Part shown: positions 1 to 64,000 of the stretch, one piece after another | Position numbering within the stretch: position 1 is the stretch's first letter | How the letters are laid out: every line of letters begins with the position of its first letter | Assembly (NCBI GenBank): GCA_943788985.1 | Contig: CALSSJ010000026.1 | Location: 87,744-151,743, forward strand | Length of the DNA: 64,000 nucleotides | Direction: 5' to 3' | Source of the DNA: an uncultured Lentisphaerales bacterium | Lineage (GTDB): Bacteria > Verrucomicrobiota > Lentisphaeria > JABSQK01 > UBA12247 | The notes under the pieces: generated by a model | What the model saw: only the letters and a program-made list of their open reading frames with translations | Database searches by the model: none | What the model was told of the DNA's origin: nothing | Made by a program: the position numbers and the translations under genes

Positions 1-318
1 GAGAATGGCCGGAACGGAGACAAAATTCAACCGAAGCTATTTCTGCTGCGTAACAACGCGCTGACCCATGTGATTGTCACCTACCAGGACGGGGAGTTGT
101 GCGCCTATGAGAACGGTGCCTTGAAATCCACAGTGCGCACAATTAGGGGGAGCCTGAGCGATTGGCAAGACTTCGAGTTTCTTCTGGGTAACGAGGTGGA
201 CGTGGACCGCCCATGGGAAGGCGCGATCTACCTGCACGCCGTTTATCCCCGCGCCCTGAATGAAGGCGAGGCCCAGCTCCATTTCACCACCGCGAAACAG
301 ATCATTAACGGGCGATAG
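1..318 (+). CDS. C-terminal part of a LamG-like (concanavalin A-like jelly-roll) domain protein, 5'-truncated by the window edge
   Basis: Frame open from base 1. 'THVIVTYQDGELCAYENG...LLGNE...WEGAI...AVYPRAL' fits the LamG-like C-terminal pattern. Confidence 0.6.
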   Translation, partial: ENGRNGDKIQPKLFLLRNNALTHVIVTYQDGELCAYENGALKSTVRTIRGSLSDWQDFEFLLGNEVDVDRPWEGAIYLHAVYPRALNEGEAQLHFTTAKQIINGR

Positions 319-322
319 TAGT

Positions 323-1021
323 TTGTCTTTCGCCAACGCGTTTGAACGCTATGATATCGGTGAGCAGTCCTATACGATTGCTGGCCGCACCATTTCAATC
401 TCTGCCCCACGTGACCCAGCTGTGCTGCTAGATGAACTGATCGCCAACGGCAGCGAGGTAGATGTGACGGACGAGCGGCTCCCGTACTGGGCTGAAATTT
501 GGTCGTCTTCGATTGCTCTGAGCGAGCATCTGCTGGAAGCTGGCGAGGTTGAGCCGAGCACGCGGTGCCTTGAGCTAGGCTGTGGATTGGGCCTGGTGGG
601 CGTCTCTCTGGGGTTTCGGACGCCGCATGTCCGTTTCACCGACTATCAGCCGGACGCTGTCGCTATGGCTCGGCACAACTGGCGCGGCGCGCACGGCGGC
701 GAGGCCGAAGGAGCGGTTCTGGACTGGCGCGAGCCCCCCGCCGACGGCCGCCGGTATGATCTGGTGGTCGCCGCTGACGTGGCCTACGAGGAGCGTTTTT
801 TTGCGCCCTTGGCCGATACCTTTTCACGCTGCCTGGCCCCCGGCGGCCACGTGATTCTGGCGGAACCAAGTCGCCCGGTGGCGGGAAGTTTTTACCTGAT
901 GTTGCGCGCCCGCGGTTGGTTGCATCAGGACACTCGCCGCACGGTGGCATCTAATCGCGGACCAGTGACCGTGCGTATTTCTACGTTTCGTCAGGGATCG
1001 TCGGCCGCTATTGCGTCTTGA
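323..1021 (+). CDS. Class I SAM-dependent methyltransferase (Methyltransf_16 / lysine methyltransferase-like)
   Basis: Motifs 'PYWAEIW', 'LELGCGLGL', 'TDY', 'LDW', '[10 protein letters not shown]'. Likely TTG start at 323; the ORF track starts at 260. Confidence 0.85.
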
Positions 1022-1073
1022 AAGGTCTTTTGTATACTACCAACTACCTCAGATTTCGCGTTCAGGAATAGAT

Positions 1074-2880
1074 ATGGCAGATCGCTCTCGCATCCGAAAC
1101 TTCTGCATCATCGCGCACATTGATCACGGCAAGTCCACGCTGGCTGATCGCTTCATGCAGCATACGTCCACCGTTCAAGACCGAGATTTCCAGGATCAAC
1201 TTCTGGATGACATGGATCTCGAACGTGAGCGCGGCATTACCATCAAGTCGCATCCGGTCCTCATTCACTATCGCGCCCAGGACGGCCACACCTACGAACT
1301 CAACCTGATCGACACGCCTGGGCACGTAGATTTTTCCTATGAGGTCAGCCGCAGCCTAGCGGCGTGCGAAGGCGCGCTGTTACTTATCGATGCCAGCCAG
1401 GGGGTCCAAGCACAGACCGTGGCAAACGTGACACTGGCCACCAATCTGGATTTGACCGTGATTCCCGTGATCAACAAGATCGACTTGCCAGCGGGCCAAC
1501 ATTGAGATGTGTAACGAGCAGCTTGAGGAGATTCTCGCAATTCCCGCTGACGAAGCGGTACACGCCAGCGCCAAGGCAGGCCTTGGCATTGAGGACATTC
1601 TTGAGGCAGTGGTCGCGCGCATTCCAGCTCCGAAGGAGCCGGAAGATGACTCCATTCGCGCGTTGATTTTCGACTCTGTCTATGACGCCTACCGAGGCGT
1701 GGTGAACTATGTACGCGTGGTCTCGGGAACGTTGGAGCGCGGGACAGCCATCCAGTTTTGTAGCACCAAGCTAAAATCGGAGGTCAAGGAAATCGGCGTA
1801 TTCTCGCCGGGAATGAACCCCAAGGACAAGCTTGAGCCCGGTGGCGTGGGTTACGTCATCGCGAACATCAAGTCACCCGATGACTCGAAGATGGGGGACA
1901 CACTCACTGGCACGCATAATCCTTGCCAAGACCCCTTGCCTGGGTTCAAGGAATGCCAACCCATGGTATTCAGTGGGATCTACCCAATCGACACTAATGA
2001 CTACGCCCAACTGAAGCTCAGCATGGGCAAGCTGCGCCTCAATGATGCCGCCTTCGAGTATCAGGCAGAGACTTCCGCCGCTCTGGGCTTTGGCTTTCGC
2101 TGCGGCTTTCTCGGGCTGCTCCATATGGAGATCATCCAAGAGCGCCTGCGTCGGGAGTACAACATGGACATCATCGCCACCTACCCCAGCGTAGTCTATC
2201 ACGTCTTCAAGACCGATGGCAGCTCCGTTCAGATCGACAACCCACTCCACCTTCCCGACCCGGTTAACATCGACCACATCGAAGAACCAATGGTCCTGTG
2301 CCATATCATGCTGCCCGGTGAGTATATCGGTGGCGTGATGAACCTGATCATGGACAAGCGCGGCTTCTGCCAGGAAACCATCTCCGTAGACCGCCTGCAC
2401 ATGATGTTGATCGCGCGCCTTCCCTTGCACGAGATCGTGATCGACTTCCACGACAAGCTCAAGACCATCACCCGCGGCTACGGCAGCATGGACTATGAAC
2501 CCAACGGCTACGAACCCGCCCCACTGGTGAAACTGGAGATGCGCGTGAACGGCGATCCCGTCGACGCCTTTGCCACGATCGTGCATCGCGATCATGCGCA
2601 ATCCCGGGGCCGTATTCTGGCCGAGCGCCTGAAAGACGTGATTCCACGCCACATGTTCAAAATCGCAATTCAGGCCGTCATTGGCGCCAATGTCGTGGCT
2701 CGCGAGACCATCGGGGCCCTACGGAAAGACGTGACAGCCAAGTGTTATGGCGGCGATATCACGCGGAAGCGCAAGCTGCTCGAGAAGCAGAAAGAGGGCA
2801 AGAAGAAAATGAAGCAGATCGGCAATGTAAACATCCCGCAGGATGCCTTCGTCAAGGTACTGAAATCCACGAAAAAGTGA
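1074..2880 (+). CDS. lepA: Elongation factor 4 (LepA), split by a +1 frameshift near 1493
   Basis: '[20 protein letters not shown]', 'ERERGITIK', '[14 protein letters not shown]', '[30 protein letters not shown]'. Removing one G from 'gcgggccaac' restores DLPAANIEM. Confidence 0.97.
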
Positions 2881-2895
2881 TCACTGAGCACCGTA

Positions 2896-3096
2896 ATGAC
2901 CATTCTCATCAACGATAAGCCACACGAACTGGACGAGCCTTGCTCGGTCGCAATTCTGCTTGAAAGACACGGTGCCCGCGCGGGGAGCGTGGCAGTCGCC
3001 CACAACGAGCAATTCGTGAGCCGTGCAAACTACGCAACCACAATCATGCAAGACGGTGACACGCTCGAGATTGTTGCGCCCATGCAAGGAGGCTGA
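2896..3096 (+). CDS. thiS: Sulfur carrier protein ThiS
   Basis: 66 aa with C-terminal '[13 protein letters not shown]' di-glycine; directly upstream of thiG. Confidence 0.95.
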
Positions 3097-3098
3097 TC

Positions 3099-3881
3099 AT
3101 GTGGACCCTCGCTGATGCCACGCTCCAAAGCCGATTCCTAATCGGCACCGCCCTGTACCCATCTCCGGAGTCGATGCGCCAGGCGATCCAGGCGTCCGGC
3201 TCCGAAGTCGTCACAGTCTCACTGCGGCGGCAGCAGGCTGGCTCAGGCGGAGGCAACGACTTCTGGGAGCTGATTCGCTCCCTGAACGTCCACGTGCTGC
3301 CAAACACCGCTGGCTGCCACACTATCAAAGAAGTCATGGCCACCGCCCACATGGCGCGCGAGCTGTTCGACACCAACTGGATCAAGGTGGAGATCATTGG
3401 CGATGAATACACGCTGCAGCCAGACACCGCGCAGCTGCTGGCAGTCACCGAGAGCTTGATCCGCGACGGCTTCGAAGTCTTTCCCTATACCACCGATGAC
3501 CTGGTTGTGGCCCAGCGCCTGGCCGACCTGGGCTGCCGAATCGTGATGCCTTGGGCCTCCCCCATTGGCTCCGGCCAGGGCCTACTCAATCTCTACGCGC
3601 TCGAGACAATGCGCGCCAGACTGCCCCAGACTACGCTCATTATCGATGCTGGCATAGGCAAGCCCTCAGACGCTACCCGAGCCCTGGAGCTTGGCTTTGA
3701 CGGTGTACTGCTAAACAGTGCAGTCGCCCTAGCCCGAGACCCCGTGGGCATGGCCTCCGCATTTCGCTATGCCTTGAACGCTGGCCGAGCAGCCTACGAA
3801 GCCGGTGTAATGCAGCCGCGCAACATGGCCCAGCCAAGCACACCTACCTTGGGAACACCGTTCTGGGTGCAATCGAACTGA
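3099..3881 (+). CDS. thiG: Thiazole synthase ThiG
   Basis: 'LPNTAGC', 'WIKVEIIGD', '[12 protein letters not shown]', '[11 protein letters not shown]', '[10 protein letters not shown]'. Confidence 0.97.
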
Positions 3882-3897
3882 TGCAGTCTCGCCAGCG

Positions 3898-4782
3898 ATG
3901 AGCATCGCGGTCATCCGCTTCAGTGCGCTTGGCGACATCGCCAGCGCCCTCCCCTACATCCGCGCCCTCCGCGAGGGCCCGACCCTCATTACCAGCGGCA
4001 TGGGTGCTGGCCTGCTCCAGGACGAATTCCCCGACATTCACGTACTCAAGAGCAAGCGCATCCGCGACGTGTTCAGCCTCGTTTGCGAACTCCGCAAACA
4101 GCGCTTCGACCATTTGATCGACCTGCAGAACAACGATCGCTCGCGGCTAATCCGCAGCTTGACCAGCGCGCGAGCCAAGATCTCCAGCAAGGGCATGCCA
4201 GGTGGGGTGCCCAATCTGGATAACTTCCACCGCATCATGATGCCCAGCGGCTTGCTCCAGGAACCGGACACCAGCTTTACTCCGAAGCCATGCGACTACA
4301 TCGTCTTGAATGTCGCCTCCAGCTCCAAATGGCACGCAAAGCGTCTGCCAGTGGCAAAGTGGCAGCAGTTCGCAGCCTTGCTGCACGACCGCTACGGGCT
4401 GCCGTTTAAGCTCACTGGTGGGGCTGACGAGCGCGACTATGTTGCGGAGGTCGCAGCCCAGCTGCCGGGCGAGTGCGAGAATGTCGCGGGCCAGACCAGT
4501 TTAGTCGAGCTGAAGCTACTGCTGCGCAACGCCTTCTTGGTGGTGTCTACCGACTCCGCAGCCATGCAGCTAGCAGCCGCAGAAAAGACACCCACAATCG
4601 GCCTGTTCGGCTGCACGAACTGGGTCCGTGCCCGCCCGTTCGGCCCCTGGAGCACAGTGCTATACGACAAGGCCGTGTATCCCGACGATCAGCCCCCGCC
4701 GGTTAGCATCGAAACGCCCGGTGCCTACTACGACGGCATCGACCTGGCGGACGGCTTGACCGCCTTGGCCAAGTTTCTCTGA
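3898..4782 (+). CDS. Glycosyltransferase family 9 (heptosyltransferase-like)
   Basis: 'IRFSALGDI', 'IDLQ', 'AGQTSLVEL', 'STDSAAMQLAAA...TIGLFG'. Confidence 0.9.
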   Translation: MSIAVIRFSALGDIASALPYIRALREGPTLITSGMGAGLLQDEFPDIHVLKSKRIRDVFSLVCELRKQRFDHLIDLQNNDRSRLIRSLTSARAKISSKGMPGGVPNLDNFHRIMMPSGLLQEPDTSFTPKPCDYIVLNVASSSKWHAKRLPVAKWQQFAALLHDRYGLPFKLTGGADERDYVAEVAAQLPGECENVAGQTSLVELKLLLRNAFLVVSTDSAAMQLAAAEKTPTIGLFGCTNWVRARPFGPWSTVLYDKAVYPDDQPPPVSIETPGAYYDGIDLADGLTALAKFL

Positions 4783-4957
4783 CGCCGCCCTAGCCCCAGT
4801 CCAAGCGATCGGTGGCCCCTCCAAAAGGTCGTCTCGGGTCGAGGTCCATCGCTAGCAGCCGATTCGAGTCGGCCCCCTCGAGGATCTGCTCGAAACCAGT
4901 TTTGTTTCGCGTAAATGAAATACGCGTGTTTCGCGGGCAGCTTCTTTAAGGGTCCTG

Positions 4958-6589
4958 CTAGTCCACCTTCCCCTGATGATGGTGCGCTAGGTATTGCGTA
5001 AACGCGTAGTGCACCACATTCACCCCCAGCTTGTAGGCCTGGTTTGCCAGCCCTTCATGAATCCCAGAGTGCCCCGTTTTCCAGGCATCGTTCAGATCGC
5101 CCTGATGGTAGAACGCCACCCACCGCCCATCATGGCGGAGTCCGACCGCCTCGCGCCCCGAGTGATGCCAGAAGGCAGGGGCCCCATTCGGGAACAGATG
5201 CGGATGCTGAAACATCTGATCATCTCGCGAGATCGTAATCCAGCTCTTCTCCGGAAACACCCGCTTCATCGCCGCGCGAAAGGACGTATTAAAGGTGCCG
5301 CCCCCGTTGTCAGCGAAAATCATGCCGCCCTCTTTCAGACAGTAGTCGCGCAGTGCCGTCACTTCGTGATTGGACACATTCATGCCACCGCGCCCGGTGA
5401 GAAAGACGAACGGGGGCGCCTTCCCCTTCGGAAAAAATCGCAGCCGCCCGATCGTACGCTGCTCGGCACGCCGTGCTACTGGCAAGCCCGTGATCTGGCC
5501 CAGCTTAAACAGCATGTTGTCATCGGCTGACAGGTGCAAATCCTGATCCCAGTCGCCCCCGTCGTATTGCAGGCGAATGAAACGAACGCGCCCCGGCATG
5601 CCGTCCGGCCAGCCGCCCGAAGGGCCACTGGCATCTCCAATTTTTCCTTCGACACCGCGAGCCTGATACTCATTTTGAGTGACTTTCTCCGTTTCTTCTA
5701 AAATCTCGCTCTCGTCTGGATCAATGTGGTAGAACAGAATGTCCGTGTTCATGGAAAGCACCAGCTTCTGCTTTTTCACCTTTTCCTTTTTAACCCGCCG
5801 TATTTCAGTAAGGACTACTTTCGCGCCCTGGCCTTCCGGAATCTCGTAGGGCTCCTCCCAACCGCAGCCGCGCAACAACACCGGAATCAGAATCAGCCAG
5901 GCGCAATGCAGCCCTGTGGCCCACCAGAGCGATGACGAAAACTGTGGATCGTCCCCGCCACTGCGCAAAGCAGGCAATAAGCGATCGCCAATCAAGCGAG
6001 CTCGCCTCAGCCCGTAGTGCGCCTGTACCTTGGCCCGCAGCAGCGTCAGCCAGGCCAGCACCAGCCAGCCTCCGAGCAGGATCCCGATTCCTAGCGTGCG
6101 CAGCCAAGAAGCGTTGCGCATGAAGCGGTGAAAAGCCTGTGGCTGCAGACCGTGCAGCAATGTGGGCCCTTGTAGCAACAGCACGATTAGCAGCACAAAG
6201 GCAGCGCTGCAGGCCAGCAGCGCGACTCCCTGCAGTCTGGCAATCACTCGGCTCCGCCAGCGAGCCAAGACGACCCCAGCCAGCAGTAATACCGCTACGC
6301 CTCGCAGCGCTACTAGCACCAGTTGAAACTCGTACGAGTACGCCAACAGCCCCAGCACCTCCAACTGGTCCTCTCCGAGCCCGGCGCCGTGCCGCAAAAT
6401 GCCTGCGTCCGCCCAGACCGCCAGGATGCAAAGCACAGCCAAGCTAGTCAAGGCGGACGCTGTCTGCGCAATCGGGCTCAGTCGGCCGAAACTCCGATCA
6501 CTCAGCGCGAAGCAGGCGTTCATCAGCCAGTGCACGCTGCGATGGGCCAGCCCGCACAGTCCCCAGAACGCTGTCCGGAGTCGGTCCAT
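4958..6589 (-). CDS. Multi-TM membrane protein with C-terminal DUF4159-like domain
   Basis: Several hydrophobic helices, then 'FIRLQYDGGDWDQD...PFVFLTG...LRDYC..EGGMIFADN...AYKLGVNVVHYA'. Confidence 0.75.
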   Translation of the reverse strand: MDRLRTAFWGLCGLAHRSVHWLMNACFALSDRSFGRLSPIAQTASALTSLAVLCILAVWADAGILRHGAGLGEDQLEVLGLLAYSYEFQLVLVALRGVAVLLLAGVVLARWRSRVIARLQGVALLACSAAFVLLIVLLLQGPTLLHGLQPQAFHRFMRNASWLRTLGIGILLGGWLVLAWLTLLRAKVQAHYGLRRARLIGDRLLPALRSGGDDPQFSSSLWWATGLHCAWLILIPVLLRGCGWEEPYEIPEGQGAKVVLTEIRRVKKEKVKKQKLVLSMNTDILFYHIDPDESEILEETEKVTQNEYQARGVEGKIGDASGPSGGWPDGMPGRVRFIRLQYDGGDWDQDLHLSADDNMLFKLGQITGLPVARRAEQRTIGRLRFFPKGKAPPFVFLTGRGGMNVSNHEVTALRDYCLKEGGMIFADNGGGTFNTSFRAAMKRVFPEKSWITISRDDQMFQHPHLFPNGAPAFWHHSGREAVGLRHDGRWVAFYHQGDLNDAWKTGHSGIHEGLANQAYKLGVNVVHYAFTQYLAHHHQGKVD

Positions 6590-6996
6590 CAGAGGCCGAA
6601 TTCCTCGTCCAGGCTCAGACTTGAATCCTCAGGCCGTGTTGTGTCGATCTCCCTGGCGCGGGCATCAGTTTTCTTATTCTTCTTCTGTTCCGCCTGCTCT
6701 TCGGCCTCGGCCTTCTTCTTCTCCTCACGTGCTGTACGGTTCTTCTCTGCCTCCGCACGACGCTCCGCCAGCTGCAAGGCTCGGGCATCCTCCTCTGCCG
6801 CCTGGCGCTCGGCATCCATGGCGCCGCGCACATCCCAGGTGCCATAGCTTGTCACCTTCATGAAGTAGGGTATGGAGGTAACCCCAAGCACGGCAACATG
6901 CAGCACCAGCGCTATCACGAGCGTCGTGACAAACGGCCGCCCCTTGGCCACTGCACCCACCAGCTTATTTGCTTCATCCTGTGTATGATCTTTCAT
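6589..6996 (-). CDS. Single-TM protein with charged Ala/Glu/Lys-rich stalk (TolA/TonB-anchor-like)
   Basis: TM segment 'TLVIALVLHVAVLG' followed by a low-complexity charged helix; translationally coupled within the ExbBD operon. Confidence 0.65.
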   Translation of the reverse strand: MKDHTQDEANKLVGAVAKGRPFVTTLVIALVLHVAVLGVTSIPYFMKVTSYGTWDVRGAMDAERQAAEEDARALQLAERRAEAEKNRTAREEKKKAEAEEQAEQKKNKKTDARAREIDTTRPEDSSLSLDEEFGL

Positions 6997-7391
6997 TATT
7001 CCTGCTCTCCTATCCAGGCCAATTGCGCCGCTGTCGCACTCAATGCCGAGAGCAAGGGCGAGAACTGTTCATGCCGCATGTTTTCGTCTATCTTCAACAT
7101 TACCAAATTCTCCGCTCGTGCTTCCAACTCCCCGCTCACCAGCGCCTCCACATCGCCCAGCGCACAGGGCCTGCCCTGCACCCAGACCACGCCCTCTCCA
7201 TCCATGCTCACAGTTACCTGGCCATCGTGGATCTTGGCGATGTCCTGAGATTTTGGGAGCGTTACGTCCACGTGCGCCTCCTTGATGAACACCGAGGTGA
7301 CCATGAAAAAGATGATCAGCAGAAAGGCGATATCGCCCATCGGAGCAAACGGGACGTGCGGTTTCACGCGAGACCGGTGTTTCAGCTTCAT
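6996..7391 (-). CDS. ExbD/TolR family biopolymer transport protein
   Basis: 'PMGDIAFLLIIFFMVTS' signature. Confidence 0.9.
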   Translation of the reverse strand: MKLKHRSRVKPHVPFAPMGDIAFLLIIFFMVTSVFIKEAHVDVTLPKSQDIAKIHDGQVTVSMDGEGVVWVQGRPCALGDVEALVSGELEARAENLVMLKIDENMRHEQFSPLLSALSATAAQLAWIGEQE

Positions 7392-7801
7392 TGACTTTCT
7401 TCCTCAAATATGGCGAGGATACCGCCAGCGTCCGCCACTGCCGCAACCACCTGGTAATAGCGGCCACAGCGCACGCCCGGCGAACTTTCAATCCAGACCA
7501 AGCGCTCCTCATCGGGACGGTCCGCCAGCTGCGCGTCGCTCAGATACTCGCGCAGCGACTGCAGCCCCGCGAGTTCATCCTCACCATTCAGCATAATGCG
7601 CTCGGGCGTCAGATGAATCGTCAACACCTCATTCTGGACGTTCTCCGGATCCTTGCTCGCGGACGGAAGCTCCAGCTTCTGCCCGCTGTTTCTCACGAAA
7701 GTCGACGTCAGAATGAAGAAGATGATCAGCAGAAAGGCGACGTCCGCAAATGCCACCAGATCGGCAGCGGCCTCCACACGTTTCCGCCGGGAGAGTTTCA
7801 T
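7388..7801 (-). CDS. ExbD/TolR family biopolymer transport protein
   Basis: 'AFADVAFLLIIFFILTS' signature. Confidence 0.88.
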   Translation of the reverse strand: MKLSRRKRVEAAADLVAFADVAFLLIIFFILTSTFVRNSGQKLELPSASKDPENVQNEVLTIHLTPERIMLNGEDELAGLQSLREYLSDAQLADRPDEERLVWIESSPGVRCGRYYQVVAAVADAGGILAIFEEESQ

Positions 7802-8436
7802 GCGGCATGCTCGAAATCAATCACATTCAAAATCGTATTGGCGGCTTCCTCCACGTCCAGGGACACCCGTTCTACGCGCCGGGAGAAGACGTTGTGAAAG
7901 ATCACAGCCGGGATTGCCACGATTAATCCTGCGGCCGTCGTCACCAGAGCCATGGAGATGCCAGAAGCCACGGCTCCACCATCGAGTCCGCCCACAGCGG
8001 CCATGCTGTCGAATGAGGTAATCATGCCGACCACAGTACCGGTCATACCGACCAGCGGGGCCACGCTGCCGACCATGGCCAAGTAGTTCAGACGCTTCTC
8101 CAGCATCTCCAGCACGCGCGGCGCATAGTCGATCATCGCTCGGCTCACCAGCTCCGAAACCTGCCCGGTCTTCCCCGCCTCGGTCAGTTTCTGATAGTGC
8201 GACACGCCTACCAGCGCGACAGCTGCCGCCGGACCGCCCGTCTCCCGGCAGACCGCCACAGCCCGCTCGCAGGCTCCGTCTGACAGCGCATCACGGAGGC
8301 CCGCACAGAGCCCTTCGACATCAGCCTCGGCAGCGCGAAACGCCCGCAATCTATCCAGAATCACCCCTACCGCGAGGACGGATAGTCCCAACAACACAGT
8401 CATCATCATCCCACCATCCAACAGATACTGCAGCAT
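7798..8436 (-). CDS. MotA/TolQ/ExbB proton channel family protein
   Basis: 'APLVGMTGTVVGMITSF', 'GISMALVTTAAGLIVAIPA'. Confidence 0.93.
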   Translation of the reverse strand: MLQYLLDGGMMMTVLLGLSVLAVGVILDRLRAFRAAEADVEGLCAGLRDALSDGACERAVAVCRETGGPAAAVALVGVSHYQKLTEAGKTGQVSELVSRAMIDYAPRVLEMLEKRLNYLAMVGSVAPLVGMTGTVVGMITSFDSMAAVGGLDGGAVASGISMALVTTAAGLIVAIPAVIFHNVFSRRVERVSLDVEEAANTILNVIDFEHAA

Positions 8437-8683
8437 CCTCGATCTCCTTGTCCGCCAGTTATTTGCTCCCGGACGATATAGCGCAAGTCGCGTCCTGCAA
8501 CGTCCTCGCTAGCCCAATTCGTGTCTACGCGTGAGATTGTCGCTTCGCAGCCCTTGGGGGGAGCCCGTCTCACTGCAGGCAAGCAAAGGGTCAATGACAG
8601 CTCCGCAACTCTTGAACCGCATAGGAATTTGAATTTATGATCCGTCCGATGTTCCTTTATTTCTTGCAGGATAGCCTCGAATC

Positions 8684-8797
8684 TTACAGGAAGGAGCGAG
8701 AAGAAAAAGGAAGGGATCCGAGAGTAGTGCAACAGACTGATGAGTTGTCGCCAGAATGTCTTCTAACTCTCAGATCGGGCGCCCTTCCGTCCTGTAG
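8684..8797. repeat. Imperfect palindromic intergenic (REP-like) element
   Basis: 'tacagga...ggaagggatccgagag' pairs with 'ctctcagatc...cccttccgtcctgta'; related to the 'cttcctgtccttcctaccttcctgtaa' unit near 55382. Confidence 0.45.
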
Positions 8798-9379
8798 CAG
8801 AAAGCGATTGAATTACTCAGCCGGGGCCAGGCGCAGCGTTTCGCAATTGGCGAAGCGAATACAGCGCCGTCCCGTCTGAGAGAAAACCACGCCCATACCG
8901 CCGTTTACTCGCTCGCTCTTGCCGCACCACATCGGCACTCAGATCCATCACAAAAGCCTTGGATCCGATAATTGCTCCATCGGCCCAGTAGCATGCGCAG
9001 CCTGTCAACTGCAAGCGCGGCCCAGTTGAAACTGATCGGTATCCCCTTGTGCCCAATCCGCAGGCCGCGCCCACCTCGTGATCAGGGCACGTGAAGACGC
9101 GTAGTGACACCTCGGCCGAGCCAGAAAAACGACGCAGGAGACGCAGATTCTCTGACTAGAAATGGGACGCGCTGTCGCACTTCCAGTCGGGCCGCGCCCT
9201 TGATATGTCATATATTTTGATTTCCAGCTACTCAATTAGGACGTACTCACGGGCGACATGCGATCTGTAAAGTATCGGTTATGTTGTCGCATGCGCATTC
9301 TGATTCTCCGCTTCATTCTTTCGATTCAGCCTGCCGGTCATCGCATCAGTAGCTCCCTCACTGGCCGTCCGCTCTGTGT

Positions 9380-10705
9380 TTGCGTGGACTCTCAAACGTG
9401 AGTCAACGTGCGTTTCGTTTCGGCTTGCTCATTGCCGTTCTTTTTGGATTGGGCTTGAGGTTTGCCCATCTGGCGAGCTGCAAGAACTGGCTTTTCGACG
9501 AGTATTATTACTACTTTACCACTGCGGCGAGCGCCTATCAGGGTGAAGGCTTCAACGCGGCGTACAACACCGAGCGCGAGGGGATATTTGTGCCGCCGCC
9601 GGGTCAGTCTTGGTTCATCCTCGCGATGCTCCCGTTTTGCAGCTACACCCAGCCGGACGGCAGCCTTGAAGTGGTCATCGTCCTGCCAAAGCTAATTCAG
9701 ATCCTCCTCTCCGGATTTACGATCATTCTCTTCGGGCTCATTGGACGCCAACTGCGATCGCGTCTAGCGGGGCTCATTGCTGCCTTTTCTGCCGCGCTCT
9801 ACCCGGGGTTTGTTCATTGGTCCGGCTACCTGATGAGCGAGAGCAACTACCTGCTGGGACTCACGCTGCTTACCTGGCTACTGCTGCGCTGGGTCGATCG
9901 GCCGTACTACCGACGAGCGCTTCTTGCCGCAGCCGTTCTCGGCCTGCTCTGCTTTCAGCGCGGAAATCCCTTGCTTCTCGCCCCCACATTGGCTGGCTTT
10001 TCGATCTTCATCATGGGCTGGAAACGCGGGTGGCGTCCGGCGCTTACCTTCATGTTCCTCCCGATGTTTATCCTATTGCCTTGGCGACAGTTCAACGCCG
10101 AGCGGCATGGCGATCCAGTGTGGGTAAGCAGTAACTCCGGAATCCTCTTTCACTACGCGAATCGGATCAATCTCGATCCAGTGAAAACTCCGCACTGGGA
10201 CGACATGGGCAGCATCGCTCTCGTTTCTGAGATTGAGAGCCAGTTTCACCGTGAAGACGGTAAGCTAAATGCCACATACTATCGCTACGGACAGGCCTAT
10301 TTGGATCACGCGAAGGCATACGTGTTTGCCAATCCGGGACACTTCCTGCGCAACTACTTCCTCAAGCTCTGGAATCAATTCACCGTAGTGCCCAGTAACC
10401 CAGTCAGCTTTTTGCGAAGTCCGCAACTTTGGAGCTGGCTGCATCACCTTCTGCTCTTCGCCGGTACCGGTGGCTTTGTGGTCATGTTAACTCGTGCGCG
10501 CAACCGCCATGCTTTCCTACTGCTTACCGTATTCGCGTACTTCTCAGCATTCGGTGCGCTCTTTCATCTCACGCGCGATGGCCGCATGGCACTTGTGCTC
10601 AAAGTCTATCTTATCTTCTACGCAGCGTGGTTCATCGATTGGCTGTATTCAGCGCTTCGCACTCGGCGCTCGCAGTGCCAAGAGATCGCAGTCGCCGACT
10701 GCTAG
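9380..10705 (+). CDS. GT-C fold glycosyltransferase (ArnT/PMT family 39-like), multi-TM
   Basis: 'FDEYYY' in the first loop, 'PPG', 'ALYP...YLMSE', many TM helices. Start may be the GTG at 9398. Confidence 0.8.
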   Translation: MRGLSNVSQRAFRFGLLIAVLFGLGLRFAHLASCKNWLFDEYYYYFTTAASAYQGEGFNAAYNTEREGIFVPPPGQSWFILAMLPFCSYTQPDGSLEVVIVLPKLIQILLSGFTIILFGLIGRQLRSRLAGLIAAFSAALYPGFVHWSGYLMSESNYLLGLTLLTWLLLRWVDRPYYRRALLAAAVLGLLCFQRGNPLLLAPTLAGFSIFIMGWKRGWRPALTFMFLPMFILLPWRQFNAERHGDPVWVSSNSGILFHYANRINLDPVKTPHWDDMGSIALVSEIESQFHREDGKLNATYYRYGQAYLDHAKAYVFANPGHFLRNYFLKLWNQFTVVPSNPVSFLRSPQLWSWLHHLLLFAGTGGFVVMLTRARNRHAFLLLTVFAYFSAFGALFHLTRDGRMALVLKVYLIFYAAWFIDWLYSALRTRRSQCQEIAVADC

Positions 10706-11240
10706 GACTGCTTGAACCACGGCGGCGATTGCCGACTGGGATTTCGACGATGTGGCGAGGAGCACGTTCACAAATGCGACACACTTCTGGCGCGTCCTTT
10801 AGTGGAATCTCCGGGGAATTGTATTCGCCGGAGACCGCCACGAACTGCCATACCTCATCATTGCACGGGCTTTGAATCCGTTGTGGCGGGACACTTTCGC
10901 CGAATGCGCCACGCGAGGAATACAGCTGCCCGCTCTTGCCGATACGCAGACTGAACGAGTTGCCTACGTCGTGAACATGCTTCATCTTCAGGTTGAATAC
11001 AGTTTCTTCGTCCAGCCCTTTGTATCAGAGACTGCCACTGGGCGTGTAGGTGGGTGACATCGTCGTGCGGCCTCGCTTGGCCTCCGGAACGTCGGCAACA
11101 CCAAGAGGGCAGATGTCCAGCAACTGCGCGTCAACCTTGACTCGCCCCGTTGATTTTGAGTCTCCCTGCGCACTCGCGGAACCGGCAAGGAGCCCCGCCG
11201 CAAGCACGGCTCCGATACAATAGGCAAAAAGTCTTGAACT

Positions 11241-13127
11241 TCATTGCTTCTCCTCTTCCACTTTCAGCGCTCGTTCGATTGCCGATATTCCCTTCGCGGT
11301 CGGGTTGTCCGGGCCGACGACCTGCGGGTAGGAGACCAGATAGTTGTTCTGGTCAATCAGGTTGATGTAATAATGGGTGGTACCTGCGGGCAATTTGACG
11401 GTCACCTGGTTTCCCGCGGACAGAGTCGCTGGGGTGCGCAGCCAGCCTCCCGGACCGCTCCGCTTGTAGATGAGGTCAGCGCGTACCACTGTGGCACCCT
11501 TCTCTTTATATGTCACAACAACGGTGTTCCCATTCCGCTCATGGGATAGCACAGTCGGCACCCACAGCTTCTCCCCCGTATTGCGGGGACACTGCGGGTT
11601 CAGGAATGGATAGCTGGCATTCCTTTCCGTCAGGATTTCCGTCAGCCGCTGAGCCATCGCCACAGTTTTCTCTGGCATGGCGCCAGCCAGGTTCTTGGCT
11701 TCCTCGATGTCCACCCGCTTCTGAGTGCCGTCTTCGGAGTTGTAGAGCCGGAAGAGCTCCCATTCTGGCTTGTCGAAGTAGTTGTGTACCAGCTTGTAGT
11801 CGCCGATACGAATCGTACTCTCCTGTGCTTTGCTCTGCGGAAAGTGCCAGACCATGGTGTCGCGGACACTCCCGTCTTGCTCTTTCACCAGGCTGGCATC
11901 AGATGGCTTCTTAGCCAGCAGCGTGCTGAGGTCGCAGCCGTCCAGCGTCTTACCAGTCGGCCTCGGCGTCTTCGTCCAGCTGAGAATGGTGGGGTAGAAG
12001 TCGAGTCCGTTGGCCATGACGTCGGTCTTCAGGCCCTTGGGGATGCCGGGGCCGGCAATGATCAGTGGCACACGCGTCCCGCCCTCCATGGCGGAGATCT
12101 TGCCTTTCTGGAGGGGGCGGTTGTCCGTGTACTTTTCTTTGGGGTCTCCCACCATTCCGCCGTTGTCCGAGGTAAAGATGAGGTAGGTGTTCTCAATCAG
12201 CTTGTGTCCCGGCCAACGCGGGTCATCCGTTTCTTTGAGATACTTCATGAGTTGCCCGGTGTAGTAGTCGAGCATCTCCACCATGGCGCCGTAGTAAGGA
12301 TTCTTCTGCCCTGCTTGATCTCTCACTTGAACCGGCCCGGGGCCGTCTGGAAATGGCAGGCCCATCTTCGCGCAGTATTTCTCAAGCAGCGCACGGGATT
12401 GGGTATGGATCGGTCCATGAACCAGCCAGGTGCACCAGTAGAGAAAGAAGGGCCGGTCTTTCGTTTGGGCCTGGTTCAGGAACTCGATGGCGTCGTCGAG
12501 ATTGTCGTGCTCTGGATAGCCATTTGCGTCAAGCGTGAACTTGGTGCCGGTCTCACCGGCGAAGACCTTGCTGCGATCCGGTGTCAGCAGAGTCCCCCCA
12601 CGGCGCGACCTGGAATAGTCAAAGCCCTGGGCATTTGCCGCCTTGGCATTGTGTGCGCCCATATGCCATTTCCCGGCATGGCCCGTGAAATAGCCATTGG
12701 TGCGGAGGACGGTCGCGATTGTGCGCTTACTCGTGGCGCCGCCTTGCTTCGACCACGGAGACAGGAAGGCCCAACCGCGGAAATGGTGCGGGGCAGGGGG
12801 AATCCCCCCGCCGACTCCGATCAAATTCGATCGCGCCGGAGCGATGCCACTCATGATCGCACTCCGAGACGGCATGCAGACCGGTGACGGCGAATAGCCC
12901 TGCCAGAACATCACGCCTTCTTTGGCCAGCGCATCGATATGCGGGGTTTCGTAGGGGGTCGGCTCGTCGATGTCATAGCAGACGACATCCTGCCAGCCGA
13001 GGTCGTCGGTTAGCAGCAGCAGCACGTTGGGCTTTTCGGGTCTGAGGCCATCGGCCAATGCCAACATCGTACCTGCCAGCAGACAGATGCCAACAGAGGC
13101 GGCTATCATTTCTTTGCTTCTACGCAC
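11241..13127 (-). CDS. Sulfatase (S1, Cys-type), secreted
   Basis: Signal peptide, 'PNVLLLLTDDLGW', 'CMPSRSAIMSG', 'GKWH', 'FTSDNGG', 'EGGTRVP'. Confidence 0.95.
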   Translation of the reverse strand: MRRSKEMIAASVGICLLAGTMLALADGLRPEKPNVLLLLTDDLGWQDVVCYDIDEPTPYETPHIDALAKEGVMFWQGYSPSPVCMPSRSAIMSGIAPARSNLIGVGGGIPPAPHHFRGWAFLSPWSKQGGATSKRTIATVLRTNGYFTGHAGKWHMGAHNAKAANAQGFDYSRSRRGGTLLTPDRSKVFAGETGTKFTLDANGYPEHDNLDDAIEFLNQAQTKDRPFFLYWCTWLVHGPIHTQSRALLEKYCAKMGLPFPDGPGPVQVRDQAGQKNPYYGAMVEMLDYYTGQLMKYLKETDDPRWPGHKLIENTYLIFTSDNGGMVGDPKEKYTDNRPLQKGKISAMEGGTRVPLIIAGPGIPKGLKTDVMANGLDFYPTILSWTKTPRPTGKTLDGCDLSTLLAKKPSDASLVKEQDGSVRDTMVWHFPQSKAQESTIRIGDYKLVHNYFDKPEWELFRLYNSEDGTQKRVDIEEAKNLAGAMPEKTVAMAQRLTEILTERNASYPFLNPQCPRNTGEKLWVPTVLSHERNGNTVVVTYKEKGATVVRADLIYKRSGPGGWLRTPATLSAGNQVTVKLPAGTTHYYINLIDQNNYLVSYPQVVGPDNPTAKGISAIERALKVEEEKQ

Positions 13128-13173
13128 TATTGACTTCTCCGTTTTGCGTTACGTCTTGGCCTGTTTATCGTGC

Positions 13174-15966
13174 CTAGTTCAGTGGGATATGCGCCTCGTC
13201 CATGAAGCCTTTCAGCCTGGTCAGGACTTCGGGGAAGGCATTGGCCAGGTTCTTAGTTTCGGCCAGATCGTCCTCTAGGTTGTAAAGCTCAATGGGCTGC
13301 AGCGTGCCGTTCTTGGCCACTTGAACCGCTTTCCAGTTGCCAGAACGAACCGAGCGAGCGGTGAACGGTATTTTGGCTCTCGCCTGAATAAACTCATGGT
13401 AGACGTATGGATGCTGTTTCTGCTTGCCTTTGCCGAGAAAGGTCGGCAGAATCGAGATGCCGTCGGACTGTTCGGGAACCGGCTGCCCGACGAGCTCCGC
13501 CATGGTCGGCAAAATATCCCAGAACGCGCTGAGATGTGCGCTTTCGCGACCAGCTACCACCTTTCCGGGCCAGCGCACGATGAAGGGGGCGCGGATGCCG
13601 CCTTCGTACAAATCGCGCTTGATCCCACGCAGGGGGCCGTTGGAATCCCAGAAGTTCGGGTCATGCCCGCCCTCCCGATGTGCGCCGTTGTCACTGGAGA
13701 ACAGGATCATGGTCGTGTCATCCACGCCGAGATCAGTCAGCATCTTGAGCAACTCGCCGATCTGGTTGTCAAAGTTTTCCATCATGGCCGCATAGCCGGC
13801 GATCGGGTTCTGCACGTCCGGGCAATCCTGGTCTTTCCCTGCGCCATAGCGGCCAATCTTCTTGTCAAACTGCGGATAGACTTTGCGCCACTTCGCGTGC
13901 AGGTCTGGTGGCCCATGCATCGCCGCATGGGGCACAGCGGTGGGGATATAGCAGAAGAAGGGCTTCTTGGCTGAGGCGTTGCTGCGTATGAAGTCAAAGG
14001 CGTCGGCCATGATCAAGTCGTGCACATAGGTTCCCTTGCTCAGCGGGATCTCTTTGCCGTCTCGGATGATGTTCTTTGGGTAGTAGGTGTGCGCGATGCC
14101 TTGGCTCTTCCAGCCGGAGAAGTGGTCAAAGCCATGCGTCAGCGGATTCGTAATGCCCTCGAGATGGGTGTGCCCTAGTCCCCACTTTCCGTAAGCGCCG
14201 GTGGCATACCCCCCATTCTTAAACAATCGTGGCAGAGTCGTCATGTTGGGATTGAGGGCAAAGTTGTTTTCGCTCCCGTTCCCCCGACAGTGGACAAGCC
14301 CGGGGTGCTGCCCAGTCATCAGGACTGCGCGCGACGGGGAACAGACCGTATTGCCGGAATAGTGATCCGTAAAGCGCATGCCTTCGGTCGCAATGCGATC
14401 GATGTTGGGTGTCTTGAGCTTCTTCTGTCCGTAGCACCCGAGGTCGCCATATCCGAGGTCATCGGCCAGGATGTAGATCACGTTGGGCCGTTGTGAAGGA
14501 TCTGAGCCTGCCTTTCCTATCTCCTGCTGCGTCTTTCTGCTCCATGCGTCCGTATCTTCGCGATGACCAGCTTTCTCTTTGGCTTCCTGGTACCTTGGGT
14601 TCCACTTCGTCGGGACGGGACAGTTCAGGGCAGTGCGCCACTGCTTCATCATGGCGTGAAGCTCTGCAGCTTTCTCTGGTGCCTTGGCTGCGATGTTTGT
14701 GCGCTCCCCCACATCCGCGGCCATATCGTAGAGTTCCAAGCGACTATCTTCGAAGTACTCGTGCAGTTTCCACTTCCCGAGCCGCATGGCGGAGCCGGGA
14801 CGAGTGCGGAAAAGCGGGTCGTGTGAATCGTCGGCTGCACCGGCGTATTGCTGCAGATAGACGGGGAAATGCCAATACAGGGCGCGCTCGGGAAAAGCGC
14901 CGGTTTGCGTCAGCAGCGGCAGCAGGCTGACGCCGTCCAAGACCTTTCCGGCTGGCGCCTCCAGCCCGGCGGCTTCCACAAAGGTGGGATAGAAGTCGAT
15001 GCCGATCACCGGCACATCGCTCGTAGTTCCTGGCGTGACCTTTGCTGGCCACCGCACCAAGAGCGGTTCGCGGATGCCTCCTTCGAAATAGGAGCCCTTG
15101 CCAGAGCGGTACGGAGCCTGCGTGGAGACATGTCGCATGCCGCCGTTGTCGGAGGTGAACAGAACAAGCGTGTTGTCCTTGAGGCCCAGTCGGTCGAGTT
15201 CGGCCACGATCTTGCCGATGCTTTCGTCCATCTTCTCGATCATGGATGCATAGGCCGCGTGGATGCCCGCCACGTCCTTGTACTTCTCCACCAAGCCCAG
15301 CACTGGCTGAAACCCCGCATGCACAGCGTAGTAGGCCATGTGCATGAAGAACGGCTGTTTTTTGTTTGCCTGCATGAAGGTGATGGCCTGATCTGCAAAG
15401 ATATCGCAGCGGTGTGTGCCTTTGGGATACTGACCGCTGAACGGCTGCATGGGGCCACTCTCGAAGGGCGAGAAGTAGCCCCCACCACTCGGACCGCCGG
15501 TCTTGCCGCCGCCGATGTTGATGTCAAATCCCTGTTTTGTGGGGTCTTCGCCTAAATGCCACTTCCCGAGGTGGATGGTCTTGTAGCCGCCGGCTTTGAG
15601 TGCCTCGGCCATCGTCACATTCTCGTCGGGAAGGTAGCGCGTGTTTGGTACGGGGATGAGCTTGCGGTCGGACGCCTTGCCACGTTCGGACGAGCCCACG
15701 GTATAGACTCCATGCCTGGCGGCATACTGCCCGCTCATGCAGGCTGCACGACTCGGCGCGCAGTTTGCGGCTGGCGCATAGGCTTCGGTGAAGACCATCC
15801 CTTCCGCTGCTAACTGGTCGAGGTTCGGCGTTCGATACTCGGTACGCCCCATGAACCCCACATCCATCACGCCGAGGTCGTCGGCGTTGAAATAGATGAT
15901 GTTGGGCTGCTTCGCTACCGTGACGATGCTTGCTAGAAGCAGGAGAATCAGGGCTGTTCGTTTCAT
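13174..15966 (-). CDS. Tandem double-domain sulfatase (two complete S1 domains)
   Basis: Domain 1 'PNIIYFNADDLG...CAPSRAACMSG'; domain 2 'PNVIYILADDLGYGD...CSPSRAVLMTG'; a single N-terminal signal peptide. Confidence 0.95.
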   Translation of the reverse strand: MKRTALILLLLASIVTVAKQPNIIYFNADDLGVMDVGFMGRTEYRTPNLDQLAAEGMVFTEAYAPAANCAPSRAACMSGQYAARHGVYTVGSSERGKASDRKLIPVPNTRYLPDENVTMAEALKAGGYKTIHLGKWHLGEDPTKQGFDINIGGGKTGGPSGGGYFSPFESGPMQPFSGQYPKGTHRCDIFADQAITFMQANKKQPFFMHMAYYAVHAGFQPVLGLVEKYKDVAGIHAAYASMIEKMDESIGKIVAELDRLGLKDNTLVLFTSDNGGMRHVSTQAPYRSGKGSYFEGGIREPLLVRWPAKVTPGTTSDVPVIGIDFYPTFVEAAGLEAPAGKVLDGVSLLPLLTQTGAFPERALYWHFPVYLQQYAGAADDSHDPLFRTRPGSAMRLGKWKLHEYFEDSRLELYDMAADVGERTNIAAKAPEKAAELHAMMKQWRTALNCPVPTKWNPRYQEAKEKAGHREDTDAWSRKTQQEIGKAGSDPSQRPNVIYILADDLGYGDLGCYGQKKLKTPNIDRIATEGMRFTDHYSGNTVCSPSRAVLMTGQHPGLVHCRGNGSENNFALNPNMTTLPRLFKNGGYATGAYGKWGLGHTHLEGITNPLTHGFDHFSGWKSQGIAHTYYPKNIIRDGKEIPLSKGTYVHDLIMADAFDFIRSNASAKKPFFCYIPTAVPHAAMHGPPDLHAKWRKVYPQFDKKIGRYGAGKDQDCPDVQNPIAGYAAMMENFDNQIGELLKMLTDLGVDDTTMILFSSDNGAHREGGHDPNFWDSNGPLRGIKRDLYEGGIRAPFIVRWPGKVVAGRESAHLSAFWDILPTMAELVGQPVPEQSDGISILPTFLGKGKQKQHPYVYHEFIQARAKIPFTARSVRSGNWKAVQVAKNGTLQPIELYNLEDDLAETKNLANAFPEVLTRLKGFMDEAHIPLN

Positions 15967-17579
15967 TGGGGGCGATACTTTCGTTCAGTAGTGTTTCTGG
16001 GCCGACTGCGGCCAGCGTCCAGCAACTTCTGCAATTCGATTTTCATACGCTGAAAGACTTCAGGATGCAGTGTGGCCACATCGTTGGATTCAGCCGGATC
16101 ACTCTCCAGATCATAGAGGGTGTGTGTGAATGTCAGCGGAGCACGATTGCCATCCGGTTCGCCAGCCTTCTTTCTGGGGGCTCTGTTCGGTTTCCGCTGG
16201 AGCTTCCATGTTCCTGCTCGGTAGCCGAAGGCGCTGTTGACACCGTCTCTTCCATTATCCTGCTGAATCAGCTGGCTGCGTCCTGAGGCTCCGTCTTTGC
16301 CGAGGAGGGCGGGCATCACGTCCAGGCTGTCCAGGCAGGCATCGCCTGGGATCGGCACGCCAAGATACGTGGCGAGGCTGGCTGCCAGGTCAATGGTGCA
16401 GACCACCTCATCGGATACACCCGGCTCGATCGTGCCAGGCCACCAGGTGATGAAGGGCGTCCGGGTGCCGCCTTCCTGTATGCGGTATTTCCCGCCTGAA
16501 AATGGCCCGGCGGGCTTGTGGTCATGGAGCTTTTCCTTAGCCCCGTCCTTGTAGCCGTCGCCGAGCACCGAGCCGTTGTCCGAGCAGAAGACAACCAAGG
16601 TATTCTTCTCCACCCCCTGCTCCTTGAGGATCTTGATGAGTTCGCCAACACTCCAATCCAGCTGGACGATGGCATCGCCGCGCCAACCGGTGCGGGATGT
16701 TCCGTGAAAGCGTTCATGCGGCATGCGCGGCACATGGATGTCGTGCGAGGCAAAGAACAGAAAGAAGGGATTGTCTTTGTTCCGCGTGATCCACTCCCTG
16801 GATTTCTCCACCCACTTATCGGCGAGGTCTTCATCGCGAAAGCGGGCCGCATGGCCGCCGGTGTAGAACCCGATTCGGCTGATGCCGTTGTGAATCGTGC
16901 TGTTATGGCCATGGCTCCAGTCCATCTTCAGACTCTCGCGGTGAGTCTTGCCCGTGGGATGGTCCAGCCCCGGGCGATGATGCCCAACCCAAAGCGGGTC
17001 CGCAGGATCAAGATTCAGGACGCGGTGGTTTTCCACATACACCTGCGGCACCCGGTCGTTGGTGGTGGGCAACAGGAATGAATAGTCGAAACCGATTTCG
17101 AGCGGGCCGGGCTTCAGATCGCCATTCCAGTCCGGGCGTTTGTTCCCCAATCCGAGGTGCCATTTTCCGATGACAGCAGTCTTATAGCCGCCTTTTTGCA
17201 ACAGATCGGGCAGGGTCACGACATCCGGTCGAATCAAGGCGGGAGAATTTGGACCAGCGATCCCCGTTCCCGTCACGCGGAAGGCGTGGGTGCCCGTCAA
17301 GAACGCATAGCGGGTCGGCGTGCAGGTGGCGGCGGAGCAGTAGCCACTGGTAAAGCGAATGCCTTCGGCGGCGAGTCGGTCGATGTGCGGAGTTTTAATG
17401 TTTTCCGGCCGGGCTCCGTAACAGCCCACGTCACCGTAGCCAAGATCATCCGCCATGATGACCACGATATTGGGCCGTTTCGCTGCTGCCTGCTGATTCG
17501 ACGCGAGTCCAGCATCGGGCGCCGCATTCAGTCCGACGGCGACAGCAAGGACTGCTTGCAGTATGGTGAGATAGCGCAT
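15963..17579 (-). CDS. Arylsulfatase-like S1 sulfatase
   Basis: 'PNIVVIMADDLGYGD', 'CTPTRYAFLTG', 'GKWHLG'. Start ATG 17579 (alternative 17636). Confidence 0.95.
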   Translation of the reverse strand: MRYLTILQAVLAVAVGLNAAPDAGLASNQQAAAKRPNIVVIMADDLGYGDVGCYGARPENIKTPHIDRLAAEGIRFTSGYCSAATCTPTRYAFLTGTHAFRVTGTGIAGPNSPALIRPDVVTLPDLLQKGGYKTAVIGKWHLGLGNKRPDWNGDLKPGPLEIGFDYSFLLPTTNDRVPQVYVENHRVLNLDPADPLWVGHHRPGLDHPTGKTHRESLKMDWSHGHNSTIHNGISRIGFYTGGHAARFRDEDLADKWVEKSREWITRNKDNPFFLFFASHDIHVPRMPHERFHGTSRTGWRGDAIVQLDWSVGELIKILKEQGVEKNTLVVFCSDNGSVLGDGYKDGAKEKLHDHKPAGPFSGGKYRIQEGGTRTPFITWWPGTIEPGVSDEVVCTIDLAASLATYLGVPIPGDACLDSLDVMPALLGKDGASGRSQLIQQDNGRDGVNSAFGYRAGTWKLQRKPNRAPRKKAGEPDGNRAPLTFTHTLYDLESDPAESNDVATLHPEVFQRMKIELQKLLDAGRSRPRNTTERKYRPQ

Positions 17580-17718
17580 GGGGGAATTTCTCTGGATCGT
17601 GAGTCTGCCATTGTGTGCAGGAGTATGTTTATTCAACGTGCCCTACGCCAACTGTAGGACGCCAACTCGTACCCGAGCGGCAGTGAGTGAATCTGTGCAC
17701 CCGAAACCTGTTTAGTCA

Positions 17719-18828
17719 TCATCTGCCGGTGCCAAACGCGACGTGACCTTCGCGCGCCTCGAGATCAACGGTTACGTCTACGTGTTCAAACTGACGGTGA
17801 AACACCCAGCTCTCGGGACTCTTGCGAACAGCCTCGCCGAGCGGCTTGCCCAGTGGACGTTGCAGTTCAGGCTGAGGGCAGAGTGGGCCGGTACACAGGT
17901 CCCAGCCCCAGCCATACTGCAGATAGCTGTTCTCCTGGGCTCCGATCAGAAATGCGGCAAGGTAGTAGGCAATGCGCTCGCGGGACAGGGAAGCCAGGTA
18001 CTCATTTGTCAGTTTCTGCCCGCTCTCGCGTCTTGCAACTGCCGCCTGGTCCTGTTCCACGCCAATCCGCCACACGGAGATCTTACCGGCGTCGGCGATT
18101 TGTTTCATCAACGCCCAGTCACTGACAATCCCCTCCTTCGACAGCAAGTGGGGCTGGTAGTGCTCAAACATAAAGGCGTCGCCGGCCTCGAAGAGCTCCG
18201 GAATGTGCGCAGCATTGTTCAGCAGAAGCATTTTATCGGGGCCCATCGCTTCCTTGGCCATGCGCATCATCAACGCCTGTGCGTCGGCGACATCGTCTTT
18301 CCGCTCTTCACGCAGCCACGAGAATCCATGCATCTGGTCCACAAACAGTCCGTTGCCACCGGAGTCCCTGACAAATTCTGCCACGGCATCCACCCACCAG
18401 GCCCGGAACTCAGGGTTGAGCACATCGAAGTAGTGGACATGGTCGCCCTCGCGATAGGCCAGTTCACCAGTCTCGGGGTCTGTGAGCAGGAAGGCCTTGT
18501 AGCGCGCGTTCTCTGGCTCGTGGATAGCCCCCTTGTTGTCAAAGACTTTGGCCCGCTGGATGAACGGATAGGCAAAGGCCGAGTTCAGATAAACCAGGCA
18601 AGTCATATCTGGCTTCAGGGCCTTGAACTGGGCGATCGCATGCTTGGCGCCAGCATCAGCAGAGCCCAAGTCATGCAGGCCGTGCTTCTTCTCGACACAC
18701 AGGAAGTCGGTGGTCTCGGCGATTGTTCGGACATCCTCGTCCTTGAACTGAACGTAGTCCGCAAACATCTGGTAGACGGGCGTTGTGGCCCACGAGAATG
18801 GGGGACGCATTGCGATGTGTGTGCTCAA
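17719..18828 (-). CDS. Putative glycoside hydrolase (GHL15-like hypothetical GH, TIM barrel)
   Basis: 'FDVLNPEFRAWW...GLFVDQ', 'MFEHY', 'YYLAAFLIGA', 'LGKPLG...RQFEHVDVTVD'; lies in a sulfatase operon. Confidence 0.6.
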   Translation of the reverse strand: MSTHIAMRPPFSWATTPVYQMFADYVQFKDEDVRTIAETTDFLCVEKKHGLHDLGSADAGAKHAIAQFKALKPDMTCLVYLNSAFAYPFIQRAKVFDNKGAIHEPENARYKAFLLTDPETGELAYREGDHVHYFDVLNPEFRAWWVDAVAEFVRDSGGNGLFVDQMHGFSWLREERKDDVADAQALMMRMAKEAMGPDKMLLLNNAAHIPELFEAGDAFMFEHYQPHLLSKEGIVSDWALMKQIADAGKISVWRIGVEQDQAAVARRESGQKLTNEYLASLSRERIAYYLAAFLIGAQENSYLQYGWGWDLCTGPLCPQPELQRPLGKPLGEAVRKSPESWVFHRQFEHVDVTVDLEAREGHVAFGTGR

Positions 18829-18884
18829 AGTGTGGTATCCTTTCGGAGAGCCTAGTTGGTTGCGGATGGGGGCCGGGAAGGGAA

Positions 18885-19740
18885 TCAGTCACCTTCGACG
18901 ATGGACCAGGCCCCTTTTGGGAAGAAGGTCGAGCCAGTGCCAATAATCTCCGGGGCATCGTAGCGATAGTTGGCCACATTGCCAGCAGCCATCAGGTAGT
19001 TCACCTTCAGCACATCCCCATGTTTGGTCAACGTGCCATTTGCTGAGTGGATGAACATTTGAACGTCCGGGTAGGCTAGATCCTGTCCGTAGCCCTGGGT
19101 GCCATTGCTATTGTTCCAACGCTCCCACTCGGTGAGCAAGATCGTTCCTGTCGCATCAGCCACATTGGCTCCCTTGCGTTCGAATTTGGTCTGCGAAAAA
19201 AGATAGCCGGGGCTTGAGGCCCAGTCGAACGGTGCGCGGAGCCCGATGGCGTCACGAGACTGGTTATGAATGCGCGGCATGGCGTAATCCTGCGCCGCTC
19301 TGTAATGGTCGCTACTGGTGCGAAGTGTGCTTGCTGATGGGCATTGGTAGAGATCGGTTGCGAATCCGTTGTTGTACGTGAACCACTGCCACATCAGGGG
19401 CGTTTGTCCGCCTTGAATATATGGATATAGGGCCTTGTCCCAACCAAAACCTGCGAATCCTCCAGCCGAGTCGCTTCCAGCATACGGAAAGTGGTCATCA
19501 TAGTCATCCATGTACATGGCGTTGGCCAGGCCCATCTGCTTCAGGTTATTGGCACAGGCAGCCCTCCGGGCTGTGCCGCGTGCTTTGCTAAGTGCTGGCA
19601 GTAGCAGCGATGCCAAGATCGCAATGATGGCGATGACGACCAGCAACTCAATCAACGTAAACCCGTGCCGAATGGCATTGCGTGGCGATTGCTGATAGAA
19701 AAACGTTTTGCGACTACTAAATCGGGGTGTGTGGTGTCAT
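18885..19740 (-). CDS. Prepilin-type N-terminal cleavage/methylation domain protein (DUF1559/H-X9-DG-like)
   Basis: '[44 protein letters not shown]'; C-terminal '[15 protein letters not shown]'. The ATG at 19740 joins the frame only if one base of the run at 19724-19727 is removed. Confidence 0.85.
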
Positions 19741-20209
19741 CGTCATTCCACTTTCTCTGATCATGTTTCTGCCTCCAATTGTTGGCGCTCCGATCCAGTA
19801 GGTCCGGCTCTGTCGTTCTCGTTGTAATCCTTGCTGCGGACCACTCGCTATGCGCAGCGAAATTTTCAGGCACAACTTAACCATTCAGGATATCTTCATC
19901 TACCGCGTTTCTTGCATCTCTCCAAGGCGTTGCTTCAGGCTCACAGAGCAAACCCGACGCCACGGCGCTTTTCCATTGCTCTTCATAGAACCAATATACC
20001 CCAAGGCCGACACCTGCACATTACCCAAGCGCCCATAGCTGTATCCGATCTCACCAAGGTGCTGTGAGACCGCTGTTCACAGACCAACACTCTTCCTCGA
20101 CGACAATGGAGGCAGACACATGCTGTTTTGCTGGAATCGCGTGAACAATTTGCGCGGACTCTCAATTGCCATTTGGTCTGGTGCGACCTGCTTGCAGGGC
20201 TTGTTGTAA

Positions 20210-20300
20210 CGCCCCCTTCATGCGCTCGAATACTTCGGGATTCTGCTTGGCAAGATTCTTGGACACCACGGGATCGCCATCCAGATCGTAAAGTTTAAAC
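20210..20300 (-). pseudogene. Sulfatase C-terminal remnant
   Basis: Minus strand reads 'FKLYDLDGDPVVSKNLAKQNPEVFERMK', the typical sulfatase C-terminal motif. Confidence 0.6.
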
Positions 20301-20369
20301 GAAGCAGTACCGATCGTGCCGGTTTTACGGTCAGATTTAGCGATCCGCTGCAGTTTTTACTTGCCATTC

Positions 20370-20735
20370 AGCGGTCCCCAATACTTTTTTTAGCGCAACA
20401 TAGCCGCCCATGAGTTCGCCTATGACCTTGTCCTTCTGCCGAAGCTTCTCCTCGAAACGATTGATCTGGGCATCCTGGCGTTTCTTGACCGGGTTGCGCT
20501 CAAAGGCGGGATGCCCGCCTGCAAACAGCTTCCTCTGCCAGCGATAGAACATCGCTGGACTGATCTGGTATTGATCGCAGACATCTGAGACCGGACGGTT
20601 CTCGATCAGGTGTTCACGCAGAATCGTAACCTTCTGCTCGGCGCTGTAGGACTTTCGTGTTACCACAAGGCTCTCCCCATCTCTTTTGAAGAGCCTCTTA
20701 GCAAGCCCAACCGAGATGTCCAATTTCAGCTGAGG
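20370..20735 (-). mobile_element. Truncated IS3-family element (orfA HTH plus A7G frameshift site; orfB lost)
   Basis: 'RKSYSAEQKVTILREHL...VSDVCDQYQISPAMFYRWQRKLF' (HTH_Tnp_1-like). AAAAAAAG at 20391-20384 at the end of orfA; no DDE domain follows. Confidence 0.75.
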
Positions 20736-20879
20736 CGAAGCAACCTTGCCTGCTTGGCAGCGCCTCACCGCCACCTTTCTCGCCCTTGGCGTAAAGCTGC
20801 CATTTCCCGAAATGGCAGCTAGCGCACCCGGCAGCCTCAAGAGCATCGGCTATCGTCTCAGCGTCCTCGGCAACGCCAT

Positions 20880-21217
20880 CCCAATTGGGGACCGGAGTCA
20901 GCCGCATTTTTTTTGGGGTCCCGGTTGGTCAAACTGACAACAAAAGCATGGTGCCGTGACGTATAGTTTCCGGATAGAAGGCAGGCGCGGGCGGGCTGAC
21001 AGTTCGCGGCATTGGCATACGCATCAGTAAAGACCACCCCCTGTTTGGCCATGGTGTCGAGTACCGGTGTTTTGCATTCGCCGTGAGATTGATAAACAAC
21101 ATCCTTCCATCCCTGATCATCCGCATAGGTTAGAACAATGTTCGGACGGGTGTTGGCTGCTGCAAAGAAGGGAGCAAAGGGCTGGGCCAAAATTCCCAAC
21201 CATTGCGATTACTTCAT
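20880..21217 (-). pseudogene. Sulfatase N-terminal remnant
   Basis: 'RPNIVLTYADDQGWKD...TPVLDTMAKQGVVFTDAYANAANCQPARACLLSG'; early stop after 'MK' and truncated downstream. Confidence 0.8.
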
Positions 21218-21238
21218 TGGTTGGTCCCCTTTTCCTCG

Positions 21239-22646
21239 GAGTAACTTGCAGAAGTTGTTTATGACGAGTTTGAAAGGGTGAGGCGCTCTGCCCACGGTAC
21301 GGGTGTCGAAGGCCAAACAGAGGGAGAGCGCCTCATGCTCACCTCATCTTTTGAATCGTTGTCGTCAACTGGTGCACAGGCCAGCTTAGAAGAAGCGCTG
21401 GGTGGCCACCCGCGCGGTGCGCCGCAGGAAATGCTCGAAGAAGAACTTGGCCAGTTTCTCAACGAGATGCGCGGCGAGCGAACAGATGATGGTCGTCAGG
21501 CGGTTGTTCGCAATGGTTGCCACAAAGAGCAGTTTATCCAGACCGCTCTTGGCCTGGTTCCCGTTTTTGTTCCACGTGCGCGGGATCGCTCTGTTGGTGG
21601 TGATGGTTTTCAAAGCGCCATCATTCCACACTGCAAACGACGATCTGTCACCTTGGATAAGGCAGTCTGCTACTTCTAGCGCAAGGGGGTGTCCACTGGC
21701 GACATGTTGCCGGTGCTGCTGGAGCTGTTCGGGCCTGACGTCGGCAACCTTTCGAGCGCGTGCGTGAGCCGGCTGACAAGTCGCTGGAGTGACGAGTACC
21801 AACAGTGGAAGAGCCGTGAACTGAGCACTGAGCAGTACGTATACGTGTGGGTTGACGGCATCCACTTCAACGTGCGCACGGACGAGAACAAGCTCTGCAC
21901 GCTGGTGGTCATGGGATCGACCAAGGACGGCCGCAAAGAACTCATCACGGTGGAAGGCGGTTACCGCGAAAGTACCGAGAGTTGGGCGGTCATGCTGCGC
22001 GCTCTTCGCAGCCGTGGCATGCAGCCACCGAAGTTGTTTATTGGCGACGGTGCTCTTGGCTTCTCGAGCGCCGCTGGTCAAGTCTACCCCGAGAGTTGCA
22101 ATCAGCGGTGTTGGGTTCACAAGTCGGCCAACATCCTCGACAAGCTGCCCAAGAAGGTGCAGCCGAAGACCAAAGGCATGATTCACGAGATGTACCAGGC
22201 CGAGACCAAGGCCGACGCCCTGGCAAGGCATCAGCGCTTCCTGAATGGGTTCACAAACAAGTATTCAGGGTCGGTGGCCTGCCTAAATGACAGCTTCGAC
22301 GAGCTGTTCGCATTCTACGACTTCCCGGCAGCCCACTGGCGCCCCATCGGCGCAACCAACCCGATCGAGTCGACGTTCGCCACCGTCCGTAAACGGACCT
22401 ACTCAACCCGTGGACAAGGCTCGCAGACAAGCACACTGGCCCTGGCTTTCAAGCTTGCTCTGGAGGCGTCCAAGGGGTGGCGACGGCTAAACGGACACGC
22501 CCTGATCATCAAGCTCTTCGGCCCAAGCATAATGTTTGAAAACGGAATCGAAAAACACAAGTAAGCTGCTTAAACCAAGACACTGGTGACCCCGAAATGA
22601 CTGACCTCACCCCACAAATCCCGTACACAACATTCGAAAGTTGCTC
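21239..22646 (+). mobile_element. IS256-family insertion sequence (about 1.41 kb) with imperfect terminal inverted repeats
   Basis: Left end 'gagtaacttgcagaagttgtttatg...gggtgagg'; reverse complement of right end 'gagcaactttcgaatgttgtgtacg...gggtgagg'. No matching target-site duplication. Confidence 0.88.
21335..22564 (+). pseudogene. IS256 (Mutator) transposase with in-frame TAG at 21677
   Basis: 'VVRNG', 'VPRARDR', 'KGVSTGD', 'YVWVDGIHF', 'IGDGALGF', 'QRCWVHK', 'TNPIESTFATVR'. Confidence 0.9.
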
Positions 22647-22745
22647 ACGATGTTAGGCAGCGGCGTATCTTTCGCCTGCACCGAAATGAAGCAGCACTGC
22701 CACAGGGATAGGGCCAGCAAAGGAATGATCTTGCTCAGTTTTACT
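22647..22745 (-). pseudogene. 5' stub of a secreted sulfatase-like gene cut by IS256
   Basis: Signal peptide 'KLSKIIPLLALSLWQCCFISVQA' plus 'KDTPLPNIV', ending exactly at the IS256 right end. Confidence 0.55.
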
Positions 22746-23110
22746 CTCCGACTTTCAGGAGTGCAATACGGGCGACCCCGTGATGCTGAGCTTTGGCCGG
22801 TGTATCCGCACTGTAATTCCACCAACGGCCGTGGTAGTACAGGTAGTCCAAGTGGTAGAGATAGTACTGACGGCACAGGATTCGCCGTACCGAAACGTGG
22901 TCGTCTCGCCGTCGCCGTAGACTGTCAGGACCAGCTCGACAGCGATGTCCTGCAAGGTTTAGTGCCGAATAGCCTGCTTGGCTGCGTAGGCTTCTTAGGT
23001 CAGCAGCGTGCCTTCCGGGACGCCCCAGCACATGAAGTAGAAATCCCAGACATCCTTGTGCCAAGGCTGTGTGGGGGCCTTGCCCACTGCGGCTTGGTCG
23101 ATCCTAATAA
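22741..23110 (-). pseudogene. Degraded C-terminal fragment of a GH2-like glycosidase, paralogous to 55670-56200
   Basis: Across frames: 'KPQWA...WHKDVWDFYFMCWGVPEGTLLT*EAYAAKQAIRH*TLQD...GDGETTTFRYG...YYLY', matching the remnant at 55850-56200. Confidence 0.6.
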
Positions 23111-23180
23111 GGTTGTTACTGTGTGAGGCATAGGTGGACGTGAGATTCGAGGGGGCAGTGAGCTGGGAAGTGGGGGCTTA

Positions 23181-24032
23181 TCAGCGGGTGCTGTCCCACC
23201 AGGTGTCAGTGACATTCGCGGCGCCCGCGGTGGTGCCGTCGTCTCGTGTCAGCGACTCCATCACGCTCATGGGCTCGACGTGCCCGTCGGCCATGAGAAA
23301 ATTGTAGGGCTTCCCGCCCAGATGATGAGGCGTCACGCGGTTTAGCAGTGTATAGGCCTCCAGCCCCTGCCATTCCCAAGAGCATCCGAGACGCGCCCAC
23401 CAGATCACCGCCGGATCGCCGCTCATCTCCGTGAAGGTGATGGTCCCGGAAGGCTGGCTGATCTCGGACTCCTTGCGCGAGAAAGTGTTGGCAGCATTGG
23501 GGGCGATGAACCCGTAGATGCCCAGGCCGGGCCGGCCACCGCCGGGGGTCTGCGTGGGATAGTAGGTGATGCGGATGTGGTTGCCGTTTGGCGGTTGGCT
23601 ATCCGAAGGGCAGCGGTACAGCGCGCCATGATTGAATCCGCCGGGCAGGTCCCCCTCCCGAGCGCCCCAGCGTCCATTTAGCAACGAGCCGGTGGTCATC
23701 TGCGCCAAGGTCAGGCTGCGTCCGTCATAGGCGCTGAGAAGGTCGTCCCAACTGATCCCACTGCTCCCGAGAGCCACCGGATAATGCGACTCGCTGTCTT
23801 GAAGGTACATCTCCGCCACCAGGCCAATCTGCTTGAGGTTATTCAGACAGGCGGCCTTACGACCTTTCTCCCGGGCCTGACTCAGTGCCGGGAGCAGCAG
23901 CGCCGCGAGAATCACAATAATGGTAATGACCACAAGAAGCTCGATCAGTGTAAATGGTGCACGCCGAACAGCTTGCGACTGTTCGGAAAACCAGTCGCTG
24001 CTGCCGCAGTTCAAGACGCGCCTCTGGCTCAT
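23181..24032 (-). CDS. Prepilin-type N-terminal cleavage/methylation and H-X9-DG domain protein
   Basis: '[45 protein letters not shown]', 'YRCPSD', '[17 protein letters not shown]'. Confidence 0.92.
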
Positions 24033-24658
24033 TCTGCGAATATTCGGCAGGCCGCTCGCTTCTGTCGAAGCTGCTGGTTGGGACGTGATTCTGGCAGACG
24101 CTGTAATGGCGGTCGACTCCGTTTGACGGTTTTGGCCAGGGCCGGAAACTTTCTCAACTGGGCTGGGCAGGCATTCCTAGGCTGGTGCCATAGACGATAT
24201 AAGCGTGGCGTCTTCATTGCAAATCTGCAGGAATGGAGCTTTTAATCAAAGAGGTGGATGAAATAATCACTCATTCCACGCCTGCTGCCTGCGGCTCTCC
24301 AGGCAACCAGCATCTGCTATCTGCCCCGCAAGACTGCCTGGATGGACGCCACCTTCTCGGTGGTGGACTTCTCCTTTATTTTGGCAGCAAAGGGAGATTT
24401 TCACTGCGCGGGACGCTGCGTCCCGGTTGAGGCGCTGTGCGTTCTGATGAACTGGCCCGGCGCGCAGTTTCGGTTTGGGTCCGAACCGGCAGGGGCCACG
24501 TGAGAAGAACTGTACATAGTCTATGACCAGAGCCTGCTGCCCAAGCTGATCCGTTGGGGGATTGATCCTGCGCAAGAGCCTGTCTGGCAGATCAAGACAA
24601 CAAGAATGATTGCAGCTAGAAAACTACTCTACTCTCCCCCAAATCCTGCGGAGTAGTT

Positions 24659-24782
24659 GAACCACTGATGCTTTGACCGATTGACCTGTTCTCACTGGGA
24701 GAGATTCAGAGCAGAGAAGACGTTAGTCGTGTTTACGGAAAACATGAAACGATCAGTGTTTATCAGTGTCCATCAGTGGTTC
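24659..24782. repeat. REP-like palindromic element with internal 10-bp tandem units
   Basis: 'gaaccactgatg' (24659-24670) is inverted to 'catcagtggttc' (24771-24782); tandem 'gatcagtgtt tatcagtgtc catcagtggt'. Confidence 0.65.
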
Positions 24783-25292
24783 CAATCCTTCCGTAGCCTC
24801 GGTAGCCACCAGAGCAATCGTGTGGGTTCGCTGGCCGCCTGCATTGCTCAGACCAAAGTGCTTGGCTGCATTGACCTTCAGACTAAACGTAAGATGCGAT
24901 CCTTTCTGATTCCCGTCGAGCATCTCGCAGAGGAAGGTCGCGCCAAAGCGCTCGGGAATTGGGTCGGTGGGCAGCTCTGAGATGAGCGTTGCGATCGCAT
25001 CTGGTTGTCCGGTCACAGAGAGGCTTTCCACGGATACCTTGCGCCAATTCCAGGAGCCTTGCCGTACCACTTCTGCTTCCACGGTAATCTGGCCTTCGGG
25101 ACCGCGAGCGACTCGCAATGGCGTGAGGGTGTACTGAATGGCGCCTGCGGAAGCAGCGCCTGTGGTGCCGGAGGTGCTGCTTGACGCGTCGTGTGACCCC
25201 ACCGTAAGCAGTGTGAGAGCGGCAACTACCAGAATCAATACTGAGCCAATCGCCATCCAAAGGCTCTTGTTGGACGGCCGGTTATTCTCCAT
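24753..25292 (-). CDS. Hypothetical membrane-anchored protein
   Basis: AGGAG RBS before ATG 25292; N-terminal TM 'LWMAIGSVLILVVAALTLL'; Ser/Thr linker; beta-rich domain. Confidence 0.55.
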   Translation of the reverse strand: MENNRPSNKSLWMAIGSVLILVVAALTLLTVGSHDASSSTSGTTGAASAGAIQYTLTPLRVARGPEGQITVEAEVVRQGSWNWRKVSVESLSVTGQPDAIATLISELPTDPIPERFGATFLCEMLDGNQKGSHLTFSLKVNAAKHFGLSNAGGQRTHTIALVATEATEGLEPLMDTDKH

Positions 25293-25672
25293 TCTTGTCT
25301 CCTGACTCATCCATCTCAATCTTCTCTTCTCGGGTGAATTTGAACGTCGACATCTGGCCCCCAATTGACCGTAACTGGTTTCGTCGGGGATTGTAAGGCA
25401 TAAGCCGGGATGGATTGGGCAAGATCAGCACAATCAATGGGGCCCTAAAGGCGTGTTTCTCCGTACCTCGATTTGGGGCTTGGAACCGAAGCAGGCGGGC
25501 CTTTCGCATTCAACTTATACATGGTCTTGGCCGGATCGCGCCGAAGGCTAGCTGGCCATGCAGTCCGGCCAGAGCAGCCAATGTCATTGCGTGTCCGGTC
25601 GACGAAAGTCCCAGCGCCAGTACACCTTGGTAAACTTGTACTGATCTCTCCCTTCATGGCCGATCAGTAGCG

Positions 25673-28598
25673 TCAGGGCGTGCCTGGGGAAAATATGCCC
25701 CCGGACGCCACGGTCACTGTGCCGCCAATCGTGCCAGTGCCACCCAGGGTCGCACCGCTGGCAACATTGACGGATCCGCCTCCACTGCTGGTACCGTTGA
25801 CCAACAGCGTACCGTCGTCCACCGATGTCGTCCCACTATAGTTGTTGTTACCGGACAGGGTGAGCGTGCTGGCACTTTCCTTGAGCAACGCGCCGGAGCC
25901 ACTGATGAGGCCGCTCAGTTCCTGGTCTGTGCTGCTGTTGTAGTGAAGAGTCCCGGTGTTGGCAATGGCGCCAGCGTAGGACCCGCTTTGCAGTGTGCCG
26001 GTGCCCCCAATTTCAAGCGTGCCAGCGCCAATGGCTGTGTCGCCCGAATAGGTATTGGTGCCGGAGAGGGTGGTCGTTCCTAGATTGGTCTTGGTCAGGC
26101 CGCCGGTTCCGCTGATCACGCCACCAAGGGTCATAAGTTCGCTATCATTTATGGTCAAATCATCATTCAGGGTGATCGCGGTATTTTCTATGAGGGCGCC
26201 ACCAGTCGTGGTATTTGCAATGCTCTTGGTGCCCGTGGATCCCGCCCGCACCACTATGCCGGCCTTGGTAGGAGTGGTCGCTGCATTGGCGCTGTACCAT
26301 AAGGTGGCAAAGTTGCTCCCGCTGGTGTCACCCAGGGAAATTGTTGTGCCCGCACCTCCTGCAGCGTTCACACCTTGGCTGCGCAGGTTGCCTTGATTGA
26401 TCTCGATATTGGCAACTGTGGTGGTGCCTTGTAAGCGCAGTGTACTGTCGCTGCCGTCCTTGATGAACGTGCCGTCACCACTGATGGCTCCATTGTAGCG
26501 GGCGTCGGTATTGCTGGCGCTGCTGCTGTATTGGAAGGTCGCTCCGCTGGCGATCGAGATGTCCCCGCCGTAAATGCCGTTTGCGGCATGCAAGGCACCA
26601 TTCCCGTCGATCCTTAGGGTTCCTGCAGTGACTGTAGTGTTGCCAGTGTAGGTGTTTTGTTCCGGTTAGAGTCAGGGTACCGACATTGTCTTTCGTCAGC
26701 ACACCAGCGCCGCTGATCACGCCGCTGAGCGTCTGGTCGGCTGTGCTGTTGTACTTAAAGGTTCCGTCGTTGGTGATAGCTTTCGAGTAATTACCCACAT
26801 TCAGACGACCTGCACCGCCGATCTCAAGCGTGCCATTGTTAATCTCGATTGTCTGGGTTGCTAGAGTCATCTGATTGGCCGCGCCGGTCAGAGCCACAGT
26901 ACCTGCGCCATTCTTGACTAATTTCGCATTAGCTACATTAGTTGATACCAGAAGGTCAACATCTTCCAAACCATCCGCAACATCGAAGGTCAGCGCCCTC
27001 GCCTGAGTACCCGCGTTATTCAGATTGTTCTGAACGTTAACGCCAGCAGCGCCGCTAAACGTATTTTGGGAACCTCCGTTGGTCACGATCGTGTTATTAC
27101 GCCAGAGAAGCGATGATCCATTGACCTCCAAGGCGCCTCCTCCATTGCTGTCGAATGTAAAAGTTTTTCCACTGATCAGGATCCCCTGAGCCCCCCGCTC
27201 AAATTGCAGCGTTGAGCCGTTGTTGATTTCAAAGCCCGAGCTTGAAGTGTTCGTATTATTAACTGTGTTGTTGCCCAGCACCACGGTTCCCCCGTCGACC
27301 TTGGTGAGGCCGGTGTAACTAGTGCTGTCCAATACCACTGACAGCACACCCGCTCCGAGCTTGGTCAAGCCGCCGGTGTTGGTATTGGCAAATTTGGTGG
27401 CGAAGGTGACGTCGTTGCCGTTGGTGTCGATGATGATTGCGCTGGTGCTGTTGACAATGCGGGAACTGTAGTCCTGGGTAATGCCAGCAGCATACTGCAG
27501 GGTGCCGCCGCCAAAATCGACGTTACCGCCGTTGCCAAGGGCGCCCGAGGTTGCCGCCACATCATCGACTCCAGCGACCAGCGTGCCGGCGTTGATGAAG
27601 GTCGTGCCTGTGTAGGTGTTAGCGCCGGTGAGGGCCCAGATCGAAGCATCATACTTCTCGATATTAAACGCGGTGGGGACGCTGCTGTCAGTCAGGATGA
27701 GTCCCATCGTGTTCGTGCTGCCGCTGTAGGTACCGCGCAGTTCCAGATGGTTGTCAGCATTGTTGCTGTTGGTGAAGGTGCCGCCGGTCCAGCTAAGGGC
27801 GCCCGTGCCGTCGTTCGTGATTCTTCGGTGACCGTTGCCATTAACCAGCACCAAGTTGCGGTCTGTAGTGCTACCGCTGCCGGTGAGCGTGAGGGCACCG
27901 AAAGCCCGTAGTTGCACTATGTTCCCTGCACCGGCATTGCTGGTGGCCCCCTTGAGTCCAATCGTCCCGATGCTGACGGTGTTGCGGTTAATGCTGAGAT
28001 TCCCGGTGATGCTATTGTCACCACTGAGTATCGTGGTTCCCCGACTGCCCGACCCCCAAGTTGCCCCGAGGGTGCCGCCACCGACAATGTCGGCGTTGAC
28101 GGTGAGTGTCGATCCGCTGTCAACTCGGAGCTTCGAGATGCTCGTGCCGAAGAGTTCTAAATCTCCCCCTTGGATCGTCGCATCTGACGTAATTCTGATG
28201 GCCGTCGTGTTGGCTCCCACATTTAATTTGTTGCCGTTCAGATCAAGCACATAGGCCCCGCCGCCACTGGGCGTGAAAAATTCCAAACGCCATGCGGAGA
28301 CATTGCCACCGAGGACGACCGTGCCTGCCGGTCCCGCGTCGGCACCGCCGAATATCGCTTTTGCATTATTTTGCCAGTTTTGATCCCACATTGCGTTACC
28401 GAACCAGTTTCCGGCGCTATTTTGCCATGTTCCGCTGCCATCAGTGATCGTGCTGACGTCACCAATACTGGTGTCCCAGTTGAAGGGCTCATCAAGCGCC
28501 TGTGCGCTGCCGTAGAGTAACAAGGCAGCGATCAGTAGAGCCGCGCCGCGAGCGGGCGCCGAAAGGCGCCTGTTTTGTTTTGGAACGTAACTATTCAT
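25673..28598 (-). CDS. Autotransporter-associated beta-strand repeat protein; frameshift near 26656, probably C-terminally truncated
   Basis: Signal peptide and repeated 'LTK.G.GTL.L.G.NTYTG.T.V..GTL'. An extra A in 'ggaacaaaacacc' breaks GTNTYTG. Ends abruptly at 'GGIFSPGTP'. Confidence 0.85.
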
Positions 28599-29196
28599 AA
28601 TTTCGGTTTCCCCAGATATATTTGTGACCTGATCGCTATGCCGTTAAGAACGCGGTAAAGCCCTCTTCGGTATAGTATAATAGTCGCGAACGGACCTATC
28701 GCTATGGCCAAAATTGCCAACCCCATATCTCTCTTCGCCAAAAAATTATTCGAATGACTCGGTGCTCTCCAGTTCATGGATAGACCACCAGCCGGGGGGA
28801 GCGTAGGCCTTCTTGGGTGATTCCGAACCTGCCGCGATCTTCAAAATAAGCTTCCTCTATGCCGATGTCAGGGGTGCACTGGAGAGTGCGGACGCCAGGA
28901 TTGGCCGGAGGTAGGGCCAGTGGCCCTTGTCGCATTGCTACGAGAGCGTCATGCGCGCCCTCTTTCGAACACCTGACGAGTTATGAAAAAGTGGAGCGCT
29001 CGGTGAATTCGGGTACAAATCTGGCAATCCTAATCATTGGACAGAAAGTATTGAGCCGGTACTCTATAACTCGTCGTTGTAGGGTAGATGGTTTCTGCCA
29101 CGCATCGGCGGCGGTCCCTCCGAACTGAAGAAGGATTGCAACCTAGAGAACATGTCCAGAGGCGACAAGAAAGTCGCGTGCTGGTAGGAGTATCCC

Positions 29197-30015
29197 ATGC
29201 GAGCAACAAACTCACAAGGCGCGCCACCGCCAGCGCGATTGGTGCCCGTCCTTCTGAAATGCGGGCGAGCGACGATTCCAAACCTGACCACTCCGGTTGA
29301 TGTCTGGCAATGGCGTGGGCTTCATTTCCCTTATTGGCGCATCTACTGGAATCGACAGCCCGGTTTTTCCGTAAAGCACCAAGGACAGGTATATCCGCTC
29401 GATCCTGAATTTGTGGTTGTGGTCACACCGAATGCTTCTGTAGAGCACAGCATCAGCGGTACAGTGGACCATTTCTACGTGCACGTTTCGCTCGGCTATC
29501 CCTGGGACAGGCTAGCCCCCCAAGTCAGGCGTATTCCCGTCTCCGAAGTGCCTATGCACCTGCTTGGTGACCTGCTGGAGCATCTTTCAGGTCAGCCTTC
29601 GAAGCACACCCTGGATACATCACTGGCCTGGGCACTCTTGGCATACGTCAGCAGCATACTGGCCAACTTCCCAGCCGAGGTCTGGCCGAAACCATCGCGG
29701 GATCATCTGCTCGACAGGCTGCTGAGCGAAATTGACGCCCACCCAGAACGCCCCTGGCGAACAGCGGACATGGCGACGCATTGCAACATGAGCGTGAATA
29801 CCCTGCTGCGGCGTTTTAAAAAGCACCTTGGCGACTCTCCGCAACATGTAGTGGCCGACTATCGCCTGCAGAAGGCCTGTCGGTTGCTGGCTCAAACCAA
29901 CGACAGCATTGATGCTATTGCAGAAGCCTGTGGGTATGCCAACCGCTACGCATTCTCCAGAGCCTTCTCGCGCCTTCGCGGTCATGGCCCAGCTGCCTTT
30001 CGCAGCAGCTGCTAG
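29197..30015 (+). CDS. AraC family transcriptional regulator
   Basis: 'MATHCNMSVNTLLRRFKKHLGDSP...RLQKACRLL...IDAIAEACGYANRYAFSRAFSRLRGHGPAAFR'. Confidence 0.93.
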   Translation: MRATNSQGAPPPARLVPVLLKCGRATIPNLTTPVDVWQWRGLHFPYWRIYWNRQPGFSVKHQGQVYPLDPEFVVVVTPNASVEHSISGTVDHFYVHVSLGYPWDRLAPQVRRIPVSEVPMHLLGDLLEHLSGQPSKHTLDTSLAWALLAYVSSILANFPAEVWPKPSRDHLLDRLLSEIDAHPERPWRTADMATHCNMSVNTLLRRFKKHLGDSPQHVVADYRLQKACRLLAQTNDSIDAIAEACGYANRYAFSRAFSRLRGHGPAAFRSSC

Positions 30016-30279
30016 CAGAGCGCACTTCGGGCGGGATCCTGACAGGCTTGGCGCTTACACCGCGGCAAGGATGTATCAAAAGCCACGCCGGCGAGCCCTG
30101 CATCCCGGTCACCTTCTCGCCCTAGGAGTGGATGCAGCCAAGTTAGCCCCCTGTCGCCGCACGAACCGAGAACTGCAACACCTTCGGCCCCCACGTCGTT
30201 GGGGCGAGATCTGCACCAGAAATCTCCGGTTCTGGCTGGACGGGCCTACCAGTGGTCTCTATTCGATAAGCCAGAGTAT

Positions 30280-31190
30280 CTGCCAGCGGTGAAACGCTCG
30301 CTTGCGGCCATGATCTGAGTCGTTGATGACGAGAGCGGTGCGATCCTCACGCTGCTGGAAGATACCGTTATTCTATTCACCTTGGATCATGGCGGAATAC
30401 TGGGGGATTTCGGATTTGCGTCCGAGGAAAAAATGTATAAAGGTGCGGTGCGTGTGCCGATGCTGATAAGCGGTGCCGGGGTCGCGGCGCGCGGCATCAA
30501 CCATGCTCTGGTCGAACTGGTGGATCTGTACCCAACGATCTTGGATCTGGCCGGGGTGTCATTCGAACGCGACTCTCTGGACGGGATCAGTGTAGCCGCC
30601 GACCAACCCGAGCAGGTGACGCGCTTGCTGAAGGTGCCGACGGACTTCGATCAAATGGCGATTGCGCCGCAGAAAGGGCGCGAGATGACGACCTGTGCTT
30701 CCCACCTTCCTGTAAAAATCTCACTCCCAAAAGAGATTTTTCGCTGTTTCTGGAACTTGCAGGCGTGCAGGTGCCAGAAGAATTTCAGGGGCGGATTTTT
30801 CGCCGTGTGTTGCAGGGGGATGCACCATTGGACTTGCCGGAGGCGATATATTATCGCTAATGGATGCACGCAGCGCATCATAATGTGGCAGCGCACTGCG
30901 AGATCCGCACCAAGCGCTACAAACTGATCTACTATTACTACGATGGCTGCGGGCAGGCCGGGGCGCATCGGCCCGGCGGTACAGATCCGCGGTTGGATGC
31001 GATCCTCGATCGTGAGCCGGAGTGGGAACTGTTCGATTTGGAAACGGACCCGTATGAGTGAAAGAACGTGCATGCGGATCCAAAGTACGCGGATGTGGTC
31101 GCCGAGTTGACTCAGCGACTTCACCGGCTGCATGCCGCAATCAAGGACGAGCGTTATGCAAGGGCGCCTGAGCTGCATGACTTCGTCCTG
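30280..31190 (+). pseudogene. Mosaic sulfatase pseudogene fragments
   Basis: 'FTLDHGGILGDFG...VRVPMLISG...LVELVDLYPTILDLAG' and 'IRTKRYKLIYYY...WELFDLETDPYE*KNV', with stops and frameshifts. Confidence 0.75.
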
Positions 31191-31205
31191 TAGATCCAGT
31201 CCGCC

Positions 31206-32084
31206 TCACCCCTTGACGCCGCCAGAGAGGCTGATGCCGCGGACGAGTTGTTTCTGCATGATGATGAACATGAGGATGAGGGGAATCAGGCAAATCAATG
31301 TGGCGGACATCAGCAGCTCGACCTGTGCGCCGTATTGCCCCTGGAAGGAAAGCAGTCCGATGGGGACGGTGCGCAGATGGGCATCCTTGATCATGATCAG
31401 GGGCCAGATCAGGTTGCGATAGTTGCCGAGGAAGGTGAAGATCGCCAGGGTGATCATGCCGGGCTTGGCCAGGGGTAGAATGACATCCAGAAAGATCTGG
31501 CAGTGCCCTGCCCCATCGATCTCTGCGGCTTCGTCATAGCTCTGCGGAATGCCAAGCATGAACTGCCGCAACATGAAGGTACCAAAGGCACTGAAGGCGG
31601 CGGGAATGATCAGGCCGCTGTAGGTGTTGACCAAGTTCAGGCTGACCATGATCTGGTACTGAGGAATGGTGAGCACCATCCCGGGAATCATCATGGTGGC
31701 AAGATACAGCAGAAAGATTTTGTCGCGCCCGCGCCACTGAATCCGACTGAAGGCATACGCAGCCATGCAACTGGTAAACACCTGCAGGGTGGTCACCCAC
31801 GCTGCGACCAGGATGCTGTTGAAGATCCACTTGGCCAGGTGCAGGTTGACAAAGACTTTGGTGAATGGATCAGGAATCTGCCGCAGGACGATCCGGATGT
31901 TGTCAGGGCTGAAGAGCTCGGGCCAGAAATGGGCGCCTTCGACTTCGCCAGATGATTTAAAGGCGGTGCAGATCATCCAGATGAACGGCAGAAACATGAT
32001 GCCGCAGAGGACGCTGACGCCGAAGAACTTGAGGAAGACCATGGCGCTGCGCCAAGCAGGTGTCTGGGACCAGGGAGTGCTCAT
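31206..32084 (-). CDS. Carbohydrate ABC transporter permease (MalG-like)
   Basis: EAA loop 'SYDEAAEIDGAG', 'AAYAFSR', C-terminal 'GGVKG'. Confidence 0.95.
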   Translation of the reverse strand: MSTPWSQTPAWRSAMVFLKFFGVSVLCGIMFLPFIWMICTAFKSSGEVEGAHFWPELFSPDNIRIVLRQIPDPFTKVFVNLHLAKWIFNSILVAAWVTTLQVFTSCMAAYAFSRIQWRGRDKIFLLYLATMMIPGMVLTIPQYQIMVSLNLVNTYSGLIIPAAFSAFGTFMLRQFMLGIPQSYDEAAEIDGAGHCQIFLDVILPLAKPGMITLAIFTFLGNYRNLIWPLIMIKDAHLRTVPIGLLSFQGQYGAQVELLMSATLICLIPLILMFIIMQKQLVRGISLSGGVKG

Positions 32085-33211
32085 GATGCGGCCTCCATCT
32101 TGCGGTTTCCGTATTTCCAGTTGACGAGTGTGAGGGCAAAGACGATGATGAATAGGATCCAGGAGATGGCTGCGGCGTAGCCGAGTTCCTGTTCGACAAA
32201 GCCCTTGGTATAAATGTAGTAGGCGAGCGTGGTCGTGGTGCCGGCCGGTCCGCCCTCGGTCATGATCTTGGCAAACTGAAAGCCGCCCTGTAGTCCGCCA
32301 ATGGTGGCCATGATGGCGATGAAGAAGGTGGTCGGGGCAACGGAGGGCACGGTGATGTGCCAGAACTTGCCGACGCTGCCAGCGCCATCAATGTCGGCCG
32401 CCTCGTACAGATCCTCCGGGATGCTAGCGATGGAGGCAATGTAGAGGATCATGTTGTTGCCGCCGATGCCCATCCAGAACCCCATGATCATGATGGCCTC
32501 GCGGGCGCCCAGGCCAACCCCGCCGTTGCTGAACGTGGCGGGCAGCGGCAGAAAGCCCAGCAGAGACTTTGTGCTGTTGAGCCAGGTCGGGAGATCAACG
32601 TCGAGGTTTACCCAGGCCAGGAGTTCGCCCAGTATGTTGTTGGCCATGCCATAGTACGGGTTGAAGATCTGTTGCCAGAGGATGATGGTGGCGACCCCGG
32701 AGGCAAAGCTGGGGACGTAGAGCATGGTGCGGTAGCTGACGCTGCCCCAGATGATACCCGCTGCCGCCCCAATGTAGATCACGCCCAGAATTAGGGCCAG
32801 GTCCTTCTGCCCTCCGACCAAGAGAAAGCCGCAGGTCAGCAGGCCGACAATGATCAGGACGTTGGCGATGCGCAGCCGCAGTTTCTTGCGCTTGAGCAGC
32901 ATGTTGTCGACAAGCAGGTTGGCCAGGACCAGGCTGCCCACGACAGCAAAGGGAATGCCGAGCATGAAATAGAGGGTGTTGTAGAGGTAAAACCAGAAGT
33001 TGCTGTCGCTGAGTAGCTCCTGGTAGTTGCGCAGGCCGACCCATTGCAGGTCGACGGAGCGGCGCAGGGTCCAGTTGGTAAAGCTCATGTAGAGGCTGAG
33101 CAGCACCGGGCCAAAGGTGAAGATGAGAAAGCCGGTCAGGTTCAAGGCCAGGAACCCCATGGCGGCCCAGAAGTGCTTGCGTTCGCGGACTCCGGAGTAA
33201 AGCCGTGGCAT
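32081..33211 (-). CDS. Carbohydrate ABC transporter permease (MalF-like)
   Basis: 'WVGLRNY', 'DLYEAADIDGAG..KFWHITVP', 'MTEGGPAGTT'. Confidence 0.95.
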   Translation of the reverse strand: MPRLYSGVRERKHFWAAMGFLALNLTGFLIFTFGPVLLSLYMSFTNWTLRRSVDLQWVGLRNYQELLSDSNFWFYLYNTLYFMLGIPFAVVGSLVLANLLVDNMLLKRKKLRLRIANVLIIVGLLTCGFLLVGGQKDLALILGVIYIGAAAGIIWGSVSYRTMLYVPSFASGVATIILWQQIFNPYYGMANNILGELLAWVNLDVDLPTWLNSTKSLLGFLPLPATFSNGGVGLGAREAIMIMGFWMGIGGNNMILYIASIASIPEDLYEAADIDGAGSVGKFWHITVPSVAPTTFFIAIMATIGGLQGGFQFAKIMTEGGPAGTTTTLAYYIYTKGFVEQELGYAAAISWILFIIVFALTLVNWKYGNRKMEAAS

Positions 33212-34701
33212 TATCGTACCTCCTCGAGGTCGTAGACGATGGGTTCGGCCCCGGTCTTCAGCAAGGCCTCGTACATGGTCCGGATTTTTGGATTGCGCTT
33301 GATGTTACGGGCAATGGCCAGGTTGACTCGGTCAGCGCCACGCTTGAGTTCGGCTACGATCATCTCACGGGTCATGTCCGGGGTCGCTTCGAGGCGGCTC
33401 TTGATCTGCGAGAACTCGGTATTGACCGCGGAGATATTGATAAGCATACTGCGGCGCCGCGCACGGCCAAAGGGGATGGCCCGCAGAGAGGCCTCATGGA
33501 CTTCTTCCTCCCCAGGCCACTCGGGATTGATGAATTGCTCGAGCTTATTGTAGGCAATGTTGCCCGGTTTACTGTCGGCGCCGACATTGATCATTTCACT
33601 ATATTTTTCGCTGGCGAGATACTGCAGGAAATTGAGGGCTTGCTCTCGATTGGGGCTGGCGACGTTTATACCGGCGCAACGCGCACCGGTGGGGGTGTAG
33701 CGAGGGCCGTCGGCAAACCGTGGAATCTGGCACGCGCCCATCCGCAATACCTCTGGAGCATCGTTGGGGTCGGCGCCCGGATTCTCCTGCAACCAGATAT
33801 CGCGTTCCTTGCGCTGTTCGGTGATGAAGCGGCGAAAGCTGATGAGCATCCAGCGCGCCCCCCAGTACATGCCGATCTTGCCTTCGCCAAACCAGTTGTT
33901 GTAGCCGCCGCCCCAGCCGCCCTGGCTTGAGACGCCAGCTTTCTGCAACGGTGTGGGTTCGGCTTCAAGCCCATAGAACAGCTTGTGGTAAAAGACCAGG
34001 GCATCGAGAAAGGCTTCGCTGTCCATGGTGCAGCGCGTTCCCTCTTCGTTCAGGAACTCAGCCCCGTGTTGAAAGATCAGCGCATCGACCTTTACGCCAG
34101 CGGCCCCGAAGATGATGGGCAGACCGCGGACCTCGTCCTTTACGGTCAGCTGCTTGGCCAGGTCCATGTACTGCTGCCAGGTCAGATCCTCCGGCGGGTA
34201 GTCTATCCCGCGCGCATCAAACAGGTTTTTGTTGTAGATGAGGTAGGTGTGAAAGACGTTACAGGGATAGGCAAACATGCGGTCTTCAATCTGGCCGGCA
34301 TCGTTGAGGACCTTGAGAGTCGTTAACGGCCGCACGCTTTCGGCCAGGGTGTCGAGGCCAAAGCCCATGGCTTCCGCGTGGTCAGTGACATCCATCAGGA
34401 TCCCAGCCTCATGGTAGTTCTGGATGCTCCACCAGCCGACGTGCCCAATGATGTCCGGCCCCATGCCCGCGCAACTTTGCACGATGACCTTCATCGAATC
34501 GCTGTTGTCCGGGTCGATCCGTAAATTGCAGTCGGCATAGCGCTTATTAAACCATTCCAACTGCGGATCCCGCTGCGGATTGGGGTCGGTGGTCCAAACC
34601 AGTTGGGTCTTTCCAGGCTCGGGGGGCGCTGGCACCAGCATCTGGGCAACCAGACTCAGGATCCCGAGCAACACAAGCGCCCCGATGAAGAACTGTTTCA
34701 T
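33211..34701 (-). CDS. Sugar ABC transporter extracellular solute-binding protein
   Basis: N-terminal anchor, 'GMGPDII', 'LIYNKNLFD', 'TWQQYMDLAKQLT', 'FGEGKIGMY'; directly upstream of two permeases. Confidence 0.9.
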   Translation of the reverse strand: MKQFFIGALVLLGILSLVAQMLVPAPPEPGKTQLVWTTDPNPQRDPQLEWFNKRYADCNLRIDPDNSDSMKVIVQSCAGMGPDIIGHVGWWSIQNYHEAGILMDVTDHAEAMGFGLDTLAESVRPLTTLKVLNDAGQIEDRMFAYPCNVFHTYLIYNKNLFDARGIDYPPEDLTWQQYMDLAKQLTVKDEVRGLPIIFGAAGVKVDALIFQHGAEFLNEEGTRCTMDSEAFLDALVFYHKLFYGLEAEPTPLQKAGVSSQGGWGGGYNNWFGEGKIGMYWGARWMLISFRRFITEQRKERDIWLQENPGADPNDAPEVLRMGACQIPRFADGPRYTPTGARCAGINVASPNREQALNFLQYLASEKYSEMINVGADSKPGNIAYNKLEQFINPEWPGEEEVHEASLRAIPFGRARRRSMLINISAVNTEFSQIKSRLEATPDMTREMIVAELKRGADRVNLAIARNIKRNPKIRTMYEALLKTGAEPIVYDLEEVR

Positions 34702-34759
34702 GATGCTGCTCCGGCTTTGTTCATAGAAGGACTGCTGCGAGGTCGCAGGATAGAAAGGA

Positions 34760-35464
34760 TTAGTCCACGACCTCGATCTTGATGAGTTCGACTGTGATGG
34801 AGTCTCCCTCGTTTACATCACGAAACCCGTTCTGCATTGCATCGATGGTCGTGAATCTTGAAAGGTCGAGCTTGGAGATGACCACGCCATCTTTGCCCGC
34901 CGGCGACCATACCCAGCTGGGACTGGTGGAGACAGAGACTTGGTTCTTCTTGAAGTCCAACTCCATGACTACGGTGTGAGTCTCGCGCACCGGGCCGAGG
35001 CTGTCTACCAAGCGACCAGTGTTTTCAAACGCGAACTTGCCGCTTAGGTTATGGAAGAGATGGGCATGGATTTTGTCTTGCCCGAAGGCATCGCGAATCT
35101 GCAGCCCGACGTGCGCGTCTGCTTCGCGATCCTGCAGGCGCACCTGAAAGTGGGTGTTGCTGGTTGGCTCGGCCGAGAAGTCGATGGCACTAAAGGAGAT
35201 CTCCAGGCGCACGGTGGGTTTATCGGTGCAGTCGATGGGGGTGCTCAGGGGGATCATGCGGGTGAAGAACTCTTCTTTTGGCGTCAGCCGATAGGCGTCT
35301 TTTTGAGCGCCAAGCTTGTGTTGCGCAGGATTTTTCCAGCGCATGCCCAGCGCGGTGCCCTGCTTTGACCTATCGGAGCCTGCGCTGAAGGTCCACTCTT
35401 CGATTGTCTCGGCCTGGGTCACCAGGGCGAGGGCTGCAACTGCGAGTAGCCATGGCTTGATCAT
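34760..35464 (-). CDS. Secreted hypothetical protein (beta-sandwich/lectin-like)
   Basis: Signal peptide 'MIKPWLLAVAALALVTQA'; ATGA overlap with the upstream stop. Confidence 0.7.
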   Translation of the reverse strand: MIKPWLLAVAALALVTQAETIEEWTFSAGSDRSKQGTALGMRWKNPAQHKLGAQKDAYRLTPKEEFFTRMIPLSTPIDCTDKPTVRLEISFSAIDFSAEPTSNTHFQVRLQDREADAHVGLQIRDAFGQDKIHAHLFHNLSGKFAFENTGRLVDSLGPVRETHTVVMELDFKKNQVSVSTSPSWVWSPAGKDGVVISKLDLSRFTTIDAMQNGFRDVNEGDSITVELIKIEVVD

Positions 35465-38400
35465 GGTTCGTTTCCTGCTTTGCGATGGGGGGATGCGGTG
35501 GCTGCTGGCCATTGATATGCCAGTCGTGTGATGGAGTAGCCGGGGAGTAGCACGGTGCCGGTATCGGTTGGCTGTATCTGGGTCTGTTGCAGAGCAGTTT
35601 CATCCTCGAGCGCCGCTGCGAGTTGGCCCTTGGGAGACAGTTGGGTCACCTGCGTTGGGCGCAGCGTCGTTCCAGCGACGGCAAGTCCGTCGACCATTCG
35701 CGATTCGCCTCGCTTGTTCAGGATCATAACGTAGCAGGTGTGATCGCCAACAAAGGCAGCTGCTTCGAGATGCTGACCGTCGGGGCCAACCTCGATGGGG
35801 ATCACCTGCTGGCTGTTACGAACGGCCTCACCAAACAGAGACAGATGGCGAAACTGCGGCGTCGGCGTATCGATGATGCCGGGGCGCAGTGGGTCGAACC
35901 GAATGCTCTGCGTGAACGAATGCCAATGCGTCATGGTGACGCTGGGCCGGGTGAGAAAGCGCAGGAGCATCAGATCACTGTGCAGACAGCCCAGATGGCT
36001 ATGCCGTAAGCGATACTGCCGCAGTGCGCTGTTGGAAAAGCCGCCCATGCCATACTCGGTGACCCAGATTTCTTTGCCGGGAAAGCTGCGTTCGAGCAGG
36101 TTCAAGGCTGTGTTCAGATGCCGCTCTGCATAGCCGATGGCATTGGCGTAGGCTTCGGAAAACGGAAGCAGGTCCTTCCGCTTGACGTTGTGCTTCATGC
36201 CAGTATTGGAGTAGAGGTGGATAATTACGGCATCGTAGAAGGTCTCTTGTTCCAGCAGGGACATCCACTGTTGCTGGCGGCCTGGAAGGTGGTCTTGGCT
36301 GCCCTCCAGGAAGACTTCCATGGTGTAGATCTGACTGGGAATGACGACGCCGACTTTGGCCTCCGGGAAGATCTCGCGGATCATCGCGGTGGTCTGGCGG
36401 GCGCGGTCGACGTAGTCTTTGGCGCTCTTGAAGGCCCAGGCATATTGGGCAAAATAGAGTTCATTCCCGATTTCAATGGCTGGAATCTCACGGTCATCGG
36501 CAGCGAGCGTTTGCAGCCAGGCACGATTCTGTTCGAGGGTGCGGCAGGCGATGTTCAAGACCAGGCTGTAGCGGGCGCCAGTCTGCTCGGCGAAGGCGAA
36601 GAATGCATCCGGCGTCTTGCCGTGGCCACCACGCATGTCGCGGGTGCGTGCGTTGGCGGCCTTATAGTCATGGCGCGTCGGCGTATCCTCGTCCATGAAA
36701 CCGGTTTCGGGGTGATAGAAGTTTGCGCCTGTGCCGCCGGGAAAGCGAAAGAATGGCTTGCCTGCCTCACGGTACTTCTGGGCCAGATCGGGAGTATCGA
36801 ACCAGATTGGGGTCTGCGTGAGCTGGACGTTTGTGCCGAAACAATCCTGCTGCAGTGGTTGACTACGGGTGAGGTCCACCGCCAGAGCCAGCGGTCGGGC
36901 CGAACCAACGCCGGCAGCGGGCATCAGCACTGCCTTCGGTAACACCGTAGGCTGGTTCCATGCTTCCTTGCCGAAGCTGGAGGTCAGTGCGCTTTCTCGT
37001 TTCTGAGACTGGTCACTATCGTTGATGATGGTGCCAAAACCGAACACCTGGTTTGGCTCGAACGGCATCGGCTCCAAATAGCGTCTCGGAATCTTGAGTT
37101 CGTAAACCGTCGTGCCTGCAGCATGACGCATGACGACGGGGATATTGGTCTCGATTCCCGCCTTCAGGAAGCAGGATTGCCACTGCGGTACAAACTGGCG
37201 GATCACGTCTTCGCCCGCAATCGTGTAGGCGTAATCGTCGTCCATGTTCAGGTTGTTCGTGCGGGCGTCGCCGAAGGTGTCGAAGAAGAGTTGCAGCGAG
37301 TCCTTCTGATAGGCTTTCTTGTGGATCGGATTTCGGGTATGATGGTCGTCCAGGACCTCATAGGCGAGATAGAGTGCCTCGTCATCCCAGCACATCCACG
37401 AGCGCGCGGCATGGTCCGCCTCGTCCTGCCATGCCGCCGGCTCGTACTCAATCCGGTGCTCGGGTTTGAATCGATACGGCTTGTACGCCTGCCAGTCATG
37501 CAGCTTGCCGTCCAGGACGATGGCATTCGTGCGCCTGGCGCAGCCGATGATCGAAAGCTCAAGCGTGTCCTCCGCGAGCAGCTCTCCGCTCTCCCATAAT
37601 TCGTAGCTGAGCACGGCTTCGTTGGCGCTGGACTTTGCGGCCAGCGGCTGCGGGAATGAAAGTGAGAATGCCTGTTGTTCCAACGGGGGAATTTCGTAGG
37701 CGATAGTGTCTGGCTCGCCGTTGACCCGATACTGAAGTGTGCCGGAAATCTGCTGCCTGAGGTTGTTGGTGACCAGGATCTCGCCTGACGTTGGCGTGCG
37801 CACACGGGCCGCTGCCTTGATGCCGGTCTGGCGCGATAGCAGAACAGTGCCCTTGCTCAACGCAGCCGCTGTCGCCTCCAGGCTCTGGCCATGAATCAGC
37901 ACCGGCATGTACCCCAGCTCGAACCGGGTGACGTTCGCTTGCTGCTGTTGGGCCAGCTCGCGGCCCATCAGGTCGGTCACGCGGATATCATCGTGTGGCA
38001 AGGCAAAGGTATATGGCTCGCGCTGCAGCATCGCCAAGGCTTCATCGTAGTCCCACAGTGCCGCCACAGCCCCGCCGTTGCCATCATCGAACAGGTAGCA
38101 GCGCGACGAATCGCTGAACGAAAATTCGCGGACGAAGGCGGCATTGCCGAGGTACCGGGCAAGCGCATGATAGGCCATCCCCGTTTCACGCGGAATGCCT
38201 TCCATGACGTCGACGCCCTGGCTGCCATGCCAGGTGACATTGGCACGGATTCGATCCGCGTACTTCAGCACAGTCAAGATGGTCCGGACATTCATCGCCA
38301 CCGCCGCCTTGTACCCATGCAGGTCCAGGCTCACAGGCATGGCGTTGACGTTGCTGAAGGTCGTCGGATGCTTATACTGGTAGTAGCCCATGGCAGGCAC

Positions 38401-40092
38401 TTGGTCGCTGATATAAAAGTGCCCCTCCGTCAGCCAGATCTCCGGAAACTGCCACCTATCAGCCAGCGCGATCACCGCCTCCAAACGATTCGCCAGGCTC
38501 GGATTCTCCGGCGTCTTCTGATAAGTGTGAATCGCCAGAATATCGAAATACTCTCGCGTCCCCGATGCCAGCATTGTGTCCAGCCAGCTGCATTTTGCCG
38601 GACTGCACGCGGACGGATCCGAGGTAATGCGAATGGCATCTGGGACGGCCTTTTTCAATTCCTCGTGCAGAATGCGGATGAACTGTTTGTGCGTGTTCGG
38701 ATTGTTGATCAGCGGTGCCTTGTACCACTCCGGCTCATTGATGAACTTATAGTAGCTGAAGTGGTCATGGGTTTGAAAGTAGCGCGCGCAGCGTTCGCGC
38801 AACTCCTGCTCCAGGGCCGCATCGACTTCGGTCAGATTCTGATTGTCGCGAATCTGTTTCTTGTACCAGCGGTTGTCATCGAGCCCGCCCAGGAATCCAG
38901 GCCGCAGGATATCCTCATTCGTATAGACGTCGTATAGCCAGCGCGCATCATGCGGCTTGTTGACCCAGAACATCCCAAAGCCCAGCTGGTTCATCAGCCG
39001 GGCGTGGATCTCATGGTGGTGAGTCGGGTTCGCCCCGCCAAAGGCGAAGAGCTTGCTGTGCTTCACGTTCTTCGCATAGAGCGGCTCAATCACGGCCATA
39101 CGAACATGAAGGTAATCCTGGTACAGATGGGTGCGGTCGGTAAGATCAAAGCGCAGGCCGTACAGGCCGATGTAATCGTACAACGCGTCATCCTCCAGCG
39201 GCTGGCTCAGCGACACCTGCCCGCCCGGCGGCAACGCCAACGCCGGAAACGTGAACATACCAAGCTTATTGCGGAAGAAATCGTGAATGCTCAGGCGAAC
39301 ATCCGTCTCATAGGCACGCGCAGACACATTACTGACCGTGAAGGCCAGGACCTTTTTCTGCCCCTTCTCGAACACCTTCGGCGACGACATCGCGATCTCG
39401 AGATCCTTCGACACGTACGGGCCCGGGCTTTCTGCTCGTTCCATCATCAAGCCATCCAGCCAGAAATAGCACGTCTCGCGCCCGTTTACGCCCGCCGGGT
39501 CGAAATGGCGGTTCCCAGACCACATTTGCCCAATCAGCAGCGTGGCAACCGGGCTGCGTGCAGTAAAGCTGAGTGAGTAGCGCTGCCAGTCTTGGGTCAG
39601 CGAGACCCCTTGGTTGGCTTGCCACTTTCCCCAGATGTCGCTTTGAATCAGCGTCGTAATCCGATGGCCGTTAACCTCGGACTTGGCATAGAAGCTGAGG
39701 GTATAGGTCTGGCCCGGCTGGGTTTGGCTCATCAGTGCCTTGAGCATCACGCCCGGCCCATTCCAGGCCAGCACCCGCAGGCTTTGGCTGCCATGGACGC
39801 GGGTGCTCTGGTCAATGAAGAGAAAATCCCGATCCCATTGCTGCCGTGGAATCGGACTGAACGACAGTGAACTCCAACCGTTCAGGCCCTGCTCGAAACT
39901 GGGATTGGCCAGCTTATTGCGGGTCAGCTTATAATTCGGCAGTGTCGACTGATTGTTGGCAGTAAAGGCAATCGGATCAAAGATGCCGTCGATGTTCACA
40001 TGGTTGGGCTCGTCTGCGCAGGTACCTACCGCACACAGTGCCAGGCAGACGGCGGAGGCCGCGAAGATTCGTGCATACTGCGTGGGGATCAT
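35461..40092 (-). CDS. Large multidomain glycoside hydrolase: CBM4/9-like, clan GH-A domain, CBM9-like, second GH-A (GH79/GH51-like) domain
   Basis: 'LANPSFEQGLNGW'; 'FINEPE...IWLTEG'; 'IVLDGKLHDW...WDDEALYLAYEVLDD'; 'FRFPGGT...EIGNELY...IWVTEYG'. Confidence 0.8.
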   Translation of the reverse strand: MIPTQYARIFAASAVCLALCAVGTCADEPNHVNIDGIFDPIAFTANNQSTLPNYKLTRNKLANPSFEQGLNGWSSLSFSPIPRQQWDRDFLFIDQSTRVHGSQSLRVLAWNGPGVMLKALMSQTQPGQTYTLSFYAKSEVNGHRITTLIQSDIWGKWQANQGVSLTQDWQRYSLSFTARSPVATLLIGQMWSGNRHFDPAGVNGRETCYFWLDGLMMERAESPGPYVSKDLEIAMSSPKVFEKGQKKVLAFTVSNVSARAYETDVRLSIHDFFRNKLGMFTFPALALPPGGQVSLSQPLEDDALYDYIGLYGLRFDLTDRTHLYQDYLHVRMAVIEPLYAKNVKHSKLFAFGGANPTHHHEIHARLMNQLGFGMFWVNKPHDARWLYDVYTNEDILRPGFLGGLDDNRWYKKQIRDNQNLTEVDAALEQELRERCARYFQTHDHFSYYKFINEPEWYKAPLINNPNTHKQFIRILHEELKKAVPDAIRITSDPSACSPAKCSWLDTMLASGTREYFDILAIHTYQKTPENPSLANRLEAVIALADRWQFPEIWLTEGHFYISDQVPAMGYYQYKHPTTFSNVNAMPVSLDLHGYKAAVAMNVRTILTVLKYADRIRANVTWHGSQGVDVMEGIPRETGMAYHALARYLGNAAFVREFSFSDSSRCYLFDDGNGGAVAALWDYDEALAMLQREPYTFALPHDDIRVTDLMGRELAQQQQANVTRFELGYMPVLIHGQSLEATAAALSKGTVLLSRQTGIKAAARVRTPTSGEILVTNNLRQQISGTLQYRVNGEPDTIAYEIPPLEQQAFSLSFPQPLAAKSSANEAVLSYELWESGELLAEDTLELSIIGCARRTNAIVLDGKLHDWQAYKPYRFKPEHRIEYEPAAWQDEADHAARSWMCWDDEALYLAYEVLDDHHTRNPIHKKAYQKDSLQLFFDTFGDARTNNLNMDDDYAYTIAGEDVIRQFVPQWQSCFLKAGIETNIPVVMRHAAGTTVYELKIPRRYLEPMPFEPNQVFGFGTIINDSDQSQKRESALTSSFGKEAWNQPTVLPKAVLMPAAGVGSARPLALAVDLTRSQPLQQDCFGTNVQLTQTPIWFDTPDLAQKYREAGKPFFRFPGGTGANFYHPETGFMDEDTPTRHDYKAANARTRDMRGGHGKTPDAFFAFAEQTGARYSLVLNIACRTLEQNRAWLQTLAADDREIPAIEIGNELYFAQYAWAFKSAKDYVDRARQTTAMIREIFPEAKVGVVIPSQIYTMEVFLEGSQDHLPGRQQQWMSLLEQETFYDAVIIHLYSNTGMKHNVKRKDLLPFSEAYANAIGYAERHLNTALNLLERSFPGKEIWVTEYGMGGFSNSALRQYRLRHSHLGCLHSDLMLLRFLTRPSVTMTHWHSFTQSIRFDPLRPGIIDTPTPQFRHLSLFGEAVRNSQQVIPIEVGPDGQHLEAAAFVGDHTCYVMILNKRGESRMVDGLAVAGTTLRPTQVTQLSPKGQLAAALEDETALQQTQIQPTDTGTVLLPGYSITRLAYQWPAATASPHRKAGNEP

Positions 40093-40093
40093 C

Positions 40094-40918
40094 TCAGTTC
40101 AGCCCCTGACAATCCCACATCGTGCCATCCGATCGACTCTCAGTCCAAGGACGTACGCCGAGATAGGAGTCACCAAAGTTAAACTTCTCTGCGTGGCCAT
40201 CGCCGAACAGCCCCTGCTGGAACAGCCAGCCATGCACCCAGAAGTCGAACGACAGCCCCAGGTCGTTGATCTTCTGGACCGTAACGGCAGAATTCGAGGG
40301 CGCCCCGCAGTTGTTCCATGGACTGGCAACGTCGCTCATGACGATTCGCGCAGCAGGATCAACCACCTGCTCCAACTTCAGCGAGAACTCATCACCGGGG
40401 GCGACCAAGCCGACTCCGCTGCCGCCATCCGACACCCCCGTCATGTAGCGGCTTGCAAGGTCCGTGGGATCGCCGTGATTGAGAGCATAGGATCGCCTGG
40501 TTCGCGTGCCCACTGTCGCTCCCGGCAAACGATCGTCCAGCGGACAATGGTAGACCGGAAAGGCGAAGGCGGGGGCATCGGTGGCGGCTGGCGTTGAGCC
40601 CCCCGGATTCACGCCTTCGACCTGCCAGGTCTCGAGCGCCCGGCCATCGAACCCGTTGAGCAAGTCATCCCACGTGACCGAATACGTCCCTCCGTCTCCG
40701 TTGTTCGTTGGATAATGTCCTTCGTACTCGTCTGCATACATCATGATTGCCGCCCCAATCTGCTTGATGTTATTCAGGCAGACCGCCGTGCGGGAAGTCT
40801 CTCTTGCCTTGGCCAACGACGGCAGCAGCAGCGAAGCCAAGATCGCGATGATCGCAATCACCACAAGCAGCTCAATCAACGTGAAAGTCATCTGTCGTTC
40901 GGGGGGGCCCTGCTTCAC
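40094..40918 (-). CDS. Prepilin-type N-terminal cleavage/methylation and H-X9-DG domain protein
   Basis: GAAGGAG RBS plus GTG 40918; '[40 protein letters not shown]', '[14 protein letters not shown]'. Confidence 0.92.
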
Positions 40919-41133
40919 GGTTTCTCCTTCAGAGTGAAACGACGGCACATACAGCCTGGATCGTTCGCCTTGCTCTGCGCAAGGAACGGGACTCAGTGAG
41001 CTTATGAGGCATTTTGGATGCTCCGGTGTGCTACTGGGCGCGAGTCGACACTGGTCCATCGGCGAGGTGTCGCCAGTGCAGTGGAGCGCCGAAAGGCCCT
41101 AGCATTGTTGCCACGAACTTGCGACACACCACA

Positions 41134-42651
41134 CTAGCGTACTCGGATTAGAAGCCCACTGGTGACGACCGTAATATTGACGAATGTGCCCCCAATGTGA
41201 TCACCAGTAAAATTCGCGCCGGGACTGGTTGCGTCGTAGTCGATCCGCCAGGCATTGGGGCCAACGTCAAAGGTGTCGCCGTCGAGAAGTGGATCACCGC
41301 CGACCGTGAAGCTCCCGTTGTTCCACGTACCGTTGTAATCGATCAGGGTGTAGGTAGTTCCGCGAGCCAGGGCCACGGGACTACTGGCAAGGTCGGAGAC
41401 AGCGAGGGTGACAGTTCCGCTAAGGCTCAGTGCACCTACACCGCCCGTGAGCCCACTGTTGATGACAAGAAGGTCGGCGGCCGTTGCCGCCGCTGCGCTG
41501 GAGTCGAGCTCAACGGCCAGGGTCGAGCCGTCGCTGAAAGTCGCATCCGCGACAGCTAACGATTCGATGCTGGCTCCCGGCGCGAGAGTACCGCCCGATT
41601 GTACGCTTACCGCGCCCGCTATCGAGCCGCTTCCGCCGAGAACGCCGCCATTCACCGTATACGCGGTACCACCGGTGTAGGCTCCGTTGACGAGCAACGT
41701 CCCGTCGTTGACTGTCGTCGTACCCGTGTAGGTATTGGCGCCGCCGGACAGAATCCATTTTCCAGCGTCATTCTTGACCAGACTGTTAAGGCCCGTTGCG
41801 TTGTGGTCGCGCAGATCGCCGTTGATTTCGTTGTCATTCGTGTTTGTGCCTGCAAGGGTAAAGATACGGGCCACAGCTGGGTCAGGATCGGTCGCAAGTG
41901 AGCCGTTGAAGATCACCCTGGCGGCGCCCGTCAGGCTACTCGTAAAGGTACCATCTCCTGTCTTGGTCGGGCCGCCACCGCCTACTTTCTCGCTGCCGTT
42001 CTTGAACGGGCGACCGACTGTAATGTCGGAACTGCCGACAAACTCAAGGGTGCAATCAGAGCTGTCGCCCCAGACATCGGCAATCACGTCGCCCAATGCG
42101 CCACCAGTCGTAATCTGCACGGTCCCATCCCCACCGGTCAGGCTCGAAAAATCGTTTGCGGCATTGGTCAGCCTCAGCGTGCCAGTACCGATCTTATTCA
42201 CGTTCGCAAAGGTCGTGTCAGTAATCACCCCGTTAATGATCAAGAGTTGATTATCCGACACACTGAAATTCGAAAAGCTATTCACCATGTTGATCGCGAG
42301 GTCAATGACGTGCGTACGCGTCAGGCTGGCGTTCACAGCCACGGCTACTGCACCAGCCAGGTCAATGGCGTTTCCACTCAGCGTAAAGTCCACTGCTCCG
42401 GGGCGAAATTCAATCCTGTTAAAGGACGTACCAGCAGGAAAGTCGTTGACTGGGGTCGTCCGCGTGCCGCCATTGAAATAGAGGCCGTCGCCAGCGGTGG
42501 GAGTCCCAATATCCCAGTTTGCTGCGGTCGTCCAGTTGTTGTCGGAGCCACCTCCGGTCCAAAAGTGGGTATCCGCTAGCGCCAGGTGCGTCGCGAGAAC
42601 TAGGAAGGCCAGACCCGCGGGGGTGGTCAAGAGACTGGTGGGGTTCGTCAT
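41134..42651 (-). CDS. Autotransporter-associated beta-strand repeat protein (no beta-barrel)
   Basis: Signal peptide, 'WTGGGSDNNWTTAANW', 'LVKNDAGKWILSGGANTYTGTTTVNDGTLLVNG', 'GGTLAPG'; C-terminus 'VTSGLLIRVR'. Confidence 0.9.
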   Translation of the reverse strand: MTNPTSLLTTPAGLAFLVLATHLALADTHFWTGGGSDNNWTTAANWDIGTPTAGDGLYFNGGTRTTPVNDFPAGTSFNRIEFRPGAVDFTLSGNAIDLAGAVAVAVNASLTRTHVIDLAINMVNSFSNFSVSDNQLLIINGVITDTTFANVNKIGTGTLRLTNAANDFSSLTGGDGTVQITTGGALGDVIADVWGDSSDCTLEFVGSSDITVGRPFKNGSEKVGGGGPTKTGDGTFTSSLTGAARVIFNGSLATDPDPAVARIFTLAGTNTNDNEINGDLRDHNATGLNSLVKNDAGKWILSGGANTYTGTTTVNDGTLLVNGAYTGGTAYTVNGGVLGGSGSIAGAVSVQSGGTLAPGASIESLAVADATFSDGSTLAVELDSSAAAATAADLLVINSGLTGGVGALSLSGTVTLAVSDLASSPVALARGTTYTLIDYNGTWNNGSFTVGGDPLLDGDTFDVGPNAWRIDYDATSPGANFTGDHIGGTFVNITVVTSGLLIRVR

Positions 42652-42715
42652 GGCGTTCTTCTCCTTTTCTTACGACAGGCACGACCGTACAAGATTACGG
42701 CCTCACGTGACCCGG

Positions 42716-42744
42716 ACTATAGCCCGGCTGCTGACACGTGTCAA
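42716..42744 (-). promoter_or_regulatory. Sigma70-type promoter overlapped by a perfect palindromic operator (TGACACGTGTCA, 42732-42743)
   Basis: Minus strand TTGACA-17 bp-TATAGT upstream of the 42651 gene. The 12-bp CG-centred palindrome is of LacI-operator type, and a LacI gene is adjacent. Confidence 0.75.
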
Positions 42745-42852
42745 CAGAAAATCTCTGAGCCTGTGAGCTGGGTGCATGTCAACTCTGAAGATGGCGCCCC
42801 GCTTCAGGTCGACCGATCTACATTACTCACATTTCGCAGTTGCAGTTAGGGC

Positions 42853-43863
42853 TTATTTTTGCTCGGCGGGTCCACTGGATCCCCGGACAATCAGGGTGGG
42901 AGTGGCCTCGAGCCGCCGAGGCGGAAGCTCGTCTGAGGACTGGGCTTCGACGCGGTCGAGCAGAAAGCGTGCGGCCTGCTCTCCCATGTCTTCCGGGCTT
43001 TGCTGGACGGACGACAGGGGCGGCGCCAGCAAAGAGCAACTGGGGGCATCGGAGTAGCCGACAAGCGAGAGCTCGCTGCCAATTTGGATGCCCAGCTTTT
43101 GCGCGGCCTGGTAGACGCCGAACGCGAGCGGGTCGGTGACGGCAAAGATGGCAGTCGGGCGCGGCTGCAGCTTGAGTAATTCGATTGCGGCGTCCTCGGC
43201 AGCATCGAAAGGGGCTGCGCTTATGGCAGAGCAGAGCGTGCCATGGACGGTCCGCAGCTTCTGCTCGAATCCTTCGGCCCGCGCCTGGGTAGTATGGAAC
43301 CAGGGGCCCAGCAACATGCCGAAGCGACGATGTCCGTTCGCGAGCAGGTGCTCGGCCACGAGCGAGCCACCGGTCTTGTCGTCAGTGCCCACATAGTCGA
43401 CGTGCGGGGCCGTCGGCAGCGGGGCATCAATGGTTACCAGAGGGATATGCCACTTCTCTACTTCGGTGCGCCAGATGTCGGCATCAAGGCCAGCAGGGGG
43501 GCGTAAGATGATCCCGTCAACACGGCGATCAATGAGTCGGTGAAGCTGATCGAGCAGCGGCTCTCGTTTCGAGGGAGCGAGCAGGAGGGGCATGTAGCCT
43601 CGGGGGGCAAGGGTGTCATGAATGCTACTCAGGACCGTAGCAAAAAATGGATCAGAGAGCCCGAGAATAACGCCAATGCTGCGGGTTCTCCCAGTTTGCA
43701 TGCTACTGGCCGCGAGATTAGGACGATAGCCCATCTCTGCGGCAGCCTGCCGAATACGCTCGCGGGTCTGCGGATCCAGGCGGCCCGTTCCAGACAGTGC
43801 ATAGGAAACTGCCGTACGGCTCACGCCCAAACGCTCCGCCACATCCTTCATCACCACTGCCAT
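42853..43863 (-). CDS. LacI family transcriptional regulator
   Basis: 'VVMKDVAERLGVSRTAVSYALSG...MGYRPN', 'RRVDGIIL', 'RPTAIFAVTD'. Confidence 0.95.
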   Translation of the reverse strand: MAVVMKDVAERLGVSRTAVSYALSGTGRLDPQTRERIRQAAAEMGYRPNLAASSMQTGRTRSIGVILGLSDPFFATVLSSIHDTLAPRGYMPLLLAPSKREPLLDQLHRLIDRRVDGIILRPPAGLDADIWRTEVEKWHIPLVTIDAPLPTAPHVDYVGTDDKTGGSLVAEHLLANGHRRFGMLLGPWFHTTQARAEGFEQKLRTVHGTLCSAISAAPFDAAEDAAIELLKLQPRPTAIFAVTDPLAFGVYQAAQKLGIQIGSELSLVGYSDAPSCSLLAPPLSSVQQSPEDMGEQAARFLLDRVEAQSSDELPPRRLEATPTLIVRGSSGPAEQK

Positions 43864-43883
43864 AGCTACTAACCCAGTTTACT

Positions 43884-45894
43884 TTACTCATACTCGAAGA
43901 CCACGCCTTGGTGCATGGAAAACGGCGGCAAGGTAACCAGTACCGTGCTGTTTTCACGGGTAAGCGGCAGAGACGTGTCTCCCGGGATCAGCCGGGCCGC
44001 AACGATGGCCTCGTCCACGTCGAGCCGCACGGTTACGTCGTGCAGGATGGGAAGATCCTCGATCAACTGCTGATGCCCGGCGGTACCACGCGGGAGAGGC
44101 GGGGCGTACAGCACGTGGGCCACGAACCGCCTCTGGTGCTCCTGCTTGAGCAGGTAGGCCCGCCCGCAGGAGGGCAGGCGGACGTCGAGATAGGTGCGCC
44201 GGCGTAATGCTCGCAAATGATGCAAAACAAGCTCGCGGTGCAGTGCCATAGCATGCTCGCTGTAGCTTTGGCCCAGAGTGTGAGCAAAGTAGACCACACG
44301 GCCCTTGCGCAGAATGGCCGGGGCACCGGAGGCCTCGACCTGAAACGGGGTATTCCGGTGGGAGCAGAAATGGCCAAAGGTGCGGTCAAAGTATGGATCG
44401 TGGATATCGGCAAGGACTTCCGCGTCCTCGGTCGGGCGCACACGCATGCCGGCGTGGTAGTTGAGCAGCGGCGTGGAGACCATCTCGGAGCCCCAGCACT
44501 CGCGGACCCGGGTGTAGTCTACATCGTGTGGCGCAAAGCGTACGAACTCCGCACCGATGTCGATCAGCAGTCGGTCTTCACTGCGATGCAAGGCACTTTC
44601 GCCCAATACCAGGAGCCCACCGCCGCCTGCGACATAGTCGCGCAAGCGTGCGGCGTCTTCGTCATCCAGGCAGCGCGTCCCGCTGAGAATGATCACATCA
44701 TAGTCTGCGAGTGTGTCTGTGGCGGTGACAGCGTCAAAGCCAATCTGCCCTTCCAACAGCATATCGACCACGCCGGACTGGTTGGCCTCGGTGTCCTGAA
44801 CCACCCAGACCCCAGTGGTGGCATGATGTTGGCTGGGCAGGCAATAATCTTCGATAGCAGCAGCATAGCCAAAGGCATCGCCCAAGCGCTCGTAGGTCCC
44901 CACGTCCATTTCACCCTGGGGATGCAGTTGGTCGCCCATGGCTGCGCAGACCCCGTTGCAGAGCATATGAGCAACTTCATAGCGCAGTGCATTGGGATGC
45001 TTAAACCCGCCAAACTCCCCCCAAAGGGTGTTGAATTTTCCACTTTGGGCAATGACCTGTCGGCCCTGCTTCTTAAAGAATCGCGCTCGTAGCGGCAGCT
45101 TGTTGTAGCCGCCCCAGGCATTCGCCAGATCTTCGAGTTCGGCATGGGTATTGAACCGGTAGGTGCCTTCGTCGTAGAGGTATTTGTCTTTGCCGTTCCA
45201 GTAAAGCGTCGCATCGGGACTGGCGGCCTTCGCCAGCTCGCAGCAAGCTTCTTTGAGCGAAGACCACTTGCGCATGTTGTAGCCGTAGACCGCGTGCTCG
45301 TCGTCGATATCGACTCCTTCCTGCGTCATGCCCGCCAGGCAATTCGGGCAGTAGCAATGCTCGACCAGATTGTTGATGTCGTAAAACAGCCCATCGATTG
45401 GGTACTTAGTGCACAACTCGCGGGTCAGTTCGATGATGTGCTCCCGGTACTTGCCGCTCGGGCAAAGGTGGTACCAGCAGCAGGGGGGAATTACCCTCGT
45501 CTGCGGGTCGCCCCTCAATGGGCTTGGTTGACAAGCGCTCTCCGTTCCGATTGCGACAGACCGAGTCCGGATACCAGTGGGCATCGTTGACCGACCAACC
45601 AACCGTGATGTAAAGTGGGCACTCGACTCCAATCTCATGCGCCGCCTCCAGTTGCGCGCCCATCAGGTCAAAGTCCAGGGTCGGGTGTACTCGCCCAACG
45701 GTTGTGGGGTAGTAACACCAGCTGTGATGGCACTTGGCAAACACCGTAATCGAGGTCAAGTTGCCCTGCTTTACAGCTGCTTGAAACGCTTGCTTATTAA
45801 AGCGACTACCGACGTCGGGAAGGTGCTCAGATGTGTGGAAATCAAGATGAACCTGGCGAGTTGGCAGCGGCTTTTCGGTCGTGTAGAAGGTCAT
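43884..45894 (-). CDS. GHL6 / alpha-fucosidase-like glycoside hydrolase with beta-galactosidase trimerisation-like domain; frameshift near 45485
   Basis: 'RQVHLDFHTSE', 'ITVFAKCHHSWCYYPT', 'YPIDGLFYDI', 'GDQLHPQG'; the frame changes at the G run 45483-45488. Confidence 0.8.
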
Positions 45895-46583
45895 CGAAAG
45901 CCTCTAAGTTGGAAAAAGAAAATCATCGGAAAGCGGCCGCATCCGCAAGCCACGACACTGCCCGGGCGGGACGACACAGGCAGTCAACGCAGGACCCACA
46001 ATGCGCGCCAATCCCGGGCGTTATCGTGCATCGTACTCCGCAATCGTCAACCAGCGCACGATTTGCTTCAGGCGTGAACTGGACAATATAACGGCGCCGC
46101 TTACTCGTGCAAGCAAGCAGTGCCCTGGCAAGAACCGTTCTGACTGTAGCCGTAGCGCTAACCGCGTGTACCTCTCTCACGCGCACGCACCCGCTTCGTG
46201 AGCGAACGCCACACGCCCCAAGCCCAACTACATCGAGAACTGAGACGTGAACTACACCGCAACCAGTCCAGTCAACAATCATATCGTTGCCTTCCTAGTG
46301 GCTACATGTCACGCATTTCGATGTGGTTCACGCCTCAGGTCACGATGTGGTTTCTGCGGACGGGGTAGTTCCCCTGTCAAGAGTTCAGGCGTTCAACTCA
46401 AATACCCCCTCACTGCGTAACGCGGTGAGTTCTGATGCCCCGTCCCAGGTGCCGTCCAATTCTCACGGGCGAGATTGCCTGATCGAGCATGCGCACTAGT
46501 GTCCTGTCCGTCACTTATGATGGGACGTCTCATCGGGCATCATCTCATAGAATTACGCATTGAACCAAGACTCAGGATACGGT

Positions 46584-48413
46584 ATGGAATACCACGTCGC
46601 CCAATCCGGACATGACCAGAATCCCGGCACCGAGGAAGCGCCGTTGCGCACCATTCAGGCCGCTGCACATGCTGCGCATCCCGGAGATATAGTCACCGTT
46701 CATCAGGGCATCTATCGCGAACGGGTCGATCCGCCCCGTGGCGGTCTGTCAGACGATCAACGGATCGTGTACCGGGCTGCACCGGGCGAAGACGTCGCGA
46801 TTAAGGGCTCTGAGGTCGTTACCGGATGGAAACAGGTCGATGGCAACGTCTGGATGGTCTCCTTTCCCAACACGCACTTCGGGGCCTTCAACCCGTTTGC
46901 CAACCTGATCACTGGCGACTGGTTCTTCCCCCAGGGAAGGGCGCACCATACCGGTGCCGTTTTCATCAACGACGTCGCGCTCAATGAGCTGGCGACCCTG
47001 GACAGCCTATTTCAAGGGGCGGCCCGCGGTTGGTTTGCGAAGAGCACCACGCTTGAGACCAAGATCTGGGCCAGTTTCGGAGATGCTGACCCAAATCAGG
47101 AGTTGGTCGAGATCAACCAGCGCCGCACCGTGTTCTACCCCTCCCGCCCCGGCATCAACTACCTCACCGTCCGAGGATTCACCCTGAGTCAGGCGGCGAC
47201 GCCGTGGTCACCGCCCACCACGGAGCAAATCGGCTTAATCGGCGTGAATTGGAGTAAGGGGTGGATCATTGAAGAAAACACCATCACCCACTCGCGCTGC
47301 ACAGGCCTGACGCTCGGCAAGTATTTCGATCGCGAAGACGGGCTGATCGAGTATGGCTACAATGCCCACTATCAGAGCGTCGAGCGTGTCATCGCCCGCG
47401 GCGAGTGGACCCGGGAGCAGATCGGACACCACATCATTCGCAACAACCACATCGCCTATTGCGAGCAAGCTGGCATCGTGGGCAGTCATGGCGCGGTTTT
47501 CTGTACCATCACCGGTAACGTCATCCACGACATCCATGTCCGGCAACTCTTTGGCGGCTTCGAGCAGGCGGGAATCAAACTGCACGCACCGGTCGACACC
47601 GTGATCAGCAACAACCTGATCTACAACTGCAACATGGCGGTCTGGCTCGATTGGATGACGCAGGGCGCCCGGGTCAGCAGTAACCTCATGTATGGCAACA
47701 AAAACTGGGATCTCTTTGTCGAAATCAGCCATGGCCCGTACCTGATCGATAACAACTGGCTGATGTCCGACGTGTCACTCCTGGATTCCGCCCAAGGGGG
47801 CGCCTACGCCCACAACGTGTTTGGCGGCCTGATCCGCCAGCGCCCCCGAACGCGAGCGAAGCACCCAGTACTTCAAGCCCCACACGCTTGAGTTGGACGG
47901 TGAGGGCAAAGTGCTCGACGGAGACGAGCGGTTCTACAACAACATCGTCATGCATGAAAGCGGCATGCAAAGCTACAATACCAACGAGGAACCCCTCTGG
48001 ATCGACGGCAAACGTCTTTCTCTACCGGGGCTCGGCCCAGCACGCTCGAGACCACCCCCCTCTGCGACACAGAAGCAGAGACGCGCTTTCAGATCACCAA
48101 CAACGGCACAGACGTGACCCTGAATCTTCCGCTCAAACGCGCCTGGCAACAACGCCGCTGCAAACTGATAACGACGGAGGTGCTCGGCAAGACGCAGCTC
48201 GTCGGTCAGGGCTTTGACAACCCAGATGGCAGCGACATCAGGCTTGATACGGACTACTTTGGCGAACCACGCAACCCCGAGAGCCCCTTTCCCGGTCCCT
48301 GCGAACTTTCCTGCGACATCGACTGCATCAAGCTTTGGCCGCCAAGCGACACTGTACGAAGCGTCAAGGCCGCTGCGCAAGAGACAGAAGAGCTTGAGAT
48401 CGAACCGCGGTGA
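46584..48413 (+). CDS. GH120-like (beta-xylosidase-type) right-handed beta-helix protein; frameshifts in the 3' part
   Basis: 'YHVAQSGHDQNPGT..APLRTIQAAA', 'FNPF..I.GDWF', 'ATPWSPPTTEQIGLIG.NWSKGWIIEEN', 'GIKLHAP', 'FVEISHGP'; the C-terminal 'FDNPDGSDIRLDTDYFG' is in another frame. Confidence 0.8.
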
Positions 48414-48792
48414 CGCGATGCCGATATGGCGCTCACTGAAAGTTTTGTGGCGGGCACAGGTGGACTTTCCGAAATTCACGAGCTCCGTATCACTCACTTG
48501 GGCATCGAGATCGCCGATGCACCACACCCGCCGACGGCAGATACCATCCCAGCATACGGGTCCGTACGGAGCAGTTCGGCTGATCTAGGGCTCTTGATAG
48601 ACCGCTCTCCCAAGTCGTCCTGCATGCTCCATGCACAGTTGAACTGAACAGAGGCTGTCGTGCAGATTTCGGTGATTGACGGGCGCATATTGGACATAAT
48701 GTGCAACCAGAATCGCCGGCAAAATGCGCAATTTGAGACGGTTTTCGCAGCCGGCGCGGCTAAGGTCCGACAGACTGCTAGTGGTGGCACTA

Positions 48793-50718
48793 CTAGCGGC
48801 CTGTCATCTGTGAGGGCGGACAGAGGAGTACGGAGTACTCGCAGAGGCTGGGCGAGTTCTCGATACGCAGCAAGAGTGTATTGAAGCCCTGCGCGAACTG
48901 GACCAGGCGAAATCCCTCGCCGAGGTGCCAGCCGCTGAGACCATGATCTTCCCAGACGAGTTTGTCGTTGAGCCAGAGCCGGGCAGCATCGTCCGTGCCG
49001 ACGGCGATGTACATGTCCATGGCAGTCTCGCAGTGGACCTCGGTGAACGCGTAGTAGGTGGCGTGATTGACTTCCTGCGGTGGGGTGATCCGCATGATGT
49101 CGCTCTGAATGAACTGCCAGCGTAGCGGATACCGCTCACCGCTGGCCCGATTCTTGACCTTGCCATCAACGTACTCGCGGTCGAGATCGACGTGGATTTC
49201 GGGTGGGTGCTTGTGGGTATAGTCGAGTTTGCCATGGTTTTCCCATGGGCCAATGACATACCAGGTGTCAATGAACAGCCAACCACGACGTTGGCTCTGT
49301 TGGTGAAAGCGCCGGCCAGGCAGAGCTCTGGCCTTGATGTCCTCCAGTGGCACACGCAGGCGCAGACCATTGCTCCGGGTACGAGCCTGAATGCGTGAGT
49401 TCTGGAACCCCGTGGCGGTGCCGCTGTCGCTGGCGCTGTACTTGCTGCGCCCACTGCCTTGCTTGCCGCCCTTGGGCGGCTGGGTGCGAAAGGCATCTGC
49501 CGTGTTGGCCGCTGAGCGCGGCGACGCTTGAAGGACCATGCTACGCGCGGCCATCCAGCGCGCAGTGACCAGCTGGCCAAGCGCGCCAAGGCCTTGCCGA
49601 TAGCGATTCAGCTCGCCTACGGTTGTATGGGGCGATGCGCCGTCGGCGGAACGCTGGTCGTTCTCGCTCTGGGTATTGCCCGGAGAAGGCAGGGTGTTCG
49701 GCGTGGGCGGCGGATTCTGGCCAGCGGCTGCCTGAGCTTCATTGACGCCAGCGAGCGCGTCTTGAAACGACCGCTGCTCGATACGGGCAATTTGAGCGGC
49801 CCGCAACTGGTTGAAGTCGTCGGTGATTTGAGCGTCCAGAGCCGCGGCTCGATCGGCCATCTCTGCGAGTGACAGTGCATTCATGGGATCGGCCGGGGGC
49901 AGACTGCTGGGGCTGTGCTCAGGAATCTCATTGAAGGGGTCCAGATCCGCGGTATCGAAGCTATACGCGAGAAGTTTGCTCTGGAACTGCTCGAGCTTGT
50001 GCAGCACACCTGAGGCATCGTGGATCAGGAGTCCAAATCGTGTGGCCGCTTGTTCTGTGCCATGCGCCTCCCGAAATTCAGCTGCCTGTGCCAGAGCTGG
50101 CTGCAAGAGGGCGAACAGGCCTACAGTCTGTTGTTGCAGAGCCGCGTGGCCCACTGCGGTCGGCGCTGTCACAAAGTCGATGGTTTGCGCTTTCAAGGCT
50201 TGGCAGCGACCGAAGGCCGCCCCGCCAACAGGCTGGCGCGTGCGATTACGCAGCGCCACGGCGTTGACCATGATGGCATCCACGAGGGTCAGAAGATCGC
50301 TCGCCACGGGCTTATTCAGGTCGGCCAGCGAGCGGTCCTTCAGCGTCTCCAGGGCGCGTAGCTTCTCTCCGGCCACGTGTTGCTGCATCTCGCGCATCTC
50401 GGTCAGCTTGCGACGAGCCTTCGCCTCCTCCTTCTTGCGCGCCTCGCGCTTGAGCGTCTCAGCATCATCCTTGCGAATGACGGTCTTCTGCCGCCGCTCG
50501 TGCTCTTCTTTCACTCTCCTGCGGTTGCGCGCATCAAGCTGCTCATGGTGCTTCCTGGCCTGCTCCGCATCAAAGGAAATTATGGTTCTGCGGAGCGGCT
50601 CGCAGCACCAGAAGAGCACCACAAGCGCGAGCTGTACGAGCACAGAAATGCACAGAATCCTGCGCAGCGGCGGACGCCCGTGACAACGTACGCGACGGCT
50701 ATCGGTTGTAATGTTCAT
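48793..50718 (-). CDS. Single-TM coiled-coil protein with C-terminal PA14-like/carbohydrate-binding-like domain
   Basis: N-terminal TM, long charged helical region, Pro-rich linker; C-terminal 'DTWYVIGPW...YYAFTEV...GTDDAARLWLND...GFNTLLLRIEN'. Confidence 0.7.
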   Translation of the reverse strand: MNITTDSRRVRCHGRPPLRRILCISVLVQLALVVLFWCCEPLRRTIISFDAEQARKHHEQLDARNRRRVKEEHERRQKTVIRKDDAETLKREARKKEEAKARRKLTEMREMQQHVAGEKLRALETLKDRSLADLNKPVASDLLTLVDAIMVNAVALRNRTRQPVGGAAFGRCQALKAQTIDFVTAPTAVGHAALQQQTVGLFALLQPALAQAAEFREAHGTEQAATRFGLLIHDASGVLHKLEQFQSKLLAYSFDTADLDPFNEIPEHSPSSLPPADPMNALSLAEMADRAAALDAQITDDFNQLRAAQIARIEQRSFQDALAGVNEAQAAAGQNPPPTPNTLPSPGNTQSENDQRSADGASPHTTVGELNRYRQGLGALGQLVTARWMAARSMVLQASPRSAANTADAFRTQPPKGGKQGSGRSKYSASDSGTATGFQNSRIQARTRSNGLRLRVPLEDIKARALPGRRFHQQSQRRGWLFIDTWYVIGPWENHGKLDYTHKHPPEIHVDLDREYVDGKVKNRASGERYPLRWQFIQSDIMRITPPQEVNHATYYAFTEVHCETAMDMYIAVGTDDAARLWLNDKLVWEDHGLSGWHLGEGFRLVQFAQGFNTLLLRIENSPSLCEYSVLLCPPSQMTGR

Positions 50719-51118
50719 CGTAGGTCCGGATTCCGACGTTGCTCAGGGCATTGAACTGGCACAGGTCAAGGATCTCTACGACCTTATGGACAGGCGTCGC
50801 CTGATCGGCGTCCAGGCGAATGACCTGGTCTGGATTGCGAAGCGCAATCTCGCGCAGTTCGGCGTGCAGCTGATTCAAACTCGTCTGCTGCCCATCGCGG
50901 TATACAGCTCCCTCCCGATCAAGGCCAATGACCAGATGCTCGTCTCGAGGCAACTGCTTCTCGGCCGAAACAGACTCAGGCAGCACGATATCAATGTCGC
51001 GCTGCTCTTTACGGGTCATGGTCGAGACCAGGAAGAAGATCAACAGTAAAAAGACACAGTCGATCAGGGGGGACAGTGAGACCTCTGCCCGTTCGTCATC
51101 ATCGCGCGGGATGCCCAT
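50699..51118 (-). CDS. ExbD/TolR family protein
   Basis: 'LSPLIDCVFLLLIFFLVST', 'IRLDADQAT'. Confidence 0.92.
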   Translation of the reverse strand: MGIPRDDDERAEVSLSPLIDCVFLLLIFFLVSTMTRKEQRDIDIVLPESVSAEKQLPRDEHLVIGLDREGAVYRDGQQTSLNQLHAELREIALRNPDQVIRLDADQATPVHKVVEILDLCQFNALSNVGIRTYDEHYNR

Positions 51119-51120
51119 GG

Positions 51121-51591
51121 CTAGCGAGACTCCTGAAGCGCTGGCCGAATCTTGACCGAAACATTACTGAAGCCCTGTAGCTTACAGATGTCGAGCGCGT
51201 CGATCGCCTGCTGGAAGGGGGTCTGGCGATGCGCGTTGATCTGCAGTGGCTGCGCCATGACATCCTGCCCATTGGCTGCGACGGCTTGCTTCAAGTAGGC
51301 TGCGAGGTCGGCCACAGGTTGCCAGACGATGCTGCCGTCCGCGTCGGTTCCCGACTCCGGGGCCAGGACACCGCCGTGTCGATCCAGACCGATGACCATG
51401 GTCACCTCACGGTGTGCTGCTGCAACCGCCGAGGCCGTCTCAGGCATGTTGACCTGGATCTGCTTTTCCTTGCGCTTGATGATGGTGGTCACCAGGAAGA
51501 AGATCAGCAACAGGAAGACGCAGTCGATCAGCGGAGACAGTGGGACCTCAGCCTCGTCCGTCGCGGGAGAATGTCTTCGCCTACGGCGCAC
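51121..51591 (-). CDS. ExbD/TolR family protein
   Basis: 'LSPLIDCVFLLLIFFLVTT'; likely GTG start at 51591. Confidence 0.9.
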   Translation of the reverse strand: MRRRRRHSPATDEAEVPLSPLIDCVFLLLIFFLVTTIIKRKEKQIQVNMPETASAVAAAHREVTMVIGLDRHGGVLAPESGTDADGSIVWQPVADLAAYLKQAVAANGQDVMAQPLQINAHRQTPFQQAIDALDICKLQGFSNVSVKIRPALQESR

Positions 51592-51601
51592 ACGCGACCT
51601 C

Positions 51602-52357
51602 TTACTCGGACTCGGATGCAGGCTCGGGCTCGACCTTCCGTGGCCGGAGCAGCCAGCTATTGACCAAGTACTCCAGTTCCTCTTCGAGAGTCTCAGCCAG
51701 CAGGTTGAGCCGATATTTGAGCGCATGGTAGATGGCCAGCGAGGGGATGGCGATAATGAGGCCCACGGCCGTGGTGATCAGAGCCTTGGAAATGCTGCCT
51801 GCAAGCATGGAAGCACCCCCATCATCACCGTAAATTTCGACCAGCTTGAATGACTCGATCATGCCGATCATGGTGCCGAGAAGTCCGAGCAGCGGCGCCA
51901 GAGCAGCCACCACGGCTAGCGAGAATGCTTTCTGGCTGTGGGTCCGGATCTCGCGGCTGGCGATATCCTGTGCACCGGGAATGAGCAGGCCCGGATCGGC
52001 GTCGCGATGATGCGTCAGGTAGGCGACCATGCGTGCCAGCGTACATGGGGTTTTCTCGCACAGCGCCAGAATGCCATCATAGTCCTGGTTATGCCACAGC
52101 GGTTCGACCTCCTCGGCGAAGCCCCAGGGGGCGAGGTATTTGCGACGCAGCGCCAGCAGGCGTTCCACGGCAAAAGTGATGCCCGCCATTAGCAGGGCAA
52201 TGAGCGCGATGGCAGTGAGACCGCCTTTGCGGAGTTCGGCCAGCCAATCGACCTGAGCCTGGATCAGCTCGGCAGGCGTATCGGCCGCCGCGGCATACCC
52301 GGCCAGCAGGCCAAGAAAAAGTGCAAGACCATGGTAAGATGTCTGCTTCAAGCGCAT
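51602..52357 (-). CDS. MotA/TolQ/ExbB proton channel family protein
   Basis: AGGAGG RBS; 'APLLGLLGTMIGMIESF', 'ISKALITTAVGLIIAIP'. Confidence 0.93.
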   Translation of the reverse strand: MRLKQTSYHGLALFLGLLAGYAAAADTPAELIQAQVDWLAELRKGGLTAIALIALLMAGITFAVERLLALRRKYLAPWGFAEEVEPLWHNQDYDGILALCEKTPCTLARMVAYLTHHRDADPGLLIPGAQDIASREIRTHSQKAFSLAVVAALAPLLGLLGTMIGMIESFKLVEIYGDDGGASMLAGSISKALITTAVGLIIAIPSLAIYHALKYRLNLLAETLEEELEYLVNSWLLRPRKVEPEPASESE

Positions 52358-52387
52358 GCGCCTCCTGTGTGTTGAATCCTCCACGCG

Positions 52388-54187
52388 TCAGTCACCGGCA
52401 ACAAAGCGGATGTCATCCAGATAAAAGGTGACTGGCTGCCCCTGGCCGGCCAGCACCCAGGCAAACCCCGATTTGATGCGGCTGAGATCACGGCCATCGA
52501 GCGGCACTCGCAGCCGCTGCCAGTCTGTACGCAGCCGCACAGCCTTGAGTTCTGCCTGCGCCGTGTCTGGATACGGTTTGTCAGGACCAATCATGCCGAC
52601 ATGGAACGAAACCACCTCGCCACCGCGGGCGCCACGTGCATAGAACTCAAGCTCGGTCGCCCCCGTGAAATCAAAGCCCCCGGGCTGGTCCCCCCAGTCA
52701 TTCGGCGGCGATTGCCAGACCACGCCGCCCCAGCCGTCGGCCTTTGCGTAGTCCACCCGGATGCAGTGGGCGCCATCATGAGGCGTCTCTGTGCAGCGAA
52801 CGTCCATCGTGATCGCGGTGGTTTCGCCCATGTAGCCGGAGCACGCATACGCAGATTCATCCGGCCCCTCTGCGTAGATTTGGTAGGGCAAGGGGCCGCT
52901 GGGGGCCGGCACGGGCAGAACTGGGCCGTCTACTTGGAGCGGTAGATTGGCAACCGCCGCGTTTCCCTGACCATCATGCACATAGACAAAGAGCCGATAG
53001 CTGCCGCCGCTTTCCGGCAACCGCACCGTGGCCGTCCTCTCTTCTGTGGCAATGATCGCCTCCGGGTACTCGGGTTGCTCTGCCTGGGCGTCCCCCCCCG
53101 TGGCGTAGAGTCCTGATTCACGGCGCAGCACCCAGCGCAGCTGCAAGGCATCTCCATCCGGGTCTTCAGCCACAACGGTAGCAGTAAATTCCGTTCCAGG
53201 CGGCGCAGACGCCGAACCAGTGAGTGCCAGCTCTGCAATCGTGGGACAGCGATTCTCCGGAGCCGGCCCTCCCCATGCCTGGCGCATCGCCTCCACTGCA
53301 CCCAAGCGGTCACCAAGTTCCTCTCCCTGCCGCAGAAACATCCCAAACCAAGTCGCTGTTGCTTCCTGCTTGGCTCCCCAGACAAAAGCGTAGGAGCCCA
53401 GGCAAATGCCAGGATGAGCGGCAATGCCATCGCGGTAGCCATTGCTGTACCACTCGGCTTTTGCCGTACTGGTCATCTCCAGTGGTGCCCCCCACGCGGT
53501 CTTGCCGGTCTCCCATTGTCCGGGCGGACCAAACTCTGTAACCACATACGGCTTGCTGCCGCCGGCCTCGCGGTAGCGCTGGCCCACCGAGCTAAGGCCG
53601 CCATAGCTATTGATCCCCACGACATCCACGTCGGGACAGAAACGGTGCACATTCGCCACCTTACGGCCGCCTAATTCGGCAATGATCGTGATCGTCGGGT
53701 GGCTCGGATCCAACTCCTTGGCGCGGCGTGCGATGTGATTGACCGCGTACCAGATCGCCGGATTGTTGCCATCCTCCTCCATTTCGTTGCCCACGCCCCA
53801 CATCAGCAGAGCTGGGTGGTTGCGGTAGCGCACGATTGCGGACTCCGCAGCCTTGAGTTGGCGGCTGACTTGCTGGTCATCGGTGTAGTCAAAGCCGTGG
53901 CGCGGGTGGCCCAGCCAGATGCCCACCGTAACCGATAGCCCCAAGGCATGGGCGCGGTCCAACAGCGGCTCCAGGTTGTCCGTTCCCCAGGTGCGAATCG
54001 AATTGCCTCCGCAGGCAGCCAATTCCTCCAGGCGTTCGGAGCCGCCAGCGCCATTGACAACATATGGCTCCCCACCGCGCAACAGGGTGTACTGGCCCCC
54101 ATTCTGGACCAGCCGGACTTCGGTTGCGTGCATCGCAGCACTCATCAAGACGAACAGCAGGATAGATCGGTACAAAGCATGTCTCAC
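52388..54187 (-). CDS. GH2-like TIM-barrel glycoside hydrolase with C-terminal CBM-like domain
   Basis: 'GGNSIRTWG', 'HPALLMWGVGNEME', 'YVVTEFGP', 'KQEATATWFG'; C-terminal 'WGGVVWQSPPNDWG...FYLDDIRF'. GTGA overlap with the LacI stop. Confidence 0.85.
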   Translation of the reverse strand: MRHALYRSILLFVLMSAAMHATEVRLVQNGGQYTLLRGGEPYVVNGAGGSERLEELAACGGNSIRTWGTDNLEPLLDRAHALGLSVTVGIWLGHPRHGFDYTDDQQVSRQLKAAESAIVRYRNHPALLMWGVGNEMEEDGNNPAIWYAVNHIARRAKELDPSHPTITIIAELGGRKVANVHRFCPDVDVVGINSYGGLSSVGQRYREAGGSKPYVVTEFGPPGQWETGKTAWGAPLEMTSTAKAEWYSNGYRDGIAAHPGICLGSYAFVWGAKQEATATWFGMFLRQGEELGDRLGAVEAMRQAWGGPAPENRCPTIAELALTGSASAPPGTEFTATVVAEDPDGDALQLRWVLRRESGLYATGGDAQAEQPEYPEAIIATEERTATVRLPESGGSYRLFVYVHDGQGNAAVANLPLQVDGPVLPVPAPSGPLPYQIYAEGPDESAYACSGYMGETTAITMDVRCTETPHDGAHCIRVDYAKADGWGGVVWQSPPNDWGDQPGGFDFTGATELEFYARGARGGEVVSFHVGMIGPDKPYPDTAQAELKAVRLRTDWQRLRVPLDGRDLSRIKSGFAWVLAGQGQPVTFYLDDIRFVAGD

Positions 54188-55200
54188 AGCATTGGGTTCA
54201 CGGCAGAGGATGGGGGGCAAGAATACGCCCGGACAGAGTGACGGCTGATCAGGCTGGCGGGAAGAACGACCTGCTGAGGCGGCACATCTGGGTTCTCACG
54301 CAAACTCTCGACCAACTGCACCACACGTTCCGCAACCAGATCCGTATTGCCATCGACCGTGGTCATGGGAGGCTGCGTATAGCGACTTACCTCCGGACAC
54401 TCGAAGCCGATCACGGAAAGGTCATCCGGCACGCGACGATTCAGCCGATACAACGCATGCGTGGCAGGAAGCAACAGGTCCTCGCTGCAAATCACCAGTG
54501 CCGTAGGATCCTCCAGCAGCAGGTCAGAAAGCTTCGCCAGCAACGGCGCCAGATCACCGCCGGCAGTCCAGTCTTCCCGGCTGATCACCAGGGCTGGATC
54601 GGGTGCAACGCCCGCGGCTCTCAGGGCCTCGCAGTAGCCCGCGTAGCGTTCTCGGTCCGACCAGCAGTTCTCGTGATACCGTAACAGCCCGATGCGCGTG
54701 TGCCCCTGAGCCAGAAGGTGCTCTACCGCCAATGCAGTTCCCTGTCGATGATTGGCATAAACGCAATGAAAATATTCCGAGTAGTCATTGAGCACAATCA
54801 CCGGCGCATTGCTCAGTTGGTGCAATAGCTTGCGACAATGAGTAGACCAGACCAATGCCAGCACAGCTTCCGTATATTGACGGCTCAAATGTAACATATC
54901 CAATGACTCGATCGGAATCACGTCTGGCCGCAGCCCAGCCGCAGCCAGACGCGTCACCACCGGCCCAATCATCGCGGCGTGGTATTTGCTCATCCTCAGA
55001 TCGGCGAACCCTTCCACCAGCATTGTCACCTGCCCCCGCCGTGCCGACCGATTGGCCGTATAGCCCAACTCCTCTGCCACGCGAAGAACCCGCCGCCTTA
55101 GCGCTGCACTTACATTCGGGTGTTGGTTCAAGACCCGTGACACCGTCGCCAGTGACACCTCCGCCAACTTCGCAATATCACGAACCCCTGCCTTGGCCAT
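54184..55200 (-). CDS. LacI family transcriptional regulator
   Basis: 'VRDIAKLAEVSLATVSRVLN...LGY', 'VPDDLSVIGF', 'PPMTTV'. Confidence 0.95.
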   Translation of the reverse strand: MAKAGVRDIAKLAEVSLATVSRVLNQHPNVSAALRRRVLRVAEELGYTANRSARRGQVTMLVEGFADLRMSKYHAAMIGPVVTRLAAAGLRPDVIPIESLDMLHLSRQYTEAVLALVWSTHCRKLLHQLSNAPVIVLNDYSEYFHCVYANHRQGTALAVEHLLAQGHTRIGLLRYHENCWSDRERYAGYCEALRAAGVAPDPALVISREDWTAGGDLAPLLAKLSDLLLEDPTALVICSEDLLLPATHALYRLNRRVPDDLSVIGFECPEVSRYTQPPMTTVDGNTDLVAERVVQLVESLRENPDVPPQQVVLPASLISRHSVRAYSCPPSSAVNPML

Positions 55201-55223
55201 TATGATGCGACTCGCCGTGTTAT

Positions 55224-55267
55224 TGAAAATGTTTCAGGAACGCTATGTGGAAGCGGCCGCTTGTCAA
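55224..55267 (-). promoter_or_regulatory. Putative promoter (TTGACA-16 bp-TAGCGT) and LacI-type operator TGAAAATGTTTCA (55224-55236)
   Basis: Near-palindrome just downstream of the -10 box and upstream of the lacI start. Confidence 0.55.
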
Positions 55268-55310
55268 CACAAGCCGTCACTTGTTCAACAGATACAAAAT
55301 CTTCTCCTCT

Positions 55311-55470
55311 TTCTCTGCGCTCTCGGTGCCCTCTGTGGTGCAAATCTTACGTCACCTGGCGGCCCGCAGTCTCCCCCAGCCCTTCCTGTCCTTCCTACCT
55401 TCCTGTAAAAGACATCCCCCCCCCAAAAAAAGGAGACCTTTCACCACAGAGCACTCAGAAGACACGGAGG
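55311..55470. repeat. Cluster of REP-like palindrome half-elements with 9-bp periodicity
   Basis: 'ttctctgcgctctcggtgccctctgtggtg', 'cttcctgtccttcctaccttcctgtaa', 'caccacagagcactcagaagacacggag'; ctctgtggtg and caccacagag are inverted. Confidence 0.6.
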
Positions 55471-55669
55471 CTGAGCAACCCCACATCGTGAAGCTCAAGG
55501 AGTATCTGTGCGAGGGAGTGAATCCAGTCATCCGAGCCGGGGTGAAGACCGTTACGCCCAAAGCGGTCAGCTACGACAGCCCTTTGTGCAAGACGTGGAA
55601 GAAGGCGCTAATCGAATTGAAGAAAAGGATCAGTCGGTCGAGACTCATGTGGCGAGCCGACTGGACGCG

Positions 55670-56200
55670 ATGGAGCTGACCTGTACCTACATCCTCGGCG
55701 CCAACGGGCGCTTCGAAAGCGCGACCGGGGCGGGCTACTGAATCTGGAAGTGGGGATCAAGTTCCTGGCCAGTGATCAATTTGATCGCTCGAGTTGGGAC
55801 AAGCAGGCCTACTGGTCGACCTACCCGGAGGGACACATCGGCCGGTTCACAACGGATAAGCCGGAATGGGCGCAGAAGCCCGACGCTACTTGGGCCCAAG
55901 ATATCTGGGAATTCTACTTCCTGGGCTGGGGGTGCCGGGCGGCAAGCTGCTGACCTATGCGGCGTATGCGACGAAGCAGACCATGAGGACCTACACCTTG
56001 GAGGATACCGATGCCAACAAGGCGCCAACCGGCGATGGCGATGGCAGAACCACTACAGCCCGTTTCGGGCAGTTCAGCGACAAGACCTACTACCTCTACC
56101 TCCTCGAAACGCTCGACTACACCTCCTCTGGGGCAACTACAGCTCCGAAATCCGGCCAGCAACTCAGCACCAGCGCGTGGCTGGACTTGGCCTGAATAAG
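55670..56200 (+). pseudogene. Degraded C-terminal fragment of a GH2-like glycosidase
   Basis: 'SWDKQAYWSTYPEGHIGR...WAQDIWEFYFLGWG'; frameshifts; paralogous to 22741-23110. Confidence 0.6.
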
Positions 56201-56211
56201 GGGGATGAATA

Positions 56212-56813
56212 ATGAGACTATGCGCTGTAGACAAGTCGCGCTCCACCCTGATTGAGTTACCGTTGATGATCGTCATCATCACCATCTTAGCATCTCTATT
56301 GCTGCCTTCGCTGGCGAAGGCCCGCGCAGCGGATCGGACGGCTTTTTGCCAGAATAATCTCAAGCAGATTTATCTGGCGCAGGCGCTGTACGCAAGCGAG
56401 AACAATGGAGGGACTGCCCATTCGCAGTCATGGATGTGGATGCTGACACCTGATCTTGGGCTCGACCGTACGAAGGTCTATCCCTGGCGTGATGTCTATG
56501 TCGAGGATCCTGGCAGCAATGTCCTGATCTGACCCAACGTCGAGATTGAACCGACCTACTACCGCGCCACAAACTATCGCGGATCCAAGTGGGCCTTCAC
56601 ACGCCAGCACAAACAGCGGAGCACCACACCGGCGTCTTGCTGGCAAGAGTGTCAAAGCCAACAGAAGCGATGCTTCTTGGCGAGTCGAGCCAAAATGGCT
56701 ACATCGACAACGGCGGTCAGTTGAAACGACTGTTTGTAGAAGGTCATGTCGGCAAGGGCGTTCTAACCAACGACTGGACTACGTCAATTGCCATCGCTGG
56801 TCATGGGCAGTGA
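56212..56813 (+). pseudogene. Degenerate prepilin-type (H-X9-DG family) gene
   Basis: '[44 protein letters not shown]'; TGA replaces the Cys of C-P; the C-terminal 'LFVEGHV' is in another frame. Confidence 0.75.
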
Positions 56814-56935
56814 AAGATCGCCCGCGATTTATTTTTACCATTTCACACATGAAATTCACCAGAAACACCATGCTCGTCTACGAACAGGCGATGTATAGTA
56901 GAGATTTTGTTTCAAGACAGGATACCACAGTGATC

Positions 56936-57859
56936 ATGACTGAAGATACAAAAGCCCCCAACCAGCCCCGGACGATCCTTTTCGGGAAATCCGAGTACAC
57001 GTTTCCGAGTGATGAATTGCGTCCGCTACGCGATAGCAGCGATGTCTTGGGAGATGCCGAGGCGATGCGGGAACGTCTGGCCGAGGATGGGTTTCTCTAC
57101 CTGCCCGGTTTTCTGGACCGTGAAGAAGTGCTGGCCGCGCGTCGGGAGATTCTGGCCTACATGGAGGAACAAGGCGGTCTCGAGCCGGACTCGCGCCCAT
57201 TGGACGGGGTCATGGGCCAGTACGGAAAAGGCGTGCCGATGATGGGGCGAAAGCTAATTACCCATCGCGACGCAGTGTCGCGAGTGCTGGCTGCACAGAG
57301 GTTGTACGAATTGCATGAGATGATTCAGGGCGAACCGGTGACGACGTATGAGTACAAGTGGCTGCGGGCCGTTGGCAACGAGGAATTCACGGGTGCGCAC
57401 ATGGACCACGTCTATATGGGCCGCGGCTCCAAGCGGCTGATGACAGTGTGGATTCCGTTGGCAGACATCCCCGTGGAACAGGGAACGCTGTGCATCGTTC
57501 CGGCAACCCACCGCCTTCCCGAGTTTGAGAAGCTGCGCAATACCTATGGGCGAATGGACGTGGACCGAGACCGGACTGAGGGCTGGTTTACGAAGAAGCC
57601 GCGGGAAATTACAGATACATTCGGCGGCTGCTGGCATACGACGAATATTCAGGCAGGGGATGTGATTACATTCGGGATGCATCTGATGCATGCCTCGACG
57701 ACCAACCTGACGGACAAGTGGCGGATATCCTGCGATGTGCGCTTCCAGCCATCTGCTGACCAGATTGATCCGCGCTGGGCGGGCAAAGAGCCCAAGGGAC
57801 ACCGACCGGCTCCTGATGAACGCCCCATGGCCGAAGCCCGGGCCGAATGGGGAATATGA
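56936..57859 (+). CDS. Phytanoyl-CoA dioxygenase (PhyH) family Fe(II)/2OG oxygenase
   Basis: 'EDGFLYLPG', HxD 'TGAHMD', 'TVWIPLADIP..QGTL', 'AGDVITF...MHAS..N...WRISCDVRFQ'. Confidence 0.9.
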   Translation: MTEDTKAPNQPRTILFGKSEYTFPSDELRPLRDSSDVLGDAEAMRERLAEDGFLYLPGFLDREEVLAARREILAYMEEQGGLEPDSRPLDGVMGQYGKGVPMMGRKLITHRDAVSRVLAAQRLYELHEMIQGEPVTTYEYKWLRAVGNEEFTGAHMDHVYMGRGSKRLMTVWIPLADIPVEQGTLCIVPATHRLPEFEKLRNTYGRMDVDRDRTEGWFTKKPREITDTFGGCWHTTNIQAGDVITFGMHLMHASTTNLTDKWRISCDVRFQPSADQIDPRWAGKEPKGHRPAPDERPMAEARAEWGI

Positions 57860-57974
57860 TAGTAATCAGCTGCACGAATCGAGGGGGTCACGCGGAGCGC
57901 GTGCGCTCGCGTGAATGGCCTCGCCGAACCGAGAGAATCATGGTTGGAAGAATCACGATGCTGCCAGACACAGG

Positions 57975-58382
57975 AAGGAAAAGCTGCTGAAGGATTGGCA
58001 GCTGATGGAGAAGATTGCTGATGCTGGCAAAATATGCGTGTAGCGATTCGGGCCAGAGCCGACACCCGATTCAGCGCTGTCGCAGGGGGCTCACGAGGCC
58101 CCAATCACTCACAGGACCAAGCAATAGGCCGACTTGTCTCGAAAGCAATTGCCGTTCTATCTCTCAGTGTACCTGATCGGTGCCCAGCCACATTCCTATT
58201 TCCAGTGGAATTGGGTCTGGGACTTGAGAGCGGGGCCGCTCGAACACTATCCAGAATTTCAGCGACCGCTGGGCAAGTACCGGCGGGTTCACCCGGATCG
58301 CTGGGAGTTTACCCGCGACTTTGAGCACGTCAGCGTCTGGGTCGATACAGAGAAATGGCAAGCGAACCTGGACTGGAAATAG
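57975..58382 (+). pseudogene. C-terminal remnant of a GHL15-like hydrolase, paralogue of 17719-18828
   Basis: 'KDWQLMEKIADAGKICV*RFG...YLIGAQPHSYFQWNW.WDL..GPL...EFQRPLGK' aligns to the 17719 ORF; TAG at 58041 replaces Trp. Confidence 0.85.
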
Positions 58383-58391
58383 CCTCCTGTA

Positions 58392-58448
58392 AAGCGCCGC
58401 CCCAACATTCTTTTCCTGTTATCAGATCAGCAGCGAGCGAACACTCTG
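58392..58448 (+). pseudogene. Sulfatase N-terminal micro-remnant
   Basis: 'KRRPNILFLLSDQQRANTL'. Confidence 0.5.
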
Positions 58449-58500
58449 AACGTTCGAATCGAAGCTTGTTGCCCCTGCCCCCGTCCTCAACGCCAAAGAC

Positions 58501-58552
58501 TGGTTAGCGCTGAGCTCCCAATCTAGGTAGGGAGCTCAGCGCCAATCATTTT
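58501..58552. terminator. Strong hairpin, probable intrinsic (possibly bidirectional) terminator
   Basis: 13-bp perfect stem gcgctgagctccc / gggagctcagcgc, extendable to about 19 bp, followed by tttt; lies between convergent units. Confidence 0.55.
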
Positions 58553-58685
58553 GAACAGATTGGTGATGGCCGTCGGCTACGAGCCAGAGTACCAACTGAG
58601 TACGATGACTCCGATCAATCCGAACCGCAATCGTCAACCACGCACTGCACCTGTTAGCGCCAAGGCGCCATAGGTGAGTGCGGGG

Positions 58686-58744
58686 TTATAACGTCACTCC
58701 TCAGGCGCGGCCTTCAGGACGTCGCCTGCAGGAGATGGTTCGGT
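58686..58744 (-). repeat. attC site A (59 bp)
   Basis: Minus: ACCGAAC catct CCTGCAGG ... CCTGAGG agtgac GTTATAA; L'' carries one extra base. Confidence 0.9.
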
Positions 58745-60337
58745 TCGTCCTCTGTAGGCGGTGTTTGCCCTGGTTGAACGTTGCATGCTTTTCATGGATG
58801 TTGCTTTGTCCCGTTTCGCAGATGTCTGCTCCTTGCTCTCGCCCGGGTTCACATACCACTCGCTGTCGATATGGGCTTCGGTAAAGACCTGCCTGAGTCT
58901 GTCGATGACCTCCGGATTGCTTTTTGCTAGATCATTCTTGCACGCAAGGTCCTCAGTGACGTCATACAGCTTTATCGGTTTGGAAGGGTGATCCCGGTAT
59001 GCCCACCACTGATCCAGGCGAATACTTTGAGCATGCGGTGACATGGTTCCATTCTCCCAATAGAGATATCGATGTGTCTCTTGTTCATCCGGTTTGCCGC
59101 GCAGTATCGGGGCGAAGCTGATCCCATCGGTTTTCGGGGGAGCGATACTTGCCAGGTCGGCTACCGTTGCCAATACGTCATACAGGGCGCAGAGGTGGTC
59201 ATTTTCTCCTGCCTTAATCTTGTCCTTCCAATAGACGAAGAAGGGAACTCGCACACCACCTTCATGGGTGGAGGTGAACTTCCCTTTCGGCCATGGACCT
59301 TTGTTCTTGAACAGAGGATCATCCTCATGTCGAGGTCTGCCGAAGTACCCCCACTGGCTGTATCCATTGTCACCGGCAAAGAAGATTACGGTGTTATCCA
59401 GGATCTCAAGCTGCTCCATCAGGTCAACCATCCTTCCAACGCCGCGGTCCAGGTGCCCGAGCATGGCTGCCCATTCCTTGTGTTTCAGGTCCCAAGGCTT
59501 GTCTTTGTAGGCTCCAAGGTCGGGTGTGATACACGGGCCGTGGGGAAGTTGGGTTGCGTAGTAGAGGAAGAAAGGTTTGTCCCGGTTCTTTTTAATAAAC
59601 GAAAGAGCCTCATCCTGGAACAGGTCTTCGGAATATTTTGCCGCGGCGGCGACTGGGACACCGTCGGGGACGAGGTGCCCATGCTCGTCGTATATGTTCT
59701 TCACGTCGTCCAGTCTATCTGGCGGACGCCCATTGTAGGTGTAAACACGCTTCATGTTGAATCCGTAATTCTCAGGAATCGGCTCCGGCTTCCCGTTTCT
59801 CATCAGGTAGTGGGGGAAGAAGCCATGAGCCCGCCCCTGATCGTAGTATCCGTACGAGAAGTCGAATCCCTGCTTGTCAGGAGCTCCCTCGGTGCCGGGC
59901 AAACCAATGCCCCACTTGCCGATAAAACCTGTGGTGTACCCGGCCCCTTTGAGCACCTCGGCCACCGTGACATCCTCACTCAACAGGTGATCCTGTCCCC
60001 GGACTGAACTATTTGCGCGGATACGGCAATGTCCCATGTGCATTCCGGTCATCAGGCTTCCGCGGGATGGGGCGCATTCCGGCGAACCGCTATACGCCTG
60101 AGTGAACCGGATGCCGTTCATTGCCAGCTTATCGAGATTGGGAGTCCGAAACTGCTCTTGTCCGTAGCTGCTCAAATCGCGGTATGACAGGTCGTCTGAG
60201 AAAATGAACAGTATATTGGGCTTGCGCTCGAGCTCTTTTGCGAGCGTCGAGCAACAGAGCATCGCCACCGTAATCATACCCAGACCAAGGTGTGTCAGGA
60301 TGTGCCATTGTCCAAAAGCTCGTTTAGTACTTGTCAT
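58694..60337 (-). CDS. Sulfatase (S1, Cys-type) carried as a gene cassette
   Basis: AGGAGG RBS right after attC B; 'PNILFIFSDDLSY', 'CAPSRGSLMTG', 'GKWG', 'HEGGVRVP'; stop codon lies inside attC A. Confidence 0.95.
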   Translation of the reverse strand: MTSTKRAFGQWHILTHLGLGMITVAMLCCSTLAKELERKPNILFIFSDDLSYRDLSSYGQEQFRTPNLDKLAMNGIRFTQAYSGSPECAPSRGSLMTGMHMGHCRIRANSSVRGQDHLLSEDVTVAEVLKGAGYTTGFIGKWGIGLPGTEGAPDKQGFDFSYGYYDQGRAHGFFPHYLMRNGKPEPIPENYGFNMKRVYTYNGRPPDRLDDVKNIYDEHGHLVPDGVPVAAAAKYSEDLFQDEALSFIKKNRDKPFFLYYATQLPHGPCITPDLGAYKDKPWDLKHKEWAAMLGHLDRGVGRMVDLMEQLEILDNTVIFFAGDNGYSQWGYFGRPRHEDDPLFKNKGPWPKGKFTSTHEGGVRVPFFVYWKDKIKAGENDHLCALYDVLATVADLASIAPPKTDGISFAPILRGKPDEQETHRYLYWENGTMSPHAQSIRLDQWWAYRDHPSKPIKLYDVTEDLACKNDLAKSNPEVIDRLRQVFTEAHIDSEWYVNPGESKEQTSAKRDKATSMKSMQRSTRANTAYRGRTEPSPAGDVLKAAPEE

Positions 60338-60355
60338 TTTGTCGTAGCCTCCTGT

Positions 60356-60482
60356 ACCGAACGTCAAAGCTGACCCACGCCTGAACGGAGAGCGAGCTTT
60401 GACTTCAGGATGATTGTTTGGCCGGACATTGCGCTTTCGACTCGCAGCGGGGCAGGCGTTGGCGTCCAGCCGCTTGTTCGCT
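60356..60482 (-). repeat. attC site B (127 bp)
   Basis: Minus: AGCGAAC aagcg GCTGGACG ... GGTCAGC tttgac GTTCGGT. Confidence 0.9.
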
Positions 60483-60493
60483 CGCGAATGCCC

Positions 60494-61531
60494 CTACTTC
60501 TTTGCTTCCGAGCGTTTGAGGTAAATGGACTTGTCATAATAGGACACATGAGCATCGGTTGCGTTCAATACATCCATGCCAATGATACACGAATGTTTTT
60601 TGATTTCTCCCGAAACTACAGACGTCCTGGGGCGCACACCGGCAATCGATATTTTTCCAATTCTGAATTCCTCGAGTTCAACCCGTTCCGATTTATGAGA
60701 GTGGCCGTTCGCATTCGTTGTGCCTCCCCCCGCAGCCCCGCCCGACCCGCTCAATGCCTGATTCCTGTAAGGCCTTTGGATTCACCGCCGTTTTGGTGGC
60801 GCCCGTATCAAGGAGAGCCCGCATTTTCTTCCCGTTAATTGAGGTCTCGACCAAGGTTCTCTTTTTTTTTGCAGAAGGGAATGAAGCAATATCTCCAATT
60901 GGGGCAATCAAATTCGATTGGGTGGCGATAGTATGCCTCCTGGTCGGTGAAAGCGTCCCGAGTTGGAAAGCTGACATCGGCACCCTTCTCAGGCACTTCG
61001 AGCAGGAGGGCCTGATCGGGAATAGAAAGAATGGCATGAAGCGACTTCATGACATCCTCTCCAATGATGGCCACAACAGGCGGGGCGTCATCCCCCTCTG
61101 CTTGTACAACAAGCTGAAAATCATCCGCATTGTTCGCCACAACGGAAAGAGGGCCGATTTGAAAGTGGATATCCACCTCATAGGACTCATGGACCTCACC
61201 CATCATACCATAAATGGTTTTTTCCCGCTGGCCTGTCGGCAATCTCGAACCCGCGTTCCTGGAGATAAGAGCGATTAAATCTGGTTTCCATCGCTCCTGT
61301 ATCTAGCATGGCGAAGGCCTCTTCTCCCCCGACAACGATCCGGATGAAGAGATGTCCTGAATCGTGAATATCGGAACAGCGACCGCATAGCAGACCTATT
61401 TTTCCCTTCTCAAAAGGGTGCACATAAAAGACGGGCTTCCTGGATATCTCGCTTGCGGAAGGAAAGATGACCGCGATCAGCACCGCGACGGCTGCGGCGA
61501 AAACCGACAAAAGTAAGATTCTGCGCGGCAT
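60494..61531 (-). CDS. Cassette-borne retropepsin-like aspartyl protease with two DTG domains, broken by frameshifts in homopolymer runs
   Basis: 'FAMLDTGA' and 'RALLDTGATKTAV', 'IIGEDVM', 'IIGMDVL'; frame changes near 61220, 60865 and 60730. Confidence 0.75.
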
Positions 61532-61543
61532 CGGTAGATTATG

Positions 61544-61602
61544 AGCGAACGTTACGAGTGACCCTTCGCGGGCCCGCGATAAACTCCCCACGCTGGTTGG
61601 CC
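61544..61602 (-). repeat. attC site C (59 bp, L'' arm degenerate)
   Basis: Minus: GGCCAAC ... tcgcgggcccgcga hairpin ... GGTCACT cgtaac GTTCGCT. Confidence 0.75.
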
Positions 61603-61981
61603 GTTCTTGTTTCAACGTGAATCTGCATACAAGCAGAGAAAGCAGGAGCACGAGATAGGAACCGGGCCATCCGACCCAGAGATTACATGGTGTCGCAACG
61701 ACTATCCATGTAAGCGCCGATGCTCCGGTGATCATGCCGACCTTGACGGGCGGGAGTCTCCATCCCAGAAGGGTATAGAATGGCCACGAGATGATCGCGC
61801 AGACCGCAACAGGCATCGACAAGCCCAGCAAGAAAGGAGGATGGTGGAGCGTGGACAGCCCATGAGCTAAGAAGACCTCCGGCAGACTCAGCGTTTGCAC
61901 GATTAGCCAAGCCGTAGCGAAGACGAGCGACGAGATGACGCTGACTCCGAGGTACGCGATGACTCTGTGCATTGTTTTCAT
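61603..61981 (-). CDS. Cassette-borne small 4-TM membrane protein (no stop codon before attC C as assembled)
   Basis: ATG 61981 just after attC D; four hydrophobic segments; frame runs through attC C. Confidence 0.6.
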
Positions 61982-61987
61982 TTTATC

Positions 61988-62063
61988 GGCGAACGTCCAA
62001 GCTCACCCGATGAGGCCGGCCGCGGAGCGCCTGGCCGAATTAGGGTGAAGCGCAGTGTTCGAT
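61988..62063 (-). repeat. attC site D (76 bp)
   Basis: Minus: ATCGAAC actgc GCTTCACC ... GGTGAGC ttggac GTTCGCC. Confidence 0.9.
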
Positions 62064-62102
62064 TGCATCGGCAGCCGAGTTGACATGACGAGAGAGATCA
62101 GT

Positions 62103-62444
62103 TTATGAAGGGTCAGCAACGGGATCCTCTCCAAATCTGTTCGGACCTGTGGTCCCTTTTAGAAAGCAAATTTCTGTCAAAGGCCATAGGTTTACGAGTG
62201 GAACTAGGTAAAGCAAAATAAACCATCCGGAGCGGTTGCGATCATGACACCGCTTGATTTGGACTGCCAAGAATACCCAAATCGCTAAGAAACCAACTAT
62301 AGAAGAAAATAATTCCCGCTCTATTAGGCCATCAATTATGCCCACGATGATAGATATACCTGCAAATGCCAAATATGTCCTCAACCAGAGATCGGACCGG
62401 CTTGCCCTTCCCTTTGGTGAGAACCACAGTGTTATTATATTCAT
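62103..62444 (-). CDS. DUF805 family membrane protein (cassette)
   Basis: 'FSPKGRASRSDLW', 'AVQIKRCHDRNRSGWFILL', 'KGTTGPNRFGEDP'. Confidence 0.92.
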   Translation of the reverse strand: MNIITLWFSPKGRASRSDLWLRTYLAFAGISIIVGIIDGLIERELFSSIVGFLAIWVFLAVQIKRCHDRNRSGWFILLYLVPLVNLWPLTEICFLKGTTGPNRFGEDPVADPS

Positions 62445-62466
62445 TTCATTTCCTTTTATCTAGTGA

Positions 62467-62564
62467 ATCGAATGTCAAACGCTCGCCGAATCAGGTCGAG
62501 TGCCTTTAGGCGTCCCCGCCGGGAGGAGGTCTTGGATTTAGCAGTTAAGCATATGAAGTTCGGC
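62467..62564 (-). repeat. Degenerate attC site E (right half recognisable, R' = ATTCGAT)
   Basis: Minus '...GGCGAGC gtttgac ATTCGAT' resembles the right arms of B and D; TTCGAT matches the R'' of attC D; left boundary uncertain. Confidence 0.55.
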
Positions 62565-62623
62565 CCCTGGCCTCAACTTCCCGCTCATAAACAGCTTCCG
62601 TGTGCCATCAGCAAATCTTATGT

Positions 62624-62682
62624 AGCGAACGTCACTCCTCAGGCGCGGCCTTTAGGACGTCGCCTGCAAGAGATTGTTCTGC
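62624..62682 (-). repeat. attC site F (59 bp, same family as A)
   Basis: Minus: GCAGAAC aatct CTTGCAGG cgacgtcctaaaggccgcg CCTGAGG agtgac GTTCGCT. Confidence 0.9.
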
Positions 62683-63396
62683 GGCTCTTCGTTCGTCTCG
62701 CATTACTGAGATCTGCGCTACGAGAAAAACTATGCCCAGTGCGAGGACACACAGTCCGACCGAAAGGAAGATGAATGTAACCCCCCGAAAGCCTGGCTCG
62801 AGTAGACACTTGCCCGGCTTATCGGGCATATAGTAGACGCGAGCACTGCTACCCTTGGGGTAGCGTTTGACGATGCGTCTTGCATGGGCCGACTTGCCTC
62901 GGCTAACATCTGTAGATGCGACACGATCGCCTTTGTATGTCACGCCATCAACGGTGAACTCATAAGTGACTTTGGCATGGTAAGATGTGCTTCTGTCCGT
63001 TCCGCTTCCCGACGTTTCACGCTCGACCACGGACTGCAGGATTCGGGCTTCGGTGCTGGGCCAGGTTCTGCTCTCAAAGCCCAGGGCAAGACCATGGATG
63101 CCGAACGCGGTAAATACTGTGCCAACCACGAGAAAAAGGGAAATGAAGCCCCATGTGGCTTTTGACTCCTGTTTTGCGGTCAGGGCGGGACGTGATGACG
63201 GCGCGGGCATGGCTTCCGGGAACTGCTCACTCATCCTGGAGACAATGCGTCCGGTCTCCATCGCGGCTTGAATCTTGCCAAGGCCCTTCTGCTCTATCAG
63301 TAACTGAGCCGCTTCCCGACACCTGTCTTGATAAATAAGGTCCTGAACGTCCCTGGGCACATCTTCCAAGTACTGCCTCTCACGCGTGTCATTCAT
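62632..63396 (-). CDS. DUF3592-like membrane protein (cassette)
   Basis: 'SRTWPSTEARILQS...VTYEFTVDGVTYKGDR...YPKGSSARVYYMPDKP..CLLEPG' between two TM helices; stop lies inside attC F. Confidence 0.85.
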   Translation of the reverse strand: MNDTRERQYLEDVPRDVQDLIYQDRCREAAQLLIEQKGLGKIQAAMETGRIVSRMSEQFPEAMPAPSSRPALTAKQESKATWGFISLFLVVGTVFTAFGIHGLALGFESRTWPSTEARILQSVVERETSGSGTDRSTSYHAKVTYEFTVDGVTYKGDRVASTDVSRGKSAHARRIVKRYPKGSSARVYYMPDKPGKCLLEPGFRGVTFIFLSVGLCVLALGIVFLVAQISVMRDERRAAEQSLAGDVLKAAPEE

Positions 63397-63410
63397 CCTT
63401 CCATCTCCTG

Positions 63411-63469
63411 GCAGAATGCCACTCCTTAGGCGCGGCCTTTAAGCTGCCGCCTGGAGGAGATTGTTCGTA
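63411..63469 (-). repeat. attC site G (59 bp, same family as A/F; R' = ATTCTGC)
   Basis: Minus: TACGAAC aatct CCTCCAGG cggcagcttaaaggccgcg CCTAAGG agtggc ATTCTGC. Confidence 0.85.
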
Positions 63470-63472
63470 CTG

Positions 63473-64000
63473 CTATTGTACTTCTGCTTCAAAAGCCCCT
63501 GCGACAAAGCTCTTTGCCTCGTCCGGCAGGCGCAGATGAATCTTGCCGGGTATCTTGCCGTTCGAGGCGGTGCCGAACTCCAGTTTCATGGAATAGCCTT
63601 TTAAATAGGTTTCCGATTCGGGCAGCCTGCTGCCCTCGACCTTGTATTTCAAATAGATATGCGGTTGCTGCACTTGACCTTGCCGATTGGGTTTGACGAG
63701 GATAGTTTTTCCTGCAAGCTCCTTGACGGACGAACCAAGGATAAAAATTTCAAAGGCTTGATCGGGGAAGAAGCCTTCCCCCTGCATTAATTTCAGGTTT
63801 CCCTGGCTGCTCAGCGTCGCCTTTTCGACGGTGAAGGCAACGCCATGAACACTTCCCTTGGCCGTTCCGGCGGGGATGTCGTTTTCAGTCACATCGGCCG
63901 CCGCTGGTGGAGGGGGGGCATATCGTTTTGCAAAAGCCTCTTTGCTGATTCGGTTCAAGACAAACTTATCCTTCTCCCAGCTGAGCGTGAGTTGATCGTG
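63473..64000 (-). CDS. Hypothetical cassette protein, 5' end beyond the window
   Basis: Frame open to base 64000; stop 3 bp before attC G; C-terminal 'KGYSMKLEFG....KIPGKIHLRLPDEAKSFVAGAFEA'. Confidence 0.7.
   Translation of the reverse strand, partial: HDQLTLSWEKDKFVLNRISKEAFAKRYAPPPPAAADVTENDIPAGTAKGSVHGVAFTVEKATLSSQGNLKLMQGEGFFPDQAFEIFILGSSVKELAGKTILVKPNRQGQVQQPHIYLKYKVEGSRLPESETYLKGYSMKLEFGTASNGKIPGKIHLRLPDEAKSFVAGAFEAEVQ

Follow-up and report, generated by a model that had tools for sequence, protein, structure and literature searches.

What does an ExbB–ExbD-type proton motor act on when neither a TonB protein nor an outer-membrane receptor is encoded beside it? This question is raised by a predicted operon in the genome of an uncultured Lentisphaerales bacterium, which we analyzed within a contiguous stretch of 64,000 nucleotides (the window), and in which exbB and two exbD genes are followed by a gene for a 641-residue protein, here termed the partner. 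In the sea and in the gut, Verrucomicrobiota, Lentisphaeria and planctomycetes play a major part in polysaccharide degradation, yet their uptake machinery is little studied. Substrate acquisition in the aquatic Akkermansiaceae is called largely understudied in a recent paper (PMC13174399), and a review on the glycoside transporters of bacteria, published in 2026, contains in its main text none of the terms 'Verrucomicro', 'Planctomyc' or 'Akkermansia'.

Organization of the locus

The first-pass annotation had described six tightly coupled genes, and all six open reading frames were indeed located on the minus strand at the following positions:

54184..55200, minus strand: lacI, LacI-family regulator of 338 aa, a variable neighbour outside the core (Pfam LacI and Peripla_BP_3 above cut-off)
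52388..54175, minus strand: enzyme of the β-1,3-glucanase family GH158, with signal peptide (predicted) and a CBM-like module at the C terminus; TTG at 54175 as the likely start
51602..52384, minus strand: exbB, ExbB/TolQ-type motor pentamer subunit of 260 aa (Pfam MotA_ExbB, E=4e-23)
51121..51591, minus strand: exbD1, ExbD-1 of ~156 aa (Pfam ExbD, E=9e-21); likely GTG start at 51591
50699..51118, minus strand: exbD2, ExbD-2 of 139 aa (Pfam ExbD, E=9e-32)
48793..50718, minus strand: partner, 641-aa single-pass candidate force transducer without Pfam or NCBIfam family
50605..50667, minus strand: membrane helix of the partner, residues 18–38, with S25-x3-Q29 (hydropathy and AlphaFold2)
49525..50568, minus strand: helical stalk of the partner, residues 51–398 (DSSP on the AlphaFold2 model)
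48811..49356, minus strand: head of the partner, residues ~455–636, a PA14/GH2-N-type β-sandwich with D576-D577 (48993–48988) and N621

The lacI stop at 54184 is followed by the likely hydrolase start at 54175, the hydrolase stop at 52388 by exbB at 52384, the exbB stop at 51602 by the likely exbD1 start at 51591 and the exbD1 stop at 51121 by exbD2 at 51118, while exbD2 and the partner gene overlap by 20 nt. The starts returned by the ORF finder for the hydrolase (54220) and for exbD1 are probably too early; the GTG start of exbD1 was deduced from the sequence and from homologue lengths. A promoter scan yielded no sigma-70-like site where 2.2 were expected, and no terminator-like site was seen directly after the partner gene. 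In four RNA-labelled runs of a single marine study, which may itself be the origin of the window, contigs spread evenly over genes and intergenic DNA between 44001 and 59000; such coverage is uninformative on transcription or co-transcription. The module and the secreted GH158 enzyme are probably co-transcribed under the LacI regulator in the Lentisphaerales genome, and such an operon suggests that the inducing substrate is probably a β-1,3-glucan, e.g. laminarin.

The hydrolase had initially been labelled GH2, an assignment that we revised to GH158 based on phmmer matches to PDB entries 9ORO (E=7e-99, spanning residues 27–431) and 6PAL (E=9e-60), compared with E-values of at least 6e-7 for GH2 entries. 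Its residues E146 and E229, counted from position 54220, align with the catalytic Glu143/Glu229 of GH158 (PMC13195107). For GH2, we obtained just a 118-residue Glyco_hydro_2_C match and NCBIfam scores of 24–35 bits against cut-offs of 544–950, and this assignment was rejected. The C-terminal module is weakly CBM-like (Pfam CBM_11, E=0.019; PDB 1WMX/2C24, E=0.03).

A conserved four-gene unit in PVC bacteria

We surveyed the best 80 of 190 confirmed related loci, a set in which distant members are under-sampled and to which all counts out of 80 refer. The core unit exbB–exbD–exbD'–partner was complete in 68 of these 80 loci, all from PVC bacteria, with the gene order of the window in 67, and eight of the 12 incomplete loci are interrupted by contig ends. 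The presence of all four genes in 68 loci is an arrangement far beyond chance, and it bears out the earlier proposal that the partner occupies the slot of TonB. Carriers comprise Verrucomicrobiota, Planctomycetota, Lentisphaerota and Kiritimatiellota records, among them Haloferula luteola (L019), Thalassobacterium maritimum (L034, L072) and three Cerasicoccus species (L047, L057, L067, L078), as well as Akkermansiaceae records other than Haloferula.

The flanking genes vary. A GH158-type hydrolase is present in just 2/80 loci and LacI-type genes in 22/80, so that the glycosidase, previously thought to be co-regulated with the motor, is not a member of the conserved unit. Of 113 cassette flanks, 13 have a LacI-type gene no farther than 1.5 kb away, compared with 0.5% of random positions in the Lentisphaerales genome, a comparison whose background is a single genome, whose loci are related to each other and whose profile was derived from those very loci. 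Genes for glycoside hydrolases, sulfatases and lyase-like proteins are found repeatedly near the cassettes, and many of the directly adjacent genes have housekeeping roles or no annotation. Beyond the four core genes, the neighbour survey revealed none that is conserved: the module is accompanied by neither a pore nor a lipoprotein nor a constant enzyme.

Genomes often contain several divergent cassette copies, the motors within one genome being mostly 20–62% apart. Head and motor distances correlate with a Spearman coefficient of 0.61, a value reached in none of 999 permutations, for a set in which heads were chosen automatically and at least one frameshifted locus (L021) was kept with a wrong fragment. 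The parallel distances together with the divergent motors within one genome indicate that each partner moves together with its motor, and the dedication of the partner to the adjoining exbB–exbD–exbD' motor is well supported.

Motor subunits and the membrane anchor of the partner

ExbB, ExbD-1 and ExbD-2 all gave Pfam matches above cut-off, whereas they scored below every NCBIfam equivalog cut-off, classifying the motor as neither classical ExbB nor TolQ. ExbB carries an N-terminal signal-like extension. Across 69 cassettes, its T171, T204 and T205 are invariant and P214 is near-invariant, and the pore aspartate is retained in 69/69 for both ExbDs, which share 38% identity. By motif, we take this aspartate and the threonine ring to be equivalent to their counterparts in E. 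coli numbering. With the catalytic residues present, proton-driven 5:2 motor activity would be expected from family membership.

For the 641-residue partner we found no Pfam match at E≤0.1 and no NCBIfam match; its family comprises 1135 clusters at 50% identity at E≤1e-3, or 150 at E≤1e-30. Hydropathy and the AlphaFold2 model (pLDDT 86.5, pTM 0.79) confirm a single membrane helix bearing S25-V-L-V-Q29 and an extended helical stretch, as given in the first-pass description, and show a β-sandwich at the C terminus. The cytoplasmic tail has 17 residues and is devoid of a signalling domain. Compared with the full motif S-x3-H-x6-L-x3-S, the anchor reads S25, Q29, F36 and E40, the last motif serine occurring in 1/69 cassettes. 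The interpretation of Q29 as a replacement for the histidine of the TonB helix holds, as the position is occupied by His in 38 of 69 cassettes, by Gln in 11 and by other residues in 20, with Ser four residues earlier in 46/69. Natural motor/partner pairs thus exist without the histidine thought essential in TonB and TolA.

In TonB, Ser16 and His20 contact Ser34 and Trp38 of ExbB (PMC12215075). Wherever the partner is of the His type (38 cassettes), the neighbouring ExbB has Ser at a particular TM1 column, whereas the ExbB of 30 of the 31 non-His cassettes lacks it (Leu65 in the ExbB of the window); at the column taken as ExbB Trp38, none of the 69 cassettes has Trp. As proof of contact we rejected the His/Ser covariation, since it reduces to three changes on the motor tree with two independent pairs (p=1).

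A helical stalk with a PA14-like head

In the AlphaFold2 model, residues 51–398 are mostly helical at pLDDT >90 and devoid of a proline-rich linker, consisting of outgoing helices (51–127), a variable four-helix bundle (131–251) and returning helices (284–398). The bundle is missing in the homologues P0128 and P0146, and among 52 homologues of long or atypical form, seven contain a LamG insert. The modelled chain looks like a hairpin with a variable far tip, so that the head may lie close to the membrane and not at the end of an arm. Of the glycan-binding arm postulated earlier, the helical stalk and the PA14-like head are thus retained, and its extended reach is what the hairpin model calls into question. 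A wide fold search with the whole protein returned generic four-helix bundles for residues 130–258, the stalk gave no match of at least 0.9 in the Atlas, and by features the partner falls just into unnamed clusters. Mutual information between stalk and head is at noise level (z≤4.7). Within the chain, the pairs 76-367/368/370/374, 81-370 and 41-394 weakly hint at an antiparallel hairpin.

The head, an all-β jelly-roll, is modelled with a pLDDT of 91. Its best structural matches are GH2 N-domains (Z 10.5), followed by four PA14 lectins (Z 8.7–9.3, rmsd 3.0–3.3, 118–130 residues aligned), namely 6M8M (Z 9.3, rmsd 3.1, 129 aligned), 6QE7 (Z 9.2), and 5A3L and 6X95 (both Z 8.7), the two groups being tied within about 1 Z. 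Head sequence searches of the PDB gave nothing meaningful, and the Pfam PA14 model (PF07691) scored 15.1 bits against a cut-off of 24; across the family it matches 21 of 52 members at E≤1, with a best value of 5e-4. Conservation of a DD...N triad reaches 97–99% (D576 in 155/157, D577 in 154/157, N621 in 152/156), and its two aspartates line up with the DD of PA14 (hhalign E=1.7e-5 over 28 columns) as well as with the TDDG of 6QE7. In PA14, a DcisD-N arrangement is tied to calcium and sugar binding (PMC6852018). The triad of the head model appears lectin-type and resembles the site that holds calcium in PA14 lectins, with the placement of N621 and the cis bond being putative, and the head would accordingly be expected to bind calcium and sugar. 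Of the sugar-binding domain suggested in the first-pass annotation, the PA14/galactose-binding-like fold with its triad has thus gained support, and the sugar binding itself is still to be read as presumptive. One GH29, one GH2, one GH42-like and one DUF2961 protein carry a distant version of the head as an appendage (4 of 9 scanned), and HEAT-repeat proteins carry related heads (2 of 9).

Possible functions of the module

With moderate confidence, we interpret exbB–exbD–exbD'–partner as a self-contained mobile module, a 5:2 proton motor equipped with its own non-TonB force transducer, that serves glycan foraging in PVC bacteria. The ExbB pentamer and the ExbD1/ExbD2 pair would use the proton flow, and the partner helix, judged by motif and synteny, would bind the outside of ExbB helix 1 like TonB and TolA. 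In the periplasm, a rigid helical hairpin would then carry a PA14-type head that depends on calcium, as fold and triad of the models suggest. In the last and weakest step, the motor would pull the cargo of the head, most likely a glycan chain or a glycan-loaded partner delivered through an unlinked outer-membrane channel, so that the module would presumably bind and take up glycans. For a periplasmic head tethered to the inner membrane, glycan outside the cell is out of reach unless an outer-membrane pore admits it, and the module is not linked to such a pore. The foraging interpretation is favoured by the synteny, the parallel head and motor distances, the anchor motif, fold and triad of the head, its distant versions on GH-type and DUF2961 proteins, the LacI-type genes and glycan-degrading enzymes nearby and the patchy distribution. 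It is weakened by the missing fifth gene, the receptors encoded elsewhere, the few independent His/Ser changes, the absence of Trp from the Trp38 column and of His from the partner of the window, the GH2 N-domain matches together with the low Pfam PA14 score, the heads on HEAT-repeat proteins and the narrow background of the LacI comparison. A more far-reaching version, which we regard as unlikely, casts the module as the powered centre of a polysaccharide importer that works independently of SusC/SusD in PVC bacteria: the calcium-lectin head would grip pore-threaded glycan and reel it into the periplasm, exerting force on the cargo and not on a receptor plug, with paralogues, swappable stalk tips (helix bundle, LamG, none) and adjacent hydrolases tuning the choice of glycan. 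The module is in any case a concrete candidate with defined residues (the ExbD Asp, the partner His/Gln, D576/D577) and a β-1,3-glucan hint from GH158.

The strongest competing explanation, possible though doubtful in our view, is a dedicated transducer whose head binds a protein, i.e. the plug of an unlinked outer-membrane transporter, a porin or a lipoprotein, making it a TonB substitute in trans with a structural or protein-binding role for the lectin-like site. The absence of a TonB C-terminal domain and of a receptor gene from the operon was corroborated. Among the best 80 of 190 loci, we found a TonB domain in none and a TonB-dependent receptor in one, and no linked TonB/receptor pair; the receptor count derives from BLASTP with six ORFs of the Lentisphaerales genome, one of them on the wrong strand and one a fragment, which limits its sensitivity. 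Elsewhere in this genome there are three barrel and four plug matches versus one TonB_C. A classical exbD–tonB locus (G000:C26:73167-74292) lies apart from the module. Receptors are likewise present in 43 of 50 carrier genomes searched (55 intended), and the seven without a plug match are incomplete assemblies. The partner might therefore act in trans on such unlinked receptors, and the conservation of the head (~0.6 mean top-residue frequency), far above the consistency of the neighbouring enzymes, fits a fixed target better than many glycans. This explanation is opposed by the lack of a TonB-box-binding fold, by the near-invariant triad, and by the scarcity of linked receptors and the carriers without a plug match.

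An action of the module on the cell's own envelope appears quite unlikely. The head would here bind an envelope glycan such as peptidoglycan or periplasmic glucan, and the module would act in tethering, remodelling or motility on surfaces, with GH158 and LacI being incidental, as the rarity of the hydrolase and the freely varying flanks would allow; the periplasmic location of the head suits such a role, and envelope or motility functions are described for other 5:2 motors (PMC12204202). The module is, however, present in only 15 of 250 genomes of the phylum and, at strong E-values, in 3 of 40 close relatives, a patchy distribution expected of an accessory trait, which, like the frequent divergent copies, is unlike core envelope machinery, and sugar regulators are enriched beside the cassette. 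It is very unlikely that the partner serves as a sensor or scaffold at the motor, gating it or retaining periplasmic enzymes upon glycan and calcium binding, a role for which the possible membrane-proximal head (weakly), the membrane-anchored PA14 polysaccharide sensors of clostridial RsgI (PMC6852018) and the ~45% of cassettes (31/69) without the histidine needed by TonB and TolA can be cited, as its short tail lacks a signalling domain and the cassette contains no other transducer gene for the motor output.

Comparison with known systems

The foraging module favoured here shares with TonB–ExbB–ExbD a homologous motor, the essential Asp and Thr residues, an S-x3-H-type anchor and a link to nutrient acquisition (PMC12215075). 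It differs in having two different ExbDs and no PF03544 domain, proline-rich linker, linked receptor or Trp at the Trp38-equivalent column of ExbB. With TolQ–TolR–TolA it has in common the motor homology and a helical periplasmic stalk, as described for gammaproteobacterial TolA (PMC12204202). In contrast, the partner lacks a match to the TolA C-terminal domain and the module is accessory and multi-copy instead of core; neither tolB nor pal was found among the Pfam-scanned neighbours (45 upstream, 53 downstream, 43 + 46 others).

The PA14 lectins MpPA14 (6X95), Cea1 (5A3L), RsgI-PA14 (6QE7) and the RTX adhesin (6M8M) have the same fold and a DD at the same hairpin. At 8–10% identity, the head differs from them in riding on a motor partner and not on an adhesin or anti-sigma factor. 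A further verrucomicrobial system, the Akkermansia MUL1 locus, reportedly includes ExbB/ExbD with TPR and vWA proteins. This mucin-utilisation locus is described as Sus-like in its glycan uptake and as not syntenic in aquatic Akkermansiaceae (PMC13174399). The cassette, on the other hand, does occur in Haloferula and other Akkermansiaceae records, with other partner proteins.

The closest counterparts are the vWA force transducers (Williams-Jones et al. 2025, PMC12204202), with which a non-TonB transducer gene after exbB–exbD–exbD in PVC bacteria was already published. Like the partner family, these transducers combine one membrane helix bearing a Ser/His motif with a globular head other than that of TonB, and their genes follow a tolQ/exbB-like gene and two tolR/exbD-like genes that are heterologous to each other. 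For the partner family itself, we found no describing title or abstract in the literature, with subscription journals and bioRxiv supplements outside the scope of the search, and the term 'PA14' occurs neither in the text of PMC12204202 nor, like 'lectin', in its supplement. The earlier suggestion of an undescribed system hence applies to the partner family, while the general layout is in print for vWA heads. Several features set the two apart: the proline-rich or disordered spacer of ~100 residues reported in that paper is replaced by a 350-residue helical hairpin; an upstream TPR gene is found there, whereas TPR is absent from all 45 upstream neighbours here (E≤1e-6) and the window has GH158 instead; the histidine of the Ser/His motif is frequently replaced in the partner family; and the vWA head, for which the partner has no Pfam match, gives way to a PA14/GH2-N β-sandwich. 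The partner thus adds a second type of head to the transducer class proposed in 2025.

Organization of the operon

Six genes occupy the minus strand from 55200 to 48793 in one head-to-tail run, separated by 2–10 nt gaps or one 20-nt overlap when likely starts are used, in agreement with the tight coupling proposed in the first-pass annotation. The LacI regulator, ExbB and two ExbDs were assigned by Pfam, and the last gene product, a 641-aa single-pass protein (48793–50718, termed partner), yielded zero matches in Pfam and NCBIfam. The second gene had been wrongly labeled GH2: its residues 27–431 match GH158 structures (9ORO, E = 7e-99; 6PAL, E = 9e-60), and the catalytic glutamates that PMC13195107 gives for GH158, a β-1,3-glucan-specific family, have their counterparts in E146 and E229. 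At its start this hydrolase has a signal-peptide-like stretch, and at its end a module that is weakly CBM-like.

Pfam analysis of the window indicated DUF1559 pilin-like and sulfatase genes near the operon. Together with the relatives on the motor tree, these genes suggest that the host belongs to the Planctomycetes-Verrucomicrobia (PVC) group, probably to Lentisphaeria or Verrucomicrobiota. The stretches 40094–42651 and 55735–56532 lie in the glycan-degradation region and hold a DUF1559 pilin-like gene (Pfam) and a passenger-repeat protein with an L-L-I-R-V-R end, which resembles a PVC sorting signal; a second pilin-like start is at 56212. A GH120-like and a GHL6 gene are fragmented (46560–48790 and 43884–45894). 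Single bases at 47843, 48010, 48027, 48443, 48523, 48527, 48742 and 48764 are missing from public-run contigs (2–4 runs each), and so is one at 45494 from a single low-depth contig; because of these single-base differences, the gene breaks are probably assembly errors.

Conservation of the four-gene cassette

A cut-off of E ≤ 1e-3 gave 1135 relatives of the partner (50%-identity representatives), and one of E ≤ 1e-30 gave 150. Scanning species genomes yielded 190 confirmed loci, the best 80 of which were analyzed. exbB, exbD, exbD′ and partner gene (the cassette) were all present in 68 of these 80, in that order in 67, confirming the anticipated conservation of the partner beside exbBD. Among the 12 incomplete loci, the contig ends inside the partner gene in six and inside exbD1 in two, L038 has both exbDs with exbB not detected, and a motor gene is absent from the available locus DNA of L007, L009 and L029. 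The best 80 of 190 records comprise 42 Verrucomicrobiota, 27 Planctomycetota, 4 Lentisphaerota, 3 Kiritimatiellota, 1 Nitrospirota and 3 unassigned.

Beyond the four-gene core, no gene was fixed across the best 80 of 190 loci, with GH158 in 2/80 and LacI-type genes in 22/80. Neighbors include GH1, 5, 10, 29, 30, 31, 42, 65 and 66 enzymes, pectate-lyase-like proteins, sulfatases and DUF1559 proteins as well as numerous housekeeping or unannotated genes. LacI-type genes come within 1.5 kb of the cassette on 13/113 flanks, versus 0.5% of random positions in the source genome; the control is rough, as the loci are related and the background stems from one genome.

Strong cassette matches were obtained in 15/250 phylum genomes and 3/40 close relatives; the cassette is an accessory trait. 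Eleven genomes among the loci carry two or more complete cassettes, their motors mostly 20–62% apart, and distances between the partners' carboxy-terminal heads track motor distances (Spearman 0.61; 0/999 permutations). Therefore, the four genes duplicate and move as one unit.

L038:8436–12824 encodes partner-type tandem paralogues behind one motor. Some relatives lack the S-x3-H anchor and start with a cleavable-signal-like peptide (L125:8148–10241, P0139, P0143), which suggests soluble periplasmic forms.

Membrane anchor and motor contacts

AlphaFold2 modeling of the whole partner (90 sequences) reached a mean pLDDT of 86.5 and a pTM of 0.79, predicting the following elements.

Partner elements predicted by AlphaFold2
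Residues 18–38: membrane helix
Residues 51–127: outgoing long helices
Residues 131–251: four-helix bundle
Residues 284–398: returning helices
Residues 412–451: disordered linker before the β head

We compared 69 cassettes, the 68 complete loci from the best 80 of 190 plus that of the window. At the position of Q29, 38 of the helices carry His and 11 carry Gln, and Ser stands four residues before it in 46, upholding the first-pass reading of Q in place of the His of TonB; the Ser that closes the TonB motif is not conserved in these 69 helices. One ExbB TM1 column, which we equate with Ser34 by position, holds Ser beside 38/38 His-type partners and another residue beside 30/31 others, the window pairing Gln with Leu. 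This pattern is consistent with partner–ExbB contact, TonB Ser16/His20 contacting ExbB Ser34/Trp38 in PMC12215075. Each of the two traits has only three changes on the motor tree, which leaves two independent pairs (p = 1), and the match was rejected as independent evidence of contact. The Trp38 column contains Trp in 0/69 cassettes. The pore Asp is present in both ExbDs in 69/69, and the ExbB threonines are likewise kept.

Directly past the membrane helix, residues 44–50 (about 50569–50589) form an extended segment, T-I-I-S-F-D, often x-M-x-F-D in relatives. It occupies the position of TonB's ExbD-binding box and is a candidate motor box. Given synteny, co-divergence and the anchor motif, the partner is very probably the dedicated output of this motor.

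Stalk and head of the partner

The bundle region shows the lowest conservation within the partner, is missing from 434–449-aa relatives (P0128, P0146) retaining helix, hairpin and head, and is the site of a LamG/concanavalin-like domain in 7/52 long or atypical relatives scanned; by these sequence comparisons, the stalk is modular. The high pTM and the helix lengths suggest a hairpin with a variable far tip, and the head may be positioned closer to the membrane.

Folded alone, the head (residues ~455–636) reached a pLDDT of 91 and matched the galactose-binding-like amino-terminal domains of GH2 enzymes (Z 10.5, rmsd 3.0, 126 aligned) and, about equally, PA14 lectins (Z 8.7–9.3). D576, D577 and N621 are found in 155/157, 154/157 and 152/156 head sequences, respectively. 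The DD aligns with that of a PA14 alignment (E = 1.7e-5, 28 columns), which aligns in turn with TDDG of RsgI3-PA14; DcisD-N is a calcium site binding sugar hydroxyls, as stated in PMC6852018. Among nine proteins scanned, distant versions of the head are attached to one fucosidase, one GH2, one GH42-like and one DUF2961 protein, and also to two HEAT-repeat proteins. Fold matches, DD...N conservation, DD alignment and attachment to glycan-active proteins make binding of calcium and sugar likely. The PA14-like fold suggested by the first-pass annotation is supported by the structural matches; the Pfam PA14 score stays under cut-off. The closest Atlas structures to residues 455–641 (48793–49356; TM 0.87–0.90) are 458–515-aa Bacteroidota proteins automatically named 'OmpH family'.

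Other motors and receptors

A second motor cassette lies at 4958–8436, minus strand, with exbB-exbD-exbD followed by genes for 135-aa and 543-aa proteins. The former has an A-L-V-L-H membrane helix and a charged helical tail, lacks a head and weakly matches the first 110 positions of the partner profile (E = 5e-6). The latter is polytopic with a second H-containing helix; its carboxy-terminal domain, without NCBIfam match, looks to us like DUF4159. The source genome (G000) has 12 exbD matches at eight loci and one TonB_C match; to judge by eye, several of these loci adjoin large TPR-like proteins. One of the loci carries three exbDs.

exbD loci on contigs of G000
C2:97910–101812
C11:199923–202016
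C16:11994–14028
C26:72553–75353
C33:38146–44001
C41:11362–15004

TonB carboxy-terminal and receptor domains were absent from the Pfam-scanned cassette neighbors. BLASTP with the source genome's own receptors and TonB detected one receptor, on the opposite strand at L034, and no TonB in the best 80 of 190 loci, so that the expected lack of a linked TonB/receptor pair in relatives held. An OprB carbohydrate porin divergent from one cassette (L006:5273–6448) and the TonB-dependent receptor downstream of another (L034:12441–14618) are the sole outer-membrane transporters found directly beside cassettes.

Proposed function

The best reading, which we hold about as strongly as we doubt it, is that the module would serve glycan foraging via a calcium-lectin head. 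Topology is the chief obstacle to this reading: with a periplasmic head and without a linked outer-membrane pore, the cargo, or a partner loaded with glycan, would have to come in by an unlinked route.

Rather unlikely, in our judgment, is that the partner substitutes for TonB, its head binding protein in trans. Action on an unlinked receptor is possible because receptor domains are encoded elsewhere in the source genome (three barrel and four plug matches) and in 43/50 carrier genomes (plug domains); the source genome also encodes one classical TonB, adjoining its own exbD. Action of the module on the cell's own envelope appears more doubtful still. A sensor or scaffold role is improbable.

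Relation to known systems

By the membership criteria of TonB and TolA, the partner belongs to neither family, and targeted searches of the published literature found no description of its own. PMC12204202 proposes vWA-headed transducers of unknown function in PVC bacteria, whose genes follow those for TPR and TolQ proteins and a heterologous tolR pair; the cassette resembles them in its working but differs from them in head, linker and the missing TPR gene. The cassette is thus an apparently undescribed, yet real and widespread, variant of a recently proposed kind of transducer.

Follow-up and report, generated by a model that had tools for sequence, protein, structure and literature searches.

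A widespread integron attC family is read through in a single register by unrelated cassette genes and supplies their stop codon

The cassette array at the contig end

Three copies of one repeat family (D7) and other attC-like sites were found in the analyzed window, a stretch of 64,000 nucleotides, every one of them lying 3' of minus-strand genes. Copy 1 (R'' to R', 58686..58744, minus strand; CM R1 match at 58684-58748, 74.3 bits) encodes EPSPAGDVLKAAPEE plus TGA, folds as bottom-strand DNA at -14.8 kcal/mol (z -3.57), and is the last recombination site of the cassette array. The sulfatase cassette gene (58694..60337, minus strand) runs through this copy to a TGA stop at 58694-58696. Its open reading frame (58694..60367; Pfam PF00884 Sulfatase, E 1.5e-51) ends in TEPSPAGDVLKAAPEE; judging by the sequence, the most likely start of the gene is the ATG at 60337, with an AGGAGG motif in front of it, rather than the TTG at 60367. 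Copy 2 (62624..62682, minus strand; CM R1 match, 77.5 bits) encodes EQSLAGDVLKAAPEE plus TGA and is likewise traversed by a cassette gene, that of a DUF3592 protein (62632..63396, minus strand; Pfam PF12158, E 2.7e-17), whose C-terminus reads AEQSLAGDVLKAAPEE.

Copy 3 (63411..63469, minus strand; CM R1 match, 53.1 bits) is diverged, being 81% identical; its tail stop is now TGG, and the gene upstream does not read into it. That gene, truncated by the contig end and without a Pfam family (63473..64000, minus strand), has its own TAG stop (63473-63475), which lies 2 nt before the R'' heptamer of copy 3 and 7 nt before the conserved repeat and is in the same register as the read-through genes. 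Two attC sites of another type were recognized by eye. One (61988..62063, minus strand; GAAC ... GTTCG with an inner inverted repeat) is located 3' of the DUF805 cassette gene (62103..62444, minus strand; Pfam E 4.8e-23), and the other (60356..60421, minus strand; 3' end TGA-C-GTT) lies ahead of the sulfatase cassette.

The sulfatase and DUF3592 open reading frames thus end, each inside a 59-nt attC (59 alignment columns from R'' to R'), in the common peptide AGDVLKAAPEE, and locating both genes and both copies bore out the claim of an earlier note, made from the sequence alone, that the two proteins carry an identical tail and stop at a TGA just before R'; this TGA stands one base before the GTT of R'. 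The 33-nt core including the stop occurred twice in the window with 0 mismatches, while 0 occurrences were expected from 100 shuffles. The note had also described a synonymous CTG/CTA exchange as the sole difference between the two tails; this is so within the 11 named codons, but further 5' the tails differ non-synonymously (EPSP versus EQSL). Gene homology was considered as the source of the shared tail and rejected, since blast finds no homology between the genes.

The same tail was carried by homologues of the sulfatase cassette (L036, L129), and the same junction was found in DUF3592 homologues (L069, L088, L094, L154), whose final 40 codons show about 31% identity. A protein search with the last 40 residues of the DUF3592 protein returned 19 candidates, only the protein itself falling below E 0.001, and was uninformative, a 16-residue match being set against 5.8 billion sequences. 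Contigs of two RNA-library runs from one study span 28 and 23 of the 30 bins between 58400 and 64000, but may include carried-over DNA, and so count as evidence neither of transcription or a single transcript nor of translation.

The repeats as integron attC sites

The repeats belong to one widespread family of integron attC recombination sites and stand at the far end of a cassette array. The three pairs of the AAC...GTT core were standard in 119, 124, and 126 of 135 copies, and a fourth outer-core pair co-varied (GC 36, CG 17, UA 3). The inner helix (L''/L') was 95.9% paired and showed a compensatory change at pair 22-48 (CG 121, GC 7, UA 1); G in column 21 and A in column 28 of the alignment remained unpaired, and the spacer had 3 versus 4 unpaired bases. 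Of the 58 genome_contigs loci in a search of 74 sources, 14 had further attC-like CM matches on the same strand, and intI-like open reading frames flank six family loci. The genome itself has an intI (TIGR02249, 302 bits with a cut-off of 265), 57% identical to IntI1 and split over two frames on a separate contig (C20), where 10 minus-strand cassette-like open reading frames extend up to the contig start; the window, for its part, reaches the end of its own contig. In contigs of three runs the DUF3592 cassette was joined to different DNA left of 62626, a junction 3 nt from the crossover between G and TT of R'. An Rfam scan of 57000-64000 matched the attC to no family and gave one chance miRNA match (E 0.78) on another hairpin. 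A REP-like repeat or a terminator was rejected on the grounds of the array context, the AAC/GTT cores, and the lack of a T-run.

The family shares with class 1 attCs the R''-L''-loop-L'-R' hairpin, the AAC...GTT cores, the extra unpaired bases in the 5' arm, and the unpaired spacer, as well as the position, in one orientation, at the 3' end of promoterless genes whose stop it overlaps. Conservation of both sequence and structure is also a trait of the attC families of sedentary chromosomal integrons, such as the Vibrio repeats and those behind the covariance models, Planctomycetes included, in the available part of PMC8352920. In contrast to those families, the one described here occurs in one to four copies per genome. 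It was found in 10 of the 60 relatives searched, and its records bear the names Planctomycetota, Verrucomicrobiota, Kiritimatiellia, Lentisphaeria, Desulfobacterales, Rhodohalobacter, Ignavibacteriales, and others. This distribution suggests a cassette pool in common use more than the array of one lineage, although the family may coincide with the published Planctomycetes model.

A single read-in register and a selected stop

We followed the reading frame across 143 unique copies from genomes and metagenomes. A long open reading frame passed through the hairpin in 89 of the 143 copies (39 of 61 genome sites and 50 of 81 informative metagenome sites), always in the frame used in the window, and no credible read-through was seen in either of the other two frames. 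By blast these 89 open reading frames fell into 70 unrelated protein clusters, among them GH10, GH43, GHL15, WbsX, sulfatase, GNAT, and a phosphatase; sites and blast clusters were counted, rather than phylogenetically independent events. The frame bias that the earlier note had proposed to look for is therefore present, 89 to 0, and its suggestion that this attC family provides unrelated captured genes with a stop codon and a constant tail not only holds but generalizes.

Over the R'' box the register is [NNN][SAA][C..], followed by 16 codons through both arms. The frame so read is the 3' part of the cassette gene, of 91 to 541 aa or more, and not a separate short open reading frame of the ORF-11 type with its own start signals. 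Fourteen diverged attCs (matches of 62 to 87 nt, with other stems) were likewise entered by open reading frames whose T[AG]A stop immediately precedes the R' core, which was CGTT in 11 of them and degenerate in 3; the open stretches ranged from 170 codons to 500 or more, and three were truncated at the start of the locus. In four loop variants (L119, L112, L123, L171) the entry frame was kept but the stop lay in the loop, so translation of the full hairpin is not obligatory. Possible exceptions to the frame are an 84-aa open reading frame ending inside the 5' arm in another frame (L026), a 3'-arm stop in another frame (L014:606), and one that runs past R' (L015:659).

A T-R-R triplet ahead of R' serves as the stop, separated by one base from the GTT and by 2 nt from the crossover point; it toggles among TGA, TAA, and TAG. 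Its first position was T in 61 of 61 and 85 of 85 sites. Where the stop is used, TGG was never found (0 of 88, with 9.5 expected); where the gene stops earlier, TGG occurred in 3 of 50 (5.9 expected). The triplet was still a stop in 47 of 52 copies without read-through, and its conservation must therefore lie partly at the DNA level. Wherever the stop is in use it is kept by selection, and the register together with the stop is probably selected at the level of translation. The next long open reading frame started 4 to 32 nt past the stop in about 25 of the 61 genome sites.

The explanation that we favor, and consider somewhat probable as a whole, is that of a widespread attC family with one read-in register, a by-product tail, a selected stop, and a translational benefit that we infer. 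Genes without a stop of their own enter the hairpin in one register, read both arms, and stop before the GTT of R'. Class 1 sites have TAA as the R'' codon, where genes often stop; in this family the codon is GAA or CAA, so that the frame stays open past R''. The window's register would be favored, or alone tolerated, because in it translation ends before the crossover, which makes the end of the protein independent of the neighboring cassette. Ribosomes would stay on the mRNA over the hairpin until some 15 to 30 nt ahead of the next cassette's start, and read-through would thereby remove the untranslated folded gap that lowers expression of the downstream cassette in class 1 integrons. Closing this hairpin gap between cassettes is probably the benefit. 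The other two frames meet stops inside the attC (+10, +23) in about 80 to 87% of copies, so that the argument from the gap predicts a preference against them, not their total absence.

The tail peptide, the upstream stops, and the gene-attC junction

The tail could in principle be a functional tag, a constant C-terminus recognized by a protease, chaperone, or export system and marking cassette proteins. The presence of the same 11 to 16 residues on at least 70 unrelated proteins would suit this, and an acidic end could protect against C-terminal proteolysis. Yet it was the third codon positions that varied least (mismatches per codon position 60/59/39 and 67/31/21), and the V and L codons of the tail were replaced by those for S, R, A, D, P, and Q. 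The proportion of synonymous to non-synonymous changes was similar whether the site was translated (25/54) or not (9/33). Moreover, diverged attCs kept the stop position and gave other, unrelated tails, and the carriers spanned secreted, membrane, and cytoplasmic families. We therefore regard a tag as very improbable. AGDVLKAAPEE is a by-product of the conservation of the attC as DNA, not a selected peptide: with the hairpin conserved as DNA and the read-in register fixed, the tail follows. Thus, among the options raised in the earlier note, that of a by-product fits the tail sequence, which shows no peptide-level conservation beyond the DNA constraint; that of a functional tag is disfavored by this same lack and by the differing tails; and that of a translation device agrees with the selected stop and the fixed register, its downstream part being what we infer. 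As grounds against its inference the note had named random frames together with a peptide not conserved as such; the latter is what we found, but the frames are far from random.

A second alternative is that the attC is conserved for recombination alone and that read-through brings no benefit. Upstream stops would drift among frames by small indels; a stop lost in the permissive frame would let the gene run on to T-R-R, where a harmless acidic tail persists, and read-in in other frames would be purged because of bad tails or unreliable stops. Such drift accords with the genes that have their own stops, which lie in all three frames (19/17/9 sites; chi-square p 0.15) and mostly 2 to 20 nt before R'', and with the junction of the DUF3592 family, which is stable down to about 31% identity, as well as with the absence of a selective signature on the peptide. 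Point and indel transitions between junction states were also observed: read-through occurs in L071, whose relatives L114 and L113 have a TGA at -29 in another frame, and in the WbsX family, where some members have a TGA or TAA at -24, others have CAA or a 12-nt deletion. Off-frame stops, which might have acted as a three-frame guard, were not enriched within 27 nt upstream of read-through attCs (42% and 29%, versus 29% and 37% in a control 150 nt upstream). Drift does not, however, account for the imbalance within the permissive frame, with 89 read-through against 19 own-stop sites, or for the use of that frame by 108 of the 134 cassettes with a long upstream open reading frame, far from one third. 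At 72% identity, L113 and L114 have each retained their other-frame TGA; some selection on frame use would thus be required in any case, and drift leaves it unexplained. We hold this account to be possible, although rather unlikely.

The junction may instead preserve the way in which cassettes arise. The attC would have been welded to the gene at its stop codon in a fixed register, for example by an integrase exchange between AA and C of R'' on the top strand, and the frame lock would be historical, not selected. Classical cassettes do use the same register: in 5 of 11 class 1 cassettes checked (dfrA7, catB3, aac(6')-Ib-cr, dfrA14, and a HAD gene) the gene's stop is the TAA of R'', read as [NNN][TAA][C]. 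In addition, conservation drops exactly at the AAC of R'', and the GHL15, GH10, WbsX, DUF4357, and YoaP domains reach the ends of their profiles 5 to 21 residues before the tail, which indicates that whole genes were joined close to their natural end. Against this, the read-through in L071 seems secondary, derived from a relative with an other-frame stop; a third of the cassettes end at stops of their own, which lie in random frames; none of the six family copies with T in R'' uses the R'' TAA as a stop; and no mechanism is known. Both the joining at the stop codon and the reading of the frame lock as its relic appear to us doubtful.

The favored explanation, of a selected register and stop, finds its closest parallels in class 1 integrons. 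In the available parts of PMC11511950, most resistance cassettes have an attC that overlaps the stop codon, and translation extended up to the attC doubled downstream expression; in those of PMC8876359, attC hairpins in mRNA are an obstacle to ribosomes that a short open reading frame inside the attC relieves. ORF-11 and ORF-18 of attI1 and the short attC open reading frames (Hanau-Bercot; Jacquier et al.; reviewed in PMC8876359), as far as these sources were available, resemble the present case in that translation over a recombination site ends near the next cassette, at a stop placed relative to the core site, and has been proposed both to open the hairpin and to assist the gene that follows. 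By the same sources they differ in being separate small open reading frames with their own start signals, whereas here it is the cassette's own gene that is read; and the stop of ORF-11 comes from the inserted cassette beyond the crossover, while in the window's family it lies before the crossover. From class 1 attCs the family differs in that R'' is GAAC or CAAC, which leaves the 5' edge without a stop, and the whole hairpin (16 codons) is translated up to T-R-R before C-GTT at the 3' edge; this triplet was found in none of the 10 class 1 attCs read. The passages of the literature covered, including those of PMC3548836, PMC5737381, PMC12901181, and 10.1101/2025.06.18.660453, described no fully translated attC family and no stop conserved before R'.

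attCs are usually treated as non-coding hairpins that overlap the gene by a few bases, whereas in this family the whole site codes. Annotation practice limits the overlap of an open reading frame with an attC to 15 bp (PMC2674596 and PMC1382264, in their available parts). Since such rules drop or trim open reading frames intruding by at least 15 bp, cassette proteins of environmental bacteria, the PVC group among them, are probably mis-trimmed. The triplet that ends translation directly ahead of the crossover represents translational selection inside a recombination site, and its conservation is a natural counterpart to the experiments in which untranslated attC regions depress downstream cassettes. 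The register held in common with classical resistance cassettes yields a simple, testable rule for the gene-attC junction that bears on cassette origin. If the junction does record cassette birth, the TAA stops in R'' and the read-through tails would be two outcomes of one birth mechanism, and thousands of gene-attC junctions would become data on the unsolved origin of integron cassettes.

An attC family at the ends of two unrelated genes

The last 5.4 kb of the window holds minus-strand genes only, including a sulfatase ORF (58694..60367, minus strand; PF00884, E 1.5e-51) and a DUF3592 ORF (62632..63396, minus strand; PF12158, E 2.7e-17). Both end in AGDVLKAAPEE with a TGA one base 5' of a GTT, and the 33-nt core occurs twice in the window without a mismatch (0 expected in shuffles), which confirms the identical end on two unrelated proteins described in the earlier note. 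A third copy (63415-63466) is 81% identical, and three is the total in this genome. The repeat is an integron attC family. On the gene strand, R'' (..GAAC) and 3 unpaired bases lead into a 5' arm with two unpaired bases; a small loop separates this arm from the 3' arm, and 4 unpaired bases (T-R-R-C) precede R' (GTT..), with an aligned length of 59 positions from R'' to R'. Among 135 copies, the inner helix is paired at 95.9%, compensatory change occurs at one pair (CG 121, GC 7, UA 1), and the AAC/GTT pairs are standard in 119 to 126. Folding energies of the bottom strand are -13.9 to -14.8 kcal/mol (z -2.0 to -3.6).

The window's contig, C26, ends where the window ends and is likely joined to contig C20, which carries an integron integrase (302 bits, cut-off 265; 57% identity to IntI1 in its C-terminal half) and, up to the contig start, ten cassette-like ORFs on the minus strand whose attCs are of other types. 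The integrase (L007, 8399-9707) is split into two overlapping frames (8399..9103 and 9090..9707), which reflects either a real frameshift that leaves the enzyme inactive or an error in the assembly. In contigs of three sequencing runs the DUF3592 cassette lies beside different DNA from 62626 leftwards, 3 nt off the G|TT crossover, a junction that fits cassette movement. RNA-library contigs cover the array region, their presence proving neither transcription nor translation.

Three minus-strand ORFs at 60494-61981 (61196..61981, 60835..61242 and 60494..60754, the last weakly matching a gag-type aspartyl protease) look like one cassette gene split by single-base differences; a DNA-run contig has one base fewer than the window at each of 60736, 60862 and 61218. 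Just past the last attC, outside the array, lies a near-perfect inverted repeat (58497-58547), whose sole Rfam match was a chance miRNA (E 0.78). Repeat families D2, D4, D6 and D12 (11600-17500), far from the array, are conserved blocks within several tandem sulfatase-like genes.

Spread of the family and its reading register

A pattern for the attC 3' half matched 59 loci on contigs from one genome per species, one of them (L061) by chance within a gene. Their record names include Planctomycetota, Verrucomicrobiota, Kiritimatiellia, Lentisphaeria, Victivallales, Desulfobacterales, Ignavibacteriales, Rhodohalobacter and others; several loci lie on contigs longer than 100 kb, and binning may be wrong for small contigs. 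A pattern for the 5' half only gave at least 122 metagenome loci, and a covariance model trained on the family's copies matched 10 of 60 relatives (1 to 4 copies each). Six loci are flanked by intI-like ORFs, and 14 have additional same-strand attC-like matches. At four loci (L066, L092, L151, L192), R' reads GAT and a GC-rich palindrome (GGGGCC..GGCCCC) stands where a cassette start is expected; the array may end there, or another element may have been inserted after the attC. Two sulfatase copies in one relative (L193, L202) retain attC-encoded tails (..LKAAPKE, ..LKVAPKE), have CTT for GTT in R', and may be cassettes fixed in place.

The reading register of the family is locked. We determined upstream openness in all three frames, counting raw stops only. 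In the genome set, an ORF of at least 90 aa ran through the attC to the stop at +30 in the frame encoding the AGD tail at 39 of 61 sites, and no ORF of that length read through in the other two frames. Among the metagenome matches listed, 50 of 81 informative unique sites read through in the same frame. With duplicates removed, the two sets gave 143 unique sites (the metagenome part again from the matches listed), of which 89 were read through, 52 were not and 2 were indeterminable, each site counting once whatever its relatedness to the others. The frame bias that the earlier note had proposed to look for is thus borne out. One metagenome site (L073) seemed to be read in another frame, but the open frame there overlaps a genuine WbsX-like gene. 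In L026 an 84-aa ORF of another frame ends in the 5' arm, and four loop-length variants (L112, L119, L123, L171) share the entry frame and stop within the loop.

The 89 read-through ORFs formed 70 blast clusters. Pfam matches were found for 14 of the 37 genome-set ORFs outside the window (23 had none), to unrelated families: MORN, GHL15, BNR, GH10, GH43, WbsX, sulfatase, ferredoxin, GNAT/YoaP, PBP-like, glucuronyl esterase and dual-specificity phosphatase.

Where a gene has its own stop, this mostly lies 2 to 20 nt 5' of R'', with the three frames used at 19, 17 and 9 sites (chi-square p 0.15; about 16, 12 and 8 with observed duplicates collapsed). Homologous cassettes document changes between the two states. 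The gene at L071 reads through, and its homologues at L114 (81% identical) and L113 (66%) retain, in another frame, a TGA at -29, which sits in an indel-rich linker. At -24, WbsX genes have TGA (L018), TAA (L073) or CAA (L167), and 12 nt are missing at this point in L032. In the DUF3592 family (L069, L088, L094, L154 and the window's 62624-63396) the junction stays the same while identity across the final 40 codons is about 31%, and a WbsX pair has 45% protein identity and about 89% identity in attC DNA (the latter counted by eye). In both groups, conservation is far stronger in the attC DNA than in the cargo.

The stop and the tail

The stop triplet begins with T at 61 of 61 genome sites and 85 of 85 metagenome sites among the matches listed, followed by two purines. 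Read-through sites had TGA (42), TAA (26), TAG (20) and never TGG, against 9.5 expected under independent purines (Fisher p 2e-7); one more had TCG, in a copy with a replaced 3' end. Sites not read through had TGA (18), TAA (18), TAG (11), TGG (3, including the window's third copy; 5.9 expected, p 0.11), TGC (1) and TAC (1). Both tests assume independent sites, which these are not fully. T-R-R is thus constrained at DNA level, and TGG, in which the purine pair abolishes the stop, is purged only from sites that use it; the stop is selected where used.

At several loci (L014, L039, L048, L054, L084, L103, L179) R' reads GTTATG (TGATG in L039), placing an ATG 4 nt past the stop and 7 nt 3' of a GAGGAG in the 3' arm that resembles a ribosome-binding site lent to the next cassette; the ATG clearly opens a long ORF in L014 and L039 only.

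The tail itself is a by-product, and the peptide is under no selection. In the attC parts that the search pattern left free, codon positions 1, 2 and 3 had 67, 31 and 21 mismatches (61 genome sites) and 60, 59 and 39 (82 metagenome sites, among the matches listed), the third position being the most conserved. In place of V, copies have S, R, A, D, N, G or I, and in place of L they have P, Q, K or R; synonymous and non-synonymous codon changes numbered 25 and 54 in translated copies and 9 and 33 in untranslated ones. These third positions and substitutions favor a by-product of DNA conservation, and the functional tag offered as one option in the earlier note is unlikely.

The covariance model also matched attCs of other stems and lengths (62-87 nt). 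At 14 of 31 such diverged sites, the ORF that reads through has 170 to at least 500 open codons (the locus start cuts three of these ORFs) and stops at a T[AG]A immediately 5' of the R' core; this core is CGTT at 11 sites and degenerate at 3. Their tails are unlike each other (..GGDGKPAPQP, ..DPFADPEE, ..SGKAQE), and in one type the other two frames are stop-free up to the crossover. Three more sites share the entry frame with an earlier stop inside the site; in L014:606 the stop lies in the 3' arm in another frame, and in L015:659 the ORF continues beyond R'.

Comparison with class 1 cassettes and the cause of the lock

We compared the family with eleven annotated genes of four class 1 integrons. 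Five of the 11 (dfrA7, catB3, aac(6')-Ib-cr, dfrA14 and a HAD gene) end with the R'' TAA in the arrangement [NNN][TAA][C], which matches the register [NNN][GAA/CAA][C] of the window family; five (arr-3, blaOXA-1, qacL, aadA2, estX) have their own stops upstream, and cmlA1 had no attC within the 150 nt examined. Unlike in the window family, T-R-R before C-GTT is absent from all class 1 attCs examined. Two annotation papers limit ORF/attC overlap to 15 bp (PMC2674596, PMC1382264).

That the lock is the footprint of the cassette birth mechanism seems improbable, and that it arose by a near-neutral ratchet is a somewhat stronger, still doubtful, alternative. In published work, attC is reported to overlap the stop in most resistance cassettes, and translation carried up to attC to have doubled downstream expression (PMC11511950); a review describes how attC hairpins block ribosomes, a blockage that short ORFs relieve (PMC8876359). 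We favor a translational benefit as the probable cause of the lock: translation would finish short of the crossover and would close the untranslated gap at the hairpin.

Follow-up and report, generated by a model that had tools for sequence, protein, structure and literature searches.

A full-length sulfatase gene carried as an integron cassette in a Lentisphaerales genome

The DNA analysed here (64,000 nucleotides from an uncultured Lentisphaerales bacterium, hereafter the window) contains a true integron gene cassette at positions 58692-60361. The cassette consists of an intact 547-aa S1 sulfatase gene and a canonical 59-bp attC site (attC A), which encodes the last 16 residues of the protein. 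We believe with high confidence that this is a mobile sulfatase cassette that was captured once, has kept its function, has been partly domesticated, and represents a minor route for host sulfatases.

The cassette and its array

Integron recombination by IntI takes place between folded bottom strands, with the crossover at G|TT. The features of the cassette, in window coordinates, are as follows.

58692..60361, minus strand: cassette unit of 1,670 bp, beginning at the TT next to the G of attC B and ending at the G of attC A
58694..60337, minus strand: S1 sulfatase ORF, 547 aa, formylglycine type with Cys, closest to S1_20
58686..58744, minus strand: attC A, 59 bp, the cassette's own site; R'' ACCGAAC, L'' CCTGCAGG, L' CCTGAGG, R' GTT
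60348..60353, minus strand: Shine-Dalgarno-like AGGAGG (AGGCGG at the same place in many homologues)
60356-60362, minus strand: R' of attC B, GTTCGGT, the 5' core of the sulfatase cassette
60356..60482, minus strand: attC B, 127 bp, site of the upstream aspartic-protease cassette, giving the 5' crossover of the sulfatase cassette; score 12.1

The motifs named in the preliminary description (GTTCGGT, AGGAGG, ATG and ACCGAAC) are all present where it placed them. The ATG, said to lie “within about 20 nt” of GTTCGGT, is at 60337, 18 nt past R' and 10 nt past the ribosome-binding site. ACCGAAC, the R'' of attC A, is indeed a “perfect complement” of the 5' core GTTCGGT (7/7, the R'/R'' rule). The statement that the gene is “bounded exactly” by attC A needs correction: the ORF overlaps the site, with codons 532-547 and the stop (58694-58696) inside it.

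In attC A, R'' lies at 58738-58744, and the spacer, L'' and L' are 5, 8 and 7 nt long. The bottom strand has an extrahelical C and an extrahelical T separated by a 6-bp stem; the first is C instead of the usual G, and the last is T as expected. The available part of PMC5027507 describes attC sites by an L''/L' stem, extrahelical bases 6 bp apart, the last of them T, and a length of 57-141 bp. The bottom strand of attC A folds with z=-4.4 (equal stability in 0/200 shuffles), and the probability of its recombinogenic fold is 0.15; such probabilities come from a constraint calculation of our own. attC B folds poorly: the same probability is 0.008, and its free fold is no better than that of shuffles. 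It is 74% alike to one attC on contig C20. Covariation within the attC family was not significant (86/500 shuffles were as high), and an Rfam scan of 56-64 kb gave a single chance match. Sites were called with our own heuristic scanner, not with IntegronFinder; it misses some real sites, so an uncalled upstream attC does not mean absence.

The genome measures 4.58 Mb at 84% completeness, and the window forms the end of its contig C26. The sulfatase is the last cassette of an attC array that runs off the contig at 64000; upstream of it are five further cassette units, one of them lacking an ORF, and a sixth that is cut by the contig end. The remaining features of the array and its left end are listed below.

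58134-58382: GHL15 remnant (PF14885), preceding the sulfatase remnant
58392..58448, plus strand: short 5' remnant of another sulfatase gene, ~19 codons, from direct reading of the sequence
58632..58691, plus strand: inverted attC facing attC A, score 10.7, z=-4.4 and -4.0; marks the left end of the array
60362..61549, minus strand: aspartic-protease cassette, clan AA (TIGR02281); the ORF is intact at locus L007
61544..61602, minus strand: attC C, R'' GGCCAAC, R' GTTCGCT; weaker, read by eye, uncalled by the scanner
61988..62063, minus strand: attC D, 76 bp, score 13.6, fold probability 0.4
62103-62444: DUF805 cassette (PF05656), followed by attC D
62624..62682, minus strand: attC F, 94% identical to attC A over 52 nt
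62632-63396: DUF3592 ORF, which reads through attC F and has the same peptide tail as the sulfatase
63411..63469, minus strand: attC G, attC-A family, with ATT replacing GTT

The inverted attC has the palindrome GTTATAAC in common with attC A, the same being true at L007; the segment 58632-58744 may be described as two attC sites head to head on this palindrome. The left end of the array is a decayed glycan-degradation locus. The preliminary description put the gene “beside” a sulfatase-rich island, which is not the case: the nearest other full-length sulfatase ORFs of the window are at 11.2-17.6 kb, 41 kb from the cassette, and just the ~19-codon remnant adjoins the array.

Runs X1, X2 and X5 as well as L007 lack the single-base insertions that the assembly shows at 60736, 60862 and 61218 of the protease cassette; these three frameshifts are assembly errors. 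Many “broken” genes of the host genome, intI included, may be assembly artefacts. Several peculiarities of the array can be mentioned in addition. The 145-aa cassette ORF (61196-61981) continues in frame through attC C into the protease cassette, and at L007:812-2293 one 494-aa ORF covers both cassettes. The ORF-less unit at 62474-62629 (157 bp) has a degenerate attC ending in ATT.

The integrase gene, intI, is on contig C20; it is above the TIGR02249 cut-off and heads a second attC array, with a candidate attI present. The C20 array runs off its contig in the orientation matching the C26 array, and the two are likely one array split by assembly; the attI end and intI of the window array would then most likely be those on C20. 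No sequence bridging C20 and C26 was found, and their terminal core sites mismatch, so at least one boundary is missing. The R'/R'' rule is obeyed at 6/7 or 7/7 positions in 13/13 cassettes checked in the two arrays. Outside contigs C20 and C26, strict attC-like matches of comparable score number 0.009 per kb. The assembly splits intI over two frames; since the three protease-cassette frameshifts of the window array proved to be errors, this one is possibly an error too. A perfect sigma-54-type motif lies upstream of intI (approximately L166:8230-8260). The segments 55479-57403 of the window and L166:12328-15733 are 79-81% identical (a prepilin-like gene and a PhyH remnant) and lie on both outer sides of the presumed integron.

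The sulfatase, its homologues and their movement

The protein has a full PF00884 domain (E=1.4e-51), and its best solved relatives are PDB 7ANA (E=3e-83) and 7AN1 (E=2.5e-63); no NCBIfam sulfatase equivalog was found at cut-off. The catalytic and metal residues are intact (D48, D49, C88, P90, R92, K141, H266, D323, N324, K353), the C/S-x-P-x-R motif is present, and the host genome has five FGE-domain matches (for the maturation of formylglycine sulfatases, see the accessible text of PMC6388578). The two structures were deposited with a study of S1_20 (bioRxiv 10.1101/2020.11.20.392076, consulted in part, also for the comparisons that follow). As in BT1636 and BT1622, the S1_20 enzymes of Bacteroides thetaiotaomicron acting on 3-O-sulfo-Gal/GalNAc, the galactose-selecting Gln/His pair is kept; it corresponds to Q167 and H171 and is invariant in 24/24 aligned sequences. 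The cassette sulfatase matches 7/10 positions of the S1_20 motif, and it has Cys at the catalytic position where the solved chains of BT1636 and BT1622 have Ser. In the 7ANA and 7AN1 alignments, the equivalents of E100, E334/N334 and R353/C357 are changed; hence, the substrate probably differs from that of BT1636 and BT1622, and an identical substrate was rejected on these grounds. According to the same preprint, these O2/O6-binding residues are just 64-74% conserved within S1_20.

Our best guess for the subfamily is “S1_20 or near”. The protein is probably exported after maturation by a host enzyme and would work as an exo-sulfatase on a galacto-configured sugar that carries sulfate; Sec export is a guess from the hydrophobic N-terminus read by eye. 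A twin-arginine-like motif occurs in 22/67 outside homologues vs 0/13 proteins of the clade described below. AlphaFold2 was run on 24 sequences (mean pLDDT 48.9), and the models were not used.

Two collection scans gave 159 homologous loci; many of them represent one strain in different samples, so the locus counts overstate independence. The preliminary description asked whether close homologues elsewhere are flanked by attC, and most are: among loci with a readable 3' flank, the attC-A sequence follows the gene in 27/31 at no less than 78% identity to the sulfatase. The count is 1/52 at 50-78% identity, the exception (L075) being a fragment of the clade, and 0/35 among homologue loci below 50%. 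The close homologues (>=78%) come from Lentisphaera, Opitutales and Oceaniferula. At the 5' end, the core is still present in 25/34 close loci vs 0/51 controls.

The neighbours of the gene vary. There are 9 upstream flank classes among the close loci, and 15 downstream classes among 18 rows chosen by us, a few of which differ just by an offset or share their first bases. Among the neighbouring cassettes at homologue loci are RelB/YafQ, BrnT and HigB; both toxin-antitoxin cassettes and other usual kinds occur. Comparison of loci and of contigs from independent runs places the switch of flanks at G|TT. Gene and attC move together as one unit amid changing neighbours. At L007, the flanks are the same on both sides as those of the window cassette.

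Four marine/estuarine runs, which were found using this stretch and whose depths are summed over organisms, cover the cassette several-fold deeper than its flanks (in X2, 56-160 vs 7-22). In these runs, the contigs part from the window sequence with loose ends at the crossovers (58690/58691 and 60367). No circularising joint was found among the run contigs aligned to the cassette, and contigs drop rare forms. The RNA run X15 covers the gene; its contigs are summed over organisms, so transcription of the sulfatase here is not demonstrable from it.

The cassette sulfatase is under purifying selection: dN/dS is 0.09-0.22 in 13/13 valid pairs and 0.09 against L007. Its presence is patchy, with a close copy in 2/60 relatives and in 0/400 further Verrucomicrobiae-class genomes queried with the cassette sulfatase. 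Its GC3 (0.63) is among the lowest 8 of the 94 host sulfatases.

Origin was considered on a quick tree (midpoint root, no clade test) of 73 rows, 68 of them distinct, taken from the 159 loci as near-full unbroken matches at >=50% and including the window; L108 and L112 were ignored for their long branches and odd composition. One clade of 24 rows (SH-aLRT 100) stands amid attC-less homologues from Planctomycetota, Bacteroidota and other sources. Considering that the more distant homologues lack attC, it is simplest to assume a single capture, in which a chromosomal S1 sulfatase gene of ordinary PVC/Bacteroidota type would have gained the 59-bp attC at its 3' end and been packaged once. Flanks that change at the crossover show that the cassette has since been excised and re-inserted in many arrays of marine bacteria of Lentisphaeria and Verrucomicrobiae type; as established integron biology suggests, IntI would have done this at G|TT. 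The dN/dS range suggests that function was kept. The gene lacks a promoter, every cassette promoter is distant from it, and we presume that it is stored and weakly expressed until moved.

Several copies appear to have left arrays and become domesticated at chromosomal sites while their attC decayed; the scars are observed, and this order of events is the one we presume. The non-array copies of Opitutales type adjoin housekeeping genes and retain attC scars; in most of them the 5' core TTCGGT is still there, and the AAC/GTT triplets are mutated. In several non-array copies a C-to-T change in R'' spoils AAC and makes a stop that removes the attC-encoded tail. A scarred copy lies in a GH32/sulfatase cluster (L022), another in a sulfatase/GH cluster with attC intact and no 5' core site (L008), and a third has lost attC (L090). 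Two copies are present at different sites of genome G034, one of them adjoining a sulfatase cluster; over gene plus attC they are 97% identical. Both have the same spoiled R', and the duplication need not be the work of IntI. The settlement of cassette-derived copies in chromosomal sites, several of them in sulfatase/glycosidase clusters, is thus supported. Seven integron-integrase matches were found in G034.

The cassette resembles known systems in many respects. The accessible portions of PMC5027507 and PMC5371416 describe attCaadA7-type 59-base-element cassettes with the same plan: a promoterless ORF plus attC, the R''/L''/L'/R' layout, extrahelical bases 6 bp apart, and G|TT. At 1.67 kb, it is within the ~2 kb given for the largest known cassettes in the part of PMC4889954 at hand. 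It differs from the usual short-attC cassettes in its full-length sulfatase cargo, the ORF running through the whole attC, and the first extrahelical C. Carbohydrate metabolism is the most under-represented category among cassettes (odds ratio 0.158) and the median length of metagenomic cassette genes is 402 nt (sd 308), as far as the available text of PMC7370490 goes. Sulfatases, for their part, are filed under another COG category.

The whole is also like the sedentary chromosomal integrons and CALIN elements of Cury et al. 2016 (PMC4889954, in part), with a heterogeneous attC array, intI in the genome, and isolated or decayed attC elsewhere; the same text names secondary-site insertion and rearrangement as sources of CALIN-type elements. 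The difference is that a common attC family lets individual cassettes be followed here out of arrays and into the polysaccharide-degradation clusters of several PVC classes. Integrons of Verrucomicrobiota and Planctomycetota are recorded in the accessible parts of PMC8618304 and PMC4889954. We found no report of sulfatase cassettes in the literature on integrons, attC, CAZymes and PVC, covered mostly at title level and with few subscription papers; a term search of the available PMC10661359 text gave no relevant passage. A permafrost preprint (10.1101/2025.02.12.637893), in its available part, gives sulfatases and CAZymes among mobile-element genes without splitting them by element, and its supplements may include integron-borne sulfatases.

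Glycan-enzyme cassettes and sulfatase expansion

The sulfatase is not the sole glycan enzyme in these arrays. Three more sulfatases, sharing 25-28% identity with that of the window and among themselves, are found in sister arrays; one has a 7/7 boundary, and the sites of the other two are partly decayed. The C20 array carries a 551-aa MGH1-like glycoside hydrolase (L166:989-2641, boundary 7/7) and a 354-aa PhoD-like phosphatase as cassettes; the former has a 72% identical attC-less paralogue (L178:6182-7792) in a GH cluster on contig C2 of the same genome, and it is possible that the two are a cassette/ancestor pair. A GH43-like cassette carries an attC-A-family site. The same kind of site is found with a 917-aa DUF1961 protein (L047:2497-5247), a cassette of ~2.8 kb, which exceeds the ~2 kb quoted as the upper size. 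The attC-A-family model has matches in 10/150 class genomes, our own included; in four of them a site outside arrays adjoins a pectate-lyase-like, BNR-repeat, sulfatase or GH2 gene, and other matches adjoin unrelated genes.

The preliminary statement that the integron machinery “shuffles glycan-degradation enzymes” therefore stands as regards the cargo (four sulfatases 25-28% alike, MGH1-like and GH43-like hydrolases) and the cassette-derived copies in chromosomal clusters, twice in one genome. It does not extend to a main route of sulfatase expansion. Among the host's 94 sulfatase ORFs (>=250 aa; one full-length ORF per ~49 kb), an intact attC is found at one, the window cassette alone. Half-sites were searched with profiles trained on arrays of other organisms (score >=12): right ones follow 1/93 sulfatases vs 12/1,972 other genes of the host genome (p=0.45, no excess), and left ones 3/93, including the window cassette, vs 16/1,972 (p=0.05, no clear excess). 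Old scars could erode past detection, so these counts limit recent flow only. Searching with blastn and attC queries added few further sites, none of them within 400 nt of another full-length sulfatase.

Integron integrases are present in 26/151 class genomes. We took 20 integrase-adjoining regions, 12 of which contained arrays (172 attC calls, median spacing 420 bp). No sulfatase was found in these 12 arrays, including long ones from genomes with 250-343 sulfatase candidates, and CAZyme families matched 0/27 long ORFs scanned from the integrase-adjoining regions. Very long low-GC arrays with short cassettes and IS91-type insertions were seen at L214, L216, L218, L221 and L222.

Two candidates were set aside: a hit after a sulfatase on contig C5 (score 10.6) is at background level, and an apparent attC “cluster” on C21 is a non-attC inverted repeat. 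The latter (L170:4233-4978, G000 C21) is a repeated inverted element with the core CCACTAATTTTCACTAAT that flanks a small gene, and similar repeats occur in intergenic gaps of C12. C12 of the same genome also has a one-strand block of sulfatase, phosphatase-like and GH genes (34000-82000). In it, at least three genes are followed by what remains of attC half-sites; those recognised by eye come behind a sulfatase, a GH29-like gene and a BNR gene. In G025, the BNR gene is accompanied by a complete attC-family site, and there is a resemblance between some C12 genes and the cluster of G034. On C15 (L167:5977-6737), a DUF3050 gene and an IS91-type transposase precede a decayed long attC and then a truncated sulfatase; in L017, too, DUF3050 comes behind the sulfatase.

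Alternative readings and meaning

It could be proposed that integrons are the main engine of sulfatase expansion and that chromosomal islands are largely old arrays with eroded attC. The four unrelated sulfatase cassettes in this pool, the two scarred copies in G034, the attC-A-family scars beside pectate-lyase-like, BNR-repeat, sulfatase and GH2 genes in four other genomes, the C12 remnants read by eye and the decayed attC before the truncated sulfatase on C15 are in its favour. We consider it unlikely in view of the single intact attC among 94 sulfatases, the half-sites that are no commoner on the right (1/93 vs 12/1,972, p=0.45) or clearly so on the left (3/93 vs 16/1,972, p=0.05), and the lack of sulfatases in 12 integrase-chosen arrays with 172 attC calls. 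The opposite direction of transfer, with the non-array copies as precursors beside which attC arose or landed and from which arrays took the gene, is about equally improbable. L008 fits it, having an intact attC behind the gene and no 5' core in a tight operon-like run of sulfatase/GH genes; however, most Opitutales-type copies keep the 5' core TTCGGT together with mutated AAC/GTT, which are marks of decay, and L008 and L090 nest among array copies. An explanation of the hairpins as terminators or REP-like repeats, with the sulfatase as an ordinary gene of an island, is extremely improbable. The free fold of attC B and the non-significant covariation would agree with it, but the R'/R'' rule in 13/13 cassettes, the presence of intI and an array in the same genome, and the switch of flanks at G|TT would not; this reading was rejected on account of the attC family in 27/31 close loci and the switching flanks.

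A real cassette that is now a frozen relic in its host, with a broken integrase, a poor attC B and a silent gene at the far end of the array, is compatible with the mobile-cassette explanation, bears on present activity alone and has a sizeable chance of being true, if somewhat below even. It agrees with intI lying in two frames, with the identical flanks of L007 on both sides, and with the decayed genes adjoining the array. The accessible text of PMC5371416 reports that excision drops for cassettes of >=1.5 kb if one site folds poorly, which fits the pairing of the sulfatase cassette with attC B (0.008). On the other hand, the three other frameshifts of the array are assembly errors and that of intI may be one too, attC A folds well (0.15), dN/dS to L007 is 0.09, and other integrases of the community could act on the cassette. 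The points that weigh against our preferred explanation, the mobile cassette captured once, include the failure to find a circularising joint among the run contigs, the unbridged C20-C26 join, the fold of attC B, the first extrahelical C of attC A, the covariation null, the frameshifted intI, the repeats of one strain among the loci, the heuristic scanner and the quick tree.

A broader reading is tentative and, in our opinion, doubtful: marine PVC bacteria would share a distinct stock of large cassettes for glycan enzymes (sulfatases, glycoside hydrolases, lyases, esterases), a good number of them with one attC family, integrases would deliver these to arrays and chromosomal degradation clusters, and a sizeable part of some PVC polysaccharide loci would be domesticated cassettes. 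If so, the sulfatase and GH genes would provide a direct handle on cassette creation, since chromosomal genes closely related to them but lacking attC were found (at 65-77% in the case of the sulfatase, and the 72% paralogue in that of the GH cassette).

The cassette route is not the source of most of the ~94 sulfatases of the host, nor does it explain the presence of about a hundred or more in these genomes; integrons bring in glycan enzymes here by a genuine side route, though a minor one, and the idea of expansion survives only in a weak form. The integron cassette is a known kind of element; this one stands out by its unusual cargo and its traceable domestication. The case of a full-length, selected sulfatase that moves as a cassette across PVC classes and settles in clusters with a readable scar is well supported. 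With it, integrons join the known means of exchanging glycan-degrading enzymes among marine bacteria, and the pairs of cassette and non-cassette genes can be used to study how cassettes are created and domesticated.

Follow-up and report, generated by a model that had tools for sequence, protein, structure and literature searches.

What kind of element occupies the right-hand end of the window (the whole 64,000-nt stretch of DNA analysed here), where one minus-strand gene after another ends at a short palindrome? Judged from its sequence, the region from 58686 to 64000 is very probably an integron-type cassette array, the distal end of a chromosomal one (probability about 0.9). Integron cassette arrays are an already-known type of element, of which the present array is a good, if rather ordinary, representative. 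The earlier note on this DNA had proposed the integron-type reading, and it is upheld by covariance-model hits, covariation, cassette junctions, an IntI integrase in a related locus (L011) and a sulfatase cassette shared with another genome. The array lies on the minus strand and continues past the right end of the window. Its surroundings are chromosomal (lepA, thiG and genes for sugar use), and the 64-kb window also encodes three DUF1559 proteins and four further sulfatases. Together with the finding that 20 of 26 contigs carrying a 20-mer of the attC family come from PVC-labelled MAGs, these genes fit the earlier guess of a PVC-lineage genome, and the host chromosome looks like one from the PVC group.

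Seven palindromes had been proposed as attC sites. Their limits, read on the minus strand, run from R'' to R':

58686-58744, minus strand: attC S1, a family-type site of 59 nt that closes the array (R'' ACCGAAC, R' GTTATAA; repeat family D4)
60356-60482, minus strand: attC S2L, a single long site of 127 nt (R'' AGCGAAC, R' GTTCGGT; long-range arms, I19)
61544-61602, minus strand: attC-like S3, marginal, 59 nt (R'' GGCCAAC, R' GTTCGCT)
61988-62063, minus strand: attC S4, 76 nt (R'' ATCGAAC, R' GTTCGCC)
62467-62550, minus strand: S5, apparently a degenerate attC remnant, 84 nt, family-like only at its 3' end (TGAC, ATTCGAT) and in a loop-like piece
62624-62682, minus strand: attC S6, 59 nt, family type (R'' GCAGAAC, R' GTTCGCT)
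63411-63469, minus strand: attC S7, 59 nt, diverged family member (R'' TACGAAC, R' ATTCTGC, with A replacing G)

As had been described, four of these sites (S1, S3, S6 and S7) are exactly 59 nt long and GTTC-type cores predominate, with C at position 4 in six of the seven R' boxes. The inverse core site R'' ends in AAC at all seven sites; R' begins with GTT at five and with ATT at S5 and S7.

The entire 64-kb window was scanned, with filters off, using a covariance model (R3) trained on 45 sites from other genomes and on no window sequence. Because the seed from which all the models derive came out of this window, the R3 scores of S6 (78.7 bits, E 3e-20), S1 (74.4 bits, E 5e-19) and S7 (47.2 bits, E 5e-11) are partly circular; all E-values are rough, the calibration having been shortened. 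S2L (33.2 bits, E 6e-7) and S4 (23.6 bits, E 4e-4) complete the five hits with E < 1e-3, each of which lies on the minus strand at its predicted R''-R' limits, with spacings of 0.6-1.6 kb that fall within 4 kb. S3 is the sixth-ranked match in the window (13.3 bits, E 0.4), and S5 was recognised by none of the covariance models tried, the top R3 score in its region being 4.4 bits. The proposal of seven attC sites is therefore solid for five (S6, S1, S7, S2L and S4), but S3 is marginal and S5 degenerate. When R3 was applied to a class 1 integron as a control, its top match was the canonical attC of aadB (26.6 bits, E 1e-5) and its second the attC after blaOXA-21, both on the strand of the ORF and directly past it. 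The palindromes are not scattered, as the earlier note had required of attC sites: within the 64-kb window a 52-nt repeat family has three copies, all inside the array, and the best R3 match outside the array has E 0.52.

Folding of the bottom strand as DNA separates the sites further. S1 folds better than its shuffles (z -4.4, 0/200 as good), as do S6 (z -2.5, 3/200), S7 (z -1.7, 10/200) and S4 (z -1.5, 18/200), so the expectation of bottom-strand hairpins held for these four; it did not hold for S2L (108/200), S3 (136/200, z +0.5) or S5 (109/200, z +0.1), whose folds are no better than shuffles. S1, S4, S6 and S7 thus qualify as attC hairpins by fold and S2L by model only, and S3 and S5 do not qualify.

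That three of seven sites fold no better than shuffles speaks for a non-integron origin, in which the sites would be either palindromes between genes, whether REP-like elements or terminators, or a conserved C-terminal coding motif that mimics attC. We consider such an origin highly improbable. Terminator-like hits number 9, which is near the level in shuffles (mean 5.3, sd 2.6), and no site is called as a terminator; moreover, R3, a model trained on PVC sites, detects canonical attCs.

The arrangement of the junctions between sites also argues against plain palindromes. In the proposed mechanism, drawn from known integrons, the bottom strand, which in this array is the plus strand, would be folded into a hairpin by an IntI tyrosine recombinase and cut at the AAC of R', and cassettes would leave as circles and enter at attI. 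Each cassette here starts with TTnnnn, the portion of the R' box past the crossover, continues with a body of a single promoterless gene or no gene, and ends with its own attC, which runs from R'' and L'' over the loop and L' to the opening base of R'. Excision as circles and insertion at attI by IntI would make the first bases of a cassette complementary to its own R''. At the six junctions in the window, core and own R'' match at 6, 2, 6, 5, 6 and 6 of the 6 bases past the crossover, so that four of six are perfect, one matches at 5 of 6 and one fails; this match total is reached by 6 of 720 permutations. The five complementary pairs listed in the earlier note are correct, and the rule holds at five of six junctions, but it fails at the one that was not listed, from S6 to S5, where just 2 of 6 bases correspond between the R'' of S5 and the R' of S6. 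All 6 bases nonetheless correspond between the R' of S5 and the R'' of S4, and the cores of S3 fit its two neighbours at 5 and 6 of 6. Related arrays supply 41 adjacent pairs, of which 23 are perfect (4 of 4); shuffles average 2.9, and none of 10,000 shuffles reaches 23, a regularity over 41 junctions that would not be expected of plain palindromes.

The junctions delimit six complete cassettes (787, 157, 479, 444, 1188 and 1670 nt), ordered from right to left on the minus strand, and a seventh exits the window. Their genes are co-oriented on the minus strand and end at the sites:

63473-64000, minus strand: 3' part of a further cassette ORF, open-ended at the window edge
62632-63396, minus strand: DUF3592 membrane protein (Pfam DUF3592, E 2.7e-17) of cassette B, 62630-63416 (787 nt)
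62103-62444, minus strand: DUF805 membrane protein (Pfam DUF805, E 4.8e-23) of cassette D, 61994-62472 (479 nt)
61620-61981, minus strand: small hydrophobic ORF, within ORF 61196-61981, of cassette E, 61550-61993 (444 nt)
60494-61531, minus strand: two-domain retropepsin-like aspartic protease (Pfam gag-asp_proteas, Asp_protease_2 and RVP on pieces) of cassette F, 60362-61549 (1188 nt)
58694-60337, minus strand: sulfatase gene (Pfam Sulfatase, E 1.4e-51) of cassette G, 58692-60361 (1670 nt)

The 157-nt unit consists of S5 plus 62551-62629 and contains no ORF. Neither the ORF at 63473-64000 nor that of cassette E has a Pfam match; the former stops 6 nt ahead of S7 and, being open at the window edge, indicates that the array continues rightward, and the latter has no stop of its own, its frame crossing S3 into the start of the protease. 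The protease gene is interrupted by three frame changes near homopolymer runs and looks broken, unless the assembly contains indel errors. The sulfatase gene starts past the R' of S2L with an AGGAGG ribosome-binding site followed by ATG, and its ORF continues into S1 and terminates at a TGA within that site. The DUF3592 ORF likewise continues through S6 to an internal TGA, and the two proteins share a C-terminal tail.

Relatives of the array in other genomes link it to an integrase. The family 20-mer occurs in contigs from MAGs whose labels include Planctomycetota, Verrucomicrobiota, Lentisphaerota and Kiritimatiellia, and five MAGs are labelled outside PVC. One of these contigs, L011, encodes a full IntI that scores 454.6 bits with TIGR02249 (cut-off 265), covers profile positions 1-314 of 315 and has 48% identity to IntI1. 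Downstream of this IntI lie a GTTAGCC junction and then three core-matched cassettes, one of which ends in a family attC; the array begins with a gene, with no hairpin ahead of it. Another locus, L021, has an N-terminal fragment of IntI next to four sites. The attC family of the window is thus tied to IntI in another genome, an adjacency that counts against a non-integron origin. So does a sulfatase cassette on another contig, L014, which has 88.7% nucleotide identity to that of the window over 878 nt: the homology breaks off right at the GTT of R', and the same cassette is thus present in another genome with its break at R', which gives indirect support to cassette excision and insertion. All 69 R3 hits lie on the same strand within their locus. 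Of the two ORFs ending at a site, the one on the model strand is the longer at 43 of 51 sites (median 183 aa, compared with 44 aa for the opposite strand).

The cargo of the window and the related arrays consists of large polysaccharide-degrading enzymes and not of resistance genes; among these enzymes are sulfatases, GH43, GHL15 and a protein resembling pectate lyase. Integrons may therefore shuffle glycan-degradation genes among PVC bacteria. The array is a well-delimited addition from a PVC-type chromosome, in a group whose integrons are known mainly via automated surveys, and an attC family that is near-identical over several phyla offers a handle for tracing a common cassette pool.

That family comprises S1, S6 and S7 in the window (three of seven sites), which are near-identical over 59 nt. 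Among the 45 related sites, 87.5% of cells are paired; shuffles reach 72.7% and slid controls 33-50%. Of 13 L-stem pairs, 12 have changed on both sides; such compensatory stem changes back the hairpin and are evidence against the non-integron origin. A bulge column, which marks the unpaired base of the R''-L'' arm, occurs in 44 of the 45.

The family site is open in exactly one frame, in which it supplies a TGA ending one base ahead of the GTT of R'. All 19 long ORFs that enter family sites do so in the same reading phase, although they belong to unrelated protein families, and 18 of the 19 stop at that TGA. Two features here lend weight to a non-integron origin: the 59-nt core is near-identical across phyla, which is unusual among attC sites, and its translation gives proteins a common tail at 18 of 27 family sites. 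Yet the loop codon is free to vary (V, S, R, D or G), and the site sequence is kept even when a gene terminates earlier, at a stop of its own (S7, L013 and L021). Together with the boundary rule, the IntI neighbour, the shared cassette and the model hits, which largely refute it, these observations leave the palindrome or coding-motif origin little room.

Returning to the integron-type reading, we regard it as somewhat doubtful that the S1/S6/S7 family is both near-identical across PVC phyla and built to be translated. If it is, one possible cause is selection for ribosome read-through that melts the attC hairpin and aids the next promoterless cassette; another is a mode of cassette compaction or creation that joins genes, in frame, to an attC already in place. 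Read-through in one frame provides a simple natural test of the effect of attC translation on cassette expression.

A comparison with known systems places the sites close to canonical attCs, with some differences. They share the layout of the attC of aadB (60 nt, pR55), in which R'' ends in AAC and is followed by a short spacer, R' starts with GTT, the L''/L' stem is imperfect and leaves a single base of the R''-L'' arm unpaired, and the spacer on the 3' side is the longer by one base. Like that attC, they lie directly past the gene and on its strand. At the present sites the gene usually stops at a TGA close to the 3' end, whereas in aadB the stop is a TAA in R''. Unlike the canonical R' consensus, GTTRRRY, the R' boxes here are mostly GTTC or GTTG. 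The unpaired stem base on the top strand is G in 36 of the 45 related sites but C in aadB, the only canonical site compared, a difference that counts against the integron reading. On folding, the bottom strand would therefore expose C and not G, and the cognate integrases may accordingly read strand identity differently.

Conservation of attC sequence and structure within a taxon is established, and a Planctomycetes model exists, according to Ghaly et al. 2021 (PMC8352920). Cury et al. 2016 (PMC4889954) place integrons and CALIN in Planctomycetes, Verrucomicrobia and other phyla, and the sedentary chromosomal integrons and CALIN described there resemble the present array in their one-strand attC clusters less than 4 kb apart and their non-resistance cargo; the window differs from them in being homogeneous at only three of seven sites. 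An intI co-directional with the cassettes is given in the same source as the defining trait of inverted-integrase integrons, such as those of Treponema. L011 has this 'reverse' layout, but L021, with the same attC family, has the classical divergent one, and the attC family is therefore not tied to one layout.

Does the array belong to a complete integron? No IntI homologue was found among the ORFs of the 64-kb window, which the array leaves at 64000. One reading, whose chances we put a little below even, is that the window holds the distal end of a complete sedentary chromosomal integron, with intI, attI and Pc past 64000. The chromosomal context of lepA, thiG and sugar-use genes, the run of at least seven cassettes on one strand, an orientation that places the platform on the right, and L011 as a complete platform with the same attC family all agree with it; attC homogeneity limited to three of seven sites does not. 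The lack of IntI in 64 kb would also suit a CALIN, an attC cluster without a nearby integrase, stranded or decaying and mobilised only by IntI in trans, of which 279 are reported for the genome set of Cury et al. 2016 (PMC4889954). We judge this second reading to be not quite an even bet. In its favour, S3 and S5 appear to be decayed sites, and their decay, with A for G in two R' boxes, suggests that part of the array is probably frozen; the frameshifted protease points the same way. Against a CALIN, three sites are near-intact family members, the related arrays L011 and L021 adjoin intI, and the array exits the window on the very side where intI would be.

The left end of the array, where an attC has no minus-strand gene after it, agrees with the orientation expected of integron cassettes and also bears on the same choice. 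Gene debris and an inverted attC-like hairpin are found there, which favour a CALIN:

58632-58692, plus strand: S0, strong hairpin of attC-like layout and uncertain status, on the opposite strand and converging on S1

S0 scores 12.2 bits with R3 (E 0.83), folds with z -4.7 (0/200 shuffles as good) and has the self-complementary core GTTATAAC in common with S1.

All sizeable ORFs found by an ORF scan between 58686 and the window end lie on the minus strand, and seven short elements sit between them. Read along the minus strand, each element starts with a 7-mer ending in AAC (7/7) and finishes with a 7-mer that starts with GTT in five cases and with ATT in two (S5 and S7). We describe these elements as attC or attC-like sites with boxes R'', L'', L' and R', of which R' holds the crossover. 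Re-reading the sequence confirmed all of the site coordinates, the four 59-nt lengths and the cores quoted in the earlier note. Pfam families were assigned to four cargo genes, while the ORFs at 61620-61981 and from 63473 to beyond 64000 matched no Pfam family.

Sites and cargo of the array, with scores from the third covariance model (R3); E-values are rough
58686-58744, minus strand: site S1, 59 nt; 74.4 bits, E about 5e-19
58694-60337, minus strand: sulfatase (Pfam)
60356-60482, minus strand: site S2L, 127 nt; 33.2 bits, E 6e-7
60494-61531, minus strand: retropepsin-like aspartic protease, in pieces (Pfam)
61544-61602, minus strand: site S3, 59 nt; 13.3 bits, E 0.4
61988-62063, minus strand: site S4, 76 nt; 23.6 bits, E 4e-4
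62103-62444, minus strand: DUF805 protein (Pfam)
62467-62550, minus strand: site S5, 84 nt; missed by R3
62624-62682, minus strand: site S6, 59 nt; 78.7 bits, E about 3e-20
62632-63396, minus strand: DUF3592 protein (Pfam)
63411-63469, minus strand: site S7, 59 nt; 47.2 bits, E about 5e-11

S1, S6 and S7 constitute one repeat family (52 nt, 81-94% identity), and the 64 kb contain no copies beyond these three. In the genome collection, 26 contigs each have a single copy of a 20-mer taken from the family core, a set that does not include the window's source genome. All 26 contigs, many of which are short, are from metagenome-assembled genomes (MAGs), and 20 are labelled Planctomycetota, Verrucomicrobiota, Lentisphaerota, Kiritimatiellia or 'PVC group' (five of the remaining labels are non-PVC and one is unclassified), labels subject to the unreliable binning of mobile DNA. 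The internal 45 nt of the family site is almost invariant, with the 3' arm invariant by search design, and R'' and R' are variable.

These relatives allowed covariance models to be built in successive rounds. R1 was trained on 24 sites including the three window sites and recovered only S1, S6 and S7 in the window; two widening rounds, through R2 (36 matches), were needed to reach R3, which was trained on 45 matches from other genomes only. We searched the whole window with R3 on both strands with filters off. Its matches to S1, S2L, S3, S4, S6 and S7 are all on the minus strand with limits exactly at the R'' and R' boxes, and the best match outside the array had an E-value of 0.52. Since S1, S6 and S7 seeded the family, their high scores are in part circular, which does not apply to S2L and S4. 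S5 was missed even when its region was searched alone (best 4.4 bits). R3 also misses two sites visible by eye on L011, the relative contig that carries an integrase gene, and is thus of limited sensitivity for unusual attCs. An Rfam scan of 57500-64000 returned no attC family and a single chance-level miRNA match, on a palindrome with 24-nt arms at 58501-58548. An alternative division of S2 into a 67-nt site (60356-60422) and a second site was rejected: R1 gave the short form an E-value of only 2.3, and R2 and R3 align one 127-nt site.

The bottom (plus) strands were also folded as single-stranded DNA. Compared with shuffled sequences, S1 (z -4.4), S6 (-2.5), S7 (-1.7) and S4 (-1.5) folded more stably, and S2L, S3 and S5 folded no better. 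R3 scores and bottom-strand folds thus reduce the seven attC sites originally proposed to five supported sites (S1, S2L, S4, S6 and S7), one marginal site (S3) and one degenerate site (S5). In the alignment of the 45 sites taken from other genomes, 87.5% of cells form pairs, compared with 72.7% in shuffles and 33-50% in slid controls; this alignment was fitted to the covariance model and is therefore biased toward the structure. The L stem has changes on both sides at 12 of 13 pairs, and one stem column is a bulge in 44/45 sites. The four outermost pairs of the R boxes fail to form in 14-21 of the 45 sites, as would follow from R' being a hybrid of two cassettes.

A further line of evidence comes from cassette boundaries. 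At the six window junctions, the six bases following the crossover match the R'' of the next site at 6, 2, 6, 5, 6 and 6 positions, a total reached by 6 of 720 permutations. The boundaries were thus self-consistent, as previously claimed, at five junctions (5-6/6), but the S6 to S5 junction fails (2/6). An alternative R'' for S5 was sought by eye; the GCCGAAC near 62566-62572 matches at 4/6, and none was convincing. Among 41 pairs of adjacent sites in the arrays of other genomes, 23 agree at all four informative bases and 31 at three or more, whereas shuffled pairings averaged 2.9 perfect pairs and none in 10,000 reached 23. Such a match is the mark left when cassettes are cut and joined within R'.

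Because the boundary rule is symmetric, the 'top' strand has to be assigned from other evidence. A canonical control, the class 1 integron on plasmid pR55, was searched with R3. The attC after aadB (5208-5267) ranked first in this integron (26.6 bits, E 1e-5) and that of blaOXA-21 came second (E 0.56). Each lies at the end of its gene and on the same strand as the gene, which indicates that the PVC sites agree with canonical ones in layout and in orientation relative to genes. The ORF that ends at a site is longer on the model strand than on the opposite strand at 43 of 51 sites (medians 183 vs 44 aa). The L011 array opens with a gene straight after an attI-like junction, with no hairpin ahead, and the window array closes with S1, with no minus-strand gene after it. 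The aadB attC resembles the PVC sites in having its bulge on the R''-L'' arm and a 3' spacer one base longer, but in this comparison with one canonical site the bulged top-strand base is C, as opposed to G in 36/45 PVC sites. G is the base typically exposed on the folded bottom strand of an attC. The folded bottom strand of the PVC sites would instead expose C.

Related contigs link the family to an integrase. R3 identified 69 sites on the 26 contigs, on a single strand within each contig and up to 14 per array. L011 encodes a full integron integrase (TIGR02249, 454.6 bits against a cut-off of 265, whole profile covered) that is 48% identical to IntI1. On this contig intI is followed by another tyrosine recombinase, then by a GTTAGCC junction, and then by three cassettes with cores that fit the boundary rule; intI is co-directional with the cassettes, and one of the three closes with a family site. 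No promoter was called in the L011 attI region. The second recombinase gene (L011 3720-4928) is Xer-like, overlaps the end of intI and sits between it and the first cassette. Contig L021 carries an IntI N-terminal fragment at its end, divergent from four sites. A regular expression for integrase motifs found only L011; phmmer added L021 and a second recombinase. Cassette sharing is evident on L014, where a sulfatase cassette is 88.7% identical to that of the window over 878 nt, up to the L014 contig end; similarity breaks off at the GTT of R', past which the flanking sequences are unrelated.

The sulfatase and the DUF3592 protein have the same terminal residues because both genes read through their site as far as a TGA located 11 nt from its end. 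The resulting tail, ...AGDVLKAAPEE, is common to unrelated genes that read through a family attC (S1 and S6 in the window and family sites of the relatives L001-L024). Open frames of 80 aa or more run into 35 of 73 sites. That TGA position is the stop for 21 of these frames (22 with the L001 site, which is one base longer in its model coordinates); another 12 end at a different point within the site, and the remaining 2 lack a stop there. Family-type sites, defined as scoring at least 59 bits (n=27), are entered by such a frame in 19 cases, all 19 in one phase (binomial about 9e-10 against one third; 18/18 with two homologous sulfatases taken once), and 18 of the 19 frames stop at the TGA. At other sites, 8 of 16 entering frames are in that phase, which is not significant. 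The ORFs entering family sites are unrelated: among 17 scanned in relatives, 9 had no family and the others include sulfatase, WbsX-like, GH43, GHL15, MORN-repeat, pectate-lyase-like and BNR proteins, to which the window adds DUF3592. A search for unrelated proteins with the same tail, using the last 40 sulfatase residues, yielded 9 candidates and 3 matches, all close sulfatase relatives, and is uninformative on tail frequency.

Coding does not account for attC conservation, since the stem changes are compensatory, the loop codon is free to vary and the sequence is kept where the gene stops earlier. Most resistance cassettes are described as having an attC that overlaps the stop codon, and downstream expression reportedly rose about 2-fold when translation was made to continue into the attC (PMC11511950); short ORFs within attC that act by termination-reinitiation are covered in a review (PMC8876359). 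These published results fit a functional reading of the read-through, and we infer that such a translation effect could explain the phase bias.

At the left end of the array, S0 (58632-58692, plus strand) is a strong hairpin (z -4.7) with an attC-like layout (R3 E 0.83) that meets S1 tail to tail, the two sharing the self-complementary core GTTATAAC. S0 could be an inverted attC, for example one left by an inversion or by a second array, or it could be a hairpin of unrelated origin. Gene debris lies to its left: 58134-58382 encodes the C-terminal piece of a GHL15 protein, covering profile positions 214-269 of 271, and the first residues of a sulfatase, an N-terminal motif, follow directly in the next frame. 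The 58501-58548 palindrome is also on this side of S0. Comparison of 57860-58700 with related loci by tblastx gave no matches. Full GHL15 and sulfatase genes are cassette cargo of related arrays (L002, L014, L024).

Several features bear on the present state of the array. The first R' base is A for G in S5 (62473) and S7 (63417), as well as in sites of two relatives (L019 9971-10029, L007 4925-4977), and may mark fixed cassettes. This recurrent substitution falls on the position paired with the cleaved AAC. Together with the degraded S3 and S5, the substitutions in S5 and S7 suggest, at the sequence level, that part of the array is probably no longer mobile. The protease (60494-61531, minus strand) has three frame changes near homopolymer runs (around 60726, 60862 and 61218) and lepA (1011-2877, plus strand) is split at about 1502, so assembly indel errors are as likely a cause as real decay. 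A small hydrophobic ORF of cassette E (61196-61981, minus strand) has no stop of its own, its frame running via S3 into the protease start-codon region; this may give a single fused product from both cassettes, or else S3 may be decayed. Promoter-like matches in the window are at chance level and terminator-like matches near shuffle level.

The suggestion of a probable PVC-lineage genome fits the gene content outside the array, which is chromosomal and PVC-like (lepA, thiG, four more sulfatases, three DUF1559 proteins, glycoside hydrolases and sugar transporters). GC content is about 51-55% in the array vs 57-63% at 50-55 kb. Integrons and CALIN (attC clusters without a nearby integrase) in Planctomycetes and Verrucomicrobia, and integrases co-oriented with cassettes, are already in print (PMC4889954; PMC2426708), as are taxon-specific attC models, including one for Planctomycetes (PMC8352920); the element thus belongs to a known kind. 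A literature search on integron attC sites in Kiritimatiellae found no paper, and none of the papers on integron gene cassettes and sulfatase was evidently about PVC sulfatase cassettes, as judged from the listing. Specialist attention is warranted by an attC family that is nearly identical across phyla, its one-phase translation and its enzyme cargo. Large carbohydrate-active enzymes are unusual integron cargo in size and kind.

Large carbohydrate-active cargo in related cassettes (L002, L003, L008, L011, L014, L017, L024) includes GHL15, BNR, GH43, WbsX-like and pectate-lyase-like proteins and several sulfatases. Elsewhere in the window, the three DUF1559 paralogues each contain a single copy of a 131-nt repeat (19531-19661, 23824-23954 and 40755-40885), and IS remnants between copies (20340-22561) comprise an HTH_Tnp_1 ORF and a Mutator-family transposase that begins at profile position 116.
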